DNA from: a virus | Lineage: Duplodnaviria > Heunggongvirae > Uroviricota > Caudoviricetes | IMG/VR virus record: IMGVR_UViG_2529292905_000015 | Reading direction: 5' to 3' (one strand) | DNA length: 28,103 bases | Part shown: piece by piece, positions 1-28,103 of the stretch | Numbering within the stretch: the first letter of the stretch is position 1 | Layout: each line of letters starts with the position of its first letter | The notes under the pieces: model-generated | The model's input: the letters and a program-made list of their open reading frames with translations, nothing else | Told to the model about the DNA's origin: nothing | Database searches by the model: none | Position numbers and translations under genes: made by a program

Positions 1-1032
1 TTATTTGATTTCAATTTTGTCCCACTCCCTGCCTCTGTCATCACGATACTGTGATGCCATGGTGTCCGACTTATGCCCGAGAAGATGTTGAGCAAACTTA
101 TCGCTTATCTGCTTCTCATAGAGTCTTGCAGACAAACTGCGCAACTCGTGAAAGGTAGGCGGATCCCCTTCGAAGGAAAGACCTGATGCTTTTCGTGCGC
201 GCATAAAATACCTTGATACTGTGCCGGATGAAAGCGGTTCACGACGAGTAGATGCAATTATGGTTTCTCCGCCAAGAATCTCTTTGCATTTATCAAGTGT
301 TTCCTTCATTGATATCCCGAGAGCATCAACATGCAATGTTGTAGGGATGGCAATTTTTACGCCTGTTTTGCTTTGTTCGACATAAAGATATCCATCTACG
401 ATATCAGACCACTTCATTTCGCATAAATCACCAACTCGCTGCCCGGTAACAACAGCCAGTTCCATTGCAAGTCTGAGCCAACATGGTGATGATTCTGCTG
501 CTTGATAAATTTTCAGGTATTCGTCAGCCGTAAGTCTTGATCTCCTTACCTCTGATTTTGCTGCGCGAGTGGCAGCGACCGGGTTTGTTGTTATATGGCC
601 TTCAGCTATTGCCTCTCGGAATGCATCGCTCAGTGTTGATCTGATTAACTTGGCTGACGCCGCCTTGCCCTCGTCTATGTATCCATTGAGCATTGCCGCA
701 ATTTCTTTTGTGGTGATGTCTTCAAGTGGAGCATCAGGCAGCCCCCTCCTTATTGCTTTAATTTTGCTCATGTAATTTATGAGTGTCTTCTGCTTGATTC
801 CTCTGCTGGCGAGGATTTTTTCGTAGCGATCAAGCCATGAATGTAACGTAACAGAATTATCACTGTTGATTCTCGCTGTCAGAGGCTTGTGTTTGTGTCC
901 TGAAAATAACTCAATATTGGCCTGTATTGCTTCAGTGATTGCTATCCTCCTGTCTCGGCCTAAACCAAACTCTTTACCCGTCCTTGGGTCCCTGTAGCAG
1001 TAATATCCATTGTTTCTTATATAAAGGTTAGG
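1..1032 (-). pseudogene. int: Lambda-type tyrosine integrase (Int), truncated at its 5' end by IS629; lacks about the first 12 codons. The ORF-track extension to 1125 runs into the IS and begins on a TTG.
   Basis: Translation is near-identical to remembered lambda Int from PNLYIRNNGYYCYRDPRTGKEF through the C-terminal REWDKIEIK; stop codon at 1-3 on the minus strand; the IS629 terminal repeat starts at 1033 immediately after the PNLY codons. Confidence 0.85.
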
Positions 1033-1086
1033 TGAACCGCCCCGGGAATCCTGGAGACTAAACTCCCTGAGAAAGAGGTAAACAGG

Positions 1087-1413
1087 ATGACTAAAAATAC
1101 ACGTTTTTCCCCCGAGGTCCGTCAACGGGCAGTTCGTATGGTTCTGGAAAGTCAGGGCGAATATGACTCACAATGGGCGGCAATTTGTTCCATTGCCCCA
1201 AAGATTGGCTGTACGCCAGAGACTCTGCGTGTGTGGGTTCGTCAGCATGAGCGGGATACCGGGAGTGGTGATGGTGGATTCACCACCGCTGAACGTCAGC
1301 GTCTGAAAGAGCTGGAACGTGAAAATCGTGAACTGCGCCGCAGTAACGATATCCTTCGCCAGGCTTCCGCTTATTTTGCGAAGGCGGAGTTCGACCGCCT
1401 CTGGAAAAAATAA
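1087..1413 (+). CDS. IS629 transposase OrfA (helix-turn-helix DNA-binding subunit)
   Basis: 108 aa, [30 protein letters not shown]..., matches remembered IS629/IS1203 OrfA; ends in an A-run followed by TAATG that overlaps the OrfB start. Confidence 0.9.
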
Positions 1414-2300
1414 TGCCACTGCTGGATAAGCTGCGTGAGCAGTACGGGGTCGGACCGGTATGCAGTGAACTGCATATTGCCCCGTCAACGTATTACCACT
1501 GTCAGCAACAGCGACATCATCCTGATAAACGCAGTGCCCGTGCGCAGCGCGATGACTGGCTGAAGAGAGAGATACAGCGCGTATACGATGAAAATCATCA
1601 GGTGTACGGTGTGCGTAAAGTCTGGCGCCAGTTGTTACGCGAAGGTATCAGGGTGGCCAGATGTACAGTGGCGCGCCTCATGGCGGTTATGGGACTTGCC
1701 GGTGTTCTCCGGGGTAAAAAGGTCCGTACTACCGTCAGCCGGAAAGCCGTTTCCGCAGGCGACCGCGTAAACCGTCAGTTCGTGGCAGAACGTCCTGACC
1801 AGCTGTGGGTGGCTGATTTTACTTACGTCAGCACATGGCAGGGCTTCGTCTATGTGGCGTTCATCATTGATGTGTTTGCCGGATGCATCGTGGGGTGGCG
1901 AGTCTCATCGTCTATGGAAACGACATTCGTGCTGGATGCACTGGAGCAGGCGTTGTGGGCCCGTCGGCCGTCCGGCACAGTCCATCACAGTGATAAAGGT
2001 TCTCAGTATGTATCACTGGCCTATACGGAGCGACTAAAAGAAGCAAAACTGCTGGCATCAACAGGGAGTACAGGTGACTCGTATGACAACGCGATGGCGG
2101 AGAGCATCAATGGTCTTTACAAAGCGGAGGTAATACACCGTAAGAGCTGGAAAAACCGTGCAGAAGTGGAACTGGCCACACTCACGTGGGTGGACTGGTA
2201 TAACAATCGACGATTGCTGGGAAGGCTGGGTCATATCCCTCCGGCAGAAGCAGAAAAAGCTTATTATGCTTCCATCAGAAACGATGATCTGGCAGCCTGA
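1413..2300 (+). CDS. IS629 transposase OrfB (DDE catalytic subunit), in the -1 frame relative to OrfA; normally made as an OrfAB fusion by frameshifting
   Basis: 295 aa with an integrase-core DDE-type sequence (…WVADFTYV…HSDKGSQY…YDNAMAES…); the frame relationship to OrfA is typical of IS3-family elements. Confidence 0.9.
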   Translation: MPLLDKLREQYGVGPVCSELHIAPSTYYHCQQQRHHPDKRSARAQRDDWLKREIQRVYDENHQVYGVRKVWRQLLREGIRVARCTVARLMAVMGLAGVLRGKKVRTTVSRKAVSAGDRVNRQFVAERPDQLWVADFTYVSTWQGFVYVAFIIDVFAGCIVGWRVSSSMETTFVLDALEQALWARRPSGTVHHSDKGSQYVSLAYTERLKEAKLLASTGSTGDSYDNAMAESINGLYKAEVIHRKSWKNRAEVELATLTWVDWYNNRRLLGRLGHIPPAEAEKAYYASIRNDDLAA

Positions 2301-2370
2301 GTTCACAGATAAAACACTCTCCAGGAAAACCGGGGCGGTTCAGCCTTTTTATTTGGGGGAGAGGGAAGTC

Positions 2371-2811
2371 ATGAAAAAACTAACCTTTGAAATTCGATCT
2401 CCAGCACATCAGCAAAACGCTATTCACGCAGTACAGCAAATCCTTCCAGACCCAACCAAACCAATCGTAGTAACCATTCAGGAACGCAACCGCAGCTTAG
2501 ACCAAAACAGGAAGCTATGGGCCTGCTTAGGTGACGTCTCTCGTCAGGTTGAATGGCATGGTCGCTGGCTGGATGCAGAAAGCTGGAAGTGTGTGTTTAC
2601 CGCAGCATTAAAGCAGCAGGATGTTGTTCCTAACCTTGCCGGGAATGGCTTTGTGGTAATAGGCCAGTCAACCAGCAGGATGCGTGTAAGCGAATTTGCG
2701 GAGCTATTAGAGCTTATACAGGCATTCGGTACAGAGCGTGGCGTTAAGTGGTCAGACGAAGCGCGACTGGCTCTCGAATGGAAAGCGCGATGGGGAGACA
2801 GGGCGGCATGA
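2371..2811 (+). CDS. ninB: NinB (Orf family recombination protein)
   Basis: [56 protein letters not shown]... is near-identical to lambda NinB; ATG at 2371 preceded by GGGAGAGGGAAG; stop overlaps the next start (ATGA). Confidence 0.9.
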
Positions 2812-2990
2812 GACGACAGCGACGAAGTTTCACCGACATCATCTGCGAAAACTGCAAATACCTTCCAACGAAACGCTCCAGAAATAAACGCAAGCCAATC
2901 CCAAAAGAATCTGACGTAAAAACCTTCAACTACACGGCTCACCTGTGGGATATCCGGTGGCTAAGACATTGTGCGAGGAAAACAAGGTGA
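2808..2990 (+). CDS. ninE: NinE-like small protein (60 aa)
   Basis: [51 protein letters not shown] matches remembered lambda NinE; start overlaps the ninB stop. Confidence 0.75.
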
Positions 2991-3157
2991 TTGACCAAAA
3001 TCGAAGTTACGAACAAGAAAGCGTCGAGCGAGCTTTAACGTGCGCTAACTGCGGTCAGAAGCTGCATGTGCTGGAAGTTCACGTGTGTGAGCACTGCTGC
3101 GCAGAGCTGATGAGCGATTCGAATAGCTCGATGCACGAGGAAGAAGATGATGGCTAA
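2945..3157 (+). CDS. ninF: NinF-like small Cys-rich protein; start uncertain (GTG at 2945 or GTG near 2987)
   Basis: C-terminal part [45 protein letters not shown] matches remembered lambda NinF; the first codon of the track ORF is GTG. Confidence 0.7.
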
Positions 3158-3770
3158 ACCAGCGCGAAGACGATGTAAAAACGATGAATGTCGGGAATGG
3201 TTTCACCCTGCATTCGCTAATCAGTGGTGGTGCTCTCCAGAGTGTGGAACCAAGATAGCACTCGAACGACGAAGCAAAGAACGCGAAAAAGCGGAAAAGG
3301 CAGAAAAGGCAGCAGAGAAGAAACGACGACGAGAGGAGCAGAAACAGAAAGATAAACTTAAGATTCAAAAACTCGCCTTAAAGCCCCGCAATTACTGGAT
3401 TAAACAAGCCCAACAAGCCGTAAACGCCTTCATCAGAGAAAGAGACCGCGACTTACCATGTATCTCGTGCGGAACGCTCACGTCTGCTCAGTGGGATGCC
3501 GGACATTACCGGACAACTGCTGCGGCACCTCAACTCCGATTTGATGAACGCAATATTCACAAGCAATGCGTGGTGTGCAACCAGCACAAAAGCGGAAATC
3601 TCGTTCCGTATCGCGTCGAACTGATTAGCCGCATCGGGCAGGAAGCAGTAGAGGAAATCGAATCAAACCATAACCGCTATCGCTGGACTGTCGAAGAGTG
3701 CAGGGCCATCAAGGCGGAGTATCAACAGAAACTTAAAAAACTGCGAAACAGCAGAAGTGAGGTTGCATGA
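3147..3770 (+). CDS. ninG: NinG (Rap-like recombination protein)
   Basis: [42 protein letters not shown]... near-identical to lambda NinG; start overlaps the ninF end. Confidence 0.9.
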
Positions 3771-4432
3771 ATATCTACGAAAGAATTGATGGCAGCAAAT
3801 ACCGAAATATTTGGGTAGTTGGCGATCTGCACGGATGCTACACGAACCTGATGAAAAAACTGGAGACGATAGGATTCGACACCAAAAAAGACCTGCTTAT
3901 CTCGGTGGGCGATTTGGTTGATCGCGGTACAGAGAACGTAGAATGCCTGGAATTAATCACATTCCCCTGGTTCAGAGCTGTACGTGGAAACCATGAGCAA
4001 ATGATGATTGATGGCTTATCAGAGCGTGGAAACGTCAATCACTGGCTGCTTAATGGCGGTGGCTGGTTCTTTAATCTCGATTACGACAAAGAAATTCTGG
4101 CTAAAGCTCTTGCCCATAAAGCAGATGAACTTCCGTTAATCATCGAACTGGTGAGTAAAGGAAAAAAATATGTCATCTGCCACGCCGATTATCCTTGTGA
4201 TAAATACGAGTTTGGAAAGCCAGTTGATCATCAGCAGGTAATCTGGAACCGCGAACGAATCAGCAACTCACAAGACGGGATCGTGAAAGAAATCAAAGGC
4301 GCGGACACGTTCATCTTTGGTCATACGCCAGCAGTGAAACCACTCAAATTTGCCAACCAGATGTATATCGATACTGGCGCAGTGTTCTGCGGAAACCTCA
4401 CATTGATTCAGGTACAGGGAGAAGGCGCATGA
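3767..4432 (+). CDS. ninI: NinI-type serine/threonine protein phosphatase (PPP family)
   Basis: GDLHGCY and GNHE metallophosphatase motifs; near-identical to remembered lambda NinI (221 aa); ATGA overlap with ninG; GAGG Shine-Dalgarno upstream. ninC, ninD and ninH are absent. Confidence 0.9.
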
Positions 4433-4560
4433 GACTCGAAAGCGTAGCTAAATTTCATTCGCCAAAAAGCCCGATGATGAGCGACTCACTACTGGCCACA
4501 GTTTATTGGTTTTCGTAACTGAGTCATTTTATTATTTTATTGCAACTTTTAATCTTTTAT

Positions 4561-4610
4561 AGTGCGAAATAAATGGAGCTGGCATTCATTTCGCACTTTA
4601 TGTTTTTGTT
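4561..4610 (+). terminator. Putative intrinsic terminator: perfect 10-bp inverted repeat (AGTGCGAAAT / ATTTCGCACT) with a 17-nt loop, followed by TTATGTTTTTGTT
   Basis: Read directly from the sequence; lies between ninI and the convergent minus-strand cargo gene. The T-rich tail is on the plus strand only. Confidence 0.45.
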
Positions 4611-4643
4611 GGACTTATGTTATTTTGATTGAATTCAATTCAG

Positions 4644-5603
4644 TTAAAAAAAGAAGGTGATTGCTCCATTTATAAATGAATAGTCATCCCCTGTCTTGAA
4701 TTCTGATGTTACTTTATTAAATGCTAGTGTGAAGGCTACAGGTGCATACCCAATTGTTGCGCCAACTTGATATTCATCAACAGTTTTGTTTAGCGATACT
4801 GTTGTTTGTTTCGTCTGTATTGTTTTTCCTTCGAGAGTATAGTTGCGATTGACATCTCGTCTTTCCATACCTGCAAAAATCTTGTATTTGAATCCGCTTG
4901 TATCGGACATATGCATTAAACCACGGGGAGCCAGCAGACCAAAGCCATTATCCGAATTGAAGGTTTTATCATTACCAATGGCAATGGTTGCGCCATATGC
5001 TACATATTGAAATAAGTTTCCAGTAACAGCAGAAACTTCAGGGTATAATCCAACATTAGCACCTAAAATATCCATACTTGGTGTCATGGATAGCATCCCT
5101 TTTACAGTATAACCGTAGCGATTCTCTATTTGATCATCCCATGCATGATATTTTTCTGCCCCAATAATCTCATGAGCTTTATTTTGTACTTTCTGACCGC
5201 CTGCGTCGGGGCCAACAACACCTATGTCAGTACCTAATCGATAGCGAATCCAGTCATTCGCAAGGGAGTTCCATTCAATACCAGTGTGAGTGTATGCACT
5301 AAAAGCTCTGTCTCCAGTTACAGCTGTGTTGTGTCTTTTATTACTGCCTGATGGAGAGTAAATATCTTGCGCAATATGGAGAGATAATTGGCTCGAGTCT
5401 GAGATATCGTGGCTATATCCCAGAAATAAGCCTTGTGAGTAATCATCTCTGTTTTCATGTTTATTGCCATAAATATCATTAAGTATTGGTTGAAACTTCC
5501 CTGCATCATCATTTGCTAATGATAATGCAAGGCTGTTCGCGATAGCTGAACACGTGGTAAATGACAGAGCAATAAAGACGCCAGCGATGACACTTTTTTT
5601 CAT
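4644..5603 (-). CDS. Outer-membrane beta-barrel protein, cargo gene; tentatively LpxR-like lipid A 3'-O-deacylase
   Basis: 319 aa; N-terminal signal peptide MKKSVIAGVFIALSFTTCSA; alternating amphipathic segments; C-terminal aromatic FFF typical of a beta-barrel signature; AT-rich with atypical codon usage; antisense to the flanking phage genes. Size and position recall the prophage-borne LpxR of EHEC, but this is from memory, not a sequence match. Confidence 0.7.
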   Translation of the reverse strand: MKKSVIAGVFIALSFTTCSAIANSLALSLANDDAGKFQPILNDIYGNKHENRDDYSQGLFLGYSHDISDSSQLSLHIAQDIYSPSGSNKRHNTAVTGDRAFSAYTHTGIEWNSLANDWIRYRLGTDIGVVGPDAGGQKVQNKAHEIIGAEKYHAWDDQIENRYGYTVKGMLSMTPSMDILGANVGLYPEVSAVTGNLFQYVAYGATIAIGNDKTFNSDNGFGLLAPRGLMHMSDTSGFKYKIFAGMERRDVNRNYTLEGKTIQTKQTTVSLNKTVDEYQVGATIGYAPVAFTLAFNKVTSEFKTGDDYSFINGAITFFF

Positions 5604-5993
5604 ATGTTATTGTCTTCCTTTTTTTGAATGGTGCGCGTATTTTACATACATGAGTTTGTAATACAAGGTGCGTAATCAATATGATGTTTTATAATTGCGT
5701 GAGACAATTGATTTATTCGTTTTTTATTGCGGTTTTTATTATCTTTTAATGTAACGGTGTTTTTATTAAGTGTGTTTGCGTGGTGTTTTATGTTTTTTAT
5801 AATTTTTATTTTATTAAATTTAAATGCATTAGTAATGGCTATTCTATATAGCAATATAAGAACTGTTACAAAAAAAGGGGGGGCAATTACAGGTAGTTAT
5901 GGATGATGAGTGAAACAGATATTGGAGAACCGGGGAATGAATGATGTCTGAGTCTTATATATCAGAACTCCTTCGCTGTCGCTGGGGGCTCCT
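5604..5993. promoter_or_regulatory. Strongly AT-rich divergent intergenic region with phased T-tracts (GTTTTTATT repeats); probable promoter region for the cargo gene and Q, and a plausible curved-DNA / H-NS target
   Basis: Repeated T5-6 tracts spaced roughly 10-12 bp apart between about 5690 and 5820; sits between divergent genes. H-NS binding is inferred from composition only. Confidence 0.4.
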
Positions 5994-6767
5994 GTGCTTA
6001 TGTCGTTTCCCCGATTCGGTTTTGAACGATTACCGAATGTTGAAGAATTATGCCAAAATATAGAAAGGATTTACTGCATGAATACCCAATATTTACAGTA
6101 TGTTCGTGAGCAACTTATGGCAGCTACTGCTGACTTGAACGGAGCAACGAAAGGCCAGCTCGAAGCCTGGCAGGAGCATGCACAATTTGATACTGGTACA
6201 TACAAACGAAAGAAGCCGCGCATTCTGGATGTGGTAACTGGCAAGATGATTACGCTGGATAATACGCCGACTTCCGGTAAGCAGTCGTACGCAAAAGGTT
6301 CATCCATTGCTTTGGTCAGCCCGGTTGAATTCTCAACCTCTTCATGGCGCCGCGCGGTTTTGTCTCTCGATGAACATCAGAAAGCATGGTTGCTTTGGTG
6401 TTACAGCGAAAGCGTTCGATGGGGGCATCAGGTCACCATAACGCAATGGGCATGGAGCGAGTTTAAAGATTTGTTAAGTAACAGAAAAATTGCAGGTAAG
6501 ACACTGGATCGCCTGAAGACGTTAATCTGGCTGGCTGCACAGGATGTGAAGAGCGAACTTGCAGGGCGTGAGGCCTATGAATACCAGACACTGGCATCAT
6601 TGGTGGGAGTGACAACAAAAAACTGGTCCGAGACATTTACTGAACGCTGGGTTGCAATGAAGCACATTTTTCTACAGCTTGATAGTGATGCTTTATTGCT
6701 TGTGACGAGAACACGTTCAAAACAAAAGGCAGCATTTTTACAGCAAAATATTGCAAAACTGGATTAA
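5994..6767 (+). CDS. Late-gene antiterminator Q, long form; probable true start at ATG 6078 (MNTQYLQYVREQL...)
   Basis: Sits between the nin region and the PR'-tR' unit and lysis genes; resembles the roughly 250-aa Q proteins of E. coli cryptic prophages (from memory); the track ORF begins on GTG at 5994; ATG 6078 has an AGGA motif about 8 nt upstream. Confidence 0.6.
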   Translation: MLMSFPRFGFERLPNVEELCQNIERIYCMNTQYLQYVREQLMAATADLNGATKGQLEAWQEHAQFDTGTYKRKKPRILDVVTGKMITLDNTPTSGKQSYAKGSSIALVSPVEFSTSSWRRAVLSLDEHQKAWLLWCYSESVRWGHQVTITQWAWSEFKDLLSNRKIAGKTLDRLKTLIWLAAQDVKSELAGREAYEYQTLASLVGVTTKNWSETFTERWVAMKHIFLQLDSDALLLVTRTRSKQKAAFLQQNIAKLD

Positions 6768-6779
6768 AAGCCATATACT
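6751..6779 (+). promoter_or_regulatory. PR'-like late promoter: -35 TTGCAA (6751-6756), 17-bp spacer, -10 TATACT (6774-6779); the Q-utilisation site is expected to overlap
   Basis: Sigma-70 consensus-like hexamers with ideal spacing, immediately after the Q stop and about 35 nt upstream of a strong terminator; a -10-like TATGTT lies in the initially transcribed region, as at lambdoid pause sites. Confidence 0.5.
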
Positions 6780-6814
6780 TCATGCAAATTTGGTATGTTG
6801 TAAAAAATGTATAA

Positions 6815-6839
6815 ACCCGCTGCCGAGTGGGTTTTTTTT
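6815..6839 (+). terminator. tR'-like intrinsic terminator: 7-bp stem ACCCGCU / AGUGGGU (one G-U pair), GCCG loop, then eight T
   Basis: Hairpin plus T8 read directly from the sequence, about 35 nt downstream of the PR'-like -10. Confidence 0.7.
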
Positions 6840-6936
6840 ATGCCCTGAGTTGTACTTGTACGGTAAACATGCTGGCTGCTATGTAATAGAGTTTTTTTAG
6901 CCTGTAACCTCTTGACGGCATTGAATTGCTTTTGTT

Positions 6937-7695
6937 ATGAGTTGTAAGCCAATGTTATCATCTTGTATTGGGGTGGTTATGAAGGATGGTGCGCTGCTCA
7001 GGAGTTCTTCACTTTTTATTGCCTACATGGGATGCCTTGGATGGGGGAGTGCTTATTTCTATGGATGGGGTACTTCTTTTTACTACGGCTTCCCATGGTG
7101 GATTGTAGGTGCAGGTGTTGATGATGTTGCCAGAAGTTTATTTTTTGCAGTTATCGTCATTGCTATATTTCTTATCGGTTGGGGTATTGGTGTTGTATTC
7201 TTTTTCGCAGTGAAAAGAAAACATTCTATGCAAGAGCTAAATGTATTTCGCCTTTATTTTGCTGTGGAATTATTGTTTGTGCCGGCAATTATTGAGTTTT
7301 CTATATTGAGACAGAAGATTCAGGTACCTCTTTTGCTACTGTCAGCAGCGATTGCGCTGGCGGTTACAATTTCGATAAGATCTTATGGGCGATTTTTATC
7401 GGTATCATGCTTCTATGATAAGCCATTTATAAAAAAACATTTTTTTGAGATTGTGATGATTGCTTTTGTGGCATATTTCTGGCTTTTTTCATTTCTGACA
7501 GGATATTACAAACCACAGTTTAAGAAAGAATATGAAATGATTAATTATAATGATGGTTGGTATTATGTTCTTGCTCGTTATGATAATTGTCTGGTTTTGT
7601 CTACTTCTTTCAATGCAGGTAGTAAAAGGTTTGTCATTTATCAATCAGCACAAGATAAGAATCTTCAGGTTGATATTGTAAGGACCAGAATTTAA
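6937..7695 (+). CDS. Polytopic inner-membrane protein of unknown function (moron between Q and the lysis cassette); start ambiguous (ATG 6937, 6952 or 6979)
   Basis: About 5 predicted hydrophobic helices, an aromatic/Gly-rich N-terminal segment (GWGSAYFYGWGTSFYYGFPWW) and a roughly 60-aa hydrophilic C-terminal tail; AT-rich; possible own promoter TTGACG (6912-6917) with TATGAG about 18 bp downstream. Confidence 0.65.
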   Translation: MSCKPMLSSCIGVVMKDGALLRSSSLFIAYMGCLGWGSAYFYGWGTSFYYGFPWWIVGAGVDDVARSLFFAVIVIAIFLIGWGIGVVFFFAVKRKHSMQELNVFRLYFAVELLFVPAIIEFSILRQKIQVPLLLLSAAIALAVTISIRSYGRFLSVSCFYDKPFIKKHFFEIVMIAFVAYFWLFSFLTGYYKPQFKKEYEMINYNDGWYYVLARYDNCLVLSTSFNAGSKRFVIYQSAQDKNLQVDIVRTRI

Positions 7696-8125
7696 TTGGC
7701 TGCATAAATAATATTTTAAGTTGCAAGTTGGCTATTCGTAGGAATAGAACCTTAGGCATGCTGAATGCGTTTCCTGAACATTGTTTTATAAACTGTGTCT
7801 GCTTGCTGTTGTGATCCTGCTTTTAGTGATGGTGATGATGGATTTCACCAGCAGGATAATGTTGGTACTGACTGATGGCGCTCTGGTCTGCGGCATTGTG
7901 GTATTGCTGTGGCCGATGATGAAAGAACAGAATGAATAATTCTTGACTTTTTTGTTTACTGTTTATTAAAAAATCAACCGCATGGTGAATCCTCCTTGGA
8001 GGGGCTAAATGATCGAGTTTTAAGGGCACGTAGCGAGTTCTGTTTGATCATTGCAGAACTTAGCGGGAGGCGCCATGCGTACATCACTAATGTTATTTCC
8101 TTCTATCATTTTCCTTGTGAGTTCT

Positions 8126-8152
8126 GGCTGCGCATGGCGCGGCCTTTTTTTT
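8126..8152 (+). terminator. Strong intrinsic terminator: GGCUGCGC-AUG-GCGCGGCC hairpin followed by eight T
   Basis: 8-bp GC-rich stem with one G-U pair and a T8 tract, read directly; lies downstream of the moron and upstream of the lysis cassette. Confidence 0.7.
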
Positions 8153-8328
8153 ATGACCTGCCACTGGCAGATGGTCATCCTGTGATTTGATTCCGGTTCC
8201 GGCTTTTTAACTCTGTTCCTGTACACGGGAGAAATTCTATGTCGATTAATCGTTATGATATTGGTTACAAGAAGTACCACGTATTGTGTTGAGATAGAAA
8301 GCATGGTGCCAGAGGTAAATGCAGCAGC

Positions 8329-8380
8329 ATAATAAAAAAGAGCCAGCGCAGAAGAGAACGGGTAAAAGAGTCTGCGCTGG
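8329..8380 (-). terminator. Minus-strand terminator-like element: perfect 10-bp inverted repeat (CCAGCGCAGA / TCTGCGCTGG) with an 18-nt loop, followed on the minus strand by CTCTTTTTTATT
   Basis: Read directly; the U-rich tail exists only on the minus strand; a consensus-like minus-strand promoter lies about 55-110 bp upstream of it (see findings). Confidence 0.5.
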
Positions 8381-8560
8381 CGTGGGGATATTCCCCGTGG
8401 AGAAATGATATGTAACACACATCGGGAACCTTTCTATATAAACATTATCATTATTGTCAATCATAACAGTCAGGTATTATGACGTTTATGCATCAGGGCC
8501 ATCAGGAATTAACTGGTGGCTTTTTATTGTTGTCAGCTTCCGGATAACGGGAGACGGGGT

Positions 8561-8776
8561 ATGTACCAGATGGAAAAAATAACAACAGGTGTGTCATACA
8601 CCACGTCAGCGGTGGGGACGGGATACTGGCTACTGCAGTTGCTGGACAAAGTCTCCCCATCCCAGTGGGTGGCAATAGGCGTATTGGGTAGCTTGGTGTT
8701 TGGCTTGCTGACGTATCTGACAAACCTTTATTTCAAGATTAAAGAAGATAAGCGTAAGGCTGCGAGAGGTGAATAA
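8561..8776 (+). CDS. S: Class II holin, phage 21 S-type pinholin, with a dual-start motif (MYQMEK)
   Basis: [66 protein letters not shown] closely resembles remembered S21; two transmembrane segments; stop overlaps the endolysin start. Confidence 0.85.
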
Positions 8777-9273
8777 TGTCGCCATCATTACGCAAGGCTG
8801 TTGCTGCTGCTATTGGTGGTGGGGCTGTTGCCATAGCGTCTGTGCTCATCACTGGTCCGAGTGGTGACGATGGCCTGGAAGGTGTCAGCTACATACCATA
8901 CGAAGATATCGTTGGCGTATGGACTGTATGTCACGGACACACCGGAAAAGACATCATGCCCGGTAAAACGTATACCGAAGCAGAATGCAAAGCCCTCCTG
9001 AATAAAGACCTTGCCACGGTCGCCAGACAAATTAACCCGTACATCAAAGTCGATATACCGGAAACAACGCGCGGCGCTCTTTACTCGTTCGTTTACAACG
9101 TGGGCGCTGGTAATTTCAGAACATCGACGCTTCTTCGCAAAATAAACCAGGGTGATATCAAAGGCGCATGTGATCAGCTACGGCGCTGGACATACGCTGG
9201 CGGTAAGCAATGGAAAGGGCTGATGACTCGCCGCGAGATTGAGCGTGAAGTCTGTTTGTGGGGGCAACAATGA
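8776..9273 (+). CDS. R: SAR (signal-anchor-release) endolysin, lysozyme-type, phage 21 R-like
   Basis: N-terminal Gly/Ala-rich weakly hydrophobic segment ([20 protein letters not shown]) followed by a lysozyme-like domain; immediately follows the pinholin. Confidence 0.85.
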
Positions 9274-9737
9274 GCAGAGTAACCGCGATTATCTCCGCTC
9301 TGGTTATCTGCATCATCGTCTGCCTGTCATGGGCGGTTAATCATTACCGTGATAACGCCATCGCCTATAAAGAACAGCGTGATAAAAAAGTCAGTGAGCT
9401 GAAGCAGGCGACCGCCACCATTACTGACATGCAGCAGCGCCAGCGTGCTGCTGATGCACTCGATGCTAAATACACGAAGGAGTTAGCTGATGCGAAAGCT
9501 AAAAATGATGCTCTTCGGCGCAAGCTTGATAATGGTGGTCGGGTGTTCGTCAAAGGAAAATGCCCTGTGCCATCCTCAGACGAAACCTCCAGCGCCTCCG
9601 GCATGGGCAATGATGCCACCGTCGAACTCTCTCCAGTTGCTGGACGAAACGTTCTCGGTATCCGGGACGGAATTATCCGCGACCAAACAGCACTGAGAAC
9701 GCTTCAGGAATACATCAGGACGCAATGCCTTCGATGA
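9270..9737 (+). CDS. Rz: Rz i-spanin (inner-membrane spanin subunit)
   Basis: N-terminal transmembrane segment ([20 protein letters not shown]) then a coiled-coil-like charged periplasmic domain; ATGA overlap with the endolysin stop; contains the embedded Rz1 frame. Confidence 0.8.
9490..9696 (+). CDS. Rz1: Rz1 o-spanin (outer-membrane lipoprotein), embedded in the +1 frame of Rz
   Basis: Lipobox ...IMVVGCSS and a proline-rich mature region ([13 protein letters not shown]); N-terminus MRKLKMML resembles lambda Rz1; lies entirely within Rz. Confidence 0.75.
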
Positions 9738-9910
9738 TAGCGATAATTTTACTCATCATCCTTCACATCTGGCTCTGTAGACAGGGTGGTGCTCACTTCT
9801 GGAGTGAATCATGGTTAAACATCTCATTGCTGATGCTTGATATTGAGCATCTGGCGCGCGGTAAGGGGCTGCGTTGAGATAAGAGCCAGTCATTAAAAAT
9901 ACCTGGATTT

Positions 9911-9936
9911 AGCCTCGCATTCGCGGGGCTTTTTTA
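9911..9936 (+). terminator. Intrinsic terminator-like hairpin AGCCUCGC-AUUC-GCGGGGCU followed by T5
   Basis: Read directly, about 170 bp downstream of Rz. Confidence 0.5.
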
Positions 9937-10354
9937 TTGCCATTACAAAAGCCACTCCCTACAGAGTGGCTTTGATAATGGCTTATACCCTACACGGGAT
10001 AACTTAACTGATATCCCTTTTAACGGATAAAGGTATTCAAGCCTGACACATCATGCGCTGTATCGTCGCTGTATTCCCGCATTAACCATGACCGTAGCCC
10101 GACGGGGAACTCCTTCTGCGCGAGTGTGCGGGAATAATCAAAAACGATGCACACCGGGTTTTTACCGCGCTAATGATTCGCGGGTTTGTCCCTCATGCTC
10201 GCCAGTCCTGTGCGGGGGTGGAAGAAACAGGACACTCACACAGATTCTTGTGGGTCGATGCTATTCCTTTCTGGATTATCCCGATGCCATTCATGCAAAG
10301 GCTGTATCAGACGTTCGTCATGGCTTTCAGGCTGACGGCTCCTCCCGGTGGGGT

Positions 10355-10551
10355 GGCCTGCCACGGGGCGGGAGCGTCGCGGAAAAAGGCTAGTTTTTGC
10401 ATTTTTATCGGCCACCATCATCTTTGCATCTTATTGATTATTAATGGTTATTTGTTTTTTGTATGTCGAATTGAGTGTTTTTTGTTCGACATCGAACGCG
10501 TTTTCTTAAAGTTGTTCGCACGATGCATGTTTAAAGCTCTCCGGAGGAAAT
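10355..10551. other. Probable cos region (cosN-like GGGGCGGGAGCGTCGCGG at 10365-10382, then an AT-rich cosB-like segment with short palindromes)
   Basis: GC-rich motif resembling the remembered lambda left end GGGCGGCGACCTCGCGGG; it lies about 187 bp upstream of the terminase small subunit start (lambda cosN to Nu1 is about 190 bp); downstream palindromes TGTCGAA...TTCGACA and TTCGACATCGAA. Confidence 0.45.
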
Positions 10552-11043
10552 ATGGATCATGAGTTGAAAAACCTGGTGCTGAATATTAATCAACTGGCGG
10601 CTTTATCTGGTCTGCACCGCCAGACTGTCGTGGCAAGACTGAAAAACATTCGTCCCGCTGGTGGACATGACAAACTCAAGCTATACCGGTTGACCGATAT
10701 TCTGACTGAATTTATGGGGTTACCACCGCCGGTTGCTGAGGGCGAAATGGATCCACATGAACGCAAAGCCTGGTATCAGTCTGAACGTGAGCGTCTTAAG
10801 TTCGAACAGGAAACGGCACAACTCATTCCGGCCAGTGATGTCAGACGGGAGTTTGCCATCTGGGCAAAAGCGGTCGTGCAGGTGCTGGAGACATTACCGG
10901 ATATTCTGGAACGTGACTGTGGTCTGCAGCCTGCCGCTGTGAGCCGTGTTCAGTCCATTATTGATGATCTGCGCGATCAGATAGCCCTGCGGGTGACCGA
11001 AGCAGGTGCGGATGATGAGGAGGAATTACAGCAGGAGGAGTAA
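10552..11043 (+). CDS. Terminase small subunit (Nu1-like function)
   Basis: 163 aa with a predicted N-terminal helix-turn-helix (LNINQLAALSGLHRQTVVARLKN) and an acidic C-terminus; GGAGGAAA Shine-Dalgarno; TAATG overlap with the large subunit; positioned directly after cos. Confidence 0.7.
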   Translation: MDHELKNLVLNINQLAALSGLHRQTVVARLKNIRPAGGHDKLKLYRLTDILTEFMGLPPPVAEGEMDPHERKAWYQSERERLKFEQETAQLIPASDVRREFAIWAKAVVQVLETLPDILERDCGLQPAAVSRVQSIIDDLRDQIALRVTEAGADDEEELQQEE

Positions 11044-13145
11044 TGCTGAATCAGGAAACCGCAAAGGCAGCACGAACCGATTCAGGTTATATCCTTCGCG
11101 CACCGAGACGAATGCGGGTTGCTGATGCCGTTGCTCAGTATATGCGGGTGCCCATGGGGGCCGGGAACTCAGTCCCGTGGGATCCGCTGGTGGCACCGTA
11201 TGTTATTGAGCCGATGAACTGCCTGGCCTCGCGTGAATACGACGCAGTGATATTTGTTGGCCCGGCACGAACCGGCAAGACTATCGGCCTGATTGACGGC
11301 TGGGTGATTTACAACGTGATTTGCGATCCTGCGGATATGCTGATCATTCAGATGACGGAGGAAAAAGCCCGCGAACACTCCAAAAAACGACTCGCCAGAA
11401 CGTTTCGCGTCAGCCCGGAAGTGGTCAGTCGCCTGAGTCCGAACAAAAATGACAACAACGTTTATGACAGAACATTCCTTGCTGGCAACTACCTGAAAAT
11501 CGGCTGGCCGTCAGTCAATATCATGTCCTCATCAGATTATAAATGCGTGGCGCTGACGGATTATGACCGTTTTCCGGAAGATATTGATGGCGAGGGGGAT
11601 GCCTTCTCTCTTGCCTCAAAACGTACCACCACATTTATGTCCAGTGGTATGACGCTGGTGGAGAGTTCCCCCGGCAGGGATGTGAAGGATGTGAAATGGC
11701 GACGGACTTCACCGCATGAGGCTCCACCAACCACGGGGATACTGTCGCTCTATAACCGTGGCGATCGCCGTCGCCGGTACTGGCCCTGTCCACACTGTGG
11801 TGAGTATTTTCAGCCCTGCGGCGATGTGGTTGCTGGTTTCCGTGATATTGCCGATCCCGTGCTGGCAAGTGAGGCGGCTTATATTCAGTGTCCTTCCTGT
11901 TCAGGACGGATTATGCCTGAACAAAAACGTGAGCTGAACGGACGTGGGGTCTGGTTGCGGGATGGTGAATCCATCAATGCGGATGGTAGTCGTTATGGTG
12001 ATCCCCGACGCTCACGTATTGCGTCATTCTGGATGGAGGGTCCGGCAGCTGCTTACCAGACACTCTCGCAACTCGTTTACAAACTGCTTACTGCAGAACA
12101 GGAATACGAGACAACCGGAAGTGAAGAAACACTCAAGACGGTTATCAATACCGACTGGGGATTACCTTATCTTCCCCGCGCCAGCATGGAGCAACGAAAA
12201 AGTGAACTGCTTGAGCAGCGGGCAGAGCCAGTTCCTTCCAGCAGTGTGCCGGATGGCGTTAATTTCCTTGTGGCGACAGTGGATGTGCAGGCGGGACGTC
12301 ATCGCCGTTTTGTGGTTCAGGTAACGGGCTATGGCAGCCGTGGCGAACGCTGGATTATTGATCGTTACAACATCACGCAGTCATTGCGCGGTGACAGCGA
12401 CGGTGAGAGCCAGCGAATTGATCCGGCCAGCTATCCGGAAGACTGGGATGTCCTGCTGACGGATGTTTTTCATAAAAGCTGGCCGCTGGCCTCCGATCCT
12501 TCTCAACAAATGCGACTGATGGCAATGGCGGTGGACTCCGGCGGTGAAGACGGGGTCACTGATAATGCCTATAAATTCTGGCGTCGTTGCCGTCGTGATG
12601 GCCTTGGTAAACGTATTTACCTGTTTAAGGGCGACAGCATCCGGCGCGCAAAACTGATCACCCGTACATTCCCTGATAACACCGGACGAACGGGCCGACG
12701 GGCGCAGGCCGCAGGTGATGTGCCGCTCTGGCTTCTTCAGACGGATGCACTGAAAGACCGGGTGAATAACGCGTTATGGCGTGACTCTCCAGGTCCCGGC
12801 TATGTGCATTTCCCTGACTGGCTGGGGAGCTGGTTTTACGACGAACTGACGTATGAAGAGCGGAGTAGTGACGGGAAATGGAGTAAGCCGGGTCGCGGTG
12901 CCAACGAAGCTTTTGACCTGATGGTGTATGCCGAGGCTCTGGTCATTCTGCATGGATACGAAAAGATCCGCTGGCCGGATGCACCGGGGTGGGCGAGCCG
13001 GGAAACCTGGCTGGAGAGTGTCCCGGACAGTACCGAACCGTCACCCTCACCGGAACCGGTATCCACGCCTGTTAAAAAACAAAAACGGAAGAAAACAGTA
13101 ACTGACGATGTTAACCCCTGGCTGACTTCCGGAGGATGGTTATGA
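11043..13145 (+). CDS. Terminase large subunit, lambda gpA family
   Basis: 700 aa; Walker A-like motif (VGPARTGKT); overall organisation resembling lambda gpA; follows the small subunit. Confidence 0.9.
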   Translation: MLNQETAKAARTDSGYILRAPRRMRVADAVAQYMRVPMGAGNSVPWDPLVAPYVIEPMNCLASREYDAVIFVGPARTGKTIGLIDGWVIYNVICDPADMLIIQMTEEKAREHSKKRLARTFRVSPEVVSRLSPNKNDNNVYDRTFLAGNYLKIGWPSVNIMSSSDYKCVALTDYDRFPEDIDGEGDAFSLASKRTTTFMSSGMTLVESSPGRDVKDVKWRRTSPHEAPPTTGILSLYNRGDRRRRYWPCPHCGEYFQPCGDVVAGFRDIADPVLASEAAYIQCPSCSGRIMPEQKRELNGRGVWLRDGESINADGSRYGDPRRSRIASFWMEGPAAAYQTLSQLVYKLLTAEQEYETTGSEETLKTVINTDWGLPYLPRASMEQRKSELLEQRAEPVPSSSVPDGVNFLVATVDVQAGRHRRFVVQVTGYGSRGERWIIDRYNITQSLRGDSDGESQRIDPASYPEDWDVLLTDVFHKSWPLASDPSQQMRLMAMAVDSGGEDGVTDNAYKFWRRCRRDGLGKRIYLFKGDSIRRAKLITRTFPDNTGRTGRRAQAAGDVPLWLLQTDALKDRVNNALWRDSPGPGYVHFPDWLGSWFYDELTYEERSSDGKWSKPGRGANEAFDLMVYAEALVILHGYEKIRWPDAPGWASRETWLESVPDSTEPSPSPEPVSTPVKKQKRKKTVTDDVNPWLTSGGWL

Positions 13146-13354
13146 ACCAGAATGATATCGAAGCCATGATTCAGCGTTATACGGAAGCTGAAATGGCGGT
13201 GCTGGACGGAAAATCCGTCACCTTTAATGGTCAGCAGATGACCATGGAAAACTTATCTGAGATCCGGCAGGGACGGCAGGAGTGGGAGCGCCGCCTTGCG
13301 GCTCTGATTACACGACGACGGGGGCATCCCGGGTACCGGCTGGCGAGGTTCTGA
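13142..13354 (+). CDS. Head-tail joining protein, gpW-like
   Basis: About 70 aa with a gpW-like pattern (…DGKSVTFNGQQMTMENLSEI…RRRGHPGY) comparable to the lambda W C-terminus RRRGPAGFYV; GGAGGA Shine-Dalgarno before ATG 13142. Confidence 0.7.
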   Translation: MNQNDIEAMIQRYTEAEMAVLDGKSVTFNGQQMTMENLSEIRQGRQEWERRLAALITRRRGHPGYRLARF

Positions 13355-14862
13355 TGGCAATTCTTGATGATGTGATTGGCGTTTTTTCACCAGGATGGAA
13401 AGCGGCAAGGCTGCGTTCCCGTGCGGTGATCCAGGCTTATGAGGCCGTAAAAACGACGCGGACACACAAAGCCCGGCGGGAAAACCGAACTGCCGGCCAG
13501 TTAAGCCAGTACGGGGCCGTGTCGTTACGTGAGCAGGCCCGTTACCTTGATAACAACCACGATCTGGTTATTGGTGTATTTGACAAGCTGGAAGAACGGG
13601 TGGTGGGGAAAAACGGGATTATTGTCGAGCCACATCCGGTATTACGCAATGGGGCCATTGCCCGTGATCTGGCAGCGGAGATACGCACCCGATGGAGTGA
13701 ATGGTCTGTCAGTCCGGAAGTCACCGGGCAGTTTACCCGTCCGATGCTGGAACGTCTGATGCTGCGTACCTGGCTGCGCGATGGTGAGGTGTTTGCCCAG
13801 ATGGTTTCCGGGCGCATAAACAGCCTGACGCCTTCTGCCGGTGTTCATTTCTGGCTGGAGGCGCTCGAGCCAGACTTTATTCCCATGACCAGTGATGAGA
13901 GCAACAGGCTGAATCAGGGCGTGTTTGTTGATGACTGGGGGCGTCCCGAAAAATATCTGGTGTATAAAAGCCGTCCCGTATCCGGACGGCAGATGGAAAC
14001 CAAAGAAGTGGATGCAGAGCGAATGCTGCATCTTAAATTTGTTCGCCGTCTGCACCAGATGCGCGGGACGTCTTTGTTGTCCGGTGTGCTGATCCGCCTC
14101 AGTGCCCTGAAAGAGTATGAGGATTCTGAGCTGACTGCAGCAAGGATCGCCGCTGCTCTGGGGATGTACATCCGGAAAGGCGATGGGCAGAGCTATGAAC
14201 CGGATGGTAATGGCAGCAAGGATAAGGAACGCGAGCTTACCATTCAGCCAGGCATTATTTACGACGATCTGAAACCCGGCGAAGAAATCGGAATGGTGAA
14301 GTCGGATCGCCCCAATCCTAACCTTGAAACTTTTCGTAATGGTCAGTTGCGTGCCGTGGCGGCGGGCAGTCGTCTGAGTTTTTCCAGTACAGCGCGCAAC
14401 TATAACGGCACTTACAGCGCCCAGCGTCAGGAGCTGGTTGAATCCACTGATGGCTACCTGATCCTGCAGGACTGGTTTATTGGTGCCGTCACCCGCCCGA
14501 TGTATCGTGCCTGGCTGAAACAGGCTGTGGCATCCGGTGTTATCAGGCTACCCCGCGATCTTGACCGTTCTTCACTGTATACCGCGGTGTATTCCGGACC
14601 GGTGATGCCGTGGATTGACCCTGTTAAGGAGGCTGAGGCCTGGAAAATTCAGATTCGTGGTGGAGCAGCGACAGAATCAGACTGGGTACGTGCAGGTGGT
14701 CGTAATCCGGATGATGTCAAACGTCGGCGCAAGGCCGAAATTGATGAAAACCGCAAGCTGGATCTGGTATTTGATACCGATCCGGCCAGTGATAAAGGAG
14801 GCAGCAGTGCCGCAACGAAACGACAGGAGCCGCAGCACACCGACGACCAGTCCGAAGAATAA
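13354..14862 (+). CDS. Portal protein (not the lambda gpB type)
   Basis: 502 aa; located between gpW and the prohead protease; ATG overlaps the W stop; size and acidic C-terminus are typical of portal proteins. The track ORF starts upstream at 13282. Confidence 0.75.
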   Translation: MAILDDVIGVFSPGWKAARLRSRAVIQAYEAVKTTRTHKARRENRTAGQLSQYGAVSLREQARYLDNNHDLVIGVFDKLEERVVGKNGIIVEPHPVLRNGAIARDLAAEIRTRWSEWSVSPEVTGQFTRPMLERLMLRTWLRDGEVFAQMVSGRINSLTPSAGVHFWLEALEPDFIPMTSDESNRLNQGVFVDDWGRPEKYLVYKSRPVSGRQMETKEVDAERMLHLKFVRRLHQMRGTSLLSGVLIRLSALKEYEDSELTAARIAAALGMYIRKGDGQSYEPDGNGSKDKERELTIQPGIIYDDLKPGEEIGMVKSDRPNPNLETFRNGQLRAVAAGSRLSFSSTARNYNGTYSAQRQELVESTDGYLILQDWFIGAVTRPMYRAWLKQAVASGVIRLPRDLDRSSLYTAVYSGPVMPWIDPVKEAEAWKIQIRGGAATESDWVRAGGRNPDDVKRRRKAEIDENRKLDLVFDTDPASDKGGSSAATKRQEPQHTDDQSEE

Positions 14863-14875
14863 TTCCTGGTTCAGG

Positions 14876-15808
14876 ATGCAGGCTGGTCACCAGAGTGACG
14901 CGGATATTTATATTTATGACGAGATTGGTTTCTGGGGTGTTACAGCGAAGCAGTTTATCAGTGATCTGAATGCACTGGGCGATATCACCCACATTAATCT
15001 CCATATCAATTCACCGGGTGGCGATGTCTTTGAAGGCATCGCCATTTTTAATGCACTGAAAACACATGGTGCGTCCATTACCGTTTATGTCGACGGTGTG
15101 GCGGCGTCAATGGCGTCGGTCATTGCGATGGTGGGAAAACCGGTCATTATGCCGGAAAACTCCTTCATGATGATTCATAAACCATTTGGCTTTACGGGCG
15201 GTGATGCGGAGGACATGCGCACCTATGCCGACCTGCTCGATAAAGTTGAGGCGGTTCTGTTACCCGCTTATGCACAGAAAACCGGGAAAGCCACCGATGA
15301 AATTGCTGCCATGCTGGCGGATGAGACCTGGATGTCCGGTGCCGAATGTCTGGCACATGGATTTGCTGATCAGGTGACGCCAGCCGTTAAGGCAATGGCA
15401 TGTATTCAGTCAAAACGTACAGAGGAATTTAAAAAGATGCCGGAATCCATTCGAAACATGATTACTCCGCCACGCAACAGTGCTCCACGCGTACAGGATG
15501 ATGGACCTGCAGCCTCCCGGACGCCAGTGCAGGCAGCAGCACCTGTGGTGGATGAAAACAGTATCCGTGCGCAGGTACTGGCAGAGCAAAAAGCGCGTGT
15601 AAACGGTATTAATGATCTGTTTGCCATGTTTGGCGGGCGTTATCAGACGCTGCAGGCTCAGTGTCTTGCCGATCCTGAATGTTCGCTGGAGCAGGCCCGC
15701 GAAAAGCTGTTGAACGAGATGGGGCGCGAGTCCACGCCATCTAATAAAAATACCCCGGCTCATATTTATGCCGGAAACGGTAATTTTGTGGGGGATGGGA
15801 TCCGCTAG
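14876..15808 (+). CDS. Prohead maturation protease, ClpP/S49-like (possibly with a C-terminal scaffold region)
   Basis: ClpP-fold-like core with GVAASMASVIAMVG and …MIHKP…; follows the portal. The track ORF begins earlier at 14615 but overlaps the portal; ATG 14876 lies just after the portal stop. Confidence 0.75.
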   Translation: MQAGHQSDADIYIYDEIGFWGVTAKQFISDLNALGDITHINLHINSPGGDVFEGIAIFNALKTHGASITVYVDGVAASMASVIAMVGKPVIMPENSFMMIHKPFGFTGGDAEDMRTYADLLDKVEAVLLPAYAQKTGKATDEIAAMLADETWMSGAECLAHGFADQVTPAVKAMACIQSKRTEEFKKMPESIRNMITPPRNSAPRVQDDGPAASRTPVQAAAPVVDENSIRAQVLAEQKARVNGINDLFAMFGGRYQTLQAQCLADPECSLEQAREKLLNEMGRESTPSNKNTPAHIYAGNGNFVGDGIR

Positions 15809-15814
15809 GCGCTG

Positions 15815-16834
15815 ATGGCGCGTGCCGGATTTGAAAAAACCGAACGTGATAATGTCTACAACGGGATGACCCTGCGTGAATATGCCCGTATGTCACTGAC
15901 TGAACGGGGTATTGGGGTTTCCAGTTATAACCCGATGCAGATGGTCGGTGCGGCGTTCACACACAGTACGTCTGACTTCGGTAATATTCTGCTGGATGTT
16001 GCGAACAAAGCCATTCTGCAGGGCTGGGAAGATGCCCCTGAAACCTATGAACAGTGGACGCGGAAAGGTCAGTTGTCTGATTTTAAAATTGCCCATCGTG
16101 TGGGTATGGGGGGCTTCAGTGCTCTGCGTCAGGTGCGTGAAGGGGCGGAATATAAATACGTCACCACCGGAGATAAACAGGCCACTATTGCACTGGCGAC
16201 CTATGGCGAGCTGTTCAGTATCACCCGTCAGGCCATTATCAATGATGATCTGAATATGCTGACCGATGTCCCGATGAAACTGGGCCGTGCGGCGAAATCC
16301 ACTATTGCCGATCTGGTTTATGCCATTCTGACGTCTAACCCGAAAATCTCCACAGATAATGTAAGTCTGTTCGATAAAGCGAAACATGCAAACGTACTGG
16401 AGAGCGCTGCAATGGACGTGGCATCGCTGGATAAAGCCCGCCAGTTGATGCGCGTTCAGAAAGAGGGGGAGCGTCATCTGAATATTCGTCCTGCGTTCGT
16501 ACTGGTACCGACGGCGATGGAGTCTGTTGCTAACCAGGTCATTCGCTCCTCAAGTGTCAAGGGGGCTGACATTAACGCCGGTATTATTAACCCGGTGAAA
16601 GATTTTGCGACCGTTATTGCAGAGCCTCGTCTTGATGATAACAGCCAGACCACCTTCTACCTGGCTGCGTCAAAAGGCTCCGATACGATTGAAGTGGCTT
16701 ATCTCAACGGTGTGGATACGCCATATATTGATCAGATGGAGGGCTTCAGTGTGGATGGCGTGACAACGAAAGTGCGTATTGACGCCGGTGTCGCGCCAGT
16801 TGATCACCGCGGTCTGGTGAAATGTACGGCGTAA
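15815..16834 (+). CDS. Major capsid protein (HK97-fold type, non-lambda gpE)
   Basis: 339 aa directly after the protease, followed by a terminator hairpin; start codon uncertain (an alternative is ATG 15866). Confidence 0.75.
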   Translation: MARAGFEKTERDNVYNGMTLREYARMSLTERGIGVSSYNPMQMVGAAFTHSTSDFGNILLDVANKAILQGWEDAPETYEQWTRKGQLSDFKIAHRVGMGGFSALRQVREGAEYKYVTTGDKQATIALATYGELFSITRQAIINDDLNMLTDVPMKLGRAAKSTIADLVYAILTSNPKISTDNVSLFDKAKHANVLESAAMDVASLDKARQLMRVQKEGERHLNIRPAFVLVPTAMESVANQVIRSSSVKGADINAGIINPVKDFATVIAEPRLDDNSQTTFYLAASKGSDTIEVAYLNGVDTPYIDQMEGFSVDGVTTKVRIDAGVAPVDHRGLVKCTA

Positions 16835-16857
16835 ACGTCGCAGACAACAACTCTGAT

Positions 16858-16877
16858 GGCCCGTAAGGGCTTTTTTT
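16858..16877 (+). terminator. Terminator-like hairpin GGCCC-GTAA-GGGCT followed by T7, downstream of the capsid gene
   Basis: Read directly from the sequence. Confidence 0.5.
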
Positions 16878-16920
16878 GTACCTGAAATCAGCCCCTGAAC
16901 GGGGCTGTGCGGAGACAGTT

Positions 16921-17244
16921 ATGGCAAAGAATTTTGTAGAAGAAGGAAAAACGGTGGCGATTGTTGCCAGTGCAGCCATCAGCAGCGGAGATCTGGTGCA
17001 GGTGGGCGATGTTTTTGCGGTGGCGCTGACCGATATTCCACAGGGTGAAACAGGCGACGGCATGACCGAAGGTGTGTTTATGCTGCCTAAGCTGAAAACG
17101 GATGACATGAAAACGGGTAAGAAGGTTTATCTGAAGTCAGGAAAAGTTCAGCTGACTAACAGCGGCTCTGATCCGCTGGTCGGGGTTGTCTGGGCAGATG
17201 CCGGAACCAGTGCAGAAGAAGTGCCGGTAAAACTCAATGTCTGA
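16921..17244 (+). CDS. Small head protein, possibly a head decoration/cement protein (DUF2190-like)
   Basis: 107 aa immediately after the major capsid gene; assignment is from position and a vague family resemblance only. Confidence 0.5.
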   Translation: MAKNFVEEGKTVAIVASAAISSGDLVQVGDVFAVALTDIPQGETGDGMTEGVFMLPKLKTDDMKTGKKVYLKSGKVQLTNSGSDPLVGVVWADAGTSAEEVPVKLNV

Positions 17245-17512
17245 TCCCTTTTCCCGGCTGGCAGCGCGTATGGATGCTATCACGGTCAGAAAGATGGGAA
17301 AGACAGCCTCGATTAATGATGTCGATATGACTGTGATCCCGGGAGAAACACTGGCAGAGCTGAATGCTCTGTCCGGACCTGCGGTCTCTCTGGTGGTGTT
17401 TTCTTCGGGATACCGCCCACGGCGCGGGGATCGCGTTGTTTATGACGGACAACAATGGACGGTCACACGGCATGAACGCTTTAACGGTAAGCCAATGATC
17501 TTTATTGAGTAA
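17237..17512 (+). CDS. Head-tail connector, gpFII-like
   Basis: 91 aa; …YRPRRGDRVVYDGQQWTV… resembles the RRGD-containing C-terminal region of lambda FII; immediately precedes gpZ. Confidence 0.55.
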   Translation: MSDPFSRLAARMDAITVRKMGKTASINDVDMTVIPGETLAELNALSGPAVSLVVFSSGYRPRRGDRVVYDGQQWTVTRHERFNGKPMIFIE

Positions 17513-17523
17513 AGAGGTGTGGG

Positions 17524-18102
17524 ATGAAGGGGCTTGAGAATGCCATCCGCAATCTGAACAGCCTTGATACCCGTATGGTGCCACAGGCCAGCGCATGGGC
17601 GATAAACCGTGTGGCACAGAAAGCGGTCTCGGTTGCCACCCGGCAGGTTGCCGGGAATACCGTTGCGGGAGATAACCAGGTGAAAGGGATCCCCCTGAAA
17701 CTGGTTCGTCAGCGTGTCCGGGTGTTTAAAGCCAGTCCGTCAGGAAAAATGACGGCCAGGATCCGCGTTAACCGGGGCAATCTGCCCGCCATTAAGCTGG
17801 GGACAGCCCGGGTCAGACTGGCCCAGCGTGGTGGAAAACTGCAGTACCGTGGCAGTGTGCTGAAGGTGGGTAAATATCTTTTCCGGGATGCGTTTATTCA
17901 GCAACTGGCGAATGGTCGCTGGCATGTGATGCGGCGTATTGATGGCAAAAATCGTTACCCCATTGATGTGGTGAAAATCCCGCTGTCCGGACCGCTGACA
18001 CAGGCATTTGAAGATGCCCGCGACCGCATCATTGCTGCGGAAATGCCGAAACAGCTGGGGTATGCACTGAAACAACAACTGAGGTTATGGCTGACCCGAT
18101 GA
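17524..18102 (+). CDS. Z: Tail completion protein gpZ
   Basis: 192 aa; NGRWHVMRRIDGKNRYPIDVVKIPL matches lambda gpZ NGRWHVMQRVAGKNRYPIDVVKIPM; AGAGGTG Shine-Dalgarno. Confidence 0.85.
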   Translation: MKGLENAIRNLNSLDTRMVPQASAWAINRVAQKAVSVATRQVAGNTVAGDNQVKGIPLKLVRQRVRVFKASPSGKMTARIRVNRGNLPAIKLGTARVRLAQRGGKLQYRGSVLKVGKYLFRDAFIQQLANGRWHVMRRIDGKNRYPIDVVKIPLSGPLTQAFEDARDRIIAAEMPKQLGYALKQQLRLWLTR

Positions 18103-18500
18103 ACCGACATACACAAATCCGCCAGGTCGTACTGGCACGCCTTCGGGAACAGTGTGGAGACAGCGCCACGTTTTTTGACGGGCTTCCGGCATTTGTTGAT
18201 GCGCAGGAACTGCCTGCCGTGGCGGTGTGGCTGAGTGATGCTCAGTACACCGGAAAAATGACGGATGAAGATGACTGGCAGGCTGTTCTGCATATTGCTG
18301 TCTTCATCCGGGCACAGGCACCGGATTCAGAGCTGGATATGTGGATGGAGAGCACCATTTTCCCGGCCCTGAATGATGTATCGGCACTTTCCGGACTCAT
18401 CGACACCCTGATCCCACTCGGTTTTAACTATCAACGTGATAATGAGATGGCCACCTGGGCGATGGCGGAAATCACGTACCAGATCACGTACACGAATTAA
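18099..18500 (+). CDS. U: Tail terminator protein gpU
   Basis: …ATFFDGLPAFVDAQELPAVAVWLSDAQYTG…LHIAVFIRAQAPDSELDMWMES… parallels lambda gpU; ATGA overlap with Z. The track start is 18087. Confidence 0.85.
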   Translation: MNRHTQIRQVVLARLREQCGDSATFFDGLPAFVDAQELPAVAVWLSDAQYTGKMTDEDDWQAVLHIAVFIRAQAPDSELDMWMESTIFPALNDVSALSGLIDTLIPLGFNYQRDNEMATWAMAEITYQITYTN

Positions 18501-18510
18501 GGAGGTGGTA

Positions 18511-19254
18511 ATGACCACGCCAAATCCACTGGCAAAGACGAAAGGTGCGGGGACGACGTTCTGGATGTATACCGGCAACGGCGATGCGTTTGCGAACCCT
18601 TTGTCGGACACTGACTGGCTGCGTCTTGCGATGGTGAAGGATCTGCAACCTGGCGAAATGACCGCTGATGCAGAAGATGACACTTATCTCGATGATGAAG
18701 ATGCAGACTGGAAAACGACAACCCAGGGGCAGAAATCCGTTGGTGATACTTCGGCGACGCTGGCCTGGCGTCCGGGTGACAGCGGGCAGAAAAAACTGGT
18801 TCAGTTGTTCGACTCCGGTGAAGTCTGCGCGTTTCGTATCAAATATCCCAACGGCACTGTTGATGTTTTCCGCGGCTGGCTGAGCTCACTGGGTAAAACC
18901 ATTGCCTCAAAAGACGTGATGACCCGCACAGTGAAAATCAGCGGTGTGGGGCGTCCATATCTGGCAGAGGAGGGCACTGAAACTGTGGGCGTTACCGGGC
19001 TGACGGTGGCACCGGCATCCGCCAGTGTCAATGTGGGAGCAACCACCACGCTGACCTTTACAGTAAAACCTGACGGAGCCAGTGACAAAGCGATCAGTGT
19101 GCATTCGACAGATCCACAGACAGCCACTGTGACCCTGAACGGACTTGTGGCCACGGTGAAAGGCGTGAAGCAGGGCAGCGTCAGCATTGTGGGCATGACC
19201 GCTGACGGGAATTTTGTGGCTGTGGCTGCGGTGACTGTCAGCGCTGCAGGTTAA
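18511..19254 (+). CDS. V: Major tail protein gpV with a C-terminal Ig-like (Big_2-type) domain
   Basis: AAGGAGGT Shine-Dalgarno before ATG 18511; N-terminal domain followed by a Thr/Val-rich Ig-like C-terminal region (…TVAPASASVNVGATTTLTFTVKPDGA…); followed by a strong terminator. Confidence 0.85.
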   Translation: MTTPNPLAKTKGAGTTFWMYTGNGDAFANPLSDTDWLRLAMVKDLQPGEMTADAEDDTYLDDEDADWKTTTQGQKSVGDTSATLAWRPGDSGQKKLVQLFDSGEVCAFRIKYPNGTVDVFRGWLSSLGKTIASKDVMTRTVKISGVGRPYLAEEGTETVGVTGLTVAPASASVNVGATTTLTFTVKPDGASDKAISVHSTDPQTATVTLNGLVATVKGVKQGSVSIVGMTADGNFVAVAAVTVSAAG

Positions 19255-19274
19255 CAGGACGATACTCATCATTT

Positions 19275-19298
19275 GCCCCGGTTATCCGGGGCTTTTTT
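19275..19298 (+). terminator. Intrinsic terminator GCCCCGG-TTAT-CCGGGGC followed by T6, directly after the major tail gene
   Basis: Perfect 7-bp GC stem and T6, read directly. Confidence 0.65.
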
Positions 19299-19311
19299 GC
19301 AGGTGGAGAAC

Positions 19312-19701
19312 ATGATGTTTCTGAAACAGGGCACGTTTAATTATGAAAAGCAGTCCGTGGTGCTCAGTGAGCTGTCCGGGCTGCAGAGAATTGAATATCT
19401 GGCGTTTGTTCAGCAGCGAACGGCAAAGTTTGATGCCGAAGAGGGAGAACTGCCGGAGGCTGAACGACAGATTGCTTTTCTGCGGATGGGGATGGATATC
19501 AATGCCTGGCTGGTTTCCCGCTCACTGTGGAATGCGGAACAGTCTCAGGATGTTGAGACGCTTTGCGCATCCGTTATTACAACATGGTCGTATGATGCCC
19601 TGAGAGCGGGGGCGGAGATGGTTCTGTCGCTGAGCGGTATGGGAGCCATTGAGAATGCCGGGGATTTGGAGCATGAGGTGCTGACGCCGGAAAAGTCCTG
19701 A
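19312..19701 (+). CDS. G: Tail assembly chaperone gpG
   Basis: MMFLKQGTFNYEKQSVVLSELSGLQRIEYLAF… parallels lambda gpG MFLKTESFEHNGVTVTLSELSALQRIEHLAL; AGGTGGAG Shine-Dalgarno. Confidence 0.8.
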   Translation: MMFLKQGTFNYEKQSVVLSELSGLQRIEYLAFVQQRTAKFDAEEGELPEAERQIAFLRMGMDINAWLVSRSLWNAEQSQDVETLCASVITTWSYDALRAGAEMVLSLSGMGAIENAGDLEHEVLTPEKS

Positions 19702-20039
19702 CGCGGGAAATGCAGTTTGTCATGCGGCTTGCCCGGGAGTTCCGGCGGGCAGACTGGCGGCGGATGCTGTCGGAAATGTCGGCCACTGAGCTTGGTGAGT
19801 GGGGCGATTATTTCCGGATGCAGAGCTTCAGTGATGTGTGGATGGATGCGCAGTTTGCCTCGCTGAAGGCATTGATCGTGAGAATGGTGTCCGGTAGCAG
19901 TGATGCTGCGGTGGCTGATTTCAGCCTTTTACCGGAAGAGAACGGGATACCGGAGCGAACGGACGAAGAACTGATGCATCTTGGGGAAGGTATTTCCGGA
20001 GGTGTGCGTTATGGACCAGATAGCCAACCTGGTCATTGA
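19677..20039 (+). CDS. T: gpT portion of the G-T tail assembly chaperone, expected to be expressed only as a -1 frameshift fusion from G
   Basis: The frame is open from 19677, -1 relative to G and overlapping its last codons; G/T frameshifting is conserved in lambda-like tail modules; candidate slip region GGAAAAG at 19689-19695. Confidence 0.65.
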   Translation, partial: GADAGKVLTREMQFVMRLAREFRRADWRRMLSEMSATELGEWGDYFRMQSFSDVWMDAQFASLKALIVRMVSGSSDAAVADFSLLPEENGIPERTDEELMHLGEGISGGVRYGPDSQPGH

Positions 20040-21963
20040 TTTGGGGATTGATGCGGCAGAGTTTAAAAATGAAATTCCCCGTATCAAAAACCTTCTGAAT
20101 GGTGCAGCCAGCGATGCAGAACGGTCTTCTGCCCGTATGCAGCGTTTTATGGAGCGTCAGACTCAGGCCGCCCGGCAGACAATGCAGGCGGCTTCTTCGG
20201 CTGCAACAGCCGCATCCGTCCATGCGCAGACGGTGGAGAAGAGCGCACAGGCTCATGAACGCATGGCCCGCGAGGTGGAGCAAACCCGCCAGCGTATGGA
20301 GGCACTGAGCCAGAAAATGCGCGAGGAACAGGCGCAGGCCATGGCTCTGGCGGAGGCTCAGGATAAAGCGGCTGCTGCGTTTTATCGTCAGATTGACAGT
20401 GTGAAACAGGCCGGTGCGGGGCTGCAGGAATTACAGCGTATTCAGCAACAGATCCGACAGGCCAGAAACAGTGGCGGGATTGGTCAGCAGGATTATCTGG
20501 CGCTGATTTCTGAGGTTACGGCGAAAACCCGTGTTCTTACACAGGCTGAGGAAGAGGCTACCCGACAGAAAGTGGCGTTTATCCGTCAGCTTAAAGAGCA
20601 GGCAACCCGCCAGAATCTTTCTTCTTCTGAGTTGCTTCGTGCTAAGGCTGCCCAGCTGGGGGTAAGCAGTGCTGCAGAAGTGTATATCCGCAAAATGGAG
20701 CAGGCAGGAAAAGCCACGCATTCGCTGGGTCTGAAAAGTGCAGCAGCCCGTCAGGAGATAGGCGTTCTGATAGGTGAACTGGCCCGCGGTAATTTAGGTG
20801 CGCTGAGGGGATCCGGAATAACGCTGGCTAACCGTGCCGGGTGGATAGACACACTGATGTCACCGAAAGGCATGATGCCAGGAGCGGTTATTGGCGGTAT
20901 TGCCGCGGCTGTCTATGGTCTGGGTAAAGCCTGGTATGACGGTCAGAAGGAGGGGGAAGAATTTAACCGCCAGCTGTCGCTGACGGGGCATTATGCCGGA
21001 GTCACTGCCGGGCAGCTGTGGACGCTCAGTCGTGCTATTTCCGGGAATGGTATCACGCAACATGCTGCAGCCGGTGCGCTGGCTCAGGTGGTGGGGAGTG
21101 GTGCATTTCGTGGAAACGATATCGGTATGGTGGCGAGAGCTGCCGCACAGATGGAGCGATCGGTTGGCCAGTCGGTCAGCGATACCATAAATCAGTTTAA
21201 GCGGCTGAAGGATGATCCTGTAAATGCCGCGAAGGCTCTGGACAATGAGCTGCATTTTCTTACTGCCACTCAGCTTGAGCAGATACGCGTCCTTGGGGAG
21301 CAGGGGCGGTCCAGTGATGCTGCACGGATAGCCATGTCTGCACTGGCAGAGGAAACCGGTCGGCGTACTGCGGATATTGATAATAACCTCAATGCGCTTG
21401 GCAGTACGCTGAAGTATCTGTCTGATTTGTGGAGTCGTTTCTGGGATGCGGCCATGAATATTGGTCGTGAAGACTCGCTGGATGAACAGATTGCCGCTTT
21501 ACAGGAGAAAGTGTCGCGGGCGAAAAGACTCCCCTGGACGGCATCATCTTCTCAGGTTGAATACGATCAGCAGCGTCTTAACGATCTTCAGGAGAAAAAA
21601 CGCCAGAAGGATTTGCAGGATGCAAAAGAGCAGGCAGAGCGGAATTATCAGGAGCAACAGAAACGCCGTAATGCTGAAAATGCTGCACTGAACCGGATGA
21701 ATGAAACGGAAGCAGCACGACATCAGCGTGAAATAGCGCGTATTAATGCCATGCAGTACGCCGATCAGGCTGTCAGGGATGCGGCGATACAACGTGAAAA
21801 TGAACGTTACGAGAAAGCCCTGGCATCCGGTAAGAAAAAACACGCGAACCCCGTAATGATGAGGCCACCCGGTTATTGCTGCAGTACAGTCAGCAACAGG
21901 CACAGGTGGAAGGACAGATTGCTGCTGCCAGACAGTCAGCAGGCATTGCCACGGAAAGGATGA
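20011..21963 (+). CDS. H: Tail tape measure protein gpH, N-terminal fragment (frame interrupted near 21835; remainder in the next feature)
   Basis: Coiled-coil-rich, Ala/Gln/Arg-rich sequence typical of tape measure proteins; GGAGGTG Shine-Dalgarno before ATG 20011; overlaps the T end as in lambda. After the A6 tract this frame reads only about 40 further codons (…ANPVMMRPPGYCCSTVSNRHRW…) before its stop. Confidence 0.8.
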   Translation: MDQIANLVIDLGIDAAEFKNEIPRIKNLLNGAASDAERSSARMQRFMERQTQAARQTMQAASSAATAASVHAQTVEKSAQAHERMAREVEQTRQRMEALSQKMREEQAQAMALAEAQDKAAAAFYRQIDSVKQAGAGLQELQRIQQQIRQARNSGGIGQQDYLALISEVTAKTRVLTQAEEEATRQKVAFIRQLKEQATRQNLSSSELLRAKAAQLGVSSAAEVYIRKMEQAGKATHSLGLKSAAARQEIGVLIGELARGNLGALRGSGITLANRAGWIDTLMSPKGMMPGAVIGGIAAAVYGLGKAWYDGQKEGEEFNRQLSLTGHYAGVTAGQLWTLSRAISGNGITQHAAAGALAQVVGSGAFRGNDIGMVARAAAQMERSVGQSVSDTINQFKRLKDDPVNAAKALDNELHFLTATQLEQIRVLGEQGRSSDAARIAMSALAEETGRRTADIDNNLNALGSTLKYLSDLWSRFWDAAMNIGREDSLDEQIAALQEKVSRAKRLPWTASSSQVEYDQQRLNDLQEKKRQKDLQDAKEQAERNYQEQQKRRNAENAALNRMNETEAARHQREIARINAMQYADQAVRDAAIQRENERYEKALASGKKKHANPVMMRPPGYCCSTVSNRHRWKDRLLLPDSQQALPRKG

Positions 21964-23075
21964 CAGAAGCGCATAAACAGCTTCTGGCTCTGCAGCAGCG
22001 CATCAGCGACCTGGACGGGAAAAAACTGACGGCAGATGAAAAGAGTGTGCTGGCCCGTAAAGATGAACTGATTCAGGCACTGACGCTGCTGGATGTAAAA
22101 CAGCAGGAGCTTCAGAAACAGACGGCACTCAACGAGCTGAAGAAAAAAACAATTCAGCTGACCAGTCAACTGGCTGAAGAAGAGCGCGCTCAGCGTCAGC
22201 AACATGACCTGGATATCGCCACGGTGGGTATGGGTGATCAGCAGCGACAGCGATATCAGGTACAACTGAGTCTTCGCCAGAAATACCAGCAACAGCTGGA
22301 GCAGTTGAGGCGGGATAGTGAGCAGAAAGGGACATATAACACGGATGACTACAGAAAGGCCGAGCAGGCGCTGACGGAGAGCCTGAACCGACAACTGAAT
22401 GAGAATCGCCGTTACTGGCAACAGCTTGAAGTTGTACAGGGTAACTGGAAAAACGGAGTCCTGCGTGCATTTCAGGATTTTACCGTGGATGCAGATAATA
22501 CGGCAGAAACAGCAGAACAGGTGTTCTCGTCAGCCTTCAGCAACATGGGAAATGGCCTGGCAACTTTTGTCACTACCGGCAAACTCAATTTCAAATCCTT
22601 CACCTCTTCTGTGCTGTCAGATATGGCGAAAATCCTGGCGCAGGCAACCATGATGAAATCGATAAAAGGGATTGGCAGTGTACTGGGATTTGATCTCAGC
22701 AGCCTTTCCCTGAATGCCAATGGGGGGATTTATCAGTCTGCTGATTTGAGTCGTTACAGTGGCACGGTGGTTAACCGTCCGACGTTTTTTGCTTTTGCAA
22801 AAGGCGCGGGTGTGATGGGGGAAGCGGGACCTGAAGCCATTCTGCCATTGCGTCGTGGTGCTGACGGTAAGCTGGGGGTTGTGGCGGATATTGGGGGTTC
22901 AGGTATGGCGATGTTTTCCCCGCAGTACAACATCGAGATCAATAACGATGGCACGAACGGGCAGATAGGTCCGGCTGCCCTGAAGGCGGTTTATGACCTC
23001 GGGAAAAAAGCGGCAGCGGACTTTATGCAACAGCAGGCCCGTGATGGTGGTCGGTTAAGTGGAGCATATCGGTAA
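21876..23075 (+). CDS. H: Tail tape measure protein gpH, C-terminal fragment (this frame is open from 21834)
   Basis: C-terminus …NIEINNDGTNGQIGPAALKAVYDLGKKAAADFMQQQARDGGRLSGAYR closely matches the lambda gpH C-terminus (…NNDGTNGQIGPAALKAVYDMARKGARDE…); stop overlaps the gpM start (TAATG). Confidence 0.8.
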   Translation: MLQYSQQQAQVEGQIAAARQSAGIATERMTEAHKQLLALQQRISDLDGKKLTADEKSVLARKDELIQALTLLDVKQQELQKQTALNELKKKTIQLTSQLAEEERAQRQQHDLDIATVGMGDQQRQRYQVQLSLRQKYQQQLEQLRRDSEQKGTYNTDDYRKAEQALTESLNRQLNENRRYWQQLEVVQGNWKNGVLRAFQDFTVDADNTAETAEQVFSSAFSNMGNGLATFVTTGKLNFKSFTSSVLSDMAKILAQATMMKSIKGIGSVLGFDLSSLSLNANGGIYQSADLSRYSGTVVNRPTFFAFAKGAGVMGEAGPEAILPLRRGADGKLGVVADIGGSGMAMFSPQYNIEINNDGTNGQIGPAALKAVYDLGKKAAADFMQQQARDGGRLSGAYR

Positions 23076-23404
23076 TGGAGACGTTTCACTGGAAAGTGCG
23101 CCCGGATATGAATGTGGTATCAGAGCCGAAAGTGGTGACAGTGAAGCTGGGCGATGGTTATGAACAGCGTCGTGCGGCGGGACTGAATAACCAGTTGTCG
23201 ACTTACAGCGTGACGATACGTGTTCGTAAATGTGAACACCCATCTTTAAAAGCCTTTCTGGAACGGCACGGTGGCGTCCGTGCATTTCAGTGGACGCCAC
23301 CTTATGACTGGAAACCGATCAGGGTGGTTTGTCGTAAATGGTCGGCAAGCGTGGGGGCGCTGTGGGTAACCATAACGGCAGATTTTGAACAGGTCGTGGC
23401 ATAG
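23075..23404 (+). CDS. M: Minor tail protein gpM
   Basis: 109 aa, same length and position as lambda gpM; METFHWKVRPDMNVVSEPKV…. Confidence 0.9.
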   Translation: METFHWKVRPDMNVVSEPKVVTVKLGDGYEQRRAAGLNNQLSTYSVTIRVRKCEHPSLKAFLERHGGVRAFQWTPPYDWKPIRVVCRKWSASVGALWVTITADFEQVVA

Positions 23405-23413
23405 GAGGCTCTG

Positions 23414-24112
23414 ATGCAGGATATTCCACAGGAAACACATCATGAGACGACACGCCTCACTCAGTCAGCCCAGGCGGTGCTCTGGGAAATCGATCTGACA
23501 GAGGTCGGTGGTGAACGTTATTTTTTCTGTAATGAGCAGAACGAAAAAGGTGAGCCGGTTACCTGGCAGGGGCGGCAGTATCAGGCATACCCCATTCAGG
23601 GGACGGGATTTGAACTGAACGGCAAGGGCAGTGCTGCCCGTCCGACACTGACGGTTTCTAACCTGCACGGCATGGTCACGGGGATGGCGGAAGACCTGCA
23701 GAGTCTGGTCGGCGGAACGGTGGTCCGGCGTAAGGTTTACGCCCGTTTTCTGGATGCGGTGAACTTCGTCAACGGAAACAGCGACGCCGATCCGGAGCAG
23801 GAGGTGATCAGCCGCTGGCGCATCGAGCAGTGCAGCGAACTGAGTGCGGTGAGTGCCTCCTTTGTACTGTCCACGCCAACGGAAACGGATGGCGCTGTTT
23901 TTCCGGGACGTATCATGCTGGCCAACACCTGCACCTGGACCTATCGCGGTGATGAGTGCGGTTATCACGGTCCGGCAGTCGCGGATGAATATGACCAGCC
24001 GACGTCCGATATCACGAAGGATAAATGCAGCAAATGCCTGAGTGGCTGTAAGTTTCGCAATAACCTCGGCAACTTTGGCGGCTTCCTTTCCATTAACAAA
24101 CTTTCACAGTGA
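23414..24112 (+). CDS. L: Minor tail protein gpL
   Basis: 232 aa, same length as lambda gpL, with a C-terminal Cys cluster (CTWTYRGDECGYHG…CSKCLSGC); AGGAGG Shine-Dalgarno. Confidence 0.9.
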   Translation: MQDIPQETHHETTRLTQSAQAVLWEIDLTEVGGERYFFCNEQNEKGEPVTWQGRQYQAYPIQGTGFELNGKGSAARPTLTVSNLHGMVTGMAEDLQSLVGGTVVRRKVYARFLDAVNFVNGNSDADPEQEVISRWRIEQCSELSAVSASFVLSTPTETDGAVFPGRIMLANTCTWTYRGDECGYHGPAVADEYDQPTSDITKDKCSKCLSGCKFRNNLGNFGGFLSINKLSQ

Positions 24113-24861
24113 ATCCCATGACAGAGACAGAATCAGCGATTCTGGCGCACGCCCGGCGATGTGCGCCAGCGGAGTCGTGCGGCTTCGTGGTGAGAACGCC
24201 GGAAGGGGAAAGATATTTTCCCTGCGTGAATATCTCCGGTGAGCCGGAGGCGTATTTCCGGATGTCGCCGGAGTACTGGCTGCGGGCAGAGATGCAGGGT
24301 GAGATTGTGGCGCTGGTCCACAGCCACCCCGGTGGTCTGCCCTGGCTGAGTGAGGCCGACCGGCGGCTGCAGGTGCAGAGTGATTTGCCGTGGTGGCTGG
24401 TCTGCCGGGGAGTGATTCATAAGTTCCGCTGTGTGCCGCATCTTACCGGGCGGCGCTTTGAGCACGGGGTGACGGACTGTTACACGCTGTTCCGGGATGC
24501 TTACCATCTGGCGGGGATTGAGATGCCGGATTTTCATCGCGAGGATGACTGGTGGCGTAACGGTCAGAATCTCTATCTGGATAATCTGGAGGCCACAGGG
24601 CTGTATCAGGTGCCGTTGTCAGCGGCGCAGCCGGGCGATGTACTGCTGTGCTGTTTTGGTTCATCGGTGCCGAATCATGCCGCCATTTACTGTGGTGACG
24701 GCGAGCTGCTGCACCATATTCCTGAACAACTGAGCAAACGAGAGAGGTATACCGACAAATGGCAGCGACGCACACACTCCCTCTGGCGTCACCGGGCATG
24801 GCACGCATCTGCCTTTACGGGGATTTACAACGATTTGGCCGCCGCATCGACCTTCGTGTAA
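24109..24861 (+). CDS. K: Tail assembly protein gpK (JAB/MPN plus NlpC/P60-like); start is GTG 24109 or ATG 24118
   Basis: HSHP metalloprotease-type motif (…VALVHSHPGG…) and a Cys/His-containing C-terminal domain; follows gpL with an overlapping stop/start. Confidence 0.85.
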   Translation: MNPMTETESAILAHARRCAPAESCGFVVRTPEGERYFPCVNISGEPEAYFRMSPEYWLRAEMQGEIVALVHSHPGGLPWLSEADRRLQVQSDLPWWLVCRGVIHKFRCVPHLTGRRFEHGVTDCYTLFRDAYHLAGIEMPDFHREDDWWRNGQNLYLDNLEATGLYQVPLSAAQPGDVLLCCFGSSVPNHAAIYCGDGELLHHIPEQLSKRERYTDKWQRRTHSLWRHRAWHASAFTGIYNDLAAASTFV

Positions 24862-25406
24862 AAACGGGGGCCGAAGCCATCCGGGCGCTGGCCATGCAGA
24901 TCCCGGCGTTTCGTCAGAAGCTGAGCGACGGCTGGTATCAGGTACGGATTGCCGGGCGTGATACAGGTGAAAATGAATTATCATCCCGTCTTAATGAGCC
25001 GCTGGCAAATGGTGCAGTGATCCACATCGTGCCGCGCCTGGCGGGTGCCAAAAGTGGCGGTGTGTTTCAGGCAGTGCTGGGTGCGGCGCTGATTGCGGTG
25101 GCATGGTGGAACCCTGTGGGCTGGCTGGGGGCCGCGGCTGTATCGGGTATGTATGCAGCAGGGGCCAGTATGATCCTGGGTGGTGTGGCGCAGATGCTGG
25201 CACCGAAAGCCAGAACTCCCCGTACACAGACAACGGATAACGGTAAGCAGAACACCTATTTCTCCTCACTGGATAATATGGTTGCCCAGGGCAATGTTCT
25301 GCCTGTTCTGTACGGTGAAATGCGCGTGGGGTCACGTGTTGTCTCTCAGGAGATCAGCACGGCAGACGAGGGGGACGGTGGTCAGGTTGTGGTGATTGGT
25401 CGTTGA
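24759..25406 (+). CDS. I: Tail assembly protein gpI
   Basis: C-terminal …NGKQNTYFSSLDNMVAQGNVLPVLYGEMRVGSRVVSQEISTADEGDGGQVVVIGR matches remembered lambda gpI; overlaps the end of K. Confidence 0.8.
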   Translation: MAATHTLPLASPGMARICLYGDLQRFGRRIDLRVKTGAEAIRALAMQIPAFRQKLSDGWYQVRIAGRDTGENELSSRLNEPLANGAVIHIVPRLAGAKSGGVFQAVLGAALIAVAWWNPVGWLGAAAVSGMYAAGASMILGGVAQMLAPKARTPRTQTTDNGKQNTYFSSLDNMVAQGNVLPVLYGEMRVGSRVVSQEISTADEGDGGQVVVIGR

Positions 25407-25424
25407 TGAAAAACGTTTTATGTG

Positions 25425-25452
25425 AAACCGCCTCAGGGCGGTTTTGTCGTTT
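25425..25452 (+). terminator. Hairpin AAACCGCC-TCAG-GGCGGTTT followed by a T-rich tract (TTTTGTCGTTT) between I and J; possible attenuator
   Basis: Perfect 8-bp stem read directly; the tail is only moderately U-rich. Confidence 0.4.
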
Positions 25453-25463
25453 CTGGAGCGTGA

Positions 25464-28103
<2,640 letters not shown>

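Follow-up and report, generated by a model that had tools for sequence, protein, structure and literature searches.

An intact IS629-group element at the joint of a 10,797-bp early-region deletion in the Sp3/CP-933K-type prophage of Escherichia coli O55:H7 DEC5E

Extent of the deletion

The DEC5E lineage of Escherichia coli O55:H7 has lost a contiguous 10,797 bp from an effector-carrying prophage, and an intact IS629-group element is found exactly at the joint, with its termini fused to both flanks and no target-site duplication (TSD), a result that we hold with very high confidence. The window, i.e. the whole stretch of 28,103 nucleotides that was analysed, lies between ybhC and ybhB on the DEC5E chromosome (NZ_CP038383.1). 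The host prophage is of the Sp3/CP-933K type and occupies the lambda attachment site, as indicated by its ybhC/ybhB location, its lambda-like late genes and its cargo genes lpxR, nleB2, nleC, nleH1 and nleD. The features around the joint are the following:

1 to 1032, minus strand: remnant of a lambda-type tyrosine integrase gene (int), codons 14 to 356 and the stop codon (Pfam Phage_integrase and Arm-DNA-bind_1)
1030 to 1032: left flanking triplet AGG, the last int bases before the IS, within an apparent cluster of IS629 insertions
1033 to 2342, plus strand: IS629/IS1203-group insertion sequence (IS3 family), intact, 1,310 bp (end sequences and identity to annotated copies)
2343 to 2354, plus strand: right flanking GCC and then TTTTTATTT, the residual 3' part of a tR2-like terminator, with the last stem bases and the U-tract
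2371 to 2811, plus strand: ninB, the first gene kept to the right of the deletion (Pfam NinB, E 1e-54; PGAP)

In the sister strains USDA5905 and CB9615, flanks 99.9-100% identical to those of DEC5E are separated by 10,797 bp without any IS, and DEC5B (O55:H7) and O157 493/89 also carry the same prophage IS-free and with its full early region. In these undeleted relatives the flanks keep the order and orientation seen in DEC5E but are parted by extra DNA, as in an IS-bounded deletion. On sister-strain coordinates the endpoints are L007 4204-15000, and the DNA missing from DEC5E comprises the int 5' end, xis, exo/bet/gam, kil, cIII, N, a HicAB module, cI, cro, cII, O, P and ren, the identities of N and cI being confirmed by Pfam in the undeleted relatives. 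The nin genes, Q, the lysis and morphogenesis genes and the T3SS effector genes nleB2, nleC, nleH1 and nleD are kept. The initial annotation had deduced that everything from xis through ren was absent and, with it, the repressor, N antitermination, replication and excision genes. The comparison bears this out, as all of these genes lie within the block present at the same site in the O55:H7 relatives, and no early genes, homologues of xis, cI, N, O and P included, were found elsewhere in the DEC5E prophage out to ybhB. As for the reference used for the endpoints, int is indeed of lambda type, but the proper reference is the Sp3/CP-933K-type effector prophage at attB-lambda and not lambda itself.

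An amber codon is present in the protease/capsid gene of the DEC5E prophage. Since it is common to two sister strains, the deletion struck an already impaired phage.

Junctions and absence of a target-site duplication

The int remnant (1-1032) matches int of phage 2B8 and O55:H7 CB9615 with 100% identity, and it lacks 39 bp, which are exactly the first 13 codons. The left end of the IS at 1033 had thus been correctly placed against int, but the accompanying count of about 12 codons has to be replaced by 13. The left joint in DEC5E reads TTAGG on the int side, directly followed by TGAACCGCC. On the other side, the right flank begins at 2343, immediately after the IS end at 2342, and the ATG of ninB at 2371 lies 28 bp downstream, in agreement with the first description.

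No TSD was found at the IS of the window, the flanking triplets being AGG and GCC, as had been noted before, with no 4-bp match either. A simple IS629 insertion is expected to leave a 3-4-bp duplication (PMC3271280), and 3-bp duplications are present at other IS629-group insertions in the same int gene (GGG in L005 and GGC in L006); in O157 genomes, matching TSDs were reported for only 21 of 47 IS629 copies (PMC3271280). The missing TSD is expected if the IS copy took part in a deletion or a recombination. Taken together with the sister strains, which are IS-free and have the full early region, these data agree with the earlier proposal of an IS-associated deletion or IS-IS recombination rather than a simple insertion. 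A simple insertion into int with an AGG TSD would read GGCGGTTCA followed by AGGGGGTAAATCC, and one into tR2 with a GCC TSD would read GTAATCGCAGGCC followed by TGAACCGCC.

The IS629-group element

The element at the joint has the organization of a complete IS3-family member:

about 1033 to 1057 and about 2318 to 2342: left and right terminal inverted repeats (IRL and IRR) of the IS629-group element
1087 to 1413, plus strand: IS orfA, 108 aa (ORF listing)
1368 to 1484, plus strand: ALIL pseudoknot, the RNA structure that stimulates frameshifting in the IS3 family (Rfam RF01497, 120.9 bits, E 6e-32)
1413 to 2300, plus strand: IS orfB, the DDE transposase part, 295 aa (ORF listing and NCBIfam transpos_IS3)

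Both inverted repeats start with TGAACCGCCCCGG, and 22 of 25 positions agree between IRL and IRR; the length of about 1.3 kb and the imperfect repeats opening with 5'-TG are those of the IS629/IS1203 group. The overlap of orfA and orfB, the programmed -1 frameshift and the DDE transposase (orfB scores 312 bits against NCBIfam transpos_IS3, cutoff 160) place the element in the IS3 family, and PGAP annotates its transposase as intact, with a programmed frameshift and no pseudogene mark. The DNA identity to copies annotated as IS1203/IS629 in L002, L005, L006 and L009 is 95.1-96.4%, in line with the level of at least about 95% for elements named IS629 or IS1203, and the divergence from IS1203-type copies is 4-5%. 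Plasmid copies are closer (99.3-99.9% identity). About 17-19 matches to IS629 ends were counted in DEC5E. The O55:H7 strain CB9615 has a single chromosomal IS629 copy, which is truncated, and prophages are the favoured location of IS629 (PMC3271280).

The chimeric int reading frame

Across the left joint, the int remnant is continued into the IS:

1 to 1125, minus strand: chimeric ORF of 374 aa with a TTG start and 31 IS-derived codons in frame with the int remnant (ORF listing)

The in-frame ORF is present as the initial annotation had it, but the functional chimeric Int that was thought conceivable is rejected. With its first 13 residues replaced, the lambda-type integrase matches Arm-DNA-bind_1 only from profile position 14 of 74 onward, leaving a shortened arm-binding domain. 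Reading of the sequence ahead of the TTG showed nothing like a Shine-Dalgarno sequence, no promoter-like site was found for the ORF in 900-2900, and the native promoters (pI/pL) are deleted together with xis and all upstream DNA. That a chimeric Int would matter is, on these sequence features, very unlikely.

The tR2-like terminator and transcription into the nin region

A terminator between ren and ninB normally makes transcription of the downstream nin-Q genes dependent on N. In an undeleted sister strain, a hairpin formed by AGGCCTGC, a loop and GCAGGCCT, followed by a T-run, is found at L007 14981-15004 between ren and ninB, and in phage 434 a terminator is annotated at the equivalent position. 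The right breakpoint of DEC5E, which had been assigned to the ren/ninB junction, does lie between these two genes, but more exactly within the 3' arm of this tR2-like terminator, of which only GCC and the T-run are kept. The hairpin energy is -15.7 kcal/mol (z -3.4) in the sister strain, versus -8.9 kcal/mol (z -0.2) for the hybrid formed in DEC5E, which folds no better than shuffled sequence. A tR2-type terminator, i.e. a GC-rich hairpin with a U-tract between ren and ninB, is thus present in the sister strain and absent from DEC5E. A consensus scan of positions 900-2900 on both strands revealed no sigma-70-like site, and thus no candidate for a promoter directed outward from the IS or formed across its ends. 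With pR and nutR lost and tR2 disrupted, the IS would be the sole plausible cis source of transcription into ninB-Q.

Distribution of the junctions in complete genomes

Among 5,426 complete genomes, both junctions together occur in DEC5E alone, and each exact junction, when queried singly, is again found only in DEC5E. Neither the left- nor the right-junction query recovered from these genomes an intermediate in which a single site carried the IS and the adjacent DNA was still complete, and no other IS629 insertion was found in them at the tR2 site. The near-matches recovered are independent insertions at +1, +3, -22, +23, +33, +89, +102, +147, +353, +511 and +560 bp. The IS629-group left end at +1 bp, in O103:H2 PV16-126, is likewise without a TSD and has a rightward gap, and the one at +3 bp, in AUSMDU00014361, has the TSD GGG. 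The statistical case for a clustering of IS629-group left ends in int is modest, with P about 0.02 in a post hoc test that covered one IS orientation. A target resembling the inverted repeats is not supported as the cause of this cluster: when windows across int-xis were aligned locally with IRL and IRR, the hot spot scored 7, whereas the mean was 5.1 and other places in the region reached up to 10.

With no intermediate among these genomes, the succession of steps and the route can only be inferred. The earlier statement that the early functions were lost in one event is not demonstrable, and at minimum an insertion and a deletion or recombination step are required.

Origin of the joint

The route that we propose, and to which we give about an even chance of being right or slightly better, is an insertion of IS629 into int followed by a transposase-mediated adjacent deletion to the right. 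The element would have inserted at codon 13/14 of int, where independent IS629-group insertions cluster, and an intramolecular event mediated by the transposase at its right end would then have linked IRR to a new target within the terminator tR2, with deletion of everything between int codon 13 and tR2. [quoted passage not shown] The 'sloppy attack' deletion model has been set out in bioRxiv 10.1101/2023.06.07.543989, according to which copy-out-paste-in chemistry alone gives no deletion and an extra resolution step is needed. Deletions linked to IS629 are known to contribute to diversity (PMC3271280).

Another explanation, possible but on the unlikely side, is that two IS629 copies in the same orientation, one at int codon 13/14 and one in tR2, underwent RecA-dependent homologous recombination, which removed the 10.8 kb and one IS copy. 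Exactly the structure seen would result, namely one intact IS with exact termini and unlike flanking triplets, in a strain rich in IS629 copies and in a prophage, the location preferred by 62% of the copies (PMC3271280). However, two independent insertions of the same orientation within 10.8 kb and then a recombination are needed, neither single insertion was found at the exact sites, and the tR2 site carries no other IS629 in the 5,426 genomes.

An improbable history is one in which the IS was first located at tR2 or within the early region, and the deletion proceeded leftward from it, or by two successive adjacent deletions, one per end. As one flank changes with each adjacent deletion, the sequence is formally compatible with this history, and the O145:H28 prophage has a comparable IS629-bounded deletion in which both endpoints are different (about L007 4717 to 14680). 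It is nevertheless less parsimonious, and the position of the left junction, where independent IS629-group insertions fall within 4 bp of one another, one of them simple and with a TSD, fits int as the primary target, although the cluster would fit equally well a secondary target chosen by the transposase.

It is very improbable that IS629 simply inserted into a prophage already deleted by an IS-independent event. Losses without an IS do exist, since in O157 Sakai and NZRM4165 bet' runs straight into the 3' end of ninB, but such an insertion should have left the 3-4-bp duplication (PMC3271280) in place of AGG and GCC, the IS-spanning junction queries found DEC5E only, and every sister strain checked has the region in place. 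An assembly artefact, in which the repeated IS falsely linked two contigs, can practically be dismissed: IS629 is multicopy in DEC5E and a few homopolymer indels distinguish the window from the RefSeq record, a minor sequence-level uncertainty, but both records agree at the two junctions, the assembly was made from PacBio RS II long reads and polished with Illumina reads, so that a 1.3-kb repeat is easily bridged, and an artefact would require that a closed chromosome lack or misplace the 10.8-kb early region.

Consequences for the prophage

From its gene content, the DEC5E prophage would no longer be able to repress, antiterminate, replicate or excise, and it probably persists as an effector-carrying remnant that cannot leave the chromosome. 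The joint provides a base-pair record of how, in one O55:H7 lineage, an apparently complete-looking effector prophage (lpxR, nleB2, nleC, nleH1, nleD) turned into a fixed remnant, and the same functional block is gone three separate times in related pathogens, with different breakpoints. Since it is unique to DEC5E among the complete genomes, the junction could be used for strain typing, and it offers an example for studies of prophage domestication and IS629 activity. A broader reading, which we regard as rather doubtful, is that int codons 12-14 may be a recurrent target of IS629 and the element a repeated 'prophage-locking' agent; the three losses might then reflect selection to immobilise and silence the prophage rather than neutral decay, and in DEC5E the loss of tR2 might place ninB-Q under read-through from the IS629 transposase gene.

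Comparison with known systems

The right breakpoint of DEC5E resembles the nin5-type deletions of lambda in that both abolish the terminator function between ren and ninB. In contrast, nin5 removes the nin region with its terminators and keeps pR, N, O and P, whereas DEC5E keeps nin and loses the promoter, N and everything upstream.

The DEC5E prophage is the same as Sp3 of O157:H7 Sakai and CP-933K of EDL933: it occupies the same ybhC/ybhB site, carries the same effector genes and is 99.6% identical to Sakai Sp3 over 25 kb. In Sp3, CI/Cro and O/P are missing, int is disrupted, and no circularisation, replication or packaging takes place (PMC2669165), so the functional outcome is that of the DEC5E prophage. 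Its loss measures 7,432 bp (L007 8007-15438) and joins bet' to the last 31 bp of ninB in an IS-free joint, and a 4-bp indel has damaged its int, whereas that of DEC5E is cut by the IS629 joint. Each strain keeps DNA that is missing from the other, and the two deletions are therefore independent.

A related prophage at ybhC in O145:H28 (e.g. strain 95-3192, RM13514 lineage) has its early region replaced by an IS629-group element without a TSD, in the order int-xis-hyp, IS, ren'-ninB. Both endpoints differ from those of DEC5E (about L007 4717 and 14680), the IS is 95% identical, and int, xis and tR2 are kept. The region missing from DEC5E was lost in O157:H7 (Sakai Sp3) and O145:H28 through separate, independent deletions. 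By term search, the DEC5E genome paper (PMC9413875) contains neither of the terms ybhC and Sp3 and does not discuss the IS629 copy of the window; the O145:H28 genome paper likewise lacks both terms.

The closest parallel is given by the IS629-associated deletions and TSD-less copies in the prophages of EHEC O157, which involve the same IS group and lambdoid-prophage location as DEC5E and share its signature of an intact IS, exact termini, non-matching flanks and missing adjacent DNA (PMC3271280; also Ooka et al. 2009 and Kusumoto et al. 2011, as cited in PMC3271280 and bioRxiv 10.1101/2023.06.07.543989). Unlike these cases, DEC5E belongs to the O55:H7 lineage, in which CB9615 is almost IS629-free, its IS is 4-5% diverged from the IS1203 type, and its breakpoints are at int codon 13 and in tR2. 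The DEC5E joint is a fresh instance of the well-documented IS629-associated prophage deletion, and represents ordinary decay in this pathogen group rather than a new mechanism or element.

Prophage identity and integration site

Positions 1-3000 of the window match a single complete genome, E. coli O55:H7 DEC5E (NZ_CP038383.1), at 100% and in one piece. Over 23 kb the two sequences differ only by three 1-bp homopolymer indels (window 5626, T7 versus T8, and two more positions before 23000), and window 19783-28103 shows one gap and one mismatch. These homopolymer-length differences suggest that the window is another version or assembly of strain DEC5E. In the annotated neighbourhood, int directly adjoins ybhC and the other prophage end adjoins ybhB-bioA, the position of the lambda attachment site. 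The prophage is the counterpart of Sp3 (CP-933K) of O157:H7 Sakai, with which it shares the site, 99.6% identity over 25 kb and the cargo genes lpxR, nleB2, nleC, nleH1 and nleD.

An IS629-group element replaces the early region

The features around the junction are the following:
1-1032, minus strand, lambda-type int remnant, 100% identical to int of phage 2B8 and O55:H7 CB9615
1033-2342, intact 1,310-bp IS3-family element of the IS629/IS1203 group
1087-1413, plus strand, IS orfA (ORF listing)
1413-2300, plus strand, IS orfB (ORF listing; NCBIfam IS3 transposase model, 312 bits)
1368-1484, ALIL frameshift pseudoknot (IS3-family)
2371, ninB ATG, 28 bp beyond the IS right end

Both IS termini start TGAACCGCCCCGG... 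and match at 22 of 25 positions. The initial annotation correctly placed the right end relative to ninB and the left end against int, but its estimate of about 12 int codons is to be refined, exactly the first 13 being missing from the remnant. As it also stated, the flanking triplets differ (AGG on the left, GCC on the right) and there is no target-site duplication (TSD). This absence is informative because, in other genomes, two members of this IS group that inserted simply into that int gene are flanked by clean 3-bp TSDs, GGG in AUSMDU00014361 and GGC in NZRM4165.

In the O55:H7 strains USDA5905 and CB9615 this prophage occupies the same site and contains no IS. Their flanks match the window at 99.9-100% identity and enclose exactly 10,797 bp (4204-15000 of L007, the USDA5905 prophage locus). 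The complete layout of the early region is likewise found in O55:H7 DEC5B and in 493/89, a sorbitol-fermenting O157 strain. The lost block comprises:
int 5' end, xis and several small ORFs
exo, bet, gam, kil, cIII
ral and N (Pfam N_peptide, E 5e-32)
a HicA/HicB-like pair
cI (Pfam HTH and Peptidase_S24), cro, cII
O, P, ren

None of these early genes is present in the remainder of the DEC5E prophage, so the refuting condition named in the initial annotation, early-gene homologues at another place in the prophage, does not hold. A false join through the 1.3-kb repeat is very unlikely in this genome, a PacBio long-read assembly with Illumina polishing. The IS629-linked deletion is thus confirmed, and its earlier interpretation as an IS-associated deletion or IS-IS recombination, and not a simple insertion, is supported with refinements. 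In the sister strains, the HicA toxin/DUF1902 (HicB-like) pair lies in the immunity region between N and cI (L007 10846-11438); this toxin-antitoxin module has gone from DEC5E together with the repressor.

The right breakpoint lies within a terminator

A 24-bp stretch of the sister strains, with its end 25 bp upstream of ninB, makes up a hairpin AGGCCTGC/GCAGGCCT, followed by TTTTTATTT (-15.7 kcal/mol, z -3.4). Its site between ren and ninB is, by established lambda biology, that of tR2, and phage 434 has an annotated terminator at the equivalent position. DEC5E retains only GCC and the T-run; joined to the IS end, these give a fold no more stable than that of shuffled sequence (-8.9 kcal/mol, z -0.2). 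Since pR, nutR and N are all lost, any transcription in cis into ninB-Q would have to start in or beyond the IS. The transposase genes are oriented towards ninB, and the window scan found no promoter-like site in the IS/flank region.

At the other junction, a chimeric Int had been thought conceivable, int being in frame with IS-derived codons. The reading frame is genuine (1..1125, minus strand, 374 aa, TTG start), but a functional product is very unlikely: no Shine-Dalgarno-like motif was read upstream of the TTG, no promoter-like site was found for the ORF, the native int promoters were within the deleted DNA, and the Arm-DNA-binding domain match starts only at profile position 14. Moreover, xis is absent from the prophage, and lambda-type Int requires Xis for excision.

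Route of origin

IS629-group left ends are apparently clustered at int codons 12-14, with three independent ones within 4 bp:
DEC5E, window 1030-1036 region, offset 0
O103:H2 PV16-126, L009 (its prophage locus) 9101/9102, offset +1 bp, IS 96.4% identical
AUSMDU00014361, L005 (its prophage locus) 9035/9036, offset +3 bp, IS 95.7% identical, GGG TSD, simple insertion

The PV16-126 element is in a different prophage, at torS, has no TSD and misses the DNA to its right. More insertions occur at -22, +23 and +33 bp, with 12-13 distinct positions over about 600-700 bp; in simulation, three would fall within 4 bp with a probability of ~0.02, a post hoc value for one orientation only. Target similarity to the IS inverted repeats was not supported as a cause of the cluster.

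Exact IS termini on both sides of the DEC5E element point to transposase chemistry or to homologous exchange between two IS copies. A primary IS629 insertion in int may have been followed by a rightward adjacent deletion from the inserted IS. We lean to this route given the cluster in int and since no other IS629 insertion was found at the tR2 site in 5,426 complete E. coli genomes; our confidence nevertheless stays evenly poised, because the cluster statistic is post hoc and concerns one orientation only. For copy-out-paste-in elements, deletions are possible via 'sloppy' strand transfer, an extra resolution step being needed (bioRxiv 10.1101/2023.06.07.543989). Homologous recombination between two IS copies, with which the exact termini also agree, is possible though doubtful. 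Querying both junctions in the same genomes returned no intermediate for either route. Other orders of events are improbable, and illegitimate end-joining is disfavoured by the exact termini.

Each exact junction is present only in DEC5E among these genomes, and the IS629 background fits a recent, strain-specific deletion. DEC5E has about 17-19 IS629-end matches. CB9615 has a single, truncated chromosomal IS629 copy, IS629 subtypes are 55-60 nt apart, and only 21 of 47 IS629 copies of O157 genomes keep a TSD (PMC3271280). The DEC5E copy has 56-63 nt differences to IS1203-type copies.

Other defects and layout

An amber codon (TAG, window 15806-15808, codon 334) interrupts the ClpP-like prohead protease/major capsid fusion gene (about 14807-16834, plus strand). 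USDA5905 and CB9615 have it too, Sakai has CAG at this position, and the DEC5B and 493/89 annotations show the gene as intact. As this codon was already in the prophage, the phage that the deletion struck was no longer fully viable. In DEC5E the portal gene (window about 13354-14862) is annotated as intact, and it is a pseudogene remnant after an extra 1,125-bp ORF in Sakai Sp3 (21529-23110 of L004, the Sakai locus), so the two lineages differ in late-gene defects.

From ninI (pphA) to the late region (window 4429-6767), a 72-bp antiterminator remnant, the lpxR moron (lipid A 3'-O-deacylase, 4644-5603, minus strand), ylcG and a complete Q follow in order. This layout, the same in all relatives examined, has the appearance of a Q module replaced long ago.

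Comparison with related lineages

Table. Early-region deletions, in L007 coordinates
O55:H7 DEC5E: 4204-15000; 10,797 bp; IS629-group at joint; int truncated at codon 13, tR2 cut
O157:H7 Sakai and NZRM4165: 8007-15438; 7,432 bp; no IS; bet' joined to last 31 bp of ninB (Sakai joint, L004 11028/11029)
O145:H28: about 4717-14680; about 10 kb; IS629-group, no TSD (L002, its prophage locus, 7544-8853); int, xis, tR2 kept

Each lineage retains DNA that another has lost, so the immunity/replication core of this attB-lambda effector prophage has been removed three times independently. Only the apparent int codon 12-14 cluster, the tR2-internal breakpoint and this three-fold loss in one effector prophage are mildly new; a term search of the DEC5E genome paper (PMC9413875) found no mention of 'ybhC' or 'Sp3' and no discussion of this IS629 copy. 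Sakai Sp3, with no CI/Cro or O/P and a disrupted int, cannot circularise, replicate or be packaged (PMC2669165). The DEC5E prophage has arrived by a different path at this functional state, as a strain-specific case of the well-documented IS629-associated deletion in lambdoid prophages of EHEC/EPEC.

Follow-up and report, generated by a model that had tools for sequence, protein, structure and literature searches.

A gene that runs against all of its phage neighbours, between the nin genes and the antiterminator gene Q of a lambda-like prophage, raises the questions of what it encodes, how it came to lie there and who gains from it. We followed these questions in a 28,103-nucleotide stretch of DNA (the window) from the Caudoviricetes record IMGVR_UViG_2529292905_000015. 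The first-pass annotation, made from the letters of the window, had described a 319-aa protein with a signal peptide and a C-terminal FFF, and exactly such an open reading frame, with an ATG start, occupies 4644-5603 of the minus strand. Its antisense position was also correctly seen; ninG (3147-3770), ninI (3767-4432) and Q (to 6767) are each encoded on the plus strand.

The product had been guessed, by its size and architecture, to belong to the LpxR family of lipid A 3'-O-deacylases of the outer membrane, and this is what the searches returned. PF09982 (LpxR) matches residues 10-318 with 137.4 bits (gathering cutoff 26) and an E value of 6.8e-40, spanning profile positions 2-320 of 323; no other Pfam family was matched at E <= 0.01, PagL and the omptins, the two alternatives named beforehand, included. 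A search of PDB sequences at E <= 1 found a single match, 3FID, the Salmonella LpxR that is the founding and structurally solved member (E 3.6e-153; query residues 24-319 on chain residues 2-296), with 74.3% identity (220/296) and one 1-residue gap. From this full-length identity to a solved 12-stranded barrel we infer that the protein probably adopts the same fold, in line with the beta-barrel that the guess called for. The LpxR of S. enterica serovar Typhimurium is likewise a 319-aa precursor (PMC6863877). NCBIfam gave no match, which reflects the want of an equivalog model and does not count against the LpxR assignment, and in PHROGs the family that covers it end to end, phrog_2309, still carries the label 'unknown function'.

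Both termini suit an exported barrel on inspection of the sequence. The N-terminus, MKKSVIAGVFIALSFTTCSAIA|NSLA, combines a basic n-region (MKK) with a hydrophobic core and with an A-x-A motif at the predicted cleavage site AIA|N, so that the signal peptide would comprise residues 1-22 (5538-5603, minus strand). Cleavage after A22 agrees with the mature 3FID chain, whose alignment starts at residue 24, and with the published numbering, which differs by 22 for precursor and mature protein (PMC6863877). The C-terminus, ...GAITFFF, is an aromatic beta-signal.

The residue lists compared were those of PMC6863877 and PMC6260217, which give, in mature numbering, N9, D10, T/S34, Q118, H122 and E128 as the active-site set and K67 and R68 as docking residues. 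All listed active-site and Ca2+-site residues were found (N31, D32, S56, Q140, H144 and E150, as well as D33), together with the substrate-docking residues K89 and R90. N9, D10, D11, K67, R68, Q118, H122, E128 and the C-terminal TFFF are thus shared with Salmonella LpxR, while position 34 is Ser, as in the active Yersinia enzyme, and not Thr as in Salmonella. In the Yersinia enzyme (Ser34), N9A, D10A, S34A, Q118A and H122A each abolish deacylation (PMC3486919). Another class of barrel (a PagL-type 3-O-deacylase, an omptin protease or a phospholipase) can be dismissed with near certainty on the LpxR-only Pfam match, the 74% identity to 3FID and the LpxR-specific residues. What speaks for such a class is the signal peptide, the barrel size and the terminal Phe, and nothing beyond these.

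We propose that the precursor would be exported by Sec, cut after A22 and, through its C-terminal ...TFFF signal, placed in the outer membrane by Bam as a barrel of 12 strands. Once in the outer leaflet, it would act as a Ca2+-dependent hydrolase, in which H144 (H122 of the mature protein) would activate water, N31, D32 and S56 would bind the Ca2+ by which the ester is polarised, and K89 and R90 would dock the Kdo sugars. Removal of the whole 3'-acyloxyacyl unit would turn hexa-acyl into tetra-acyl lipid A, a poor TLR4/MD-2 agonist.

The gene is not only a family member but the allele of a pathogen. Its CDS is identical in 960/960 positions to that of E. coli O157:H7 EDL933, where the LpxR homologue is Z0955 (PMC4699771), and it is 100% identical to copies in many other O157:H7, O111:H8 and O80:H26 genomes, every O157:H7 copy among the matches listed being included. 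Among 5426 complete E. coli genomes, 622 carry lpxR, all annotated as 'lipid A deacylase LpxR family protein'; 620 of these copies are at least 99% identical, in many serotypes and in different prophage backgrounds. A scan of genome contigs for exact peptide words found one Citrobacter locus only and missed Salmonella and E. coli, and it says little on distribution because of the choice of patterns and the use of representative genomes.

In EDL933, Z0955 has the same flanks (ninG, ninI, a Q remnant, lpxR, ylcG, Q, a 247-aa membrane protein, DUF3927 and the holin) and its prophage occupies the same chromosomal site, the lambda attachment site adjoining ybhC. The two differ only in the state of prophage decay: the window has int, an IS3-family element and ninB, EDL933 a frameshifted int, xis, exo, a truncated bet and ninE. 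The prophage of the window is a decayed lambda-like element at attB-lambda of a strain of the O55:H7/O157:H7 lineage, apparently one of O55:H7 type.

For this very gene, lysogenic conversion with blunting of TLR4 recognition, as the first-pass annotation had conjectured, is on record. Activity as a 3'-O-deacylase is reported for lpxR of EHEC O157:H7 Sakai, and in EHEC the gene is reported to need Pch and Ler, to reduce phagocytosis and to attenuate NF-kB/p38 signalling via TLR4 (Ogawa et al. 2018, as cited in PMC6393859 and PMC6863877). In its regulation, with control by Pch/Ler in EHEC (PMC6393859), the gene also differs from that of Salmonella. Independent-component analysis places lpxR in the LEE/Ler modulon (PMC9263587), and a strong association with the LEE among bovine and human isolates is described in PMC6724679. 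In LEE-positive E. coli the gene would act within the Pch/Ler virulence regulon, being expressed from the prophage and independently of the phage late programme; published work describes its expression as autonomous and dependent on Ler/Pch.

The gene is therefore lpxR, a known EHEC/EPEC prophage gene whose product makes lipid A lose two fatty acids and damps innate recognition, and nothing in this is new. Its 3'-O-deacylation lowers the endotoxic activity of LPS and belongs to the virulence programme that goes with the LEE in EHEC and EPEC; LpxR has also been proposed as a conserved vaccine antigen (PMC6863877). We put the probability that the locus as a whole is a LEE-linked lipid A 3'-O-deacylase gene in an antisense AT-rich prophage cassette at about 95%. 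The present analysis contributes to this the family, the full-length homology, the active-site residues, the identity of the allele to that of EHEC and the boundaries of the cassette, and the literature contributes the enzymatic activity, the regulation and the immune effect.

That the gene came from outside was claimed in part from its composition, and the composition indeed deviates. The CDS has 39.4% GC with a GC3 of 30.3% (46-50% in the neighbours), the intergenic region upstream of it (5604-5940) 29.4% and the spacer 3' of it (4500-4643) 27.8%. Over the cassette as a whole (4500-5940) GC is 35.9%, compared with 47.0% in ninG-ninI, 46.1% in Q and 51.2% in the whole window.

The ends of the cassette can be placed with some precision. 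On the left, a lambda-type Q remnant of 29 codons (4429-4518, plus strand) overlaps the ninI stop codon; in phage 434 its annotation reads 'antiterminator-like protein, N-terminal fragment', and RefSeq genomes give it as an incomplete pseudogene of an antitermination protein. Bases 4433-4499/4501 share 94-97% identity with the Q 5' end of lambda, HK620, epsilon34 and others, and this is all of the cassette region that lambda-type phages match, which sets the left boundary inside the remnant at about 4499-4501. On the right, homology to phage 82 (X92588) and PhiR47_2 (rusA/ylcG/Q) starts at 5932-5933 of the window (query 329-330 of 5604-6800), so the boundary falls at about 5932, just upstream of a ylcG-like ORF of 40 codons (5941-6063, plus strand; YlcG family protein, phrog_2705), the first gene of a phage-82-type ylcG-Q module. 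The cassette thus measures about 1.43 kb (about 4500-5931).

Q itself is of the phage-82 type, by its homology to phage 82 Q, and matches PF06323 (E 1.7e-91). Its longest ORF starts at GTG 5994, the start assumed in the first-pass annotation, but the annotated start is 6078 (6078-6767, plus strand; 690 bp and 229 aa in RefSeq). In the interval 4433-5993 that was originally delimited between ninI and Q, the stretch up to 4518 is no empty spacer but belongs to the Q remnant, and the end of the interval 5' of lpxR overlaps the ylcG-like ORF. Sharp boundaries at the joint of two Q types explain why the cassette travels with the phage-82-type Q.

In lambda and in phage 82 the genes on either side are present but the cassette is not, and the only phage records that carry the block are the two of phage 434. 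On sequence grounds, the description of the cassette as a horizontally acquired phage moron, an extra block of deviating composition between conserved phage genes, holds. A search for repeats gave just short two-copy matches typical of AT-rich DNA and no direct or inverted ones at its ends, hence no transposon or IS signature; Rfam gave nothing in the cassette at the gathering threshold, and a permissive scan of 4300-9000 was empty inside 4433-5993.

Like the classical lambdoid morons (bor and lom of lambda, nmpC of DLP12), lpxR is an outer membrane protein gene between conserved phage genes, of deviating composition, presumably with its own transcription from the prophage and with benefit to the lysogen. 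Unlike these, it is inserted antisense inside the nin-Q operon, at the recombination joint of two Q types, and it encodes an LPS-editing enzyme and no porin or serum-resistance lipoprotein. The lpxR of Salmonella is chromosomal and is not known to lie in a lambdoid prophage.

The closest phage relative is phage 434 (OL657226), in which the LpxR protein is 100% identical and annotated as 'outer membrane beta-barrel lipid A deacylase'. A 1561-bp region is 99.3% identical there, with the same Q remnant, hairpin (see below), ylcG-like ORF and Q, and with an 8-bp deletion in the spacer 3' of lpxR. The genome announcement of phage 434 does not mention the gene by name. Phage 434 differs from the prophage of the window in being complete and plaque-forming, with an intact early region and pR, so that transcripts antiterminated by N have to pass through lpxR in antisense before they get to Q.

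The presence of an identical cassette in a fully functional laboratory phage isolated from sewage, unconnected with LEE pathogens, could mean that the phage is the main beneficiary, LpxR remodelling the outer membrane of the lysogen so as to impede competing phages at adsorption or at DNA entry, or to alter vesiculation, with immune evasion as a by-product. In other prophage contigs a 71% identical lpxR is found next to tail-fibre genes, again a classical place for a moron, which would agree with this, as would a paper that links phage resistance of Salmonella Rissen to lipid A changes and mentions LpxR (PMC11668645). However, the acyl chains of lipid A lie buried and are not known to serve as phage receptors, neither the present data nor the papers examined show phage exclusion by LpxR, and in its distribution the gene follows the LEE (PMC6724679). 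We consider a benefit primarily to the phage highly improbable, and retain the LEE-linked deacylase as the preferred reading.

Whether the gene is at work in this prophage is a separate matter. Its early region between int and ninB is wholly replaced by the IS3-family element and its capsid gene has an internal stop; in such a defective prophage a true lpxR might be silent or latent cargo, kept without measurable effect on lipid A or fitness by H-NS repression of its AT-rich DNA or by inactivity in the membrane. The upstream region of 29% GC would suit repression. LpxR is latent in Yersinia at 21 C (PMC3486919), low activity of the Salmonella enzyme is noted in PMC6260217, and a drop of the lpxR transcript upon adherence to colonic epithelial cells is also described in the literature. 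Since latent LpxR occurs, the presence of the gene does not prove lipid A modification in every condition. Against silent cargo, the CDS has stayed intact amid decaying phage genes around it, with identity of >= 99% in 620 genomes, which points to purifying selection; moreover, a lipid A and immune phenotype is reported for an EHEC lpxR mutant (PMC6393859 and PMC6863877) and lpxR co-varies with ler expression (PMC9263587). Silent cargo is therefore improbable in our view, and an expressed LEE-linked lpxR is preferred.

Expression would be governed from the AT-rich upstream region (5604-5931, minus strand; about 29% GC), which had been singled out from the start and which contains the Shine-Dalgarno sequence AAGGAAG (5620-5614). 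Two weak sigma-70-like candidates are found in it on the minus strand, GTAACA-17-TAGAAT (5869-5841) and TTGTAT-16-TAAAAT (5666-5639), the proximal one being conserved in a 95% variant (L056). Neither is a convincing sigma-70 promoter, and the scan of the region is uninformative, its five matches not exceeding the 6.7 +/- 2.8 of shuffled sequences. We infer that the promoter is situated in this region, which is presumably the target of silencing, by H-NS, and of Ler/Pch control. The window contains neither ler nor pch, and a Pch/H-NS ChIP paper does not mention the lpxR locus under the tags tried.

A hairpin was expected at the 3' side of the gene, and an inverted repeat is present at 4561-4597, between the Q remnant and the lpxR stop codon. 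In RNA of the lpxR (minus) strand it forms 15 pairs with -20.3 kcal/mol (z = -5.2, to two decimals -5.16; 0/200 shuffles as stable), and in plus-strand RNA a shorter stem (z = -2.61). The U-rich run UUUAUGUUUUUGUU comes after the hairpin on the plus strand and no U run follows it on the lpxR strand; its presence is confirmed, its reading as the intrinsic terminator of lpxR is not. It was not among the calls of the simple terminator scan. It is identical in phage 434 and has one loop substitution in L056.

The geometry of the locus and the conservation of the hairpin raise the possibility, which we regard as doubtful, that the antisense placement is itself functional. Where the carrier is intact, as phage 434 is, transcription from pR must traverse lpxR in antisense on its way to Q; the lytic programme and the expression of lpxR might thereby interfere with one another, and the hairpin at 4561-4597 might gate Q as an N-sensitive terminator or insulator. 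If so, 434, a classical laboratory phage, would be a lipid-A-converting phage, and K-12(434) lysogens might have 3'-O-deacylated lipid A under some conditions.

A single long ORF with an ATG start, encoding 319 amino acids, lies at 4644-5603 on the minus strand in the six-frame ORF list. The ORF is surrounded by three plus-strand genes, with ninG (3147-3770; Pfam NinG, E 3.8e-88) and ninI (3767-4432; calcineurin-like phosphoesterase, a Ser/Thr phosphatase in NCBIfam) on one side and the phage-82-type Q (annotated start 6078, end 6767; Pfam Phage_antiter_Q, E 1.7e-91) on the other. The N-terminus of the protein is MKKSVIAGVFIALSFTTCSAIA followed by NSLA and the C-terminus is GAITFFF; the antisense gene for a protein with a signal peptide and a terminal FFF, as described in the first-pass annotation, is thus present, and that observation stands, apart from minor changes to the coordinates. 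The CDS has a GC content of 39.4% (GC3 30.3%), the 337 bases upstream (5604-5940) 29.4% and the spacer 3' of the gene (4500-4643) 27.8%, compared to 47.0% for ninG-ninI, 46.1% for Q and 51.2% for the whole window, which bears out the AT-richness initially attributed to the gene and its upstream region.

LpxR (PF09982) is the sole Pfam family matched by the protein (137.4 bits against a curated cutoff of 26, residues 10-318). Among all PDB chains, one matching sequence was found, that of the Salmonella Typhimurium LpxR crystal structure (PDB code: 3FID; E 3.6e-153), the chain residues 2-296 of which pair with residues 24-319 of the protein. The identity counted from this alignment is 220/296 (74.3%) with one single-residue gap, equal to the 74% published for the EHEC LpxR (PMC6863877). 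The active and Ca2+ site residues are N9, D10, T/S34, Q118, H122 and E128, i.e. 31, 32, 56, 140, 144 and 150 of the precursor (PMC6863877), and D11, K67 and R68 are docking residues (PMC6260217); N31, D32, D33, S56, K89, R90, Q140, H144 and E150 are all found in the window protein. Position 34 is Ser instead of Thr, the same Ser as in the active Yersinia enzyme, where each of the N9A, D10A, S34A, Q118A and H122A changes abolishes deacylation (PMC3486919). The possibility that the protein is a different barrel enzyme is refuted by the sole Pfam match, the 3FID match and the active-site residues; PagL and omptin, named at the outset as alternatives to LpxR, were matched neither in the Pfam scan nor in the PDB sequence search. 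The LpxR-family assignment, originally a guess, is therefore supported by both the PF09982 match and the identity to 3FID. No NCBIfam model matches the protein, and its end-to-end PHROGs match is phrog_2309 (E 3e-230), a family that still bears the label "unknown function"; given that Pfam, RefSeq and the literature agree on LpxR, the annotation of the phage-specific library is incomplete here.

The gene is the already known lpxR of EHEC and EPEC, being annotated in RefSeq and GenBank and studied experimentally. Its CDS is identical (960/960) to the E. coli O157:H7 EDL933 gene for a "lipid A deacylase LpxR family protein" (WP_000750155.1), the locus tag of the EDL933 homologue being Z0955 (PMC4699771), and to genes in many other O157:H7, O111:H8 and O80:H26 genomes. 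Papers citing Ogawa et al. 2018 (Cell Microbiol 20:e12806) describe the EHEC lpxR product as a lipid A 3'-O-deacylase, the transcription of which requires Pch and Ler, alongside the LEE genes, and describe an lpxR mutant with stronger TLR4-mediated NF-kB/p38 signalling and increased phagocytosis (PMC6393859, PMC6863877). In an independent decomposition of transcriptome data, lpxR fell into the LEE/Ler modulon (PMC9263587), population genomics revealed a strong lpxR-LEE association (PMC6724679), and LpxR, found in 97.3% of 224 EHEC genomes, was proposed as a vaccine antigen (PMC6863877). The gene is best explained by the textbook account, a Sec/Bam-exported lipid A deacylase under Pch/Ler control. 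LpxR would be exported by Sec, inserted into the outer membrane by Bam, and would hydrolyse the 3'-acyloxyacyl ester by a mechanism involving Ca2+ and a His-water; the tetra-acyl lipid A produced would activate TLR4/MD-2 more weakly, with expression from the prophage being controlled by Pch/Ler. That lpxR is instead a latent gene conferring no phenotype in this host is unlikely, as it is opposed by its conservation (lpxR is present in 622 of 5426 complete E. coli genomes, with at least 99% identity in 620) and by the mutant phenotypes as cited in those papers.

Over its first 9 kb the window shows 100% identity to the E. coli O55:H7 DEC5E chromosome, in which the element adjoins ybhC, as does the EDL933 element; we take this site to be the lambda attachment site. 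An IS3-family insertion sequence (1087-2300), with an ALIL programmed-frameshift pseudoknot (Rfam RF01497, 120.9 bits) at 1368-1484 (+), directly follows int (1-1020, minus strand) and directly precedes ninB (2371-2811). Since this element alone separates int from ninB, the genes found between them in lambda or the DEC5A prophage (repressor, cII, O, P and others) are absent, and the prophage is therefore defective. A ClpP-like prohead protease/major capsid fusion gene (about 14615-16834, plus strand) is split into ORFs 14615-15808 and 15815-16834, the identical DEC5E gene being a RefSeq pseudogene with an internal stop, which is further evidence that the prophage is unable to form particles. 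Amid decaying neighbours, lpxR has stayed intact and without variation in many such backgrounds, which we take as a sign of host-side selection. A function serving the phage itself, such as exclusion, could be imagined but is highly improbable.

The cassette is also carried by phage 434 (DNA 99.3%, protein 100% identical), a complete phage that was obtained from sewage in Paris during the 1950s. Its genome announcement does not mention lpxR by name (PMC9119081); the gene is annotated there as "outer membrane beta-barrel lipid A deacylase" in the phage 434 record. The protein is identical in almost all of the 55 IMG/VR loci; one (L056) encodes a 95% variant, also between ninI and Q, and two (L058, at 835-1791, and L059) a variant with 71% protein identity (LpxR Pfam, E 7.5e-37). 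The latter adjoins prophage tail-fibre genes (phage_tail_N, DUF4376) and the remnant of an IS3-type transposase; lpxR has therefore been acquired by prophages on two or more occasions, at two distinct classical moron sites. A copy on an E. coli plasmid (NZ_AP045065.1, 48957-49835) has 83% DNA identity to the prophage allele; such divergent copies occur in 2 of the 622 lpxR-positive genomes. Citrobacter sp. ANG330 (locus L004, 3995-4957) has a chromosomal homologue (73% identity) that lies upstream of homologues of phoP and phoQ, at a distance of about 600 bp, a suggestive location for an enzyme that modifies lipid A.

Within 4433-5993, only the first 67-69 bases (4433 to ~4500) are matched by lambda, HK620, epsilon34 and dozens more phage records, at 94-97%. 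These bases are the 5' end of a lambda-type Q, a remnant (4429-4518, plus strand) that begins ATG AGA CTC GAA, diverges and stops after 29 codons; both the phage 434 annotation and RefSeq label its counterpart a Q fragment. Homology to phage 82 (rus-orf45-Q) and PhiR47_2 begins at ~5932, just before a ylcG-like 40-codon ORF (5941-6063, plus strand) and the phage-82-type Q. As the lambda-type match ends at ~4500 and the phage 82 match starts at ~5932, sequence comparison delimits a foreign block of about 1.43 kb (about 4500-5931), and its position at the joint of two Q-gene types explains why the cassette is linked to the phage-82-type Q. The repeat search found no flanking repeats that would point to transposition.

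The hairpin reported earlier at the 3' side of the gene proved real on folding: at 4561-4597 (inverted repeat I2 in the repeat search) the minus-strand RNA forms 15 pairs (z = -5.2; 0/200 shuffles fold equally well). Its sequence is the same in phage 434 and has one loop substitution in the 95% variant locus. The consensus terminator scan did not call it, its U-rich tail is on the plus strand and not on the lpxR strand, and it does not have the classical form of an lpxR terminator. In intact phages like 434, the antisense orientation of the gene together with this conserved hairpin could tie lpxR expression to read-through from pR to Q, a possibility that we regard as doubtful. Upstream of lpxR, on the minus strand, are a Shine-Dalgarno AAGGAAG (5620-5614) and two weak sigma-70-like candidates, GTAACA-17-TAGAAT (5869-5841) from the promoter scan and TTGTAT-16-TAAAAT (5666-5639) from sequence reading, the latter with hexamers unchanged in the 95% variant; neither is established, because the sites in the scan overall did not outnumber those in shuffles.

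Downstream of Q there is a second AT-rich stretch (6937-7695 (+) and 7200-7800; 31-33% GC), with a multi-pass membrane protein of 252 (annotated 247) amino acids that matches phrog_1521 ("unknown function") and no Pfam or NCBIfam family, followed by a 52-aa TciB-like ORF (7781-7939; phrog_1470, moron category). It is another moron-like block, located where Stx phages have stx. The interval from the TciB-like ORF to the holin gene contains a 132-aa minus-strand ORF (8020-8418), annotated as hypothetical (WP_012578864.1), with no PHROG match; the weak Esr41-like Rfam match over its 5' end (8332-8421; 32 bits against a gathering score of 102) is probably due to chance. A sub-threshold match to STnc100, a family of prophage sRNAs (7950-8155 (+); 37.7 bits against a gathering score of 47, E 9.2e-6), also falls in this interval, preceded by the DUF3927/TciB-like ORF and followed by the holin gene. 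According to a 2026 preprint, the STnc100-related sRNAs PasD1 and PasD2 are found no more than 10 kb from Q and lpxR in over 98% of cases. The match may thus be a PasD variant.

Follow-up and report, generated by a model that had tools for sequence, protein, structure and literature searches.

The region at the end of the Q gene in this prophage very probably holds the late-gene control cassette of a lambdoid prophage of the 434/82 type, that is, a late promoter (PR'), a Q-utilisation site and a terminator (tR'), in the most compact form of that arrangement. The element is of a known kind, and experiment now anchors its promoter part. The features on which the argument turns are given below, in the coordinates of the window, by which I mean the whole stretch of 28,103 nucleotides that was analysed.

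6078 to 6767, plus strand: Q antiterminator of the phage 82/434 type, 229 amino acids (Pfam PF06323, Phage_antiter_Q, E = 1.7e-91)
6751 to 6779, plus strand: late promoter PR', with -35 TTGCAA (6751-6756), a 17-bp spacer and -10 TATACT (6774-6779)
6791 to 6799, plus strand: predicted sigma70-dependent pause-inducing element, the extended -10-like TGgTATGTT at +6 to +14, with the pause expected at U+25 (6810)
6813 to 6839, plus strand: intrinsic terminator tR', found by terminator scan, with hairpin 6813-6834 (core CCCGCU/AGUGGG) and U8 at 6832-6839
6786 to 6839, plus strand: predicted PR' leader RNA of about 53-55 nt, with +1 at A6786 by Cappable-seq and a 3' end placed within the U-tract from the position of the terminator

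I propose that these parts form a switch. RNA polymerase carrying sigma70 would start constitutively at A6786, and the element TGgTATGTT would then re-capture sigma70, making the polymerase pause near +25. Without Q, the polymerase would escape the pause and come off the template some 29 nt further on, at the hairpin and U8 (+52 to +55), and the product would be an RNA of about 54 nt. With Q, supplied by the gene just upstream, the protein would load onto the paused complex and make it resistant to the terminator, and the modified polymerase would read on into the membrane-protein, lysis and structural genes. Downstream on the same strand there are indeed a membrane-protein gene (6952-7695), genes for holin, lysozyme and Rz (8516-9737), and terminase. 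The short RNA would be primarily a by-product of the switch; any role in trans would come on top of that.

All of this is textbook control of lambdoid late genes, and the main value of recognizing it here is correct annotation: the cassette marks the point at which, under the control of Q, transcription enters the lysis and structural genes in a defective O157:H7 prophage that carries effectors. Its length, about 90 bp for promoter, Q-loading pause and terminator together, also recommends it as a minimal template for work on antitermination of the Q82 type.

The late promoter and its start site

Judged by its sequence alone, PR' is not beyond chance. A promoter of the form TTGCAA-17 bp-TATACT overlapping the end of Q had been claimed in the initial annotation, and it is there, the -35 hexamer lying within the last codons of Q (from a reading of 5800-7300 and consensus scans). 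To call it near-consensus, as was also done, is to overstate the matter, for the two hexamers match only 9 of 12 consensus positions. A scan of 6 kb turned up 12 promoter-like sites where shuffled sequences lead one to expect 14.5, and so PR' is not significant by this measure. The reality of the promoter rests instead on two independent lines, conservation (taken up in the next section) and Cappable-seq.

The Cappable-seq map of strain EDL933 (PMC10469882, NZ_CP008957.1) covers eight conditions, with exponential and stationary phase and with LB, M9, acid and salt. A start at EDL933 position 899803 on the plus strand is present in all eight (Table S5 of that paper). Over 5900-7000, EDL933 differs from the window solely in having T7 in the U-tract instead of T8, and position 899803 therefore maps, by direct comparison of the sequences, exactly to 6786 (the EDL933 Q gene ends at 899784). 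The initial annotation had named a start near 6786 as the test of its proposal, and the published start falls on that very nucleotide in every one of the eight conditions. Three exponential-phase conditions have it as the main start of the region, with a mean relative read score of 252-326, and its score is 5-10 times that of the start found for Q in the same map. PR' is an active sigma70 promoter with its start in the register of the phage 82 pR', as befits a unit of the Q82 type.

The authors of the map assign 899803 as the gene-specific start of RS04265. One could read the start at 6786 accordingly, as a plain promoter of the downstream membrane-protein gene, with the hairpin a leaky attenuator that Q does not control. 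This reading is very improbable, since in almost every condition the membrane-protein gene shows starts of its own, at window 6948 and 6968, and a TG-extended promoter at 6932-6961 fits the second of them. Furthermore, promoter, pause element and terminator travel with Q, not with the downstream gene: what follows the terminator in relatives is unrelated sequence or tRNA genes.

The Q-controlled promoter that I favor shares its -35 region with a site on the other strand:

6743 to 6756, minus strand: TTGC-N6-TTGC, a site of the CII type, annotated paQ in phage 434, overlapping the -35 of PR'

The prophage that holds this site has lost the cII gene. A weak antisense start appears at window 6739 in two of the eight Cappable-seq conditions.

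The region is no peculiarity of one prophage. Over 6078-6900 the window matches phage 434 (OL657226) with 100% identity; that phage is one of the classical lambdoid phages and is viable (PMC9119081). The phage 434 record has the terminator annotated and the late promoter not, and RefSeq likewise gives no promoter annotation. Window 5900-7000 is identical in the O157:H7 strain PV15-279, while Sakai prophage Sp3, like CP-933K of EDL933, differs over that interval only by T7 vs T8. Of 5426 complete E. coli genomes, 621 (about 11%) carry 80% or more of window 6740-6845, and about 880 further E. coli genomes match only through about +15. A search of the whole window against Rfam at gathering thresholds gave only the IS3-type ALIL pseudoknot at 1368-1484, and a text search of papers for the leader sequence gave only unrelated primer matches.

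Q and the element at which it would load

Immediately upstream of the cassette, on the same strand, lies a Q gene of the phage 82 family, as expected for a Q82-type unit. It is identical in nucleotide sequence (100%) to CPT_434_67 of phage 434, and it shares 90.9% nucleotide and 88.7% amino-acid identity with the Q of phage 82. Two further features concern its start:

5944 to 6063, plus strand: small ylcG-like gene just upstream of Q, assigned to the YlcG family by RefSeq and by the phage 434 record
6051 to 6066, plus strand: putative Q promoter, with TGcCAAAAT at 6051-6059 as its extended -10; the start, A6066, precedes the ATG of Q by 12 nt

The initial annotation spoke of a long-form Q. That form, 257 amino acids from GTG 5994, is a mechanical open reading frame: it overlaps ylcG in another frame, the match to PF06323 begins only at its residue 32, and RefSeq, phage 434 and phage 82 all begin the protein with MNTQ, at window 6078. 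The gene encodes the standard Q82-type protein of 229 residues. A sequence search of the PDB with Q gave no meaningful match (best E = 0.12), and no protein of the Q82 family surfaced in it. Of a lambda-type Q the prophage keeps only an N-terminal remnant, at 4428-4499.

How is Q itself transcribed? The question had been posed on the grounds that the early region is deleted, and deleted it is: no cI, cro, N, O or P gene remains. Window 1-1032 is the integrase region, an IS3-family element occupies 1033-2343, and from 2343 onward the phage sequence resumes just upstream of ninB. Part of the answer comes from the start at EDL933 899083 on the plus strand, equivalent to window 6066, which was found in all eight Cappable-seq conditions with a mean relative read score of 19-57. 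TGcCAAAAT at 6051-6059 may be read as an extended -10 promoter that serves this start. The extended -10 is not kept in phage 82, where the sequence is CGcCAAAAC. If the Q start, present in all conditions, leads to useful levels of Q, then the terminator would be bypassed constitutively, and this counts against the switch.

The pause can be placed by reference to phage 82. Its pR' has a -10-like pause-inducing element with an extended -10, the sequence GCC at +15-17, and a pause at U+25 (PMC5001585); for the 82 family, the element that Q binds has been narrowed down only to the interval between -31 and +30 (PMC4914094). I reconstructed the phage 82 pR' from two loci that encode exactly the phage 82 Q (L080 and L082). 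Following TATATT-N6 they read AAATCTGATATTTTGCCAATGTTGT, which reproduces the published GCC at +15-17 and U at +25, and the register is thereby fixed. In that register the window reads AAATTTGGTATGTTGTAAAAAATGT, with TG at +6/+7, TATGTT at +9 to +14, GTA at +15-17, and U at +25. The initial annotation had recommended a comparison with the qut site of phage 82, and in that comparison -35, -10, +1 and the -10-like element with its extended -10, at about +6 to +14, are in the same register in both.

The accessory GC-rich segment is the exception. Phage 82 and most relatives have GCC at +15-17 and the window has GTA. GCC is not required for membership in the Q82 type, since the identical GTA serves the viable phage 434. 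[quoted passage not shown]

Conservation of the cassette was assessed with 100 loci that encode relatives of Q. These reduce to 39 distinct sequences, 20 of which come from a scan of one genome per species (about a dozen genera, with Q 59-73% identical to that of the window). The fraction of sequences carrying the majority base, for parts of the cassette in the 39 distinct relatives, is as follows:

-35 hexamer: 0.99
-10 hexamer: 0.91
+1 to +14 (up to about +17): about 0.85
beyond +27: 0.44-0.52

Conservation thus drops past about +26/27: the promoter and the pause/Q-loading region are constrained, and the rest of the leader is not.

The terminator and the leader RNA

The hairpin of tR' is AAACCCGCU/GCCG/AGUGGGUUU, with nine pairs (four G-C, one G-U, and three A-U that make use of the T-run) and a folding energy of -12.0 kcal/mol. 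The whole RNA of 54-57 nt from 6786 folds at -15.3 kcal/mol, with z = -3.4 relative to shuffled sequences. The phage 434 record labels this hairpin a terminator, and the cassette has the intrinsic terminator of a Q82-type unit. The strong terminator that had been claimed close behind the promoter is in its place, as hairpin 6813-6834 with T8 at 6832-6839. The strength of hairpin and U8 suggests that termination there would be efficient. The short RNA that had been predicted to run from PR' to tR' survives as a prediction, with its length corrected from about 50 nt to 53-55 nt. Little in it is spare: +1 to +26 is the pause/Q-loading region and +28 to +54 is the terminator.

The leaders of Q82-type late promoters, so far as the relatives go, fall into these classes:

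Compact, 51-55 nt: the window and phage 434, Superficieibacter, Scandinavium, Citrobacter and an Enterobacteriaceae genome; terminators like AACCCGC...GCGGGUU
IsrJ type, 71-78 nt: Gifsy-1, and a further five genera
82 type, 78-82 nt: phage 82 together with many prophages of E. coli; one hairpin more, GCCA...UGGC
Others, 69-119 nt or lacking a terminator close by: of scattered occurrence

In the compact class, the stem of the terminator starts 3 nt past the expected pause site, and terminators close to tR' in sequence occur in the compact leaders of other genera.

Might so short an RNA do anything beyond its part in cis? It is conceivable that the 54-nt leader is also a trans-acting, chaperone-dependent sRNA in the lysogen, in the manner of StxS or IsrJ, though I consider this unlikely. 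The RNA is made constitutively and at a fair rate (the relative read score of 252-326 in exponential phase), and its 3' end consists of a hairpin and U8 behind a stretch rich in A and U. A hairpin and U-run preceded by an A/U-rich stretch is the usual Hfq-binding module at the 3' end of an sRNA. Against this, nearly all bases of the leader are already engaged in regulation in cis, with little sequence free for a seed, and this somewhat disfavors a regulatory sRNA. The first 30 nt of the leader were compared with 69 translation-start regions of the window, and the best pairing, at -15.6 kcal/mol, was matched by 8% of shuffled sequences. The Hfq-CRAC results for strain Sakai have no entry in the sRNA table at the PR' of Sp3, and ECs0815 is in no table; peaks less than 100 nt from a gene were dropped from the sRNA table, and for this reason the absence is weak evidence. 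Entries for ECs0815/0816 are likewise absent from the RNase E CLASH supplements. The remaining arguments, on both sides, depend on how the leader compares with RNAs of known function.

Comparison with known leader RNAs

IsrJ is a 74-nt sRNA of the Salmonella prophage Gifsy-1, deletion of which lowers invasion and the translocation of effectors (PMC2330248). The isrJ family of Rfam (RF01393, "isrJ Hfq binding RNA") matches Gifsy-1 in locus L106 at 4047-4121, and there it is preceded by ATTGCAAAACTGGATTAAAAcggcTATATTttatgtAAATCTGATATCG, with promoter and initial transcribed region as in the window. The alignment and this upstream sequence identify a PR' of the Q82 type with a 5' end of the AAAUCUGAUAU type. 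Five relatives (L005, L008, L011, L021 and L022) score 38-80 bits with the isrJ model. Since the isrJ gene has this upstream sequence, and since the model finds matches right after the stop codon of Q in five genera, IsrJ is the late-promoter leader RNA of the Q82 family. In Gifsy-1 itself, a module of isrK, C4 and antirepressor separates Q from the isrJ promoter, and this module has been inserted between Q and the late promoter. In the papers and reviews on IsrJ and IsrK that were consulted, IsrJ is nowhere presented as the leader of a late promoter.

The likeness of IsrJ to the leader of the window is greatest at the beginning. The -35 and the start of the spacer are identical, the -10 is TATATT, the initial bases are AAAUCUGAUAU where the window has AAAUUUGGUAU, and both RNAs end at an intrinsic terminator. 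Unlike the RNA of the window, however, IsrJ has 74 nt and an internal GUCGCC...GUCGAC hairpin, and a virulence phenotype has been reported for IsrJ and none for the window RNA. The isrJ model does not match the window RNA at the gathering threshold (37 bits), nor is there any match in 6600-7000 at E <= 10.

What does this do for the idea of a trans-acting leader? IsrJ belongs to the same promoter family, lying in Gifsy-1 behind the same TTGCAAAACTGGATTAAAA...TATATT...AAATCTGATAT, and matches to its model directly follow Q in five other genera. Moreover, the authors of the StxS study propose antiterminated phage promoters as a general source of sRNAs (PMC7547250). The failure of the window RNA to match the isrJ model even at so permissive a limit, and its want of the internal hairpin, tell against extending the function of IsrJ to it. 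The link to IsrJ supports the general idea, not the case of the window RNA specifically. In full, the idea would make the 54-nt leader a constitutive, chaperone-bound trans sRNA and the smallest representative of a superfamily, hitherto unrecognised, of leaders of the Q82 type that includes IsrJ, and I would hold this doubtful. If there is such a superfamily, then the phenotypes of IsrJ deletions need to be read anew, because those deletions also remove the site by which the phage controls its late promoter. The link also opens the recruitment of late-promoter leaders as sRNAs to direct test in a second family, and a widespread one.

Three other RNAs came up as candidates for kinship and were rejected. 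IsrK follows Q directly in Gifsy-1, but its sequence is that of a C4/antirepressor module of the P1 type, which has no relation to the window. STnc240 (RF02074) scored 28.2 bits (E = 0.015-0.03) against a threshold of 55 bits, in an alignment made up mostly of terminator and A-run. A permissive Rfam scan of 6600-7000 also produced the Phe leader at 24 bits, a sub-threshold match driven by the terminator.

With the compact switch retained as the preferred account, its RNA may be set beside the other known transcripts of late promoters. The initial annotation drew a parallel to StxS, and the parallel holds for position: StxS, which belongs to Stx1/Stx2a phages, also comes from a PR' transcript, constitutive and ended at tR' in lysogeny (PMC7547250). 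The likeness is positional only. The StxS transcript is 258 nt long and is processed by RNase E to a 74-nt RNA that binds Hfq and has rpoS and stx1B as targets (PMC7547250), whereas the primary transcript here is about 54 nt in its entirety. The 6S RNA of lambda is likewise a constitutive leader from the late promoter to tR', with a sigma70-dependent pause at which Q loads. It is about 193 nt long, however, some 3.5 times the length of the window leader, and lambda pauses at +16/17, with its -10-like element nearer the start than that of the window.

Phage 82 is the closest of the well-studied systems. Its Q is of the same family, and its late promoter has the same -35 TTGCAA, 17-bp spacer, -10 of the form TATAyT and +1, followed by the extended -10-like element at +6 to +14, U+25, and then an intrinsic terminator. 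The two part beyond the pause-inducing element: phage 82 has GCC at +15-17 where the window has GTA, homology among E. coli prophages between the 82 type and the window ends at about +15, and the leader of phage 82, about 78 nt with the extra GCCA...UGGC hairpin, compares with about 54 nt in the window.

Transcription of Q and of its neighbors

The antiterminator gene Q, of the phage 82/434 type, has a start of its own at A6066 (EDL933 899083), with the ATG 12 nt further on. It is preceded by an extended -10-like sequence, TGcCAAAAT (window 6051-6078 region), that phage 82 does not share, having CGcCAAAAC at the matching site. Since the start appears in all eight conditions of the published EDL933 Cappable-seq map, the intact Q gene is transcribed constitutively, and this in a prophage that retains its lysis genes.

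The membrane-protein gene 3' of the terminator tR' also has its own starts, 6948 and 6968 (EDL933 899964 and 899984), found in nearly all conditions, and is therefore expressed in the lysogen without need of Q. The start at 6968 is consistent with a TG-extended promoter, TTGTTA-18-TATCAT (window 6932-6968). On the other side of tR', the palindromic -35 sequence of the late promoter PR', TTGCAA, is overlapped by an element on the opposite strand:

6743-6756, minus strand: TTGC-N6-TTGC, a perfect site of the CII type, which the phage 434 annotation names paQ

An antisense start at 6739 (-) is weak (two of the eight conditions), and no cII gene is left in this prophage.

Replacement of early genes and a possible swap of late control

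Two regions of the window are concerned:

1033-2343: IS3-family element, between the integrase region and ninB
1368-1484: ALIL frameshift pseudoknot, within that element
4428-4499: remnant of a lambda-type Q, N-terminal, 24 codons
4644-5603: lpxR, encoding a lipid A deacylase, on the strand opposite to the Q remnant

The IS element, 95.7% identical to one annotated as IS1203-like in O157:H7 strain PV15-279, has replaced the recombination, immunity and replication genes. The deletions that Sakai and EDL933 carry at the integrase-ninB site are different ones. Further along, the Q remnant is followed by lpxR and then by the ylcG-Q82-type module, an arrangement found likewise in phage 434. The layout looks like the scar of a swap of late-control modules that brought in lpxR.

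Small RNAs and tRNAs of the late region

Sakai prophage Sp3 encodes a convergent pair of sRNAs that are bound by Hfq, EcOnc13 of about 187 nt and EcOnc32 of about 112 nt (Tree 2014, Table S2), and their intergenic region ranks first in the Hfq-CRAC intergenic table. They map to the window, with terminators at 8126-8144(+) and about 8342-8380(-); neither matches an Rfam family.

about 8086-8152, plus strand: EcOnc13
about 8333-8416, minus strand: EcOnc32

IsrJ (Rfam RF01393), an sRNA of Salmonella, is the leader RNA made from a Q82-type late promoter. Leaders of this type lie at:

4015-4121 of L106 (Salmonella Gifsy-1)
about 2206-2285 of L005, L008, L011, L021 and L022 (other genera)

It follows that deletion of isrJ would also take out the site of late-gene control in the phage. 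Between Q (AntQ) and the late promoter of IsrJ, Gifsy-1 carries an inserted isrK-C4-antirepressor module. Several relatives from other genera (L004, L006, L009 and L013, about 2250-2690) have one to four tRNA genes directly 3' of the late terminator, an arrangement similar to that of Stx phages, where tRNA genes lie downstream of tR'.

Follow-up and report, generated by a model that had tools for sequence, protein, structure and literature searches.

The 28,103-nucleotide stretch of Escherichia coli prophage DNA analyzed here (the window) carries the antiterminator gene Q, the late promoter PR' and a complete lysis cassette, yet no repressor gene was found in the window, whose part from 9.7 to 28.1 kb is a terminase, head, and tail operon. 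A preliminary description had pointed to these lysis genes as a potential host-killing module outside immunity control. What, then, keeps the lysis genes silent, and why are they intact? Taken as a whole, the explanation that we consider likely is that the prophage is a close relative of phage 434 of the ybhC-adjacent kind (the Sakai Sp3 family), that its early region was lost by a recent IS629-associated deletion, and that what is left is a dormant late-control and lysis module, intact owing to the recency of that deletion and not to selective maintenance. The features are collected in Table 1.

Table 1. Features of the window that bear on late control and lysis
Feature	Position	Strand	Basis
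Lambda-type integrase gene, without start codon and first 13 codons	1-1032	-	100% identity to relatives' int
IS629, 1,310 bp	1033-2342	+	Terminal inverted repeats TGAACCGCCCCGG ... CCGGGGCGGTTCA
tR2 remnant: last stem bases and T-run, hairpin destroyed	2343-2355	+	Alignment to phage 434 ren-ninB interval, terminator annotated there
nin region: ninB, ninE, ninF, ninG, ninI phosphatase	2371-4432	+	RefSeq annotation of 99.9%-identical relative; ORFs
Lambda-type Q, N-terminal remnant, 24 codons	4429-4500	+	RefSeq partial antitermination protein; phage 434 annotation as lambda Q N-terminal fragment
Candidate intrinsic terminator against rightward readthrough, just beyond lpxR stop: 14-bp hairpin (4561-4597), U-rich tail	4561-4612	+	Fold
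lpxR, lipid A deacylase moron, convergent with nin and Q transcription	4644-5603	-	PF09982, E=7e-40
ylcG-like small ORF directly 5' of Q	5944-6063	+	Annotated in RefSeq and phage 434
Q antiterminator, phage 82 type, 229 aa	6078-6767	+	PF06323 full length, E=1e-91
Late promoter PR', TTGCAA-17-TATACT, overlapping Q end	6751-6779	+	Promoter scan; identical in phage 434; position fits lambdoid architecture
Extended -10-like repeat TGGTATGTT, candidate sigma-70-dependent pause element where Q loads	6791-6799	+	Read from sequence
Terminator tR': hairpin 6813-6834, 9-bp stem, T8	6813-6842	+	Scan and fold, z=-3.3; terminator annotated in phage 434
Multi-pass membrane protein moron, 247 aa	6952-7695	+	Annotated in relatives and phage 434; hydrophobic segments
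tciB / DUF3927 small membrane protein	7781-7939	+	PF13064, E=3e-14; TciB in phage 434 annotation
STnc100-like sRNA region	7950-8155	+	Rfam 37.7 bits, below cut-off of 47, E=1e-6
Esr41-like sRNA gene with own terminator	8332-8437	-	Rfam Esr41 32.3 bits, below cut-off of 102, E=3e-4, aligned 8332-8421; 5' end estimated
Intrinsic terminator directly 5' of holin gene	8495-8530	+	Scan and fold, 11-bp stem, z=-3.0
S, S21-type pinholin, 71 aa, second start Met4 (8570)	8561-8776	+	PF04971, E=1e-32
R, SAR endolysin, R21/RrrD type, 165 aa	8776-9273	+	PF00959, E=8e-46
Rz, inner-membrane spanin, 155 aa	9270-9737	+	PF03245, E=2e-28; N-terminal transmembrane segment 1-26
Rz1, outer-membrane lipoprotein spanin, inside Rz, +1 frame	9490-9696	+	PF06085, E=2.5e-21
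Terminator separating lysis cassette from terminase genes	9911-9940	+	Scan and fold; terminator at same place in phage Ayreon
In-frame TAG in prohead protease/major capsid fusion gene	15806-15808	+	Flagged "internal stop" in relative too
1-nt deletion in A-run, tape-measure gene frameshift	21835	+	Window specific; gene intact (3,066 nt) in FDAARGOS_946

IS629 occupies the place of the early region

IS629 stands where xis through ren would be, and N, cI, cro, PL, PR, O, and P are gone, in agreement with the preliminary description, which had listed cI, cro, N, PR, and PL as deleted. The left end of the element adjoins int at codon 14, the fragment that is left corresponding to bases 1-1032 of the 1,071-nt int coding sequence with 100% identity (O157:H7 strain 4276 and O145 strain 95-3192), and the right end meets the final bases of tR2, 28 nt ahead of ninB. 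The flanking bases carry no duplication, which would fit a deletion junction. The transposase is on the same strand as Q, i.e., the element points towards Q, and an ALIL frameshift pseudoknot within it scores 120.9 bits. The junction of int codon 14, IS629, and tR2 was not found among 5,426 complete E. coli genomes. Beyond the nin region, the remnant of a lambda-type Q marks a mosaic junction.

Q and its late promoter match those of a viable phage

In lambdoid late control, PR' fires and transcription ends at tR' unless Q is present. The DNA of Q, PR', and tR' is 100% identical to that of the viable phage 434 (100% over 5900-7000 of the window and 99.1% over 6768-8263). The protein shares 203 of 229 residues (89%) with the Q of phage 82, a member of the same Pfam family, in a full-length comparison, and it is 100% conserved among O55, O157, O145, O26, and O111 prophages. 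The gene is intact as first described, but its start is not at 5994: a GTG start there would produce an overlap with ylcG, and both RefSeq and the phage 434 record place the start at ATG 6078, which follows the ribosome-binding site AAAGGA at a distance of 8 nt.

Under an assumed transcription start at 6786, the candidate pause element would lie at +6 to +14, in agreement with the layout of phage 82 pR' (PMC5001585), at which a sigma-70-dependent pause occurs at +25. Because the phage 82 record (X92588) stops at the Q stop codon, its pR' was compared by description. As described for 82, the extended -10-like repeat in the window is about 9 bp further downstream than that of lambda; the bases after the repeat, given the same start, are GTA in the window, whereas GCC is described for 82.

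The lysis cassette is complete

The intactness noted for Q, PR', the pinholin, the SAR endolysin, and both spanins was confirmed, every named part lying far beyond chance (full-length Pfam matches with E=1e-91 to 2.5e-21), and closer alignment for inactivating mutations found S, R, Rz, and Rz1 in agreement with viable phages at all invariant columns. The pinholin equals the consensus of viable-phage holins, keeps G40, S44, and G48, has a strongly hydrophobic second transmembrane segment (35 to 56), and falls in the same Pfam family as S21 of phage 21 and EssD of DLP12. Its long form begins with the lysine-free residues MYQ, whereas the holin of Ayreon begins MKS and that of phage 434 is without Met1, existing in the 68-aa form only. 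Judged by S21, the lack of a lysine there may weaken antiholin function in the window's pinholin. The endolysin, whose sequence coincides with the consensus of five comparators, shows about 96% identity to two solved structures, those of R21 (3HDE) and DLP12 RrrD (4ZPU), and shares with them the catalytic residues E35, D44, and T50 and the SAR segment (Gly/Ala rich, residues 7 to 28). In Rz, C98 and C153 are invariant among comparators; Rz1 keeps the conserved lipobox VVGC and proline-rich core. The Rz1 gene, which has AAGGAG as its ribosome-binding site, is missing from the RefSeq annotation. The overlapping starts reported earlier are TAATG at 8774-8778 (S stop, R start) and ATGA at 9270-9273 (R stop, Rz start).

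A recent deletion probably accounts for the intactness

All 3,744 bases of 5994-9737 are the same in an O55:H7-type relative that retains its immunity region (repressor, cro-like gene, cII, and P), and over 25.7 kb the two differ by 18 substitutions and 2 indels. This comparison shows the deletion to be recent, and because divergence from a repressor-bearing relative is zero, intactness needs no selection. Moreover, the structural genes carry two lesions over about 18 kb, a rate at which Q, S, R, and Rz, 1.87 kb together, would be expected to carry about 0.2. A special meaning of the intactness is not supported.

Domestication has to be weighed against this. DLP12 of E. coli K-12 is likewise a defective prophage with a Q-type antiterminator and an S-R-Rz/Rz1 operon; presumably it too is without an immunity region and has ylcG adjoining its Q, but unlike the window it is older and far more decayed. 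Its cassette can be expressed, as shown by experiment; control by its own Q-type antiterminator and by the host factors RpoE and Hha, as well as an effect on vesicle production, have been reported (PMC7918800). By this analogy such cassettes can acquire host regulation, which counts against simple dormancy here: Q or S-R-Rz might be expressed at a low level or in a subpopulation via envelope-stress or virulence regulators, and selection for envelope remodelling, vesicle or content release, or biofilm would keep the cassette intact. The identity of Q across many pathogenic lineages could mean selection rather than recent spread and would then count against the dormant-module reading (LpxR is also identical among the O55, O157, O145, O26, and O111 prophages). 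Early regions were lost independently at least three times with Q and the lysis genes kept (window, O157:H7, and O145), and Q adjoins, across an AT-rich divergent region, lpxR, which appears among Ler-regulated genes (PMC9263587).

Even so, we regard domestication as unlikely. Natural knockouts exist, namely Q::IS1203 in O157 strain 644-PT8 and rrrD::IS1203 in O111:H8. The O157:H7 TW14359 cassette differs from that of the window by four nonsynonymous changes (S L42S, R V18A, R M61I, and Rz L19Q) and no synonymous ones, and S L42S and Rz L19Q fall at otherwise invariant positions in transmembrane segments. The LEE modulon includes lpxR, with no Q or lysis gene named among the 43 of 44 genes accounted for (39 LEE genes plus lpxR, nleA, stcE, and etpC; PMC9263587). 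Finally, the zero divergence noted above makes selection unnecessary.

Terminators and the absence of Q would keep lysis silent

For the dormant module left by a recent deletion, we propose that PR' fires constitutively and that transcription halts at tR', after a predicted leader RNA of about 55 nt. Polymerase modified by 82-type Q at the promoter-proximal pause, and only such polymerase, would pass tR' and the terminators at 8126, 8495, and 9911, so that first S, R, Rz, and Rz1 and afterwards the structural genes would be expressed. Q would go unmade because its only known promoter, PR, and the antiterminator N are gone. Matching Q supplied in trans, from a plasmid or an 82/434-type phage, should trigger lysis. 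The suggestion that silence depends on absent Q and on terminators stands, as ordinary lambdoid late control from which PR, N, and cI have been lost.

Upstream, we infer that the 4561 hairpin and an untranslated stretch of about 1.4 kb, where the RNA would be antisense to the convergent lpxR, protect Q against readthrough from IS629 or nin. The hairpin (-18 kcal/mol, z=-2.6 on the + strand) was not called by a simple terminator scan and has an interrupted U-tract; its fold suggests a terminator. From established N and Rho biology, termination is expected across the lpxR stretch without N. The 340-bp interval between lpxR and the ylcG-like ORF (which has no Pfam match) is AT rich (25 to 29% GC) and contains promoter-like hexamers in a promoter scan, e.g., TTGTAA-18-TATGAT at 5656-5685; it may hold a Q promoter, which would count against a silent Q.

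Between Q and S lie 1.75 kb with tR', the 247-aa membrane ORF (no Pfam match), tciB, two sRNA-like genes, and two more intrinsic terminators. A strong one at 8126-8154 closes the STnc100-like region, which is probably of the PasD type, judging from synteny described in a 2026 preprint. The element at 8329-8460, proposed earlier as an antisense silencer of lysis, is better read as an Esr41-like divergent sRNA gene (fold of -38.7 kcal/mol, z=-6.2; promoter-like site at 8473-8444, minus strand, in a promoter scan); it sits upstream of S and overlaps neither S nor its ribosome-binding site.

The preliminary description had also held that readthrough from IS629 would be lethal. IS629 does face Q, its end ruins tR2 so that there is no stop before ninB, and the minus-strand RNA gene between Q and S is convergent with late transcription; but a state in which IS629 or nin transcripts reach Q, with the 4561-4610 terminator or the 8329-8460 RNA as the main check and small perturbations lethal, is very improbable, given that the hairpin, its U-rich tail, and the untranslated antisense RNA separate ninI from ylcG, that N, present when phage 434 transcribes through this stretch, is absent here, so that transcription would terminate, that the minus-strand RNA, which lies clear of S and is already flanked by two intrinsic terminators, aligns to an sRNA that acts in trans, and that a sequenced isolate carries the arrangement.

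Relation to known prophages

Phage 434 (OL657226.1) has the layout of the window (lambda-Q remnant, lpxR, ylcG, 82-type Q, PR', tR', membrane ORF, tciB, and terminator), with 98.6 to 100% identity over 2800-8263, and both encode a pinholin, a SAR endolysin, and spanins. Unlike the window, phage 434 is complete and has an immunity region. In the place of the window's Esr41-like gene, between the 8126-type terminator and S, phage 434 carries a SASA esterase gene, and its lysis genes are only 93.5% identical to those of the window (63% for Rz).

The O157:H7 ybhC-adjacent prophages examined share with the window int next to ybhC, lpxR, an identical Q protein, the 247-aa ORF, tciB, and S-R-Rz. The one in strain 4276 differs in having an IS in exo and a deletion from bet to ninE, whereas the window has IS629 between int codon 14 and tR2. 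Judging from the shared properties, these prophages, which stand in for the Sakai genome in the comparison, are probably equivalent to Sp3. Sakai Sp3 is reported to have no CI or Cro, a disrupted int, and no replication genes but to keep Q and the full lysis set; nor did it belong to the prophages that responded to mitomycin C with DNA amplification or marked transcript increases (PMC2669165, Asadulghani et al. 2009). The interpretation first placed on the window is only partly supported. Dormant lysis modules have already been published for Sakai Sp3 (PMC2669165) and DLP12 (PMC7918800), and the one described here is real but ordinary.

An IS629 element joins int directly to tR2

The window covers the left two-thirds of a lambdoid prophage, of the type found inserted beside ybhC in E. 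coli. Its late switch and lysis region, 5994-9737 (3,744 bp), is 100% identical to prophages of O55:H7 and O55:H7-like genomes and at least 99.9% identical in O157:H7. At a coverage of at least 80%, the module occurs in 508 genomes. Over 2343-28103, only 18 substitutions and 2 single-base indels separate the window from FDAARGOS_946, an O55:H7-type relative that still carries its immunity region. Classical phage 434 is 100% identical over 5900-7000 (the Q region) and 99.1% identical over 6768-8263, and its curated record follows the same order, from a lambda-Q N-terminal fragment, an oppositely oriented lpxR, and ylcG to a "Q82-like" antiterminator followed by a terminator, a membrane protein, TciB, and a second terminator. 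The interval 4429-5943 is a mosaic junction made up of a 24-codon lambda-type Q remnant, a low-GC lpxR module on the opposite strand, ylcG, and the 82-type Q; the proteins of this module are 100% identical in O55, O157, O145, O26, and O111 prophages with differing nin regions. A tRNA scan of the window returned nothing, including any tRNA cluster downstream of Q; in this the window differs from Stx phages, which have such a cluster there.

The preliminary description reported that cI, cro, and N were lost together with PR and PL, and the junctions bear this out, as IS629 joins int codon 14 straight to tR2. To the left of the element, int is without its first 13 codons; to the right lie the last bases of tR2 and its T-run (2343-2355), 28 nt before ninB. 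Absent between these points are xis, the recombination genes, N, the repressor, cro, cII, O, P, ren, PL, and PR. FDAARGOS_946, in contrast, has kept P and cII here, together with a cro-like gene, a frameshifted O, and the gene of a LexA-family repressor. The IS629 flanks are without duplication, which would fit a deletion junction. The IS629/ninB junction (2314-2400) was spanned in 0 of 5,426 complete E. coli genomes, where the ninB side alone matches. Different losses of the early region are found in O157:H7 strain 4276 (a deletion from bet to ninE, with an IS in exo) and in O145 strain 95-3192 (an IS joined to ren). At curated Rfam thresholds, the IS629 frameshift pseudoknot was the sole match in the window. 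The window thus has the makeup of a defective lambdoid prophage that has no immunity region but retains Q and S-R-Rz/Rz1, like Sp3 of the Sakai strain and the cryptic prophage DLP12 of K-12.

Coordinates and basis of the noncoding features of the window
Feature	Coordinates	Strand	Basis	Remark
IS629	1033-2342		Terminal inverted repeats and frameshift pseudoknot	
14-bp hairpin with U-rich tail	4561-4612		Fold	Would be the first obstacle to readthrough
~1.4 kb of untranslated RNA antisense to convergent lpxR	C-rich stretch, 5000-5300			Would be the second obstacle
AT-rich spacer	5604-5943		25-29% GC	Would be the third obstacle
PR' (TTGCAA-17-TATACT)	6751-6779	+	Promoter scan	Overlaps the end of Q
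Extended -10-like repeat, TGGTATGTT	6791-6799	+		12 bases downstream of PR'; candidate pause element
tR' (9-bp stem, 6813-6834, and T8)	6813-6842	+	Scan and fold	Predicts a ~55-nt leader
STnc100-like region	7950-8155	+		Ends at the 8126 terminator
Intrinsic terminator	8126-8154	+	Scan and fold	
Esr41-like sRNA gene with its own terminator	8332-8437	-	Fold and sub-threshold Rfam match	
Intrinsic terminator	8495-8530	+	Scan and fold	
Intrinsic terminator	9911-9940	+	Scan and fold	

Q and the late switch are those of a phage 82-type lambdoid phage

Q matches Pfam family PF06323 at 306.8 bits (cut-off, 25; E = 1e-91) over profile positions 1 to 216 of 220, and 203 of its 229 residues are identical, without gaps, to those of the biochemically studied Q of phage 82. 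At the sequence level, this 89% identity settles its family as that of the phage 82-type antiterminators. O157:H7 genomes give two matches each to 82-type Q genes. The gene had been described as intact, which it is; however, the proposed GTG start at 5994 is wrong and the gene begins at ATG 6078, the 84 nt upstream of which are occupied by ylcG (5944-6063) and a spacer. A PDB sequence search with Q gave chance matches only (E of at least 0.1) and so no solved relative by sequence.

The layout around Q is that of its family, with the gene directly upstream of the late promoter, followed by a candidate -10-like pause element and then a terminator. Among the 13 sites found by the promoter scan (16.6 were expected), PR' is the one that is supported, by where it lies and by being identical in phage 434. 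With transcription assumed to begin at 6786, TGGTATGTT spans +6 to +14. The phage 82 pR' has a sigma-70-dependent pause element, with the pause at +25 (PMC5001585), and the position of the repeat in the window, given the assumed start site, is as described for phage 82 in that report. PR' is cut off from the lysis genes by three terminators and from the structural genes by a fourth, which is the standard design of a Q-dependent late operon. Q, PR', and tR' match the DNA of phage 434 at 100% identity, which suggests that Q would act as an antiterminator at its own promoter. The T-run of tR' (6835-6842) has 8 T in the window and 7 T in O157:H7 TW14359, a length polymorphism in the gate of the late operon.

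The lysis genes are complete

All of the lysis genes named in the preliminary description proved real, with Pfam matches to holin, endolysin, Rz, and Rz1. The holin matches PF04971 ("P21 holin S") at 112 bits (cut-off, 26; E = 1e-32) and has the features of an S21-type class II pinholin: a length of ~70 amino acids, two transmembrane segments, a small-residue motif, and a dual start. Met1 and Met4 are both present; G40, S44, and G48 are invariant across the comparators; and the second segment (residues 35 to 56) is strongly hydrophobic and the first weakly so. By these features, the protein is an S21-type pinholin and a putative pinhole former. Its long form starts with MYQM (8561-8572), without a lysine, whereas that of Ayreon starts with MKSM, and Met1 is absent in phages 434 and 2B8. 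For an S21-type holin, such a long form may be a weak antiholin.

The endolysin (PF00959; E = 8e-46) is ~96% identical over 165 amino acids to the solved structures 3HDE (R21) and 4ZPU (DLP12 RrrD). It keeps E35, D44, and T50, which form the Glu-Asp-Thr catalytic triad by comparison with R21 and T4 lysozyme. Its N-terminal residues 7 to 28 are uncharged and Gly/Ala rich, with 11 Gly or Ala and no charged residues between positions 8 and 27; the protein therefore has both the signal-anchor-release segment and the Glu-Asp-Thr residues of SAR endolysins such as R21 and RrrD. Rz (PF03245; E = 2e-28) has a transmembrane segment at residues 1 to 26 and cysteines C98 and C153. Rz1 (PF06085; E = 2.5e-21) has a VVGC lipobox with C19, a further cysteine at C27, and a proline-rich core, KPPAPPAW. 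It lies inside Rz in the +1 frame, as in two-component embedded spanins, behind the AAGGAG ribosome-binding site that had been described. The overlapping starts, TAATG and ATGA, are likewise as reported. Despite its clear PF06085 match and lipobox, Rz1 (9490-9696) is absent from the RefSeq annotation of relatives. A further ORF of 50 amino acids (9725-9877, plus strand), whose N-terminal segment is hydrophobic, overlaps the end of Rz and has no Pfam match; it is also annotated at this position in Ayreon.

We aligned S, R, Rz, and Rz1 with their counterparts in the viable phages Ayreon, 2B8, JLK-2012, and 434. The window matches every invariant column, and S and R are the outright consensus; the claimed intactness of S, R, and Rz thus held on closer alignment.

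Two small-RNA-like elements lie in the late leader

The preliminary description also named an antisense element at 8329-8460 as one possible cause of the silence of the lysis genes, which our analysis does not support. The minus strand of 8325-8440 does fold stably (-38.7 kcal/mol; z = -6.2), with an 11-bp stem and a U-run at its end. Its RNA would run from ~8437 to ~8332, ending >120 nt short of the S start on the upstream side and without overlap with S or its ribosome-binding site, and the nearest Rfam family, matched below its cut-off, is that of a trans-acting sRNA; we therefore rejected a cis-antisense silencer of S. That match is Esr41 (RF02676; 32.3 bits against a gathering threshold of 102; E = 3e-4), a trans-acting sRNA of EHEC. 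The 5' region and the terminator align, with a terminator loop of 25 nt against 7 in Esr41. The element is at best an Esr41 relative and is no member of the family by the Rfam criterion. Phage 434 differs here, as 8264-8560 is missing and a SASA esterase gene is found instead.

Upstream, the 7950-8155 region matches STnc100 (RF02076) at 37.7 bits (E = 1e-6), under the gathering threshold of 47. A 2026 preprint describes the PasD sRNAs as structural relatives of STnc100, places them no more than 10 kb from lpxR and Q in >98% of cases and beside a holin/lysozyme operon, and finds Esr41 matches to be frequent nearby. The neighborhood of 7950-8155 has that context, with lpxR, Q, and the holin operon, and in phage 2B8 its position is just upstream of the esterase gene. 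By this synteny, the region is probably a PasD-type sRNA. Given the STnc100, PasD, and Esr41 context, the minus-strand element is best read as a small-RNA moron, an accessory gene typical of this interval. A 132-amino-acid hypothetical ORF in RefSeq (WP_012578864.1; 8020-8418, minus strand) covers both sRNA-like elements. Because its counterpart is flagged as a pseudogene (a frameshift and an internal stop) in O26 and O111, this ORF is probably spurious.

Silence of the lysis genes is consistent with a lack of Q

The view that a lack of Q keeps the lysis genes silent is correct and follows textbook lambdoid logic. In phage 434, Q would be reachable only from PR, with N suppressing the terminators en route; with PR and N both gone from the window, this usual route would be lost. 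The preliminary description went further and suggested that readthrough from IS629 into Q would be lethal. At its right end, IS629 interrupts the tR2 hairpin, of which the T-run remains, so IS readthrough into ninB is no longer terminated. Because the element faces Q and tR2 is destroyed, low-level transcription from the transposase gene could run on into ninB through ninI. Past the lambda-Q remnant (4429-4500), such transcripts would meet three obstacles before Q, namely, the hairpin, the antisense RNA, and the AT-rich spacer. The RNA antisense to lpxR, with its C-rich stretch, should be a good Rho substrate without N. With these elements intervening, a hair trigger for lethality is not supported. 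Of the preliminary interpretation, then, silence through the absence of Q stands, and hair-trigger lethality and the antisense silencer are unsupported.

Promoter-like hexamers are present in the spacer and are no commoner there than by chance. With fewer sites found than expected, the promoter scan can neither show nor exclude a promoter for Q in the spacer; one serving ylcG and Q may lie there. In an alternative reading, the host controls Q, either through the H-NS and Ler/Pch control of lpxR acting via the divergent spacer or through DLP12-like envelope-stress control. Virulence or stress conditions would then cause Q-dependent late transcription in some cells, with lysis or vesicle release, and the missense and IS changes in O157 would reflect selection tuning the module down. 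lpxR, which encodes a lipid A deacylase, is indeed Ler regulated in EHEC (PMC9263587). However, this reading is weakened because the LEE modulon includes lpxR and no Q or lysis gene is named among the 43 of 44 genes accounted for (PMC9263587), and we regard it as very improbable.

Intactness reflects recent loss of immunity

Because 5994-9737 shows zero differences from the immunity-bearing relative, the region has had no time to decay. Two inactivating lesions are present in the ~18 kb of the structural region. Applied to Q, S, R, and Rz (1.87 kb together), this density predicts ~0.2 lesions, and zero lesions has a P of ~0.8. The capsid gene (a prohead protease/capsid fusion) has an in-frame TAG at 15806-15808 that is common to the O55:H7-type relative, and the tape-measure gene has a window-specific 1-nt deletion in an A-run at 21835 that causes a -1 frameshift.

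Related prophages carry lesions in the same module. IS1203 lies within Q in O157 strain 644-PT8 (locus L010, 385-2388) and within the endolysin gene rrrD in an O111:H8 strain (locus L013, 11165-12975). The cassette of O157:H7 TW14359 (locus L006, 5683-6859) has four nonsynonymous changes (S L42S, R V18A, R M61I, and Rz L19Q) and no synonymous ones; of these, S L42S and Rz L19Q alter transmembrane residues that do not vary among the comparators. These lesions argue against strong maintenance of the cassette; either neutral decay or selection against a hazardous module could account for them. We rejected selection for an intact cassette on three grounds: the lack of any divergence from the relative that has a repressor, the estimated lesion rate, and the natural knockouts in relatives.

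Discussion

The observation as a whole is confirmed, with the start of Q corrected and the map enlarged. A comparable situation has been reported in O157 Sakai, where all eleven lambdoid prophages encode Q and a full lysis gene set (PMC2669165). Among them, Sp3, the Sakai equivalent of the window's prophage, is without CI, Cro, and replication genes and has a disrupted integrase (Asadulghani et al. 2009, PMC2669165). Sp3 reportedly underwent no circularization, replication, or packaging, and it was not among the prophages with DNA amplification or marked transcript increases after mitomycin C (PMC2669165). The S-R-Rz/Rz1 operon of DLP12 is reported to be controlled by its Q-type antiterminator, RpoE, and Hha and to affect vesicle production (PMC7918800). 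Given the Sp3 and DLP12 reports, the preliminary finding was a correct reading of a known situation. A literature search for lysis or antiterminator work on CP-933K found nothing specific. What is new here is this deletion junction alone; the rest was already known.

The region is a clean, well-delimited case of a lambdoid prophage that was grounded recently and retains an intact late switch and lysis genes. Its importance beyond good annotation is small, as the same family and situation are known in O157 Sakai, with experiments in K-12 DLP12. For annotation, the gains are a corrected Q start, an unannotated Rz1, and two likely sRNA genes in the late leader, one of them wrongly placed under a minus-strand RefSeq ORF. 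Together, the repressor-bearing O55:H7-type relative, this deletion, the O157:H7 and O145 deletions, Q::IS1203, and rrrD::IS1203 form a comparison set for the decay of a lysis cassette after loss of immunity.

What the first reader, a model, noticed from the sequence alone, without database searches (positions are those of the whole stretch)
6900..7700. Membrane-protein moron in the Q-to-lysis slot, where Stx phages carry stx
An AT-rich gene for a roughly 240-250-aa protein with about five hydrophobic helices, an unusual aromatic/glycine-rich N-terminal segment (GWGSAYFYGWGTSFYYGFPWW) and a roughly 60-aa soluble C-terminal domain lies directly downstream of tR', with its own candidate promoter. 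I recognise no lambda counterpart. Cargo in this slot is typically a virulence, superinfection-exclusion or abortive-infection function, and with the LpxR-like gene it makes two envelope-directed cargo genes in one prophage. This is a candidate for an undescribed function.
Basis: partly seen in the sequence, partly recalled or inferred. Interest (0 to 1): 0.7.

Follow-up and report, generated by a model that had tools for sequence, protein, structure and literature searches.

The report
Prophage membrane gene, TfpB/STM1630 family
The gene is real and strongly conserved, but it is already catalogued: it encodes an inner-membrane protein of unknown function, identical to a phage 434 and E. coli O157/O55 gene, whose relatives sit beside virulence genes in EHEC, ETEC, Shigella and Salmonella.

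Summary
An AT-rich gene (36% GC against 51% for the window) lies between the late terminator tR' and the lysis genes. It encodes a protein with five predicted helices, a Gly/aromatic N-terminal motif and a C-terminal beta domain of about 55 residues. The conserved start is at 6979, giving 238 aa rather than 252.

The gene is not new. The protein is 100% identical (the DNA 99.8%) to phage 434 gene CPT_434_68, and 100% identical to a "hypothetical protein" of O157:H7 and O55:H7 prophages. It belongs to Pfam PF27470 "TfpB", which newer RefSeq records name "STM1630 family protein". No function is known for the family.

Relatives are intact and under purifying selection (dN/dS 0.05-0.18) in several settings:
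- as the first gene after Q in several lambdoid prophages, including an Stx2k phage
- next to lpxR, in three different arrangements
- next to eltAB on ETEC plasmids
- on the Shigella virulence plasmid
- next to sseJ in Salmonella (STM1630, expressed in macrophages)
- inside the Moraxella pilin inversion segment

There is no match to defence families, solved structures or viral structure models.

My best reading is a lysogenic-conversion envelope protein, non-enzymatic and probably oligomeric. Its molecular mechanism is unresolved.

The parts
6979..7695 (+). tfpB/STM1630-family gene: 238 aa plus stop. The longest ORF starts at 6937 and the RefSeq start is 6952.
   Evidence: ORF. Homologues are 237-238 aa and the start codon is aligned in eight contexts. 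PF27470 tag. PHROG 1521, E 2e-154. dN/dS 0.055-0.086.
6970..6976 (+). Shine-Dalgarno-like GGGGTGG, 3 nt upstream of the ATG at 6979.
   Evidence: Sequence. Purine-rich GAGG/GGGG is present at the same place in the ETEC, C. rodentium and E. albertii copies.
6912..6941 (+). Candidate promoter P1: TTGACG, 17-18 nt spacer, TG-n-TATGAG.
   Evidence: Read from the sequence. CTCTTGACG...TTTGTTATG is conserved in E. albertii, Escherichia sp. MOD1 and the ETEC Ent plasmid. Homology with the ETEC plasmid begins at 6908. Function not shown.
6932..6961 (+). Candidate promoter P2: TTGTTA, 18 nt spacer, TATCAT, with a TG. It overlaps a TTGT-N6-TTGT repeat that the phage 434 record marks as a CII-consensus site.
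   Evidence: Promoter scan (9 of 12 matches; the scan overall is not enriched over shuffles). 434 annotation. Function not shown.
6751..6779 (+). Late promoter pR' of the Q82-type module (TTGCAA-17-TATACT).
   Evidence: It overlaps the last bases of Q, which ends at 6767. Assignment as pR' is by position and by knowledge of phage 82-type late regions, so it is an inference.
6813..6842 (+). tR'-like intrinsic terminator: a 9-bp stem followed by a T-run.
   Evidence: Annotated as a terminator at the equivalent place in phage 434.
6078..6767 (+). Late antiterminator Q, phage 82 type.
   Evidence: PF06323, E 1.7e-91. RefSeq "bacteriophage antitermination protein Q".
7781..7939 (+). Small DUF3927 (TciB-like) membrane protein gene, 85 nt downstream. 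Probably co-transcribed.
   Evidence: PF13064, E 3.4e-14. PHROG 1470. No terminator-like site lies between the two genes. It is not a conserved partner in other contexts.
8126..8154 (+). Terminator-like hairpin (8 pairs, 7 of them G-C) with a T-run, which would close the tfpB-DUF3927 unit.
   Evidence: A terminator is annotated at the equivalent place in phage 434.
4644..5603 (-). lpxR, the outer-membrane lipid A 3'-O-deacylase. It is divergent from tfpB, with ylcG and Q between them.
   Evidence: PF09982, E 6.8e-40. RefSeq name. EHEC literature. It is adjacent to tfpB homologues in C. rodentium and in H19/ECOR29-type prophages.

Best explanation
**What is shown.** The gene is a conserved accessory (lysogenic-conversion, "moron") gene of a 434-like lambdoid prophage. 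It encodes a member of the TfpB/STM1630 family (Pfam PF27470).

**What is inferred from sequence and model.**
- The protein is an inner-membrane protein of 238 aa with five helices.
- The lysine/arginine-rich loops at 79-81 and 134-153 face the cytoplasm. This places the conserved aromatic FPWW...ARSL stretch at the periplasmic membrane face and the beta domain of about 55 residues in the periplasm.
- The first helix carries a family-wide ladder of small residues every fourth position (21, 25, 29, 33, 37), flanked by an aromatic ladder (W22, Y26, W30). No acid/base or nucleophile set is conserved.
- I therefore take it to be a non-enzymatic, tightly packed and probably oligomeric membrane protein. 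It would bind or gate something at the periplasmic face rather than catalyse a reaction.

**Inferred expression.** In the lysogen it would be transcribed from its own promoter just upstream. After induction it would be transcribed as the first gene of the Q-antiterminated late transcript.

**Inferred role.** It changes envelope properties to the benefit of the bacterial host in animal hosts, and it acts on its own rather than as part of a multi-gene system. In the clade to which this copy belongs it may work in the same pathway as the lipid A deacylase LpxR. The precise molecular target is unknown.
For: **Identity**
- The protein is 100% identical to phage 434 CPT_434_68; the 1.3-kb region is 99.8% identical.
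- The region is 100% identical in O157:H7 and O55:H7 genomes.
- All 108 homologues carry PF27470, named TfpB.
- Moraxella bovis tfpB, inside the pilin inversion segment, is a member.
- RefSeq names it "STM1630 family protein".
- The STM1630 identity was verified from a published primer that encodes NSSMLLAYLGGLGWG, from the 717-bp length, and from the position next to sseJ.

**Accessory status**
- GC is 36% against 51%.
- The gene is absent from lambda.
- It is absent from the viable phage 434B.

**Own expression**
- The upstream promoter-like stretch is conserved on ETEC plasmids.

**Function retained outside phages**
- All 12 copies compared are intact at 237-238 codons, with dN/dS 0.05-0.18 for every pair but one. 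They come from phages, plasmids and chromosomes.
- 106 Shigella plasmid records hold a match, among them pWR100.
- Lone chromosomal copies occur in Avibacterium and Pasteurella.

**Host-associated role**
- The profile search of 1.84 billion representative proteins gives only 72 hits. Those traced to an organism are Enterobacteriaceae, Pasteurellaceae, Neisseriaceae or Moraxella.
- Neighbours are lpxR, eltAB, sseJ, stx2k and iroBC/bor.
- STM1630 is bound by H-NS and expressed in SPI-2-inducing medium and in macrophages. Mutants were reported attenuated in calves and chickens. Deletion changes replication inside macrophages.

**Non-enzymatic, packed helix**
- See the conservation tables.

**Architecture**
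Against: - No experiment addresses this gene itself.
- The promoter is only a conserved consensus match, and the scan as a whole was not enriched over shuffled sequence.
- The AlphaFold2 model is of moderate confidence only (pLDDT 71).
- Topology rests on the positive-inside rule alone.
- The Salmonella phenotypes are weak or inconsistent. Hypermotility seen in a screen was not among the phenotypes confirmed on re-test. Deletion raised, rather than lowered, replication in macrophages.
- The gene after Q was not among the Ler-activated genes in EPEC or EHEC arrays, although lpxR was.
- Linkage to lpxR is confined to one clade of 66-71% identity, so it could be inherited rather than functional. 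A plasmid-borne lpxR has no tfpB within 5 kb.
- Being the first gene after Q under three different Q families could equally point to a function that serves the phage.
Confidence: 0.5

Rival explanations
1. It is a superinfection-exclusion or abortive-infection protein: an inner-membrane protein that blocks DNA entry of incoming phages (or colicin action), or kills the infected cell. This would protect the lysogen and, late in infection, the phage's own factory.
For: - It is a prophage accessory gene encoding a polytopic inner-membrane protein, and it is probably expressed in the lysogen.
- It is the first gene after Q in prophages with three different Q families.
- It lies next to a DUF3927 gene whose PHROG label mentions colicin resistance.
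Against: - No match to any of 5027 PADLOC defence models, either for this protein or for 23 family members.
- No similar viral structure model.
- Many members lie outside phages and defence islands: among housekeeping genes in Pasteurellaceae, on the Shigella virulence plasmid, beside sseJ in Salmonella, and inside a pilin switch in Moraxella.
- The Salmonella member is regulated with the SPI-2/PhoP virulence genes.
[quoted passage not shown] P1 has no TfpB homologue.
Confidence: 0.17
2. It is a dedicated inner-membrane partner or regulator of LpxR-dependent lipid A 3'-O-deacylation. For example, it might control when LPS becomes a substrate, or handle the products. On this view lpxR and tfpB form a two-gene envelope-remodelling cassette.
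For: - lpxR and tfpB are neighbours in three different arrangements.
  - Divergent with ylcG and Q between them: the window and phage 434.
  - Divergent and 177 bp apart on the C. rodentium chromosome, with no phage genes nearby.
  - Convergent and about 255 bp apart in H19/ECOR29-type prophages.
- An invariant Arg and an aromatic belt at the predicted periplasmic membrane face would suit binding of a phosphorylated glycolipid. This is an inference.
- Salmonella, Y. enterocolitica, EHEC and C. rodentium have both gene families.
Against: - All three arrangements fall in one TfpB clade of 66-71% identity, so common descent can explain the linkage.
- Most family members have no lpxR nearby: ETEC, Shigella, Salmonella, Yersinia, Pasteurellaceae and Moraxella.
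- A plasmid-borne lpxR lacks tfpB.
- Ler activates lpxR but not the gene after Q.
- A periplasmic domain of 55 residues cannot reach an outer-membrane enzyme directly (inference).
- The PmrD-family neighbour that first seemed to support a lipid A theme is in fact IraM.
Confidence: 0.13
3. It is a late phage function tied to lysis or cargo release: a holin-like or antiholin-like membrane protein, or a factor that helps release toxin or progeny. It would be expressed mainly from pR' after Q antitermination.
For: - It is the first gene of the late transcript, upstream of holin and endolysin.
- A homologue lies between Q and stx2k, and another lies beside eltAB.
- A glycine-zipper-like helix is a feature of some pore-forming membrane proteins (plus general knowledge).
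Against: - Phage 434B lacks the gene and still lyses cells.
- The window's prophage has lost its early region, so Q-driven late expression is doubtful there, yet the gene is 100% conserved.
- Homologues under purifying selection occur with no lysis genes nearby.
- At 238 aa with five helices and a beta domain, it is unlike known holins. A terminator-like site and another gene separate it from the lysis cassette.
Confidence: 0.07
4. It is a type IV pilus accessory protein, as the family name suggests.
For: - The namesake gene lies between the two alternative pilin gene ends in the Moraxella bovis inversion segment.
- All genera that carry the family can make type IV pili (general knowledge).
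Against: - There are no pilus genes near the gene in the window or in any enterobacterial, Avibacterium or Pasteurella context examined.
- tfpB is frameshifted in Moraxella lacunata, which keeps a full pilin gene and piv.
Confidence: 0.04

Closest known systems
Phage 434 gene CPT_434_68 ("putative membrane protein") and the O157:H7/O55:H7 prophage protein WP_001302581.1
   Same: It is the same gene. The protein is 100% identical and the DNA 99.8-100% identical. The neighbours are also the same: lpxR, ylcG, Q, then this gene, then the DUF3927 gene.
   Different: Phage 434 has an extra SASA-family esterase gene between the DUF3927 gene and the holin, which the window lacks. The window's prophage has lost its early region. 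The annotated start is 9 codons upstream of the conserved start.
Salmonella Typhimurium STM1630 (SL1344_1560)
   Same: Same family, 46% identity over the full length, 238 aa. It is also AT-rich horizontally acquired DNA beside virulence genes (sseJ, steB), and it has its own promoter.
   Different: It is chromosomal and not in a prophage. No lpxR or Q lies beside it. Some experimental data exist: H-NS binding, expression in SPI-2 medium and in macrophages, and weak infection phenotypes. Its function is still unknown.
Moraxella bovis/lacunata TfpB, the namesake of Pfam PF27470
   Same: Same family, 27-29% identity. It has the same N-terminal AY-YGWG...YGYPWW...ARSL motif, the same helix count and the same C-terminal YYIL beta domain.
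   Different: It lies inside the invertible type IV pilin segment next to piv, not in a phage. The M. bovis protein is 261 aa with a longer tail. The gene is frameshifted in M. lacunata. Its function is also unknown.
Classical cargo of the lambdoid Q-to-lysis slot and other morons (stx, LT-II, the nmpC/lc porin, nanS-p esterase; bor and lom elsewhere)
   Same: It shares the position and regulatory logic. It lies downstream of pR'/tR', probably has its own promoter for expression in the lysogen, has foreign base composition and is dispensable for phage growth.
   Different: There is no sequence or fold relation. This is an inner-membrane protein, not a toxin or an outer-membrane protein. It can share the slot with stx2k rather than replacing it.
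Prophage inner-membrane superinfection-exclusion proteins (P22 SieA, HK97 gp15, T4 Imm)
   Same: They are the same general kind of thing: a phage-encoded polytopic inner-membrane protein that is not needed for lytic growth.
   Different: No similarity was detected in PADLOC, Pfam, BFVD or PDB. I did not compare it directly with those proteins' sequences. Unlike them, this family is common outside phages.

Membership tests
TfpB / STM1630 family (Pfam PF27470) | Significant full-length sequence similarity to family members, including the namesake Moraxella TfpB and Salmonella STM1630. | tested here: met
   All 108 homologues, including the identical protein, carry the precomputed PF27470 tag. 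The profile search and the genome scan recover Moraxella bovis tfpB and STM1630. The local Pfam copy lacks this model, so I did not score it directly.
TfpB / STM1630 family (Pfam PF27470) | Shared architecture: about 240 aa, an N-terminal Gly/aromatic motif (AY-YGWG...YG-PWW...ARSL), further hydrophobic helices, and a C-terminal YY(V/I)L beta domain. | tested here: met
   Alignments A1-A3 and the conservation table. AlphaFold2 model.
Lambdoid moron (lysogenic-conversion cassette) | Inserted between conserved phage modules, absent from close relatives, and dispensable for lytic growth. | tested here: met
   It lies between Q/tR' and the lysis genes. It is absent from 434B, which forms plaques. 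Only 3 of 50,697 phage records carry it.
Lambdoid moron (lysogenic-conversion cassette) | Base composition differs from that of the phage backbone. | tested here: met
   36% GC against 51% for the window, with third codon positions at 31%.
Lambdoid moron (lysogenic-conversion cassette) | Own promoter and terminator, and transcription in the repressed prophage. | tested here: inconclusive
   [not shown]
Anti-phage defence / superinfection exclusion | Homology to a known defence or exclusion protein. | tested here: not met
   PADLOC gives no hit at E <= 0.1 for the protein, and only three single-member chance hits (E 0.018-0.68) among 23 family members.
Anti-phage defence / superinfection exclusion | Protection phenotype against phage infection. 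| not testable with these tools
   This needs plaque assays.
Holin / lysis accessory | A small membrane protein in the lysis cassette that is required for, or times, lysis. | tested here: not met
   It is 238 aa with five helices and a beta domain. A separate PF04971 holin is present at 8561-8776. A gene and a terminator-like site separate it from the cassette. 434B lyses without it.
Lipid A / LPS modifying enzyme | Conserved catalytic residues, or homology to a known transferase or hydrolase. | tested here: not met
   Family-wide invariant residues are Ala, Gly, Tyr, Trp and Phe. The only near-invariant polar residues are S10, S11, R52, S53 and R91. There is no Pfam, PDB-sequence or fold match.
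Type IV pilus system component | Encoded with pilus genes and needed for piliation. | tested here: not met
   No pilus genes are in the window or in the enterobacterial and Pasteurellaceae contexts. The gene is frameshifted in M. lacunata beside an intact pilin gene. Need for piliation itself was not testable.

The most novel reading that the evidence does not exclude
TfpB/STM1630 proteins are a so far unrecognised class of oligomeric inner-membrane envelope modulators, spread by phages, plasmids and islands among mucosal pathogens. In the clade that includes this gene they would act together with LpxR to control lipid A deacylation, and so innate immune recognition. That would make lpxR-tfpB a two-gene immune-evasion cassette, and would give one mechanism to orphan genes in EHEC, ETEC, Shigella, Salmonella and Moraxella.
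Probability: 0.12. Interest if true: 0.7.

Novelty: already known. Interest (0 to 1): 0.38.

Why it matters
The gene and its family are already in the databases, so the finding is not a discovery of a new element. Its value is as a pointer. About a fifth of complete E. coli genomes (1197 of 5426) carry family DNA. Intact, selected copies sit beside stx2k, LT, lpxR and sseJ, and on the Shigella virulence plasmid. Yet no function is known.

The cross-context picture assembled here gives concrete, cheap experiments for an orphan family found in several major enteric pathogens. Its main elements are:
- one family linking the Moraxella pilin switch gene tfpB, Salmonella STM1630 and the phage 434/EHEC gene
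- repeated placement as the first gene after Q
- linkage to lpxR in three rearranged forms

If the LpxR link were real, it would add a component to a known immune-evasion pathway.

Tried and rejected
**Searches that found nothing**
- Local Pfam-A, NCBIfam and PADLOC gave no hit for the protein. Pfam and PADLOC scans of 23 family members, and a Pfam scan of 7 very distant members, gave only chance-level hits.
- A PDB sequence search with the family profile gave nothing at E <= 10.
- Foldseek against viral models gave nothing at E <= 0.001.
- The afdb50 library was unavailable.

**Leads that I corrected or dropped**
- I first recalled "tci" as a phage 434 locus. [quoted passage not shown] It applies only to the DUF3927 neighbour, and P1 has no TfpB homologue.
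- Literature searches for TfpB returned mostly unrelated acronyms.
- A PmrD-family gene next to lpxR-tfpB looked like support for a lipid A theme, but RefSeq names it IraM.
- The hypermotility of a Salmonella STM1630 mutant was not among the phenotypes confirmed on re-test.
- The apparent "essentiality" of STM1630 in transposon screens is attributed by the authors to H-NS binding.
- DUF3927 as an obligate partner is rejected: it is absent from the other contexts.
- The upstream ATGs at 6937 and 6952 are not conserved as start codons.
- The minus-strand ORFs at the right end of the window are spurious, because gpJ runs off the end there.
Full report
**1. The observation**

The window has an ORF at 6937..7695 on the + strand (252 aa).

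The gene is AT-rich. It is 36% GC with third codon positions at 31%, against 51% for the window.

Upstream lies a phage-82-type Q gene at 6078-6767 (PF06323, E 1.7e-91). It is followed by a promoter-like TTGCAA-17-TATACT at 6751-6779 and a hairpin with a T-run at 6813-6842. The phage 434 record annotates that hairpin as a terminator.

Downstream come a 52-aa DUF3927 gene (7781-7939), a terminator-like hairpin (8126-8154), then a class II holin, a SAR endolysin and Rz. So the gene is indeed in the Q-to-lysis slot.

The true start is most likely the ATG at 6979, for three reasons:
- Homologues are 237-238 aa.
- An alignment of eight upstream regions from different contexts lines up only from this codon, which is GTG in ETEC.
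- One relative has a 1-base indel that puts the upstream ATGs out of frame.

dN/dS against E. albertii and Escherichia sp. MOD1 is 0.055-0.086. It is a real gene under selection.

**2. What it is**

- The 1.3-kb region is 100% identical in O157:H7 and O55:H7 chromosomes. There RefSeq calls the product a hypothetical protein, WP_001302581.1.
- It is 99.8% identical in phage 434, where the gene is CPT_434_68, "putative membrane protein". The protein is 100% identical.
- The window itself best matches an O55:H7 prophage. Its early region has been replaced by an IS3-family element between int and ninB.
- PHROGs places the protein in phrog_1521, of unknown function.
- The local Pfam, NCBIfam and PADLOC libraries give nothing.
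- All 108 homologues in the large protein collection carry the newer Pfam tag PF27470, named "TfpB".
- Newer RefSeq records call the protein "STM1630 family protein".

Both names were checked.
- The Moraxella bovis hit is a 1.9-kb contig: a pilin C-terminal fragment, a 261-aa TfpB gene, and the other pilin C-terminal fragment on the opposite strand. That is the pilin inversion segment.
- The Salmonella member lies next to sseJ. It matches STM1630 by length (717 bp) and by a published deletion primer that encodes NSSMLLAYLGGLGWG.

**3. Extent of the family**

A profile search of 1.84 billion representative proteins finds only 72 proteins at E <= 0.001. Those traced to an organism are Enterobacteriaceae, Pasteurellaceae, Neisseriaceae or Moraxella, all animal-associated.

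Family DNA is present in 1197 of 5426 complete E. coli genomes, in up to four places per genome. It is in only 3 of 50,697 phage records and in 156 plasmid records, 106 of them Shigella.

**4. Genomic contexts**

| Context | Identity to the window protein |
|---|---|
| Window and phage 434: lpxR(-), ylcG, Q, pR'/tR', tfpB, DUF3927 gene | 100% |
| C. rodentium chromosome: frameshifted lpxR(-), 177 bp, tfpB(+); no phage genes | 66% |
| H19/ECOR29-type Stx-like prophages: Q, methylase, tRNAs, tfpB(+), lpxR(-), iraM, nanS-p esterase, holin | 68% |
| Prophages with Q (PF06323) followed at once by tfpB, including Stx2k prophage STEC309: Q, tfpB, two genes, three tRNAs, stx2kAB, iraM, holin | 56% |
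| Y. enterocolitica: NinG, Q (PF06530), tfpB, IS | 45% |
| ETEC Ent plasmids: tfpB divergent from eltAB, 866 bp apart | 58-59% |
| Shigella pWR100 and 105 other Shigella plasmid records: between virA and spa40, among IS elements | 57% |
| E. coli island with iroC, iroB, tfpB, bor | 57% |
| Salmonella: sseJ, STM1630 | 46% |
| Avibacterium and Pasteurella: lone gene among housekeeping genes | about 30% for Avibacterium (29-32%) |
| Moraxella: pilin inversion segment; frameshifted in M. lacunata | 27-29% |

All 12 copies compared are intact at 237-238 codons, with dN/dS of 0.05-0.18 for every pair but one. The closest pair, which has few substitutions, gives 0.33. No partner gene is conserved across these contexts, so the protein probably works on its own.

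**5. The protein**

AlphaFold2 with 29 sequences gives pLDDT 71 and pTM 0.64. The model has five long helices and a five-strand C-terminal domain.

Lys/Arg-rich loops at 79-81 and 134-153 should be cytoplasmic by the positive-inside rule. That puts the FPWW...DD..ARSL stretch and the C-terminal domain in the periplasm. This holds whether or not the weakly hydrophobic first helix spans the membrane (inference).

Across the whole family, positions 21, 25, 29, 33 and 37 are small residues (G, A or S). Positions 22, 26 and 30 are W, Y and W. Such a small-xxx-small ladder next to an aromatic ladder is typical of tightly packed, often oligomeric, membrane helices (general knowledge).

The invariant residues are A25, Y26, W30, W40, A51, G175, Y195 and F218. 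The only near-invariant polar residues are S10, S11, R52, S53 and R91. That does not look like a catalytic site.

No fold relative was found:
- No viral structure model matches at E <= 0.001.
- No PDB sequence matches at E <= 10.

**6. Expression**

Two overlapping sigma-70-like sites lie just upstream:
- TTGACG at 6912-6917, paired with TG-n-TATGAG.
- TTGTTA at 6932-6937, paired with TATCAT at 6956-6961. This one overlaps a TTGT-N6-TTGT repeat that the 434 annotators marked as a CII consensus.

The scan as a whole is not enriched over shuffled sequence. The argument is conservation: homology with the ETEC plasmid copy starts at 6908, and the -35 and -10-like elements are kept there, where no pR' exists.

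After induction the gene would also be the first gene of the Q-antiterminated late transcript (inference from position).

**7. Literature on relatives**

For STM1630:
- Its function is unknown.
[quoted passage not shown] Typhi.
- It is bound by H-NS, which explains why transposon screens scored it as "required".
- It is expressed in SPI-2-inducing medium and inside macrophages in strain 4/74.
- It is silenced by two promoter SNPs in all ST313 strains tested.
- Mutants were reported attenuated in calves and chickens.
- Deletion in 4/74 raised fold replication in macrophages, with no growth defect in LB.
- It is co-regulated with the SPI-2/PhoP virulence genes.

Hypermotility seen in a screen was not among the phenotypes confirmed on re-test.

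The neighbouring lpxR of EHEC is a characterised, Ler/Pch-activated lipid A 3'-O-deacylase that dampens TLR4 signalling. In EPEC arrays Ler activated lpxR, its downstream neighbour and, weakly, Q. The gene after Q was not listed.

Phage 434B, in which the Q-to-lysis segment is replaced by DLP12 DNA, is a viable clear-plaque phage. The gene is therefore dispensable for lytic growth.

**8. Interpretation**

The shown facts are identity, family, architecture, accessory status and selection in and out of phages.

The most economical reading is a lysogenic-conversion inner-membrane protein that acts alone at the periplasmic face of the inner membrane. It is probably an oligomer and it serves the bacterium in animal hosts. 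I put this at about 0.5. The molecular target is unknown.

| Rival | My probability | For | Against |
|---|---|---|---|
| Superinfection exclusion or abortive infection | 0.17 | Location in a prophage accessory slot | No homology to defence proteins; many non-phage copies |
| Dedicated partner of LpxR | 0.13 | Three rearranged adjacencies | Confined to one clade; lpxR occurs without it |
| Lysis or cargo-release function | 0.07 | First gene of the late transcript | 434B lyses without it; conserved in a defective prophage |
| Type IV pilus role | 0.04 | Moraxella context | No pilus genes in the window or in any enterobacterial, Avibacterium or Pasteurella context; frameshifted in M. lacunata |

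**9. Novelty and score**

The gene is already known as a sequence and as a family. Only its function is unknown.

The useful by-product is the cross-context map, in particular:
- tfpB, STM1630 and the 434/EHEC gene are one family.
- The gene is repeatedly the first gene after Q.
- It co-resides with stx2k, LT, lpxR and sseJ.

This makes an orphan family of several major pathogens easy to test. Interest 0.38.

Noticed in passing
window 1-2400: The prophage is defective. A lambda-type integrase gene (1-1125, minus strand) abuts an IS3-family element (1087-2300, with an ALIL frameshift pseudoknot at 1368-1484) and then ninB. No immunity, N, O or P genes are present.
   Followed up: partly
[not shown]
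   Followed up: partly
window 7781-7939: A small DUF3927 (TciB-like) membrane protein gene follows tfpB by 85 nt. [quoted passage not shown]
   Followed up: partly
window 8190-8516, compared with L001 5539-7389: Phage 434 carries a 1.85-kb SASA-family (NanS-p-like) carbohydrate esterase gene between the DUF3927 gene and the holin. The window lacks it. The minus-strand ORF at 8020-8418, which RefSeq annotates as hypothetical, overlaps the terminator-like hairpin and has no family match, so it is probably not a gene.
   Followed up: partly
L133 (E. coli STEC309, NZ_CP041435) 6082-10545: An Stx2k prophage has Q, then a TfpB homologue (56% identity), then two genes and three tRNAs, then stx2kA/B, then iraM. 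So this family can share the Q-to-lysis slot with Shiga toxin genes.
   Followed up: yes
L117 (pUMNK88_Ent) 3987-6714, and L003-L007: On ETEC enterotoxin plasmids a TfpB homologue lies 866 bp from eltAB and is divergent from it, amid IS elements. This may be a relic of a prophage origin for the LT locus.
   Followed up: partly
L120-L122 and L139 (ECOR29): In some Stx-like prophages the place where stx would be holds tfpB(+), lpxR(-) and iraM(-). The precomputed Pfam hit "PmrD" on the third gene is really the anti-adaptor IraM.
   Followed up: yes
L027 (Moraxella lacunata) 4350-7571, and L024 (M. bovis): This is the classic pilin inversion locus: piv, a pilin gene fragment, tfpB, and the full pilin gene on the other strand. 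tfpB is split by a frameshift in M. lacunata (5974-6561 and 6551-6757) but intact in M. bovis.
   Followed up: partly
L008 (contig JAIITD010000172.1, labelled a Veillonella sp. MAG): A 3-kb contig binned as Veillonella encodes TfpB and DUF3927 proteins 100% identical to the window's. It is almost certainly a mis-binned Escherichia contig.
   Followed up: no
window 25433-28103: The long minus-strand ORFs here (135, 312 and 157 aa) have no family match. They lie inside the tail-tip gene J, which runs off the end of the window, so they are spurious. This region is 100% identical to O55:H7 strain DEC5E.
   Followed up: yes
E. coli complete genomes: O157:H7 genomes show a second, more divergent place matching tfpB besides the one in this prophage. 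lpxR is single-copy in almost all genomes that have it. I did not locate the second copy.
   Followed up: no

Follow-up and report, generated by a model that had tools for sequence, protein, structure and literature searches.

Genes and signals between Q and the holin

In the window (the whole stretch of DNA analysed here, 28,103 nucleotides), the antiterminator gene Q (PF06323; 5994-6767, plus strand; RefSeq start at 6078), whose product drives read-through of the late operon, is followed on the same strand by a gene for a polytopic membrane protein of 252 residues (6937-7695; PF27470 'TfpB', phrog_1521; RefSeq start at 6952), a spacer of 85 nt (7696-7780), a short open reading frame (7781-7939) and, farther downstream, the P21-type class II holin gene with which the lysis cassette starts (8561-8776, RefSeq bounds; PF04971, E-value 2e-32). 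The short frame, a full but orphaned tciB gene of the DUF3927 family, comprises 52 codons from a TTG start to a TAA stop; it was delimited using the ORF list, Pfam and PHROG matches, the family alignment and the gene bounds given by PGAP and in phage 434.

A consensus scan placed a promoter-like site (TTGCAA-17-TATACT; 6751-6779, plus strand) across the end of Q, and just past it lies an intrinsic terminator-like hairpin (6813-6834, plus strand), which the phage 434 annotation gives as a terminator. We regard the two as a candidate late promoter pR' and a tR'-like terminator, and the placement of the candidate promoter relative to Q and the terminator agrees with the annotation of phage 434. 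A strong terminator within about 35 nt of the promoter-like site (6751-6834, plus strand) is the expected Q82-type pR'/tR' layout, giving a very short transcript. Since tciB is located past this unit, about 1 kb downstream of it, its transcription should depend on Q antitermination. Between 7613 and 8306, the consensus scan detected nothing promoter-like on either strand, and a sequence scan for Rfam families found none in the tciB region.

Downstream of tciB, a terminator-like hairpin with a T-tract (8126-8152, plus strand), shared with the tciA-linked E. coli clade (clade 2), is followed by a remnant of a nanS-p-like gene (DUF1737/SASA esterase; 8239-8292, plus strand). Alignment to clade 2 and to one further locus (L004) shows it to be 17 codons long, MSINRYDIGYKKYHVLC and a stop. 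Phage 434 and many prophages have the nanS-p-like gene downstream of tciB, but it is cut to fewer than 50 codons in 40 of the 84 window-type loci.

Several other frames have been called in this downstream stretch. At 8075-8185, a 36-codon ORF (plus strand; MRTSLMLFPSIIFLVSSGCAWRGLFFMTCHWQMVIL), which encloses the terminator hairpin, has a Shine-Dalgarno sequence stronger than any other in the region (GGGAGG, −10.3 kcal). We considered it, with its lipobox-like SGC, as a conserved frame and rejected it: in the tciA-linked clade, the ATG following GGGAGG is in another frame. It is overlapped by 7996-8190 (plus strand), labelled 'putative membrane protein' in phage 434, a frame that is likewise without conservation in the tciA-linked clade. 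The region covered by these two ORFs is probably a non-coding leader with a terminator. On the minus strand, a hypothetical ORF of 132 residues (8020-8418; ECs_0817, WP_012578864.1) runs across the terminator and the nanS-p remnant; it has no NCBIfam or PHROG match and is likely a spurious call.

Positions 6901-8600 of the window match prophage Sp3 of E. coli O157:H7 Sakai exactly. The sequence-only reading, which had noticed part of the tciB frame, took it to be unannotated. This holds for the Sakai reference annotation, empty between ECs_0816 and ECs_0817, but not for PGAP/RefSeq, where 7781-7939 is named 'DUF3927 family protein' (WP_000499454.1), nor for phage 434, where a 98% identical gene is labelled TciB (CPT_434_69, UMO75333.1). 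The phage 434 protein and WP_000499454.1 represent essentially the same gene as the window copy (98-100% identical), and the setting in phage 434 is also like that of the window: a Q82-like Q, the PF27470 membrane protein and then tciB. The phage 434 module, however, runs into an intact SASA-family esterase (nanS-p), of which the window has the 17 codons described above. Judged by its sequence, the window ORF is an already known family member, catalogued as DUF3927/TciB. For the window, our result is mainly a correction: 7781-7939 should be annotated as DUF3927/TciB, and not as a new 36-residue toxin candidate.

Of 5,426 complete E. coli genomes, 696 carry the 601 bases around the ORF, mostly at identity of at least 99%; the genomes that carry them have a median of six copies. 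Scanning genome contigs turned up a single, nearly identical locus in a MAG; viral contigs scanned with P0118 likewise yielded one locus. In the literature searched, the name DUF3927 appears in one paper, only as a gene label beside a tellurite/colicin-resistance gene.

A 52-codon member of the DUF3927/TciB family

The frame initially proposed was a 36-codon one starting at a plus-strand ATG (7829-7939). The ORF list and the translation bear out its sequence, MVMMDFTSRIMLVLTDGALVCGIVVLLWPMMKEQNE, and its stop (TAA, 7937-7939). Its boundaries, on the other hand, have to be revised. The tciB frame is open from 7778, and its first possible start is TTG 7781, giving the 52-residue product MFYKLCLLAVVILLLVMVMMDFTSRIMLVLTDGALVCGIVVLLWPMMKEQNE; a start before 7781 is impossible, because a TGA in the same frame (7775-7777, plus strand) bounds the ORF upstream. 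The 36-codon frame corresponds to the C-terminal 36 residues of this product and leaves out its first hydrophobic segment. Because family alignments are gapless across residues 1-48, we take the 52-codon form to be the gene. The start column of the homologues, occupied by ATG or GTG, coincides with residue 1 of this form.

Length by itself says little about such a frame. The window contains 152 ATG-initiated ORFs of at least 36 residues, compared with 125 ± 9 in shuffled sequences, and the length of the 36-codon frame alone is within chance. Short ORFs as hydrophobic as this frame number three in the window versus 0.03 in shuffles. The reality of the ORF rests on its hydrophobicity and on its match to Pfam PF13064 (DUF3927), not on its length. 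This match scores 53.0 bits for the 52-residue form and 51.2 bits (E-value 1.2e-13) for the 36-residue form, with a cut-off of 25, and the shorter form covers only model positions 17-49. The ORF also matches PHROG 1470 'TciB-like' (E-value 2.5e-17).

No gaps interrupt the alignment of residues 1-48 of the 52-residue product with 34 family members, which include TciB of phage P1, the proteins of N4-like phages Pollock and TR2, those of Klebsiella and E. coli lambdoid phages, and metagenomic representatives. In this alignment D21 is invariant, S28 and D32 are nearly so, and the consensus reads MxxKxRL..LLxLVVxVDFTSxIMSVLADGVLV.G...LLWP..K. The window copy retains D21, D32, G33, W44, P45 and K48, and deviates at R6 (replaced by C) and S28 (replaced by L). 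Pairwise Nei-Gojobori dN/dS ratios among family members range from 0.02 to 0.4; dS is often saturated, while the protein can still be aligned. Going by these substitution patterns, the DUF3927/TciB family is protein-coding, and the initial suspicion that a gene for a small hydrophobic membrane protein lies here is borne out by its membership in a genuine family. A HMMER scan of 1.84 billion representative proteins gave 77 clusters, nearly all of 50-65 residues; the family is small but well defined.

Family members, of about 52 residues, are predicted to have two hydrophobic helical segments around a conserved acidic/polar core (D21-F-T-S ... S28 ... D32-G). Where the sequence-only reading had predicted a single transmembrane helix, hydropathy of the complete window product gives two hydrophobic segments, at about residues 5-20 and 33-47, with the polar core D-F-T-S-R between them. 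AF2 modeling with a 32-sequence alignment produced an all-helical model (pLDDT 88.5) consisting of one continuous helix without a turn. Because of this, the hairpin topology that we propose was drawn from charge, hydropathy and the prediction of two transmembrane helices for a paralogue: given the basic residues near the termini (K4/R6 and K48), we infer that TciB forms a hairpin in the inner membrane, its two termini being cytoplasmic. A profile search of the PDB with TciB gave nothing meaningful (best match BioY, E-value 0.22).

In E. albertii proteins with the window-type N-terminus (P0030, P0048, P0066, P0071 and P0072), DUF3927 contains in-frame tandem repeats, (GGWRLEA)1-3 and (CGIVGLWD)n. 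The repeats sit in the second helix and put charges into the expected membrane segment; they mark a VNTR-like hotspot or else indicate decay.

Coupling to tciA and its loss in the window type

To survey the genomic context of tciB, six-frame ORFs of about 310 loci (IMG/VR and GenBank phages) were searched with TciB and TciA HMMs, which yielded 316 TciB hits representing 91 distinct DNA alleles. Where the upstream sequence of a non-window allele is readable, a TciA ORF nearly always ends at −8 to +1 nt relative to the start of tciB, the typical overlap of tciA stop and tciB start being of the GTGA or ATGA type. The three exceptions are L136, in which a 1-nt indel fuses the two frames, and L134 and L208, which lack a complete or long enough upstream sequence. 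In L136, represented by one IMG/VR contig, the indel is a 1-nt deletion at the tciA/tciB overlap, and it results in a single long ORF (the site lies at about 3809-4201 of that locus).

TciA carries a TerB domain (PF05099, E-value 1.4e-16) and has a sub-threshold match to DUF533 (24.2 bits, cut-off 29.6). According to the notes of the P1 record, the TciB names in P1, which would imply resistance to tellurite or colicins and inhibited cell division, were given via the similarity of the neighbouring TciA to TerB. The surroundings of the tciA-tciB pair vary: in P1 it belongs to the C1-controlled ban operon and is followed by tciC, in N4-like phages it is part of the early/middle region, and Klebsiella and E. 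coli lambdoid phages have it between Q and the holin gene.

Window-type loci (84 loci, three DNA alleles) have no tciA upstream and are the sole clade without it among the surveyed loci. TerB and TciA HMMs gave no hit across the whole window. The place of tciA in other tciB loci is occupied here by the PF27470 gene, and the 85-nt spacer, which holds neither a Shine-Dalgarno sequence nor a promoter-like site, stands where the tciA stop and the tciB start would overlap. The window and its tciA-linked E. coli relatives are homologous from tciB codon 4 through the stop codon and the terminator to the first nanS-p codons; when residual tciA was sought in 7696-7780, the local alignment with clade 2 began only at tciB codon 4.

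P1 TciB (P1_gp075, YP_006541.1) has 54 residues versus 52 in the window copy and is 45% identical to it, without gaps over residues 1-48; the two share K4, the D-F-T-S core, D-G, W-P-x-x-K and both hydrophobic segments. In P1, however, tciB starts with an ATG overlapping the tciA stop, whereas in the window it starts with TTG after the 85-nt gap, has neither tciA nor tciC beside it and belongs to a Q-dependent late operon. XECs205, a DUF3927 paralogue in Sakai, represents the tciA-linked clade. It is 64-68% identical to the window protein over residues 2-48 and shares the downstream terminator and nanS-p leader homology with the window. Unlike the window copy, it has a GTG start within a GTGA overlap with the tciA stop and a Shine-Dalgarno energy of −6.4 kcal, and it keeps R6 and S28.

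Could the PF27470 protein have become a new partner? We inspected distant PF27470 homologues (45-68% identity) from other Enterobacteriaceae (loci L315-L321), and in the three contexts checked there was neither DUF3927 nor TerB nearby. Their neighbours are lpxR in Citrobacter rodentium, eltAB, encoding LT enterotoxin, on ETEC plasmids, and an sseJ-like Sif/GDSL-lipase gene in GCA_917067145.1. Because these distant homologues occur without DUF3927 or TerB, the PF27470-tciB junction is a mosaic joint and not a conserved pair. The suggestion that the ORF lies in the same cargo island as the membrane protein is right in that both fall within the accessory stretch that separates Q from the lysis genes, but the link between the two is a mosaic junction rather than conserved pairing. 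An lpxR gene is also present in the window, at 4644-5603.

Going by gene order, TciB would most likely serve as a membrane partner or anchor for TciA. The anchor model is the most economical one, since a soluble TerB protein is near-universally coupled to a small membrane peptide. In the ter operon, TerB pairs with the membrane protein TerC. TciA and TciB together would be a split version of membrane-tethered TerB proteins such as that of the Bunzi defence system, which exemplify TerB domains at work on the inner membrane. TerB reportedly associates with membranes, and transmembrane helices are present in the TerB protein of Bunzi (bioRxiv 10.1101/2022.05.11.491447). This is an analogy and not membership: TciB has no sequence similarity to TerC or to transmembrane regions of the Bunzi type, and no PADLOC match.

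The coupling of DUF3927 to a TerB-domain gene across very different phages, with the window clade excepted, provides a testable partner for an uncharacterised family. At the same time, the orphan copies in EHEC prophages amount to a natural experiment on partner loss.

State and probable fate of the orphan copy

The signals for translation initiation differ markedly between the window type and its tciA-linked relatives. The sequence-only reading had noted a weak Shine-Dalgarno sequence ahead of ATG 7829, and indeed the anti-Shine-Dalgarno duplex energy is +0.6 kcal there and +0.4 kcal at TTG 7781, whereas the median for the window is −2.8. The corresponding value in the tciA-linked E. coli clade is −6.4 kcal, to which coupling is added. 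Weak Shine-Dalgarno sequences occur also in other tciB genes (−3.1 kcal), and E. coli can initiate translation without one.

The protein sequence has changed as well. Of the 12 amino acid differences from the tciA-linked clade that can be polarised, 10 arose on the window branch (p = 0.039), and these include R6C, L16V and S28L, at sites conserved in all or nearly all outgroups. Despite these substitutions, the window copy keeps its overall hydrophobicity. The dN/dS ratio between the window type and clade 2 is 0.60, not significantly below 1, and the C-terminal tails of the two are a 2-nt indel apart. The frame is intact in 84 of 84 window-type loci, and both polymorphisms found there are synonymous. 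Together with the presence of the frame in distant phages, this speaks for coding, and the proposed check of frame conservation in relatives thus comes out for the frame and not against it. It says little about present function, because the copies are near-identical throughout and there has been little time for decay.

In a RIBOseq analysis of Sakai, the tciA-linked paralogue XECs205 was found to be translated (RCV 3.01 in LB) and was predicted to reside in the inner membrane with two transmembrane helices (Hücker et al. 2017, PMC5597208). The window-type ORF did not turn up in the tables of translated ORFs from the same study, whether sought by sequence or by position. Its absence carries little weight, since the genome holds several copies of the ORF and the late operon had not been induced in that work (PMC5597208). 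In P1, tciA, tciB and tciC were non-essential in a CRISPRi screen, and knock-down of tciB left plaque formation unaffected (PMC10695390); this was the sole experimental datum on TciB function that we found in the literature.

Taken together, we consider it probable that 7829-7939 is the 3' two-thirds of a 52-codon tciB gene that was orphaned by mosaic loss of tciA and is now most likely a poorly translated or untranslated passenger. In nearly every other clade, tciB would be translated by stop/start coupling behind soluble TciA, in lytic-phase operons. In prophages of the Sakai Sp3 type and in phage 434, mosaic recombination would have put the unrelated PF27470 gene in the place of tciA. The orphan would thereby have kept its frame, lost the coupled start along with any Shine-Dalgarno sequence, and gathered derived substitutions at otherwise invariant positions. 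It would ride passively on the Q-antiterminated late transcript and would not be a toxin. If made at all, orphan TciB would be expected to insert into the inner membrane and, at best, to pair in trans with TciA of a sibling prophage.

As the main alternative, a more active role may be entertained tentatively. Orphan TciB could be a functional inner-membrane protein, produced late from pR', that modifies the envelope either alone, with the PF27470 protein as the other half of a new accessory gene pair, or with TciA supplied in trans by sibling prophages. Such a role would fit the intact frames with exclusively synonymous polymorphisms and the retained hydrophobicity of the segment changed on the window branch. 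It would also fit the translation of the Sakai paralogue (PMC5597208), the constant association of the PF27470 gene with window-type tciB in the phage collection (434 and 2B8), and the makeup of O157 genomes, in which the median of six copies of the region includes tciA-linked ones. Against this stand the TTG start devoid of a Shine-Dalgarno sequence and of coupling, and the loss of R6, L16 and S28, otherwise invariant, together with the dN/dS ratio of 0.6 relative to the nearest clade. As for the PF27470 protein as a partner, its distant homologues are never found beside DUF3927, and the gene itself is broken in 14 of 82 window-type loci. The charged repeat insertions in helix 2 of the E. albertii proteins suggest decay as well.

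It is also conceivable, but unlikely, that TciA and TciB form a conserved lytic-phase membrane module directed at the envelope in P1-like, N4-like and lambdoid phages, and that the orphan has been re-wired to the PF27470 protein or to TciA provided in trans by sibling prophages in O157:H7. Were this the case, protecting the membrane of the infected cell and countering TerB-based surveillance (Bunzi, Shango) would be candidate functions of the module.

There is only a slim chance that the frame is not a gene here at all, with the DNA being kept as a late-transcript leader, a terminator and the region upstream of nanS-p, and the ORF being incidental. This idea draws on the flanking non-coding DNA (7940 to 8260), which is about as conserved with clade 2 as the ORF is, on the lack of initiation signals at the ORF, on the indel in the C-terminal tail between clades and on the missing entry in the Sakai RIBOseq list. 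On the other side, P1-like, N4-like and Klebsiella phages have conserved the protein, although the DNA of their ORFs is only 48-62% identical to the window and synonymous sites are saturated. This conservation, along with Pfam E-values of 1e-13 to 1e-14, rules out a chance origin of the ORF, so that only the present expression of this particular copy is in doubt.

The original proposal of a 36-residue single-pass peptide from ATG 7829, acting as a type I toxin-like membrane toxin (in the manner of Hok, Ldr, TisB or Ibs) or a regulatory peptide, is highly improbable: although it has an ATG start, a hydrophobic C-terminal part with a charged tail and a location near the lysis cassette, the ATG comes without a Shine-Dalgarno sequence, the conserved family protein takes in 16 residues upstream of it, Pfam, NCBIfam, PHROGs and PADLOC gave only DUF3927/TciB and no toxin, holin or defence family for the window ORF, no promoter-like site precedes the ORF, the conserved partner of the family is a TerB-domain protein and not an antitoxin RNA, and P1 plaques were indifferent to the tciB knock-down (PMC10695390). 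As to a holin in particular, the ORF does not stand at the head of the lysis cassette, and the P21-type holin gene of the prophage itself begins about 620 nt downstream of tciB, beyond the terminator.

Far upstream of this locus, the window contains an ALIL pseudoknot (1368-1484, plus strand; Rfam RF01497, 120.9 bits), the programmed-frameshift site of IS3-family elements, positioned between ORFs 1087-1413 and 1413-2300. An insertion sequence is thus present in the early region of the prophage.

Follow-up and report, generated by a model that had tools for sequence, protein, structure and literature searches.

What kind of gene, if any, occupies positions 7943 to 8185 of the window, the 28,103-nucleotide stretch of Caudoviricetes DNA (IMG/VR record IMGVR_UViG_2529292905_000015) analysed here? 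Reading the sequence recovered every element that a first-pass annotation had listed for this locus: a TTGACT hexamer at 7943-7948, an AT-rich stretch behind it (TTTTTTGTTTACTGTTTATTAAAAAAT), GGGAGG and an ATG at 8075. The frame opened by this ATG does run for 36 codons and end at 8185, and a terminator at 8126-8152 does lie inside it, such that a transcript ending at 8152 holds 26 codons and no stop. The same annotation had wavered between a leader peptide with an attenuator and a short non-coding transcript. The latter proved correct, as promoter and terminator delimit the published 173-nt RNA PasD1/EcOnc13, which lambda-like prophages of pathogenic E. coli carry. We put the probability at about 0.92 that 7980-8152 is the gene pasD1, encoding an independently transcribed, Hfq-associated, trans-acting sRNA of a lambdoid prophage of the Sp3/CP-933K type. 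This feature is already known: first seen in 2014, it received its name and validation in 2021, and its occurrence among genomes was surveyed in 2026. The locus therefore matters mainly for annotation and little as a discovery. The identity of PasD1, its ends, its Hfq association and its RNA partners are taken from published work; family conservation and covariation were computed here.

Identity with a published small RNA

7980..8152, plus strand: PasD1 (EcOnc13; STnc100_1) sRNA, 173 nt, placed by exact identity to the published RNA

Sequence comparison of window 7980-8152 with PasD1 of enteropathogenic E. coli (EPEC) E2348/69 gave 173/173 identical nucleotides, and the longer segment 7943-8190 matches exactly at the PasD1 locus of E2348/69 (NC_011601.1) and also in Sakai Sp3 and EDL933. 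PasD1 is listed on the plus strand of E2348/69 at 1060260..1060432, 173 nt (Pearl Mizrahi 2021, Sci Adv, PMC8550237, Table S6). These coordinates convert to window 7980-8152, with the published 3' end, 1060432, falling on 8152; the published 5' end was derived from read coverage (an "estimated start") and is not a mapped triphosphate end (Pearl Mizrahi 2021, PMC8550237). The RNA was validated in EPEC by RIL-seq and Northern blot, and the main text of that study describes blots that corroborate its size, its Hfq-dependent stability and its expression under activating conditions (Pearl Mizrahi 2021, PMC8550237). The Northern probe used in that study (CATGCGCAGCCAGAACTCACAAGG) corresponds to window 8113-8136 in reverse complement. 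RNA-seq of an hfq deletion gave log2 fold changes for pasD1 of -0.18 under activating and +1.41 under non-activating conditions (Pearl Mizrahi 2021, PMC8550237); abundance was not lowered, so strict Hfq dependence of stability is not clear-cut.

Homologues of PasD1 in enterohemorrhagic strains (EHEC) are given as EcOnc13 (Pearl Mizrahi 2021, Table S6, PMC8550237). Window 7900-8600 is identical to Sakai prophage Sp3, in which Hfq crosslinking defined EcOnc13 by a CRAC peak at Sakai 901332-901382 and a Northern band of ~187 nt (Tree 2014, Mol Cell, PMC4104026, Table S2). The peak converts to window 8086-8136, and EcOnc13 is thus the same locus, but defined only by the Hfq-bound peak and the ~187-nt band. 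The probe sequence listed for EcOnc13 by Tree 2014 has no match in the window, so it is the coordinates, not the probe, that tie EcOnc13 to this locus. A literature search did not find the name EcOnc13 in main texts. The STnc100_1 sequence of EDL933, placed on the window by means of the sequence printed in the paper's supplement, equals window 7950-8108, and 1046 RNA-seq reads from EDL933 fall on this identical sequence; the Cappable-seq start-site tables for EDL933 have no entry at the expected pasD1 coordinates.

The RNA does not differ between the two settings, a prophage of the O157:H7 type (Sp3/CP-933K) here and prophage PP4 in EPEC. Both loci have as neighbours a Q-type antiterminator, a 247-aa membrane protein (WP_001302581.1), a DUF3927 protein, an antisense ORF and a class II holin. 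PasD2, the paralogue, differs from PasD1 at 5 positions, including a 1-nt deletion, and LpxR is encoded upstream at the PasD2 locus as it is in the window. Of 5426 complete E. coli genomes, 677 contain a sequence at least 95% identical.

Promoter and terminator

7943..7948, plus strand: -35 hexamer TTGACT of the pasD1 promoter, read from the sequence; its position fits the family and the distance to the published 5' end
7967..7972, plus strand: -10 hexamer TAAAAA, with a spacing of 18 nt from the -35 and of 7 nt to the start, agreeing with the family consensus
8126..8152, plus strand: intrinsic terminator and PasD1 3' end, from a terminator scan, the predicted fold and the published 3' end

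A sigma-70-type promoter (TTGACT, 18 nt, TAAAAA) would start transcription at G7980 and the intrinsic terminator at 8126-8152 would end it, giving the 173-nt RNA. Among STnc100/PasD copies, 42 distinct upstream sequences carry a TTGnnT hexamer at -37..-31, and the family -10 covers -12..-7, counted from the G of GCATGG. The family consensus, TTTGTTAAAAnA, has an extended -10 (TGnTAAAAn) in most copies. A consensus promoter scan did not report the TTGACT/TAAAAA promoter because its -10 lacks the final T. The terminator stem (GGCTGCGC/GCGCGGCC, 8126-8144) has 8 pairs, 7 of them G-C, and a 3-nt loop, followed by T8 at 8145-8152; the terminator is also kept in a relative (L060) whose seed region differs.

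The single motifs are not significant alone. Between 6500 and 10000, 6 terminator-like sites were observed against 3.0 +/- 2.0 expected, and the window holds 10 matches to GGAGG-N3-9-ATG compared with 7.25 +/- 2.63 after shuffling (19 of 100 shuffles reach 10). We take the pasD1 motifs as real because the locus is 100% identical to a mapped RNA, because the promoter geometry recurs in 42 sequences, and because Hfq crosslinks and RNA-seq reads were found there.

Relationship to the STnc100 family

By sequence comparison, PasD1 is a divergent member of the STnc100 (RF02076) lineage. The Rfam STnc100 model aligned over its full length (1-206) to window 7950-8155 with 37.7 bits and an E-value of 3.7e-6 in an E-value scan. 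This is below the STnc100 gathering score of 47, and formal Rfam membership therefore does not apply; a scan at gathering thresholds did not list STnc100 and reported only ALIL, elsewhere in the window. A tRNA scan was negative. PasD has been described as a structural homologue of STnc100 (Zhu, Shabalina and Storz 2026, bioRxiv 10.64898/2026.05.13.724894). The two share promoter geometry, helices P1 (GCAUGGUG/CACCAUGC), P2 and P4, a loop pseudoknot, a genomic location following Q and moron genes, and a 3' end made of a variable seed plus terminator. The window copy combines its own promoter with a variable 3' region that ends in an intrinsic terminator, and it passes the >75% length match to PasD1/PasD2 of E2348/69 by which PasD copies were recognized (Zhu 2026). 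PasD differs from STnc100 in lacking the P5 hairpin (CCGGG-AGGCA-CCCGG), where a 7-nt deletion leaves GCGGGAGGCGCC, in a P2 loop that is 3 nt shorter and in having its own 3' module.

The pasD1 gene occupies the "moron" position, with the Q antiterminator/PR' on one side and the lysis cassette on the other. More than 98% of copies have both Q and LpxR at a distance of up to 10 kb, and holin and lysozyme genes are direct neighbours (Zhu 2026, bioRxiv 10.64898/2026.05.13.724894). The window has the same synteny, with lpxR at 4644-5603 on the minus strand, Q at 6078-6767, holin at 8561-8776 and lysozyme at 8776-9273.

A structured 5' domain with a pseudoknot

7980..8078, plus strand: conserved structured 5' domain (family alignments)
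7980-7987 with 8071-8078, plus strand: P1 closing helix (family alignments)
7991-8004, plus strand: P2 hairpin (family alignments)
8036-8043 with 8053-8060, plus strand: P4 hairpin (family alignments, covariation)
8008-8016 with P4 loop 8044-8052, plus strand: pseudoknot (complementarity with controls)

The first of two modules of PasD1 would be a tightly folded 5' domain (7980-8078), closed by P1, containing a pseudoknot and common to the STnc100 family. P1, the C-rich P2 and P4 can all form in the window sequence. For P4, compensatory changes were seen at 2 pairs, and 97.8% of cells were paired compared with 40-47% in slid controls. RNAalifold run over the full 5' domain misses P4 because the variable insert is misaligned. 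The pseudoknot was assessed by per-sequence complementarity with swap and shuffle controls instead of column-wise covariation, because MAFFT places the sequence classes in different registers. Six covarying sequence classes were found at this interaction; pairing of at least 6 bp between the P4 loop and the upstream segment was possible in 28 of 30 distinct combinations, as opposed to 6% with shuffled loops and 23% with cross-class swaps. The covarying pseudoknot of the PasD/STnc100 5' domain is thus well supported here and is possibly a new feature; the word "pseudoknot" is absent from the main text of the family paper of Zhu 2026.

Any function of this domain beyond RNA stability is speculation. 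A doubtful proposal is that P1, P2, P4 and the covarying pseudoknot form a functional module that carries 3' seed/terminator cassettes swapped by prophages, to which the 7-nt deletion of PasD might add ribosome engagement. Such a module may serve, for example, as a protein-binding or nuclease-resistant scaffold, or as a switch in which the P4 hairpin alternates with the long-range helix. If true, the ribosome engagement could explain the unexpectedly high density of ribosome footprints described below.

A variable 3' module with linker, seed and terminator

8079..8115, plus strand: U-rich, mostly single-stranded linker and probable Hfq contact region (fold prediction, Hfq-CRAC, RIL-seq)
8116..8121, plus strand: seed UGUGAG, complementary to the published target motif

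The second module would be the fast-evolving 3' part, in which U-rich linker, seed and a terminator with U8 form a typical Hfq-binding platform. The linker has a mean predicted probability of being unpaired of 0.69 and falls within the span of the Hfq-CRAC peak (8086-8136), and the RIL-seq chimera segments at 1060384-1060434 convert to window 8104-8154. As is characteristic of PasD, the seed stands immediately 5' of the terminator, UGUGAG at 8116-8121 and the stem from 8126, and it is the same in PasD1 and PasD2. The target motif of PasD1, CUCACA, is complementary to UGUGAG (Pearl Mizrahi 2021, Fig. S5 and motif table, PMC8550237), and the RIL-seq partners of the RNA include aceE, uspA, gltI, yhdW, tir, cesF and bfpB (Pearl Mizrahi 2021, PMC8550237). 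The seed would pair with mRNAs bearing CUCACA, from both core and virulence genes, and PasD1 may alter their expression.

The Shine-Dalgarno-like sequence and plus-strand reading frames

8065..8077, plus strand: SD-like GGGAGG (8065-8070) and AUG (8075-8077), structural elements with no demonstrated translation start
8075..8185, plus strand: 36-codon ORF, MRTSLMLFPSIIFLVSSGCAWRGLFFMTCHWQMVIL and stop, not a conserved gene
7996..8190, plus strand: alternative-frame TTG ORF of 64 aa, "X008"; the terminator overruns the frame and it is probably not coding

Could PasD1 also be translated, as a dual-function RNA that yields a small hydrophobic peptide from AUG 8075 (26 codons without a stop, or 36 aa on read-through) or from TTG 7996 (X008, 64 aa)? 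GGGAGG does end 4 nt before the AUG, and ribosome profiling of EDL933 gave an mRNA-like density (RCV 2.16) on 7950-8108. X008, at 902889-903083 in EDL933 (window 7996-8190), had an RCV of 0.82 (Neuhaus 2016) and was classed as "real" by its authors. In the phage 434 record the X008-type ORF appears as CPT_434_70, a "putative membrane protein" that has an annotated terminator within its frame, and Ribo-seq studies call a novel small gene. However, RyhB, CyaR, MicA and ArcZ, all bona fide Hfq sRNAs, also have high RCV in the same data; since many such sRNAs score high, RCV is not specific for translation.

The sequences that resemble a translation start also have another explanation. The AUG is part of the 3' strand of P1 (CACCAUGC in the family, CGCCAUGC in the window), a helix for which it is conserved, and the predicted probability of being unpaired is 0.05 for GGGAGG and 0.00 for the AUG. 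The spacing between them is 11 nt in the family and 4 nt in PasD, because the 7-nt deletion took out hairpin P5. The locus therefore looks like a gene because an SD-like sequence and an AUG arise from RNA helices and a lineage-specific deletion. Both ORFs extend beyond the 3' end of the RNA, the stop of the 8075 frame lying 33 nt past it, and neither has a Pfam family. The 36-codon frame, which itself sits inside a TTG-extended ORF at 8051-8185, has 14 codons in PasD2 as a result of the 1-nt deletion and 26 codons in a T7/T8 variant; elsewhere in the family, frames from the equivalent AUG range from 2 to more than 42 codons and their peptides are unrelated, and X008 differs from its nearest relative by indels that are not multiples of 3.

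The resemblance to a signal or lipoprotein peptide that had been suggested for the 36-codon product also did not hold. A lipobox has the form [LVI][ASTVI][GAS]C, follows a positively charged N-region and a hydrophobic region, and is conserved among homologues; the peptide reads ...LVSSGC, giving the motif S-S-G-C with S at -3 instead of L/V/I, and is absent or frameshifted in homologues. GGGAGG and AUG belong to helices within the 5' domain; the ORFs running through the terminator are incidental and show no sign of being real genes. PasD1 is probably not translated, and we consider a dual function very improbable.

The antisense reading frame and the convergent sRNA

8020..8418, minus strand: 132-aa "hypothetical protein" (ECs_0817 / WP_012578864.1) of annotation tables, probably a spurious call
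8421..8332, minus strand: convergent Esr41-like sRNA gene with its own terminator (~8376-8333), the next feature 3' of pasD1

Among the matches listed (12 of the 677 genomes), the only annotated feature beneath the pasD1 sequence is an antisense "hypothetical protein". PGAP and the Sakai annotation call this 132-aa minus-strand protein in many genomes, which raises the question of whether it is the real gene and the plus-strand motifs are incidental. However, its sole Pfam match is below the cutoff, leaving it with no family, and at the paralogous PasD2 locus the ORF is a frameshifted pseudogene with an internal stop. It also spans two sRNA genes that were detected experimentally on defined strands, and PasD1 is antisense to most of it (Pearl Mizrahi 2021, PMC8550237). 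That this protein is the true product of the locus is highly unlikely.

EcOnc13 forms a convergent pair with EcOnc32, an arrangement described for the moron site (Tree 2014, PMC4104026). The anti-sRNAs AsxR and AgvB and the sRNA Esr41 of EHEC share this lambdoid niche, Hfq binding and convergent pairing. AsxR and AgvB are 51-60 nt long, and in them the seed is 5' and variable while the 3' part is conserved; PasD1, at 173 nt, has the reverse order, its 5' domain being conserved and its 3' seed variable. A relationship to IpeX/DLP12 was considered and dropped, as nothing comparable is annotated in the Q-to-lysis region of DLP12 in K-12.

The attenuator reading and possible insulation of the lysis genes

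Under the attenuator reading of the first-pass annotation, whether the short ORF is translated would determine how often transcription passes the terminator and enters the lysis genes. Like the trp, his and phe leaders, pasD1 has an SD-like sequence and an AUG that open a short ORF upstream of a strong in-frame intrinsic terminator. Unlike them, it has no run of regulatory codons, no conserved ORF and no downstream co-transcribed operon, and neither the minimum-energy nor the centroid fold contains an antiterminator pairing that competes with the terminator stem. The terminator is conserved and the ORF is not, the predicted fold sequesters GGGAGG and AUG, and the next gene is not co-oriented: the convergent sRNA (8421..8332) follows, and the holin gene is 409 nt away behind further terminators. 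In lambdoid phages, moreover, lysis genes are transcribed from PR' by a Q-modified polymerase that ignores terminators, and the window has a Q gene (PF06323) at 6078-6767. What accumulates is a stable 173-nt RNA, abundant and bound by Hfq. Phe and Leu leader models match weakly, and elsewhere in the window (6719-6841, the PR'/tR' region). The locus therefore does not support an attenuator, which we regard as extremely improbable.

A role of the pasD1 terminator in insulation is compatible with, and complementary to, the sRNA. In a lysogen, the terminators of pasD1 and of the convergent sRNA would keep transcription of the moron (6937-7939) or of pasD1 out of the holin and endolysin genes. Two convergent strong terminators (8126-8152 on the plus strand and ~8376-8333 on the minus strand) do lie between the moron ORFs and the holin gene, another terminator-like hairpin is found at 8495-8523, and the convergent arrangement is a conserved feature of lambdoid prophages (Tree 2014, PMC4104026). 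However, insulation would be a side effect of any terminated gene at this site, and in relatives the sRNA and the holin are separated by an esterase gene of 1.8 kb. Insulation of the lysis genes is therefore a plausible secondary effect of the pasD1 terminator, and we advance it tentatively, as possible rather than likely.

Identification of the locus as pasD1

The elements that the first-pass annotation had read at this locus are each present in the sequence where it had placed them:

7943-7948, plus strand: -35 hexamer TTGACT, read from the sequence and followed by an AT-rich spacer
8065-8070, plus strand: GGGAGG, read from the sequence
8075, plus strand: ATG opening a 36-codon frame that ends at 8185
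8126-8144, plus strand: stem of an intrinsic terminator found by a terminator scan (8 bp, seven of them G-C), with T8 running to 8152

Taken alone, none of these motifs is remarkable. The window holds 10 instances of GGAGG-N3-9-ATG versus 7.25 +/- 2.63 in shuffles, and the pasD1 promoter was not among the matches of a consensus promoter scan. Because the motifs are weak individually, the reality of the feature was judged on other sequences and on published data.

When Rfam was scanned by E-value, 7950-8155 (+) matched STnc100 (RF02076) along the full length of the model (E = 3.7e-6); the score, 37.7 bits, is under the gathering threshold of 47. PasD1 and PasD2, both prophage sRNAs, have been described as structural homologues of STnc100 (Zhu, Shabalina and Storz 2026, bioRxiv 10.64898/2026.05.13.724894). 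PasD1 is a 173-nt RNA at NC_011601.1 + 1060260..1060432, was detected with the Northern probe CATGCGCAGCCAGAACTCACAAGG, and has EcOnc13 as its EHEC homologue (Pearl Mizrahi 2021, PMC8550237, Table S6). When the PasD1 locus of E2348/69 was aligned to the window, 7943-8190 proved exact, and PasD1 is therefore window 7980-8152. The Northern probe matches 8113-8136 in reverse complement. UGUGAG at 8116-8121 is the published seed, which complements the target motif CUCACA. EcOnc13 was reported from Hfq-CRAC, its peak spanning Sakai 901332-901382 (+) of prophage Sp3, and gave a Northern band of ~187 nt (Tree 2014, PMC4104026, Table S2); this peak maps to window 8086-8136. Likewise, the sequence printed for EDL933 'STnc100_1', which had 1046 RNA-seq reads (Neuhaus et al. 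2017), is window 7950-8108. Since all three data sets fall on one sequence, the feature is a known, experimentally detected sRNA gene, PasD1 = EcOnc13 = STnc100_1, and the earlier suggestion of a short non-coding transcript is borne out. Only two points are possibly new here, namely a covarying pseudoknot in the 5' domain and an explanation of the Shine-Dalgarno/AUG look-alike.

The supplement of Tree 2014 gives a Northern probe for EcOnc13 that was not found in the window. In reverse complement this probe is similar to the promoter region of another STnc100 paralogue (upstream of family locus L117, outside the window), which points either to a misaligned table or to a probe directed at a paralogue.

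Genomic setting and distribution

The setting is the late region of a lambdoid prophage:

4644-5603, minus strand: lpxR
upstream of Q: ylcG
6078-6767: Q antiterminator (PF06323)
6751-6842, plus strand: PR'-like promoter and tR'-like terminator
6937-7695: membrane protein
7781-7939: DUF3927 protein
7943-8185, plus strand: pasD1 locus
8020-8418, minus strand: annotated 132-aa hypothetical protein (ECs_0817 / WP_012578864.1), covering both sRNA genes
8421..8332, minus strand: convergent sRNA gene, Esr41-like Rfam match
8473..8444, minus strand: promoter-like site of the convergent sRNA
8561-8776: class II holin
8776-9273: lysozyme
after lysozyme: Rz

Many E. coli O157:H7 chromosomes contain this region with 100% identity, and 7900-8600 is exact in Sakai prophage Sp3 (Sakai coordinate = window + 893246), in EDL933 (CP008957 coordinate = window + 893016) and in strain PV15-279. 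Zhu 2026 found Q and LpxR within 10 kb of >98% of PasD copies, with the holin/lysozyme operon adjacent and Esr41-like RNAs often nearby, which is exactly the neighbourhood seen here.

Of 5426 complete E. coli genomes, 677 carry a sequence with at least 95% identity to PasD1, with 907 such sites in all; among sequenced phages, PasD is found in 2B8 and 434. Among the matches listed (12 records), the sole feature under the match is the 'hypothetical protein', the antisense 132-aa ORF. A comparison of this ORF with protein families gave nothing above cutoff, and its counterpart at the PasD2 locus is a pseudogene; the ORF is probably a spurious call, propagated through the genome records inspected here.

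The end of Q overlaps the PR'-like promoter (TTGCAA, 17 nt, TATACT), downstream of which a strong terminator lies at 6813-6842. A transcript of this unit would be short and end at tR', comparable to lambda 6S or StxS. The 6751-6842 region also has a weak STnc240 match (28 bits), and the phage 434 record has a terminator at the same place.

Promoter and 5' domain

Scanning viral contigs for the conserved 5' motif gave a family of 87 copies with 49 distinct 5' domains. The 42 distinct upstream sequences carry a TTGnnT hexamer at -37..-31 and an (extended) -10, TTTGTTAAAAnA, at -15..-7 relative to the G of GCATGG. The pasD1 promoter reads TTGACT, 18 nt, TAAAAA, 7 nt, G7980; this geometry agrees with the published PasD1 5' end and with the family promoters, and thus supports the earlier call of TTGACT as a -35 element. 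The domain that follows is composed of these parts:

7980-8078, plus strand: 5' domain
P1, closing helix of the domain: GCAUGGUG with CGCCAUGC
P2: C-rich hairpin
P4 hairpin: 8036-8043 with 8053-8060
P5: CCGGG-AGGCA-CCCGG, in most relatives, absent from PasD

In the family alignment, P4 shows compensatory changes at two pairs, and 97.8% of its cells are paired versus 40-47% with the partner columns slid. Throughout the family the P4 loop is complementary to the 6-9 nt directly after P2 (in the window, 8008-8016 with 8044-8052, nine pairs), and this pairing, which family loci L007-L126 have at the equivalent positions, covaries across six sequence classes.

Sequence classes of the loop pairing (5' strand after P2 / P4 loop)
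AUCAGC / GCUGAU
UAUCAGUAC / GUACUGAUA
CUGGUG / CACCAG
AAUGAC / GUCAUU
AAUGAUCGA / UUGAUCAUU
CUGGCU / AGCCAG

At least 6 bp form in 28 of 30 matched P4-loop combinations, as opposed to 6% with shuffled loops and 23% with cross-class swaps. Together with P4, the covarying loop pairing implies that the domain folds as a pseudoknot or switches between two structures. In Zhu 2026, the term 'pseudoknot' is absent from the main text.

In PasD, P2 has CCUCCUU as its 5' strand (7991-7997, +), where other family members have CCCCCUG. CCUCCUU is able to pair with GGAGG (7998-8002) or GGGAGG (8065-8070), and it matches the anti-Shine-Dalgarno end of 16S rRNA.

The Shine-Dalgarno look-alike and the question of translation

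The AUG at 8075 belongs to the 3' strand of P1, which is why almost every family member has it. GGGAGG is universal, lying 11 nt before the AUG in STnc100 proper and 4 nt before it in PasD, owing to a 7-nt deletion that also removes P5. In the predicted ensemble of the 173-nt RNA, the probability of being unpaired is 0.05 for GGGAGG and 0.00 for the AUG, and 0.69 for the mostly open linker at 8079-8115. The frame from this AUG has 36, 26 or 14 codons in PasD variants and 2 to >42 codons elsewhere; its peptides are unrelated across the family, many being just the terminator hairpin translated. Neither this ORF nor the one in another frame at 7996-8190 has a Pfam match, and both extend beyond the 3' end of the RNA.

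We consider it very improbable that PasD1 is translated as well, although ribosome profiling in EDL933 gave a ribosome coverage value (RCV) of 2.16 on 7950-8108, an mRNA-like footprint density. ORF X008, which is window 7996-8190, had an RCV of 0.82 and was classed as a real small gene by its authors (Neuhaus 2016), and the phage 434 record annotates an X008-type ORF as a putative membrane protein with the terminator inside it. However, classical Hfq sRNAs such as RyhB, CyaR and MicA have equally high RCVs in the same data set, and the footprints on PasD1 are therefore regarded as non-specific. The footprints and the listing of X008 as a gene are also at odds with two observations, namely that the ORFs are not conserved and that the start region is predicted to be paired.

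The 3' module and Hfq

Downstream of the 5' domain, the family is hypervariable as far as the terminator. The nearest relative (L060) has promoter, terminator and flanks in common with the window; its seed region is different and longer, with indels that are not multiples of three. The layout is therefore a conserved 5' scaffold with an exchangeable 3' seed and terminator.

Published data show PasD1 at high levels in lysogens and place it on Hfq by crosslinking or ligation; when mapped, its Hfq crosslinking and RIL-seq ligation region is window 8086-8154. Pearl Mizrahi 2021 reported a pasD1 DESeq baseMean of 8652 in virulence-activating vs 502 in non-activating conditions, and RIL-seq chimeras with aceE, uspA, gltI, yhdW, coaE, spr, tir, cesF and bfpB, CUCACA being the motif common to the partners. 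In the same study PasD1 stability was Hfq-dependent by Northern blot, yet its RNA-seq level was not reduced in the hfq deletion strain, which is inconsistent. Hfq may contact the U-rich linker as well as the terminator and its U8 tail, with the seed UGUGAG presented for pairing. The probable role of the 5' domain is to stabilise the RNA or to bind a further factor.

Downstream of pasD1

A leader-peptide attenuator, also proposed by the first-pass annotation, would require a downstream gene under its control, an alternative fold in competition and a leader ORF that is conserved, and none is present. The first-pass interpretation is half right, correct as to a non-coding transcript and wrong as to attenuation.

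The convergent sRNA at 8421..8332 (-) is Esr41-like at 32.3 bits, under the gathering score of 102, and has a strong terminator hairpin (fold z-score -6.7), facing the terminator of pasD1. Plausibly, these two convergent terminators would protect the lysis genes in a lysogen as a side effect. Upon induction, as in lambda, these genes are read from PR' by Q-modified polymerase, which ignores terminators. The convergent gene corresponds to EcOnc32 (Sakai 901574-901662, minus strand, Northern band ~112 nt; Tree 2014), and the PasD1/EcOnc32 arrangement is the 'convergent sRNA pair in the moron site' of Sp3 and other prophages (Tree 2014).

A terminator-like hairpin lies at 8495-8523 (+), just upstream of the holin ribosome-binding site, and phage 434 has a terminator annotated equivalently. 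At the window start, an ALIL frameshifting pseudoknot at 1368-1484 (+; Rfam, 120.9 bits) marks an IS3-family insertion sequence.

Follow-up and report, generated by a model that had tools for sequence, protein, structure and literature searches.

Esr41 (EcOnc14) is an Hfq-dependent sRNA encoded in SpLE1 that represses chuA, cirA, and bfr and affects fliC and the LEE. Its seed, which is homologous to the one described below, acts on these three mRNAs by pairing with their ribosome-binding sites (PMC5286369). AgvB and AsxR are Hfq-bound sponges of 51–60 nt for GcvB and FnrS and are characterized by a conserved 3′ domain of ~42 nt. PasA and PasC of EPEC E2348/69 are encoded between a moron/esterase gene and a class II holin gene. 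EcOnc32 is listed in Table S2 of Tree et al. 2014 (Mol Cell 55:199; PMC4104026) under prophage Sp3 on the minus strand, with an Hfq-CRAC peak at Sakai 901574–901662 in 5/5 data sets, an AUC of 6.5e7 that is among the larger signals in the rows examined, a Northern band of ~112 nt, and a flagged Rho-independent terminator. As far as this table goes, the published record comprises coordinates, a size estimate, and the terminator flag (PMC4104026). The entry gives no ends, structure, homologues, or function; its 'Homologues' column is empty, and its hfq-deletion column is blank (PMC4104026). A full-text search found 'EcOnc32' and 'ECs0817' in the main text of none of the papers covered.

Identity of the unit upstream of the holin gene

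The window is the whole stretch of viral DNA analyzed, 28,103 nt long. A sequence-only reading of it had described a minus-strand promoter-hairpin-T-tract unit as a candidate, plausibly new prophage sRNA. This unit is the gene for EcOnc32, a known Hfq-bound sRNA of the E. coli O157 prophage Sp3. Window positions 7900–8600 are 100% identical to Sakai Sp3 (NC_002695.2 901146–901846), and positions 2781–11754 are 99.87% identical. The Hfq-CRAC peak at 901574–901662 corresponds to window 8328–8416 on the minus strand and has the same sequence, strand, and coordinates as the unit; the peak coordinates were cross-checked against CLASH read sequences. The published Northern probe ATATTCCCCGTGGAGAAATGATATGTAACACACAT has a single exact match, at window 8388–8422 on the plus strand, and is therefore complementary to a minus-strand RNA. 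The prediction of an Hfq-bound sRNA in an EHEC lambdoid late region, antisense to late transcription, is borne out by all five CRAC data sets, the Northern, and CLASH. The suggestion of a new member falls away: the unit was catalogued in 2014 (Tree et al. 2014), so the call was correct and is no discovery. Published work has demonstrated EcOnc32 expression, Hfq binding, and physical RNA–RNA hybrids, and the present analysis establishes its identity with the unit, its structure, its conservation, and its Esr41 homology. New here are the Esr41 paralogy, the best-conserved seed, the doubtful ECs_0817 CDS, and PasD/EcOnc13 as the convergent neighbor.

Architecture of the EcOnc32 gene

The features of the locus are collected in Table 1. 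EcOnc32 has its own promoter, folds stably, and ends in an intrinsic terminator with a U-tail; its sequence variants retain both promoter and terminator. Direct reading confirmed the minus-strand −35 and −10 hexamers with their spacer, the GGGGA-AUA-UCCCC hairpin, and the perfect 10-bp inverted repeat with its T-tract. The repeat, CCAGCGCAGA (8380–8371) and TCTGCGCTGG (8352–8343), has 11 bp if G8381–C8342 is counted. The terminator stem is followed by the U-tract UCUUUUUU (8341–8334), and the tail CUCUUUUUUAUU extends to 8329. The 92-nt RNA 8423–8332 folds at −35.1 kcal/mol, compared to −15.3 ± 2.7 kcal/mol for 200 dinucleotide shuffles (z = −7.4), and 0/200 shuffles folded as well. The unit is much more than a chance arrangement. 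A tRNA scan detected no tRNA. A consensus promoter/terminator scanner did not report the unit, because its −10 hexamer does not have the final T and its terminator loop is over the scanner's 8-nt limit. The scanner thus gives no statistical support, and fold z-scores and conservation were used for this reason.

Table 1. Features of the EcOnc32 locus (window coordinates).
Feature	Coordinates	Strand	Basis and remarks
PasD/EcOnc13 (STnc100-like), convergent partner sRNA	7980..8152	+	ends at terminator 8126–8144 plus T8
Conserved module, sRNA gene and class II holin gene (8561–8776)	8268..8776	+	variants A, B, and C aligned together with their flanks
Predicted primary transcript of EcOnc32, ~90 nt	8334..8423	-	Esr41 alignment, CLASH read, peak, probe, fold
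Intrinsic terminator, 11-bp stem GCCAGCGCAGA/UCUGCGCUGGC, 18-nt loop	8342..8381	-	read directly and fold
Hairpin 2, GGGGA-AUA-UCCCC	8384..8396	-	read directly and fold
Seed region ACAUAUCAUUUCUCCAC	8397..8413	-	complementary to Shine-Dalgarno and start codon
5′ hairpin, GAUGUGU-GUU-ACAUAUC, 7 bp	8407..8423	-	fold; 3′ arm contributes to the seed
−10 hexamer TATAGA	8433..8438	-	16-nt spacer to −35; TATAAA in variant B
Fur-box-like sequence AATAATGATAATGTTTATA	8437..8455	.	15/19 matches to GATAATGATAATCATTATC; overlaps the −35/−10 spacer
Candidate promoter P2, CTGACT-18 nt-GATAAT	8444..8473	-	promoter scan
−35 hexamer TTGACA (P1)	8455..8460	-	read directly; invariant in variants A–D; TTGACAA in Esr41

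Alignment with Esr41 places the 5′ end of the transcript at a presumed G8423. The 3′ end lies at ~8334, after the U6 run; a published CLASH read ends ...GGCUCUUUUUU, past the sixth U. The length predicted from the Esr41-aligned start, ~90 nt, disagrees with the Northern estimate of ~112 nt. Transcription from P2 is possible and would give an RNA of ~104 nt, nearer the Northern size. The P2 −10 element is TATAAT in variant C and is destroyed in variant B, where P2 is absent. The length of ~95 nt given in the earlier reading is refined to ~90 nt, or would be ~104 nt from P2.

A hypothetical protein, ECs_0817 (8020–8418, minus, 132 aa, GTG start), is annotated here in RefSeq and in the Sakai record, and a 72-aa ORF occupies 8246–8464 on the minus strand. 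The latter exists as the sequence-only reading had noted and was rightly dismissed there, as no reading frame across the unit survives in the variants. Indels of 1 nt and 8 nt, located in the T-tract and terminator loop, cut the 137-codon ECs_0817 frame to 62 codons in variant A2, 35 in variant B, and 32 in variant C. Homology between variants stops at ~8268, inside the ORF, and a coding frame would have to cross two opposed intrinsic terminators. There was no significant match to a Pfam family. We rejected the coding interpretation on the broken frames and the Pfam result and assign it a negligible probability; the annotated ECs_0817 CDS is not conserved and is probably spurious.

Relation to Esr41

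Reciprocal covariance-model matches, a common architecture, and related seeds show that EcOnc32 is a diverged paralogue of Esr41. The Rfam Esr41 model (RF02676) matches 8421–8332 end to end (positions 1–74/74) with 32.3 bits and E = 6e-4 in a 1.2-kb search (7600–8800). This score falls far short of the gathering cut-off of 102 bits, which was set for near-identical copies; a genuine Esr41 scores 108.6 bits. The reciprocal model, built from EcOnc32 variants only, finds Esr41 over positions 1–94/94 (32.6 bits, E ~8e-6) and matches the window at 8423–8331. The local alignment of the two RNAs was equalled by 1/2000 shuffles; both loci have TTGACAA at −35 and GATG at the start of transcription, and these align.

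Both RNAs are built from four parts, a 5′ hairpin, a single-stranded pyrimidine-rich seed, a GGGG/CCCC hairpin, and an intrinsic terminator, and an independent fold agrees with this division. They share a homologous seed (CAUUUUCUCCAUGGGG compared to CAUUUCUCCACGGGG), the −35 TTGACAA, GAUG at the start, and similar terminator arms (CGCCRGC...GCUGGCG). Both bind Hfq, and pairing at ribosome-binding sites, as known for Esr41, is predicted and seen in hybrids for EcOnc32. Hairpin 2 of Esr41 is GGGG-UAU-UCCC, in the same place as GGGGA-AUA-UCCCC of EcOnc32. In contrast, the Esr41 5′ hairpin has 6 bp and another sequence in the same place as the 7-bp hairpin of EcOnc32, and the terminator loop is 8 nt in Esr41 compared to 18 nt in EcOnc32. 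EcOnc32 lies in a lambdoid late region, whereas Esr41 lies in SpLE1.

The earlier reading had alluded to prophage anti-sRNAs, but kinship with AgvB/AsxR was not found. We rejected membership in these families (RF02702, RF02703) after searching 7600–8800 without an Rfam match at E ≤ 10, and EcOnc32 is an Esr41 relative instead. The whole window has no RF02702 or RF02703 match at gathering score, where the only hit is an IS3-type ALIL pseudoknot; the Esr41 and STnc100 matches appear only under their Rfam cut-offs. Like AgvB and AsxR, EcOnc32 is a convergent, Hfq-bound RNA from the moron slot that follows PR′; this shared slot and orientation would fit an anti-sRNA that titrates a core-genome sRNA. 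Such a sponge is highly improbable. The Rfam searches gave no sequence or structure match to AgvB or AsxR, EcOnc32 at ~90 nt is longer than these 51–60 nt RNAs, and its architecture differs. Its seed is anti-Shine-Dalgarno and directed at ribosome-binding sites, and of the CLASH paper's 12 supplementary files, the EcOnc-mRNA table is the only place where EcOnc32 is listed (PMC5286369).

Conservation of the seed

No part of EcOnc32 is better conserved across variants than the seed region. The seed and hairpin 2 are 93–98% identical among variants A, B, and C, compared to 60–89% for the promoter, terminator, and downstream flank. The seed is invariant in variants A–C and has one substitution in variant D. 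Diverged variants retain the promoter hexamers, the seed, and the terminator, and the promoter block TTTATATA is conserved in variants A–D. Poor conservation relative to the flanking DNA had been named as an objection to the unit; these elements are kept. Covariation, another proposed check, yielded two compensatory pairs in the terminator stem of variant C, both changed on both sides (C-G to U-A and A-U to U-A), and is thin, with 7 sequences in all and both pairs from a single lineage. In the 5′ hairpin, G4 becomes A in variants, which turns a G.U into an A-U pair.

The seed and scaffold always co-occur, in 71 viral contigs. IMG/VR contained no modular variants (the scaffold with another seed or the reverse), and there were two extra seed-only matches in metagenomic contigs. 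A scan of species-representative genomes found only Esr41-type copies in E. coli and Shigella and two chance matches in unrelated MAGs. Copies of EcOnc32 with ≥99% identity occur in 563 complete genomes, which cover several serotypes. The inducible relative Escherichia phage Evi has a copy with 98.6% identity. Variants D and E are located just downstream of stx2B, as is AsxR, and a clearly degraded copy (L083) that has no promoter adjoins stx2i.

The degraded copy next to stx2i, the seed substitution in variant D, and the low CLASH counts described below would suit an expressed but neutral RNA, a decaying Esr41-like copy carried with the lysis cassette of a prophage that is cryptic and IS-disrupted in many strains. 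We regard this as very unlikely. It does not account for the large Hfq-CRAC signal among the Table S2 rows examined (AUC 6.5e7, 5/5 data sets), for the conservation of seed and promoter above the flanks in variants A–C, or for the persistence at ≥99% identity in the 563 genomes.

Candidate targets of the seed

RNase E-CLASH recovered EcOnc32–entC hybrids with 4 reads in both orientations (FDR 5e-6; Table EV7, PMC5286369), and the entC half runs from the Fur box through the start codon (PMC5286369). EcOnc32–ECs1655 hybrids were recovered with 2 reads (FDR 4e-4; PMC5286369). Two more hybrids have one read each, for four hybrids in total, and none is with chuA, cirA, or bfr (PMC5286369). The counts for entC (4) and ECs1655 (2) are low. 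entC is the first gene of enterobactin synthesis, and ECs1655 encodes a small KGG-repeat protein of prophage Sp8.

Duplexes were computed from the seed alone; full-length prediction was discarded because it over-extends into structured regions. The predicted duplex with entC −16 to +8 has a ΔG of −23.2 kcal/mol, matched by 0.3% of shuffled seeds, and pairing with the ECs1655 ribosome-binding site and AUG is predicted to comprise 14 contiguous base pairs over GGAGAAAUGAUAUG. The Esr41 seed has poor predicted pairing with both mRNAs. The predicted duplexes with a chuA fragment are similar for the EcOnc32 and Esr41 seeds (−18.8 and −19.6 kcal/mol), and that with bfr is −12.0 kcal/mol with either seed. 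The EcOnc32 seed differs from that of Esr41 by the 5′ extension CAUAUCA, which makes entC and ECs1655 its best predicted targets and not bfr and cirA.

The predicted 5′ hairpin takes up half of the seed in its 3′ arm, and pairing therefore needs hairpin opening or a 5′-processed form. The EcOnc32 halves of the CLASH hybrids start at ~8413–8415 (PMC5286369). These halves and the Hfq peak start in the 5′ hairpin loop, which may reflect RNase trimming.

Genomic slot and convergent neighbor

The sRNA converging on EcOnc32, PasD/EcOnc13, is 168/172 identical to PasD2 of EPEC E2348/69 over 7980..8152 and scores 37.7 bits with the Rfam STnc100 model, under the cut-off of 47. The Table S2 coordinates place the EcOnc13 peak at window 8086–8136 (Tree et al. 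2014), and the PasD–EcOnc13 homology is given in Table S6 (PMC8550237). The EcOnc13 Northern probe as printed has no match in the window with up to 3 mismatches, and the identity was set by coordinates and PasD homology instead; the printed text may be garbled or from another copy. Matches of the Esr41 model near PasD genes, the arrangement found here, are described in a preprint (Zhu, Shabalina and Storz 2026).

EcOnc32 occupies the same slot in the same orientation as PasA and PasC, and shares with them the TTGACAA −35, terminator arms (GCCAGCG...CGCUGGCU) plus a U-tract, and a homologous downstream flank. We rejected membership in the PasA/PasC group: the bodies and seeds are unalignable, and only the −35 hexamer, terminator arms, and downstream flank align. 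Table S6 of Pearl Mizrahi et al. 2021 equates PasA with EcOnc51/52, not with EcOnc32.

This location raises an alternative in which the main role is in cis, the convergent, fully complementary antisense RNA and its promoter damping or timing the Q-antiterminated late transcript. The late transcript must traverse 8155–8560 before it arrives at the holin and lysis genes, and it could be affected either through transcriptional interference or through duplex cleavage by RNase III. The antisense interference with the PR′ late transcript that the earlier reading had raised is geometrically possible: the sRNA gene lies on the opposite strand 140–230 nt upstream of the holin ATG (8561) and downstream of the terminator at 8126–8144. 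It always travels with the holin module in a conserved block from ~8268, upstream of which the variants are unrelated. AsxR, AgvB, PasA, and PasC fill the same slot and orientation elsewhere, which could mean a shared cis function. However, a pure cis role leaves unexplained why the seed is best conserved while the terminator loop and flanks drift, and it leaves Hfq binding and the trans hybrids unexplained. Nor does it account for the paralogue Esr41, which works from SpLE1, outside any lambdoid late region. We consider a main role in cis unlikely; cis and trans roles of EcOnc32 are compatible.

Proposed action of EcOnc32

We favor with good confidence the interpretation that EcOnc32, a paralogue of Esr41, regulates in trans and in an Hfq-dependent manner by blocking ribosome-binding sites. 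The RNA of ~90–105 nt is made leftward from its own sigma-70 promoter, antisense to late transcription. Its gene is flanked by the PasD/EcOnc13 terminator and by the holin gene of a lambdoid prophage of the Sp3/CP-933K type of E. coli O157:H7. The seed ACAUAUCAUUUCUCCAC would pair with the Shine-Dalgarno/start-codon region of target mRNAs, with Hfq as the likely chaperone, and pairing would block translation and recruit RNase E. We infer this regulatory outcome. The candidate targets backed by experimental hybrids are entC and ECs1655.

The Fur-box-like sequence overlapping the promoter spacer is a hypothetical regulatory site. Such sites are expected by chance at 0.05 per shuffled window and 0.0006 in promoter-region shuffles. 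By hand count, variant C has 14/19 matches and variant B 11/19. A doubtful extension of the trans-acting interpretation makes EcOnc32 an iron-responsive counterpart of RyhB and Esr41 that would be repressed by Fur, would occlude the entC ribosome-binding site, would possibly repress chuA, and would perhaps restrain the holin leader as an antisense RNA.

The value of these results is mainly confirmation: a reading from sequence alone found a real sRNA gene that has experimental support and is annotated as a hypothetical protein. Several exchangeable sRNA bodies (EcOnc32/Esr41-type, PasA/PasC, and AgvB/AsxR), framed by similar promoters and terminators, occur in the one slot upstream of the holin gene. 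The kinship with Esr41, the anti-Shine-Dalgarno seed, entC as the best-supported candidate, the possible Fur box, and the spurious CDS could seed a study, and the theme that it would open is the interference of EHEC prophages with host iron acquisition. If the iron-responsive extension were true, a cryptic prophage would rewire EHEC siderophore production, shutting down host enterobactin synthesis and possibly repressing haem uptake.

Identification of the antisense unit as EcOnc32

A minus-strand promoter, hairpin and terminator unit upstream of the holin gene had been proposed as a candidate new sRNA gene. Reading both strands recovered every element of the unit, together with the ORF that overlaps it. 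The terminator inverted repeat extends to 11 bp when a flanking G-C pair is included, and its loop is 18 nt. A simple consensus promoter and terminator scanner listed neither this promoter (P1) nor the terminator, because the final T of the -10 is missing and the loop is longer than the scanner allows; these limits make its silence uninformative either way.

Features of the sRNA unit, gene variants and segment conservation (identities are those among variants A, B, and C)
Feature	Position	Strand	Basis or value
-35 TTGACA	8460-8455	minus	read directly, both strands
Spacer between -35 and -10		minus	16 nt; read directly
-10 TATAGA	8438-8433	minus	read directly
Small hairpin (hairpin 2) GGGGA-AUA-UCCCC	8396-8384	minus	read directly
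Perfect inverted repeat CCAGCGCAGA/TCTGCGCTGG	8380-8371 and 8352-8343	minus	read directly
T-rich tail CUCUUUUUUAUU	ends at 8329	minus	read directly
ORF	8246-8464	minus	ORF check of window
Variant A			window copy
Variants A2, B, C, C2			distinct EcOnc32-type copies
Variant D			adjoins stx2B
Variant E			promoter-less remnant adjoining stx2i
Seed and hairpin 2	8382-8423		93-98% identity
Promoter			76-89% identity
Terminator			60-83% identity
Flank downstream of RNA			70-81% identity

Megablast of 7900-8800 returned 100% identity in many O157:H7 genomes. Compared with Sp3, a prophage of strain Sakai, identity is complete over 7900-8600 and 99.87% over 2781-11754. Upstream of ~2780 the window differs from the compared stretch of Sakai Sp3. 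The early region of the prophage carries an inserted IS3-family element (IS1203/IS629-like), whose programmed-frameshift site is marked by an ALIL pseudoknot (RF01497, 120.9 bits; 1368-1484, plus).

The Hfq-bound RNAs of Sakai were mapped by Tree et al. 2014 (PMC4104026), who described "convergent sRNA genes" downstream of PR', in the moron slot of Sp3, Sp4, Sp5, Sp9, Sp10, Sp11, Sp15, and Sp17. Their Table S2 has two Sp3 entries, EcOnc32 (minus; peak 901574-901662; Rho-independent terminator flag; 5/5 data sets; area 6.5e7; Northern ~112 nt) and EcOnc13 (plus; 901332-901382; ~187 nt). Converted to window coordinates (Sakai position - 893,246), the peaks are at 8328-8416 and 8086-8136, respectively. 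The published EcOnc32 Northern probe ATATTCCCCGTGGAGAAATGATATGTAACACACAT matches the window once (8388-8422, plus strand), so it would pair with the predicted minus-strand RNA. These data identify the unit as EcOnc32. The sRNA interpretation was thus right in kind but not new, and nothing about the element itself is novel. In the literature searched, EcOnc32 is named in supplementary tables only, with no main-text mention. Its expression and Hfq cross-linking (PMC4104026) and its RNase E-associated hybrids with entC and ECs1655 (PMC5286369) were already shown by others. The present analysis shows its identity, fold, selective seed conservation, Esr41 homology, ribosome-binding site (RBS) complementarity, and lack of a conserved ORF; the additions are modest, namely Esr41 paralogy, a seed definition, the entC link from published data, a CDS that is probably spurious, and a possible Fur box.

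RNA ends, fold and conservation

Alignment of gene and promoter with the sRNA Esr41 puts the -35 TTGACAA and the GATG of the Esr41 5' end in register with EcOnc32, which predicts a start at G8423. One single-read CLASH hybrid terminates ...GGCUCUUUUUU and places a 3' end at 8334. The P1 start predicts an RNA of ~90 nt compared to ~112 nt by the published Northern. A possible second promoter, P2 (8473-8444, promoter scan), would yield ~104 nt and is missing in variant B. The 92-nt RNA 8423-8332 is predicted to form three hairpins at -35.1 kcal/mol; dinucleotide shuffles (n = 200) averaged -15.3 ± 2.7 kcal/mol (z = -7.4), and none equaled it.

The 141-nt gene is present in 602/5426 complete E. 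coli genomes, usually in single copy, and is at least 99% identical in 563 of these carriers. Copies also occur in 71 IMG/VR contigs and in a single deposited phage, Escherichia phage Evi. Scaffold-only and seed-only patterns recover the same 71 loci, the latter adding two metagenomic matches, so seeds and scaffolds are not exchanged within the family. Homology among the variants and their flanks starts at ~8268, with unrelated DNA upstream, and runs into the class II holin gene, so the sRNA gene belongs to the lysis-cassette module. The seed with hairpin 2 is the best-conserved segment, and the promoter too is more conserved than the downstream flank. The -10 of variant B is TATAAA at unchanged spacing, a better match than TATAGA that supports the proposed promoter. 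Covariation agrees with the fold but is statistically thin: in seven sequences, 92% of cells were paired, and a change on both sides was seen for two stem pairs, which lie in the terminator of variant C.

The CDS ECs_0817, annotated as a hypothetical protein (WP_012578864.1; 8020-8418, minus; 132 aa, GTG start; RefSeq and Sakai record), was considered as a protein. Indels in the T-tract and terminator loop cut its frame from 137 codons to 62 in variant A2, 35 in B, and 32 in C, and a 72-aa frame is likewise broken in these variants. Variant homology stops within the ORF, Pfam gave no significant match, and translation would read across two opposed terminators and both convergent sRNA genes. 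ECs_0817 is probably an annotation artifact spread via RefSeq, and the earlier dismissal of an ORF over the unit holds, since the frames are not conserved in the variants.

EcOnc32 is a diverged paralog of Esr41

A permissive Rfam scan of 7600-8800 matched Esr41 (RF02676) to 8421-8332 on the minus strand, end to end of the model (32.3 bits, E = 6e-4). This is below the family cut-off of 102 bits, which is tuned to near-identical copies; the genuine Esr41 of SpLE1 (L004 1148-1221) scores 108.6 bits. The local alignment of the two genes was reached by 1/2000 dinucleotide shuffles (z = 4.6). A covariance model (R1, alignment A4) of EcOnc32-type variants only recovered Esr41 end to end (32.6 bits, E ~8e-6 in 53 kb); in the window it matched nothing beyond EcOnc32 itself. 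Both RNAs have, in order, a 5' hairpin, a single-stranded U/C-rich seed, a GGGG/CCCC hairpin, and a terminator. Promoter register, shuffle-tested alignment, reciprocal model matches, and common architecture identify EcOnc32, by sequence comparison, as a diverged paralog of Esr41.

A shared sRNA slot upstream of the holin gene

The same Rfam scan matched STnc100 (RF02076) to 7950-8155, plus (37.7 bits, cut-off 47). Within it, 7980-8152 is identical at 168/172 positions to PasD2 of EPEC E2348/69, an STnc100-like PasD/EcOnc13 gene that is convergent with EcOnc32 and ends at a strong terminator (8126-8144 plus T8). The 3' ends lie ~180 nt apart, leaving the two RNAs without overlap. PasD and EcOnc13 were already equated (Pearl Mizrahi et al. 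2021, PMC8550237), and PasD was related to STnc100, with Esr41 model matches near PasD genes (Zhu, Shabalina and Storz, 2026 preprint); the window has exactly this arrangement.

PasA and PasC of EPEC prophages have the slot and orientation of EcOnc32, its TTGACAA -35, terminator arms GCCAGCG...CGCUGGCU, and downstream flank, whereas their bodies do not align with its body. AgvB/AsxR occupy the slot without similarity to EcOnc32 (permissive Rfam scan). Thus, several sRNA bodies interchange at a single site upstream of the holin gene.

Other observations concern this region. EPEC PP2 (L086, E2348/69; 743264-743500, minus) carries two tandem minus-strand units in the slot: PasA and, downstream, a PasC-like unit that has a separate TTGACA promoter-like site and a GCCAGCG...CGCTGGC terminator, where the published 236-nt 'minor' PasA form terminates. 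EcOnc32 variants directly follow genes for the Shiga toxin 2 B subunit and converge with them (L084 1501-1637; L083 1496-1575), the position held by AsxR in Sp5. With its promoter lost and its hairpin 2 degraded, the L083 copy adjoining stx2i looks like a remnant. A terminator-like hairpin at 8495-8530, plus (GCCATCAG-GAATTAA-CTGGTGGC, then TTTTTATTG), precedes the holin start (8561) by ~40 nt; the variants are 93-96% conserved in this stretch, and the hairpin may be a leader structure or a second late terminator. The class II holin start (8561-8572, plus; ATG TAC CAG ATG, M-Y-Q-M) has two in-frame starts three codons apart, reminiscent of the lambda S dual-start holin/antiholin.

Seed pairing and candidate targets

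RNase E-CLASH Table EV7 (PMC5286369) lists four EcOnc32 hybrids: ECs0632 (4 unique reads, both orientations, FDR 5e-6), ECs1655 (2 reads, FDR 4e-4), and two with one read each. ECs0632 was confirmed as entC; the mRNA part of the hybrid extends from the Fur box between fepB and entC as far as the start codon of entC. ECs1655 of prophage Sp8 (L005 1001-1183) encodes a YciG-like stress protein of 60 aa with KGG repeats, and 14 nt of the seed are a perfect complement of its RBS and start codon. The sRNA portion of each multi-read hybrid starts ACAUAUCAUUUCUCCACGGGG at ~8413-8415. Half of the seed lies in the 3' arm of the predicted 5' hairpin, and the Hfq peak and CLASH halves begin in its loop, which may reflect 5' processing or a trimming artifact.

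Duplexes predicted with the seed only span the Shine-Dalgarno and AUG of both mRNAs. Pairing with entC -16 to +8 is -23.2 kcal/mol, equaled by 0.3% of shuffled seeds; ECs1655 forms 14 contiguous Watson-Crick pairs (CAUAUCAUUUCUCC with GGAGAAAUGAUAUG, -21.7 kcal/mol). The Esr41 seed pairs poorly with these mRNAs (-12.4 and -11.3 kcal/mol, respectively), whereas the chuA fragment, a published Esr41 target, pairs similarly with either seed (-18.8 versus -19.6 kcal/mol). These predictions suggest that the two target sets are probably overlapping yet distinct. Esr41 experimentally occludes the RBSs of chuA, cirA, and bfr (PMC5286369), and by analogy EcOnc32 would repress translation through RBS occlusion. 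The cis-antisense effect suggested earlier for the unit is also possible, as the late transcript has to cross the EcOnc32 gene on its way to the holin; acting alone, it would leave unexplained both the conservation pattern and the activity of the paralog Esr41 outside a late region.

The EcOnc32 promoter spacer contains AATAATGATAATGTTTATA (8437-8455), a 15/19 match to the Fur consensus; a shuffled window is expected to hold ~0.05 sites of this quality, and shuffles of the promoter region 0.0006. By hand count, 14/19 positions are retained in variant C and 11/19 in variant B. A second 15/19 site (9742-9760) falls in the ~9700-9900 stretch, close to where the lysis genes end, and may be chance. 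The putative Fur box, entC as a candidate target, and the iron-related Esr41 regulon suggest the hypothesis that EcOnc32 may be under iron control.
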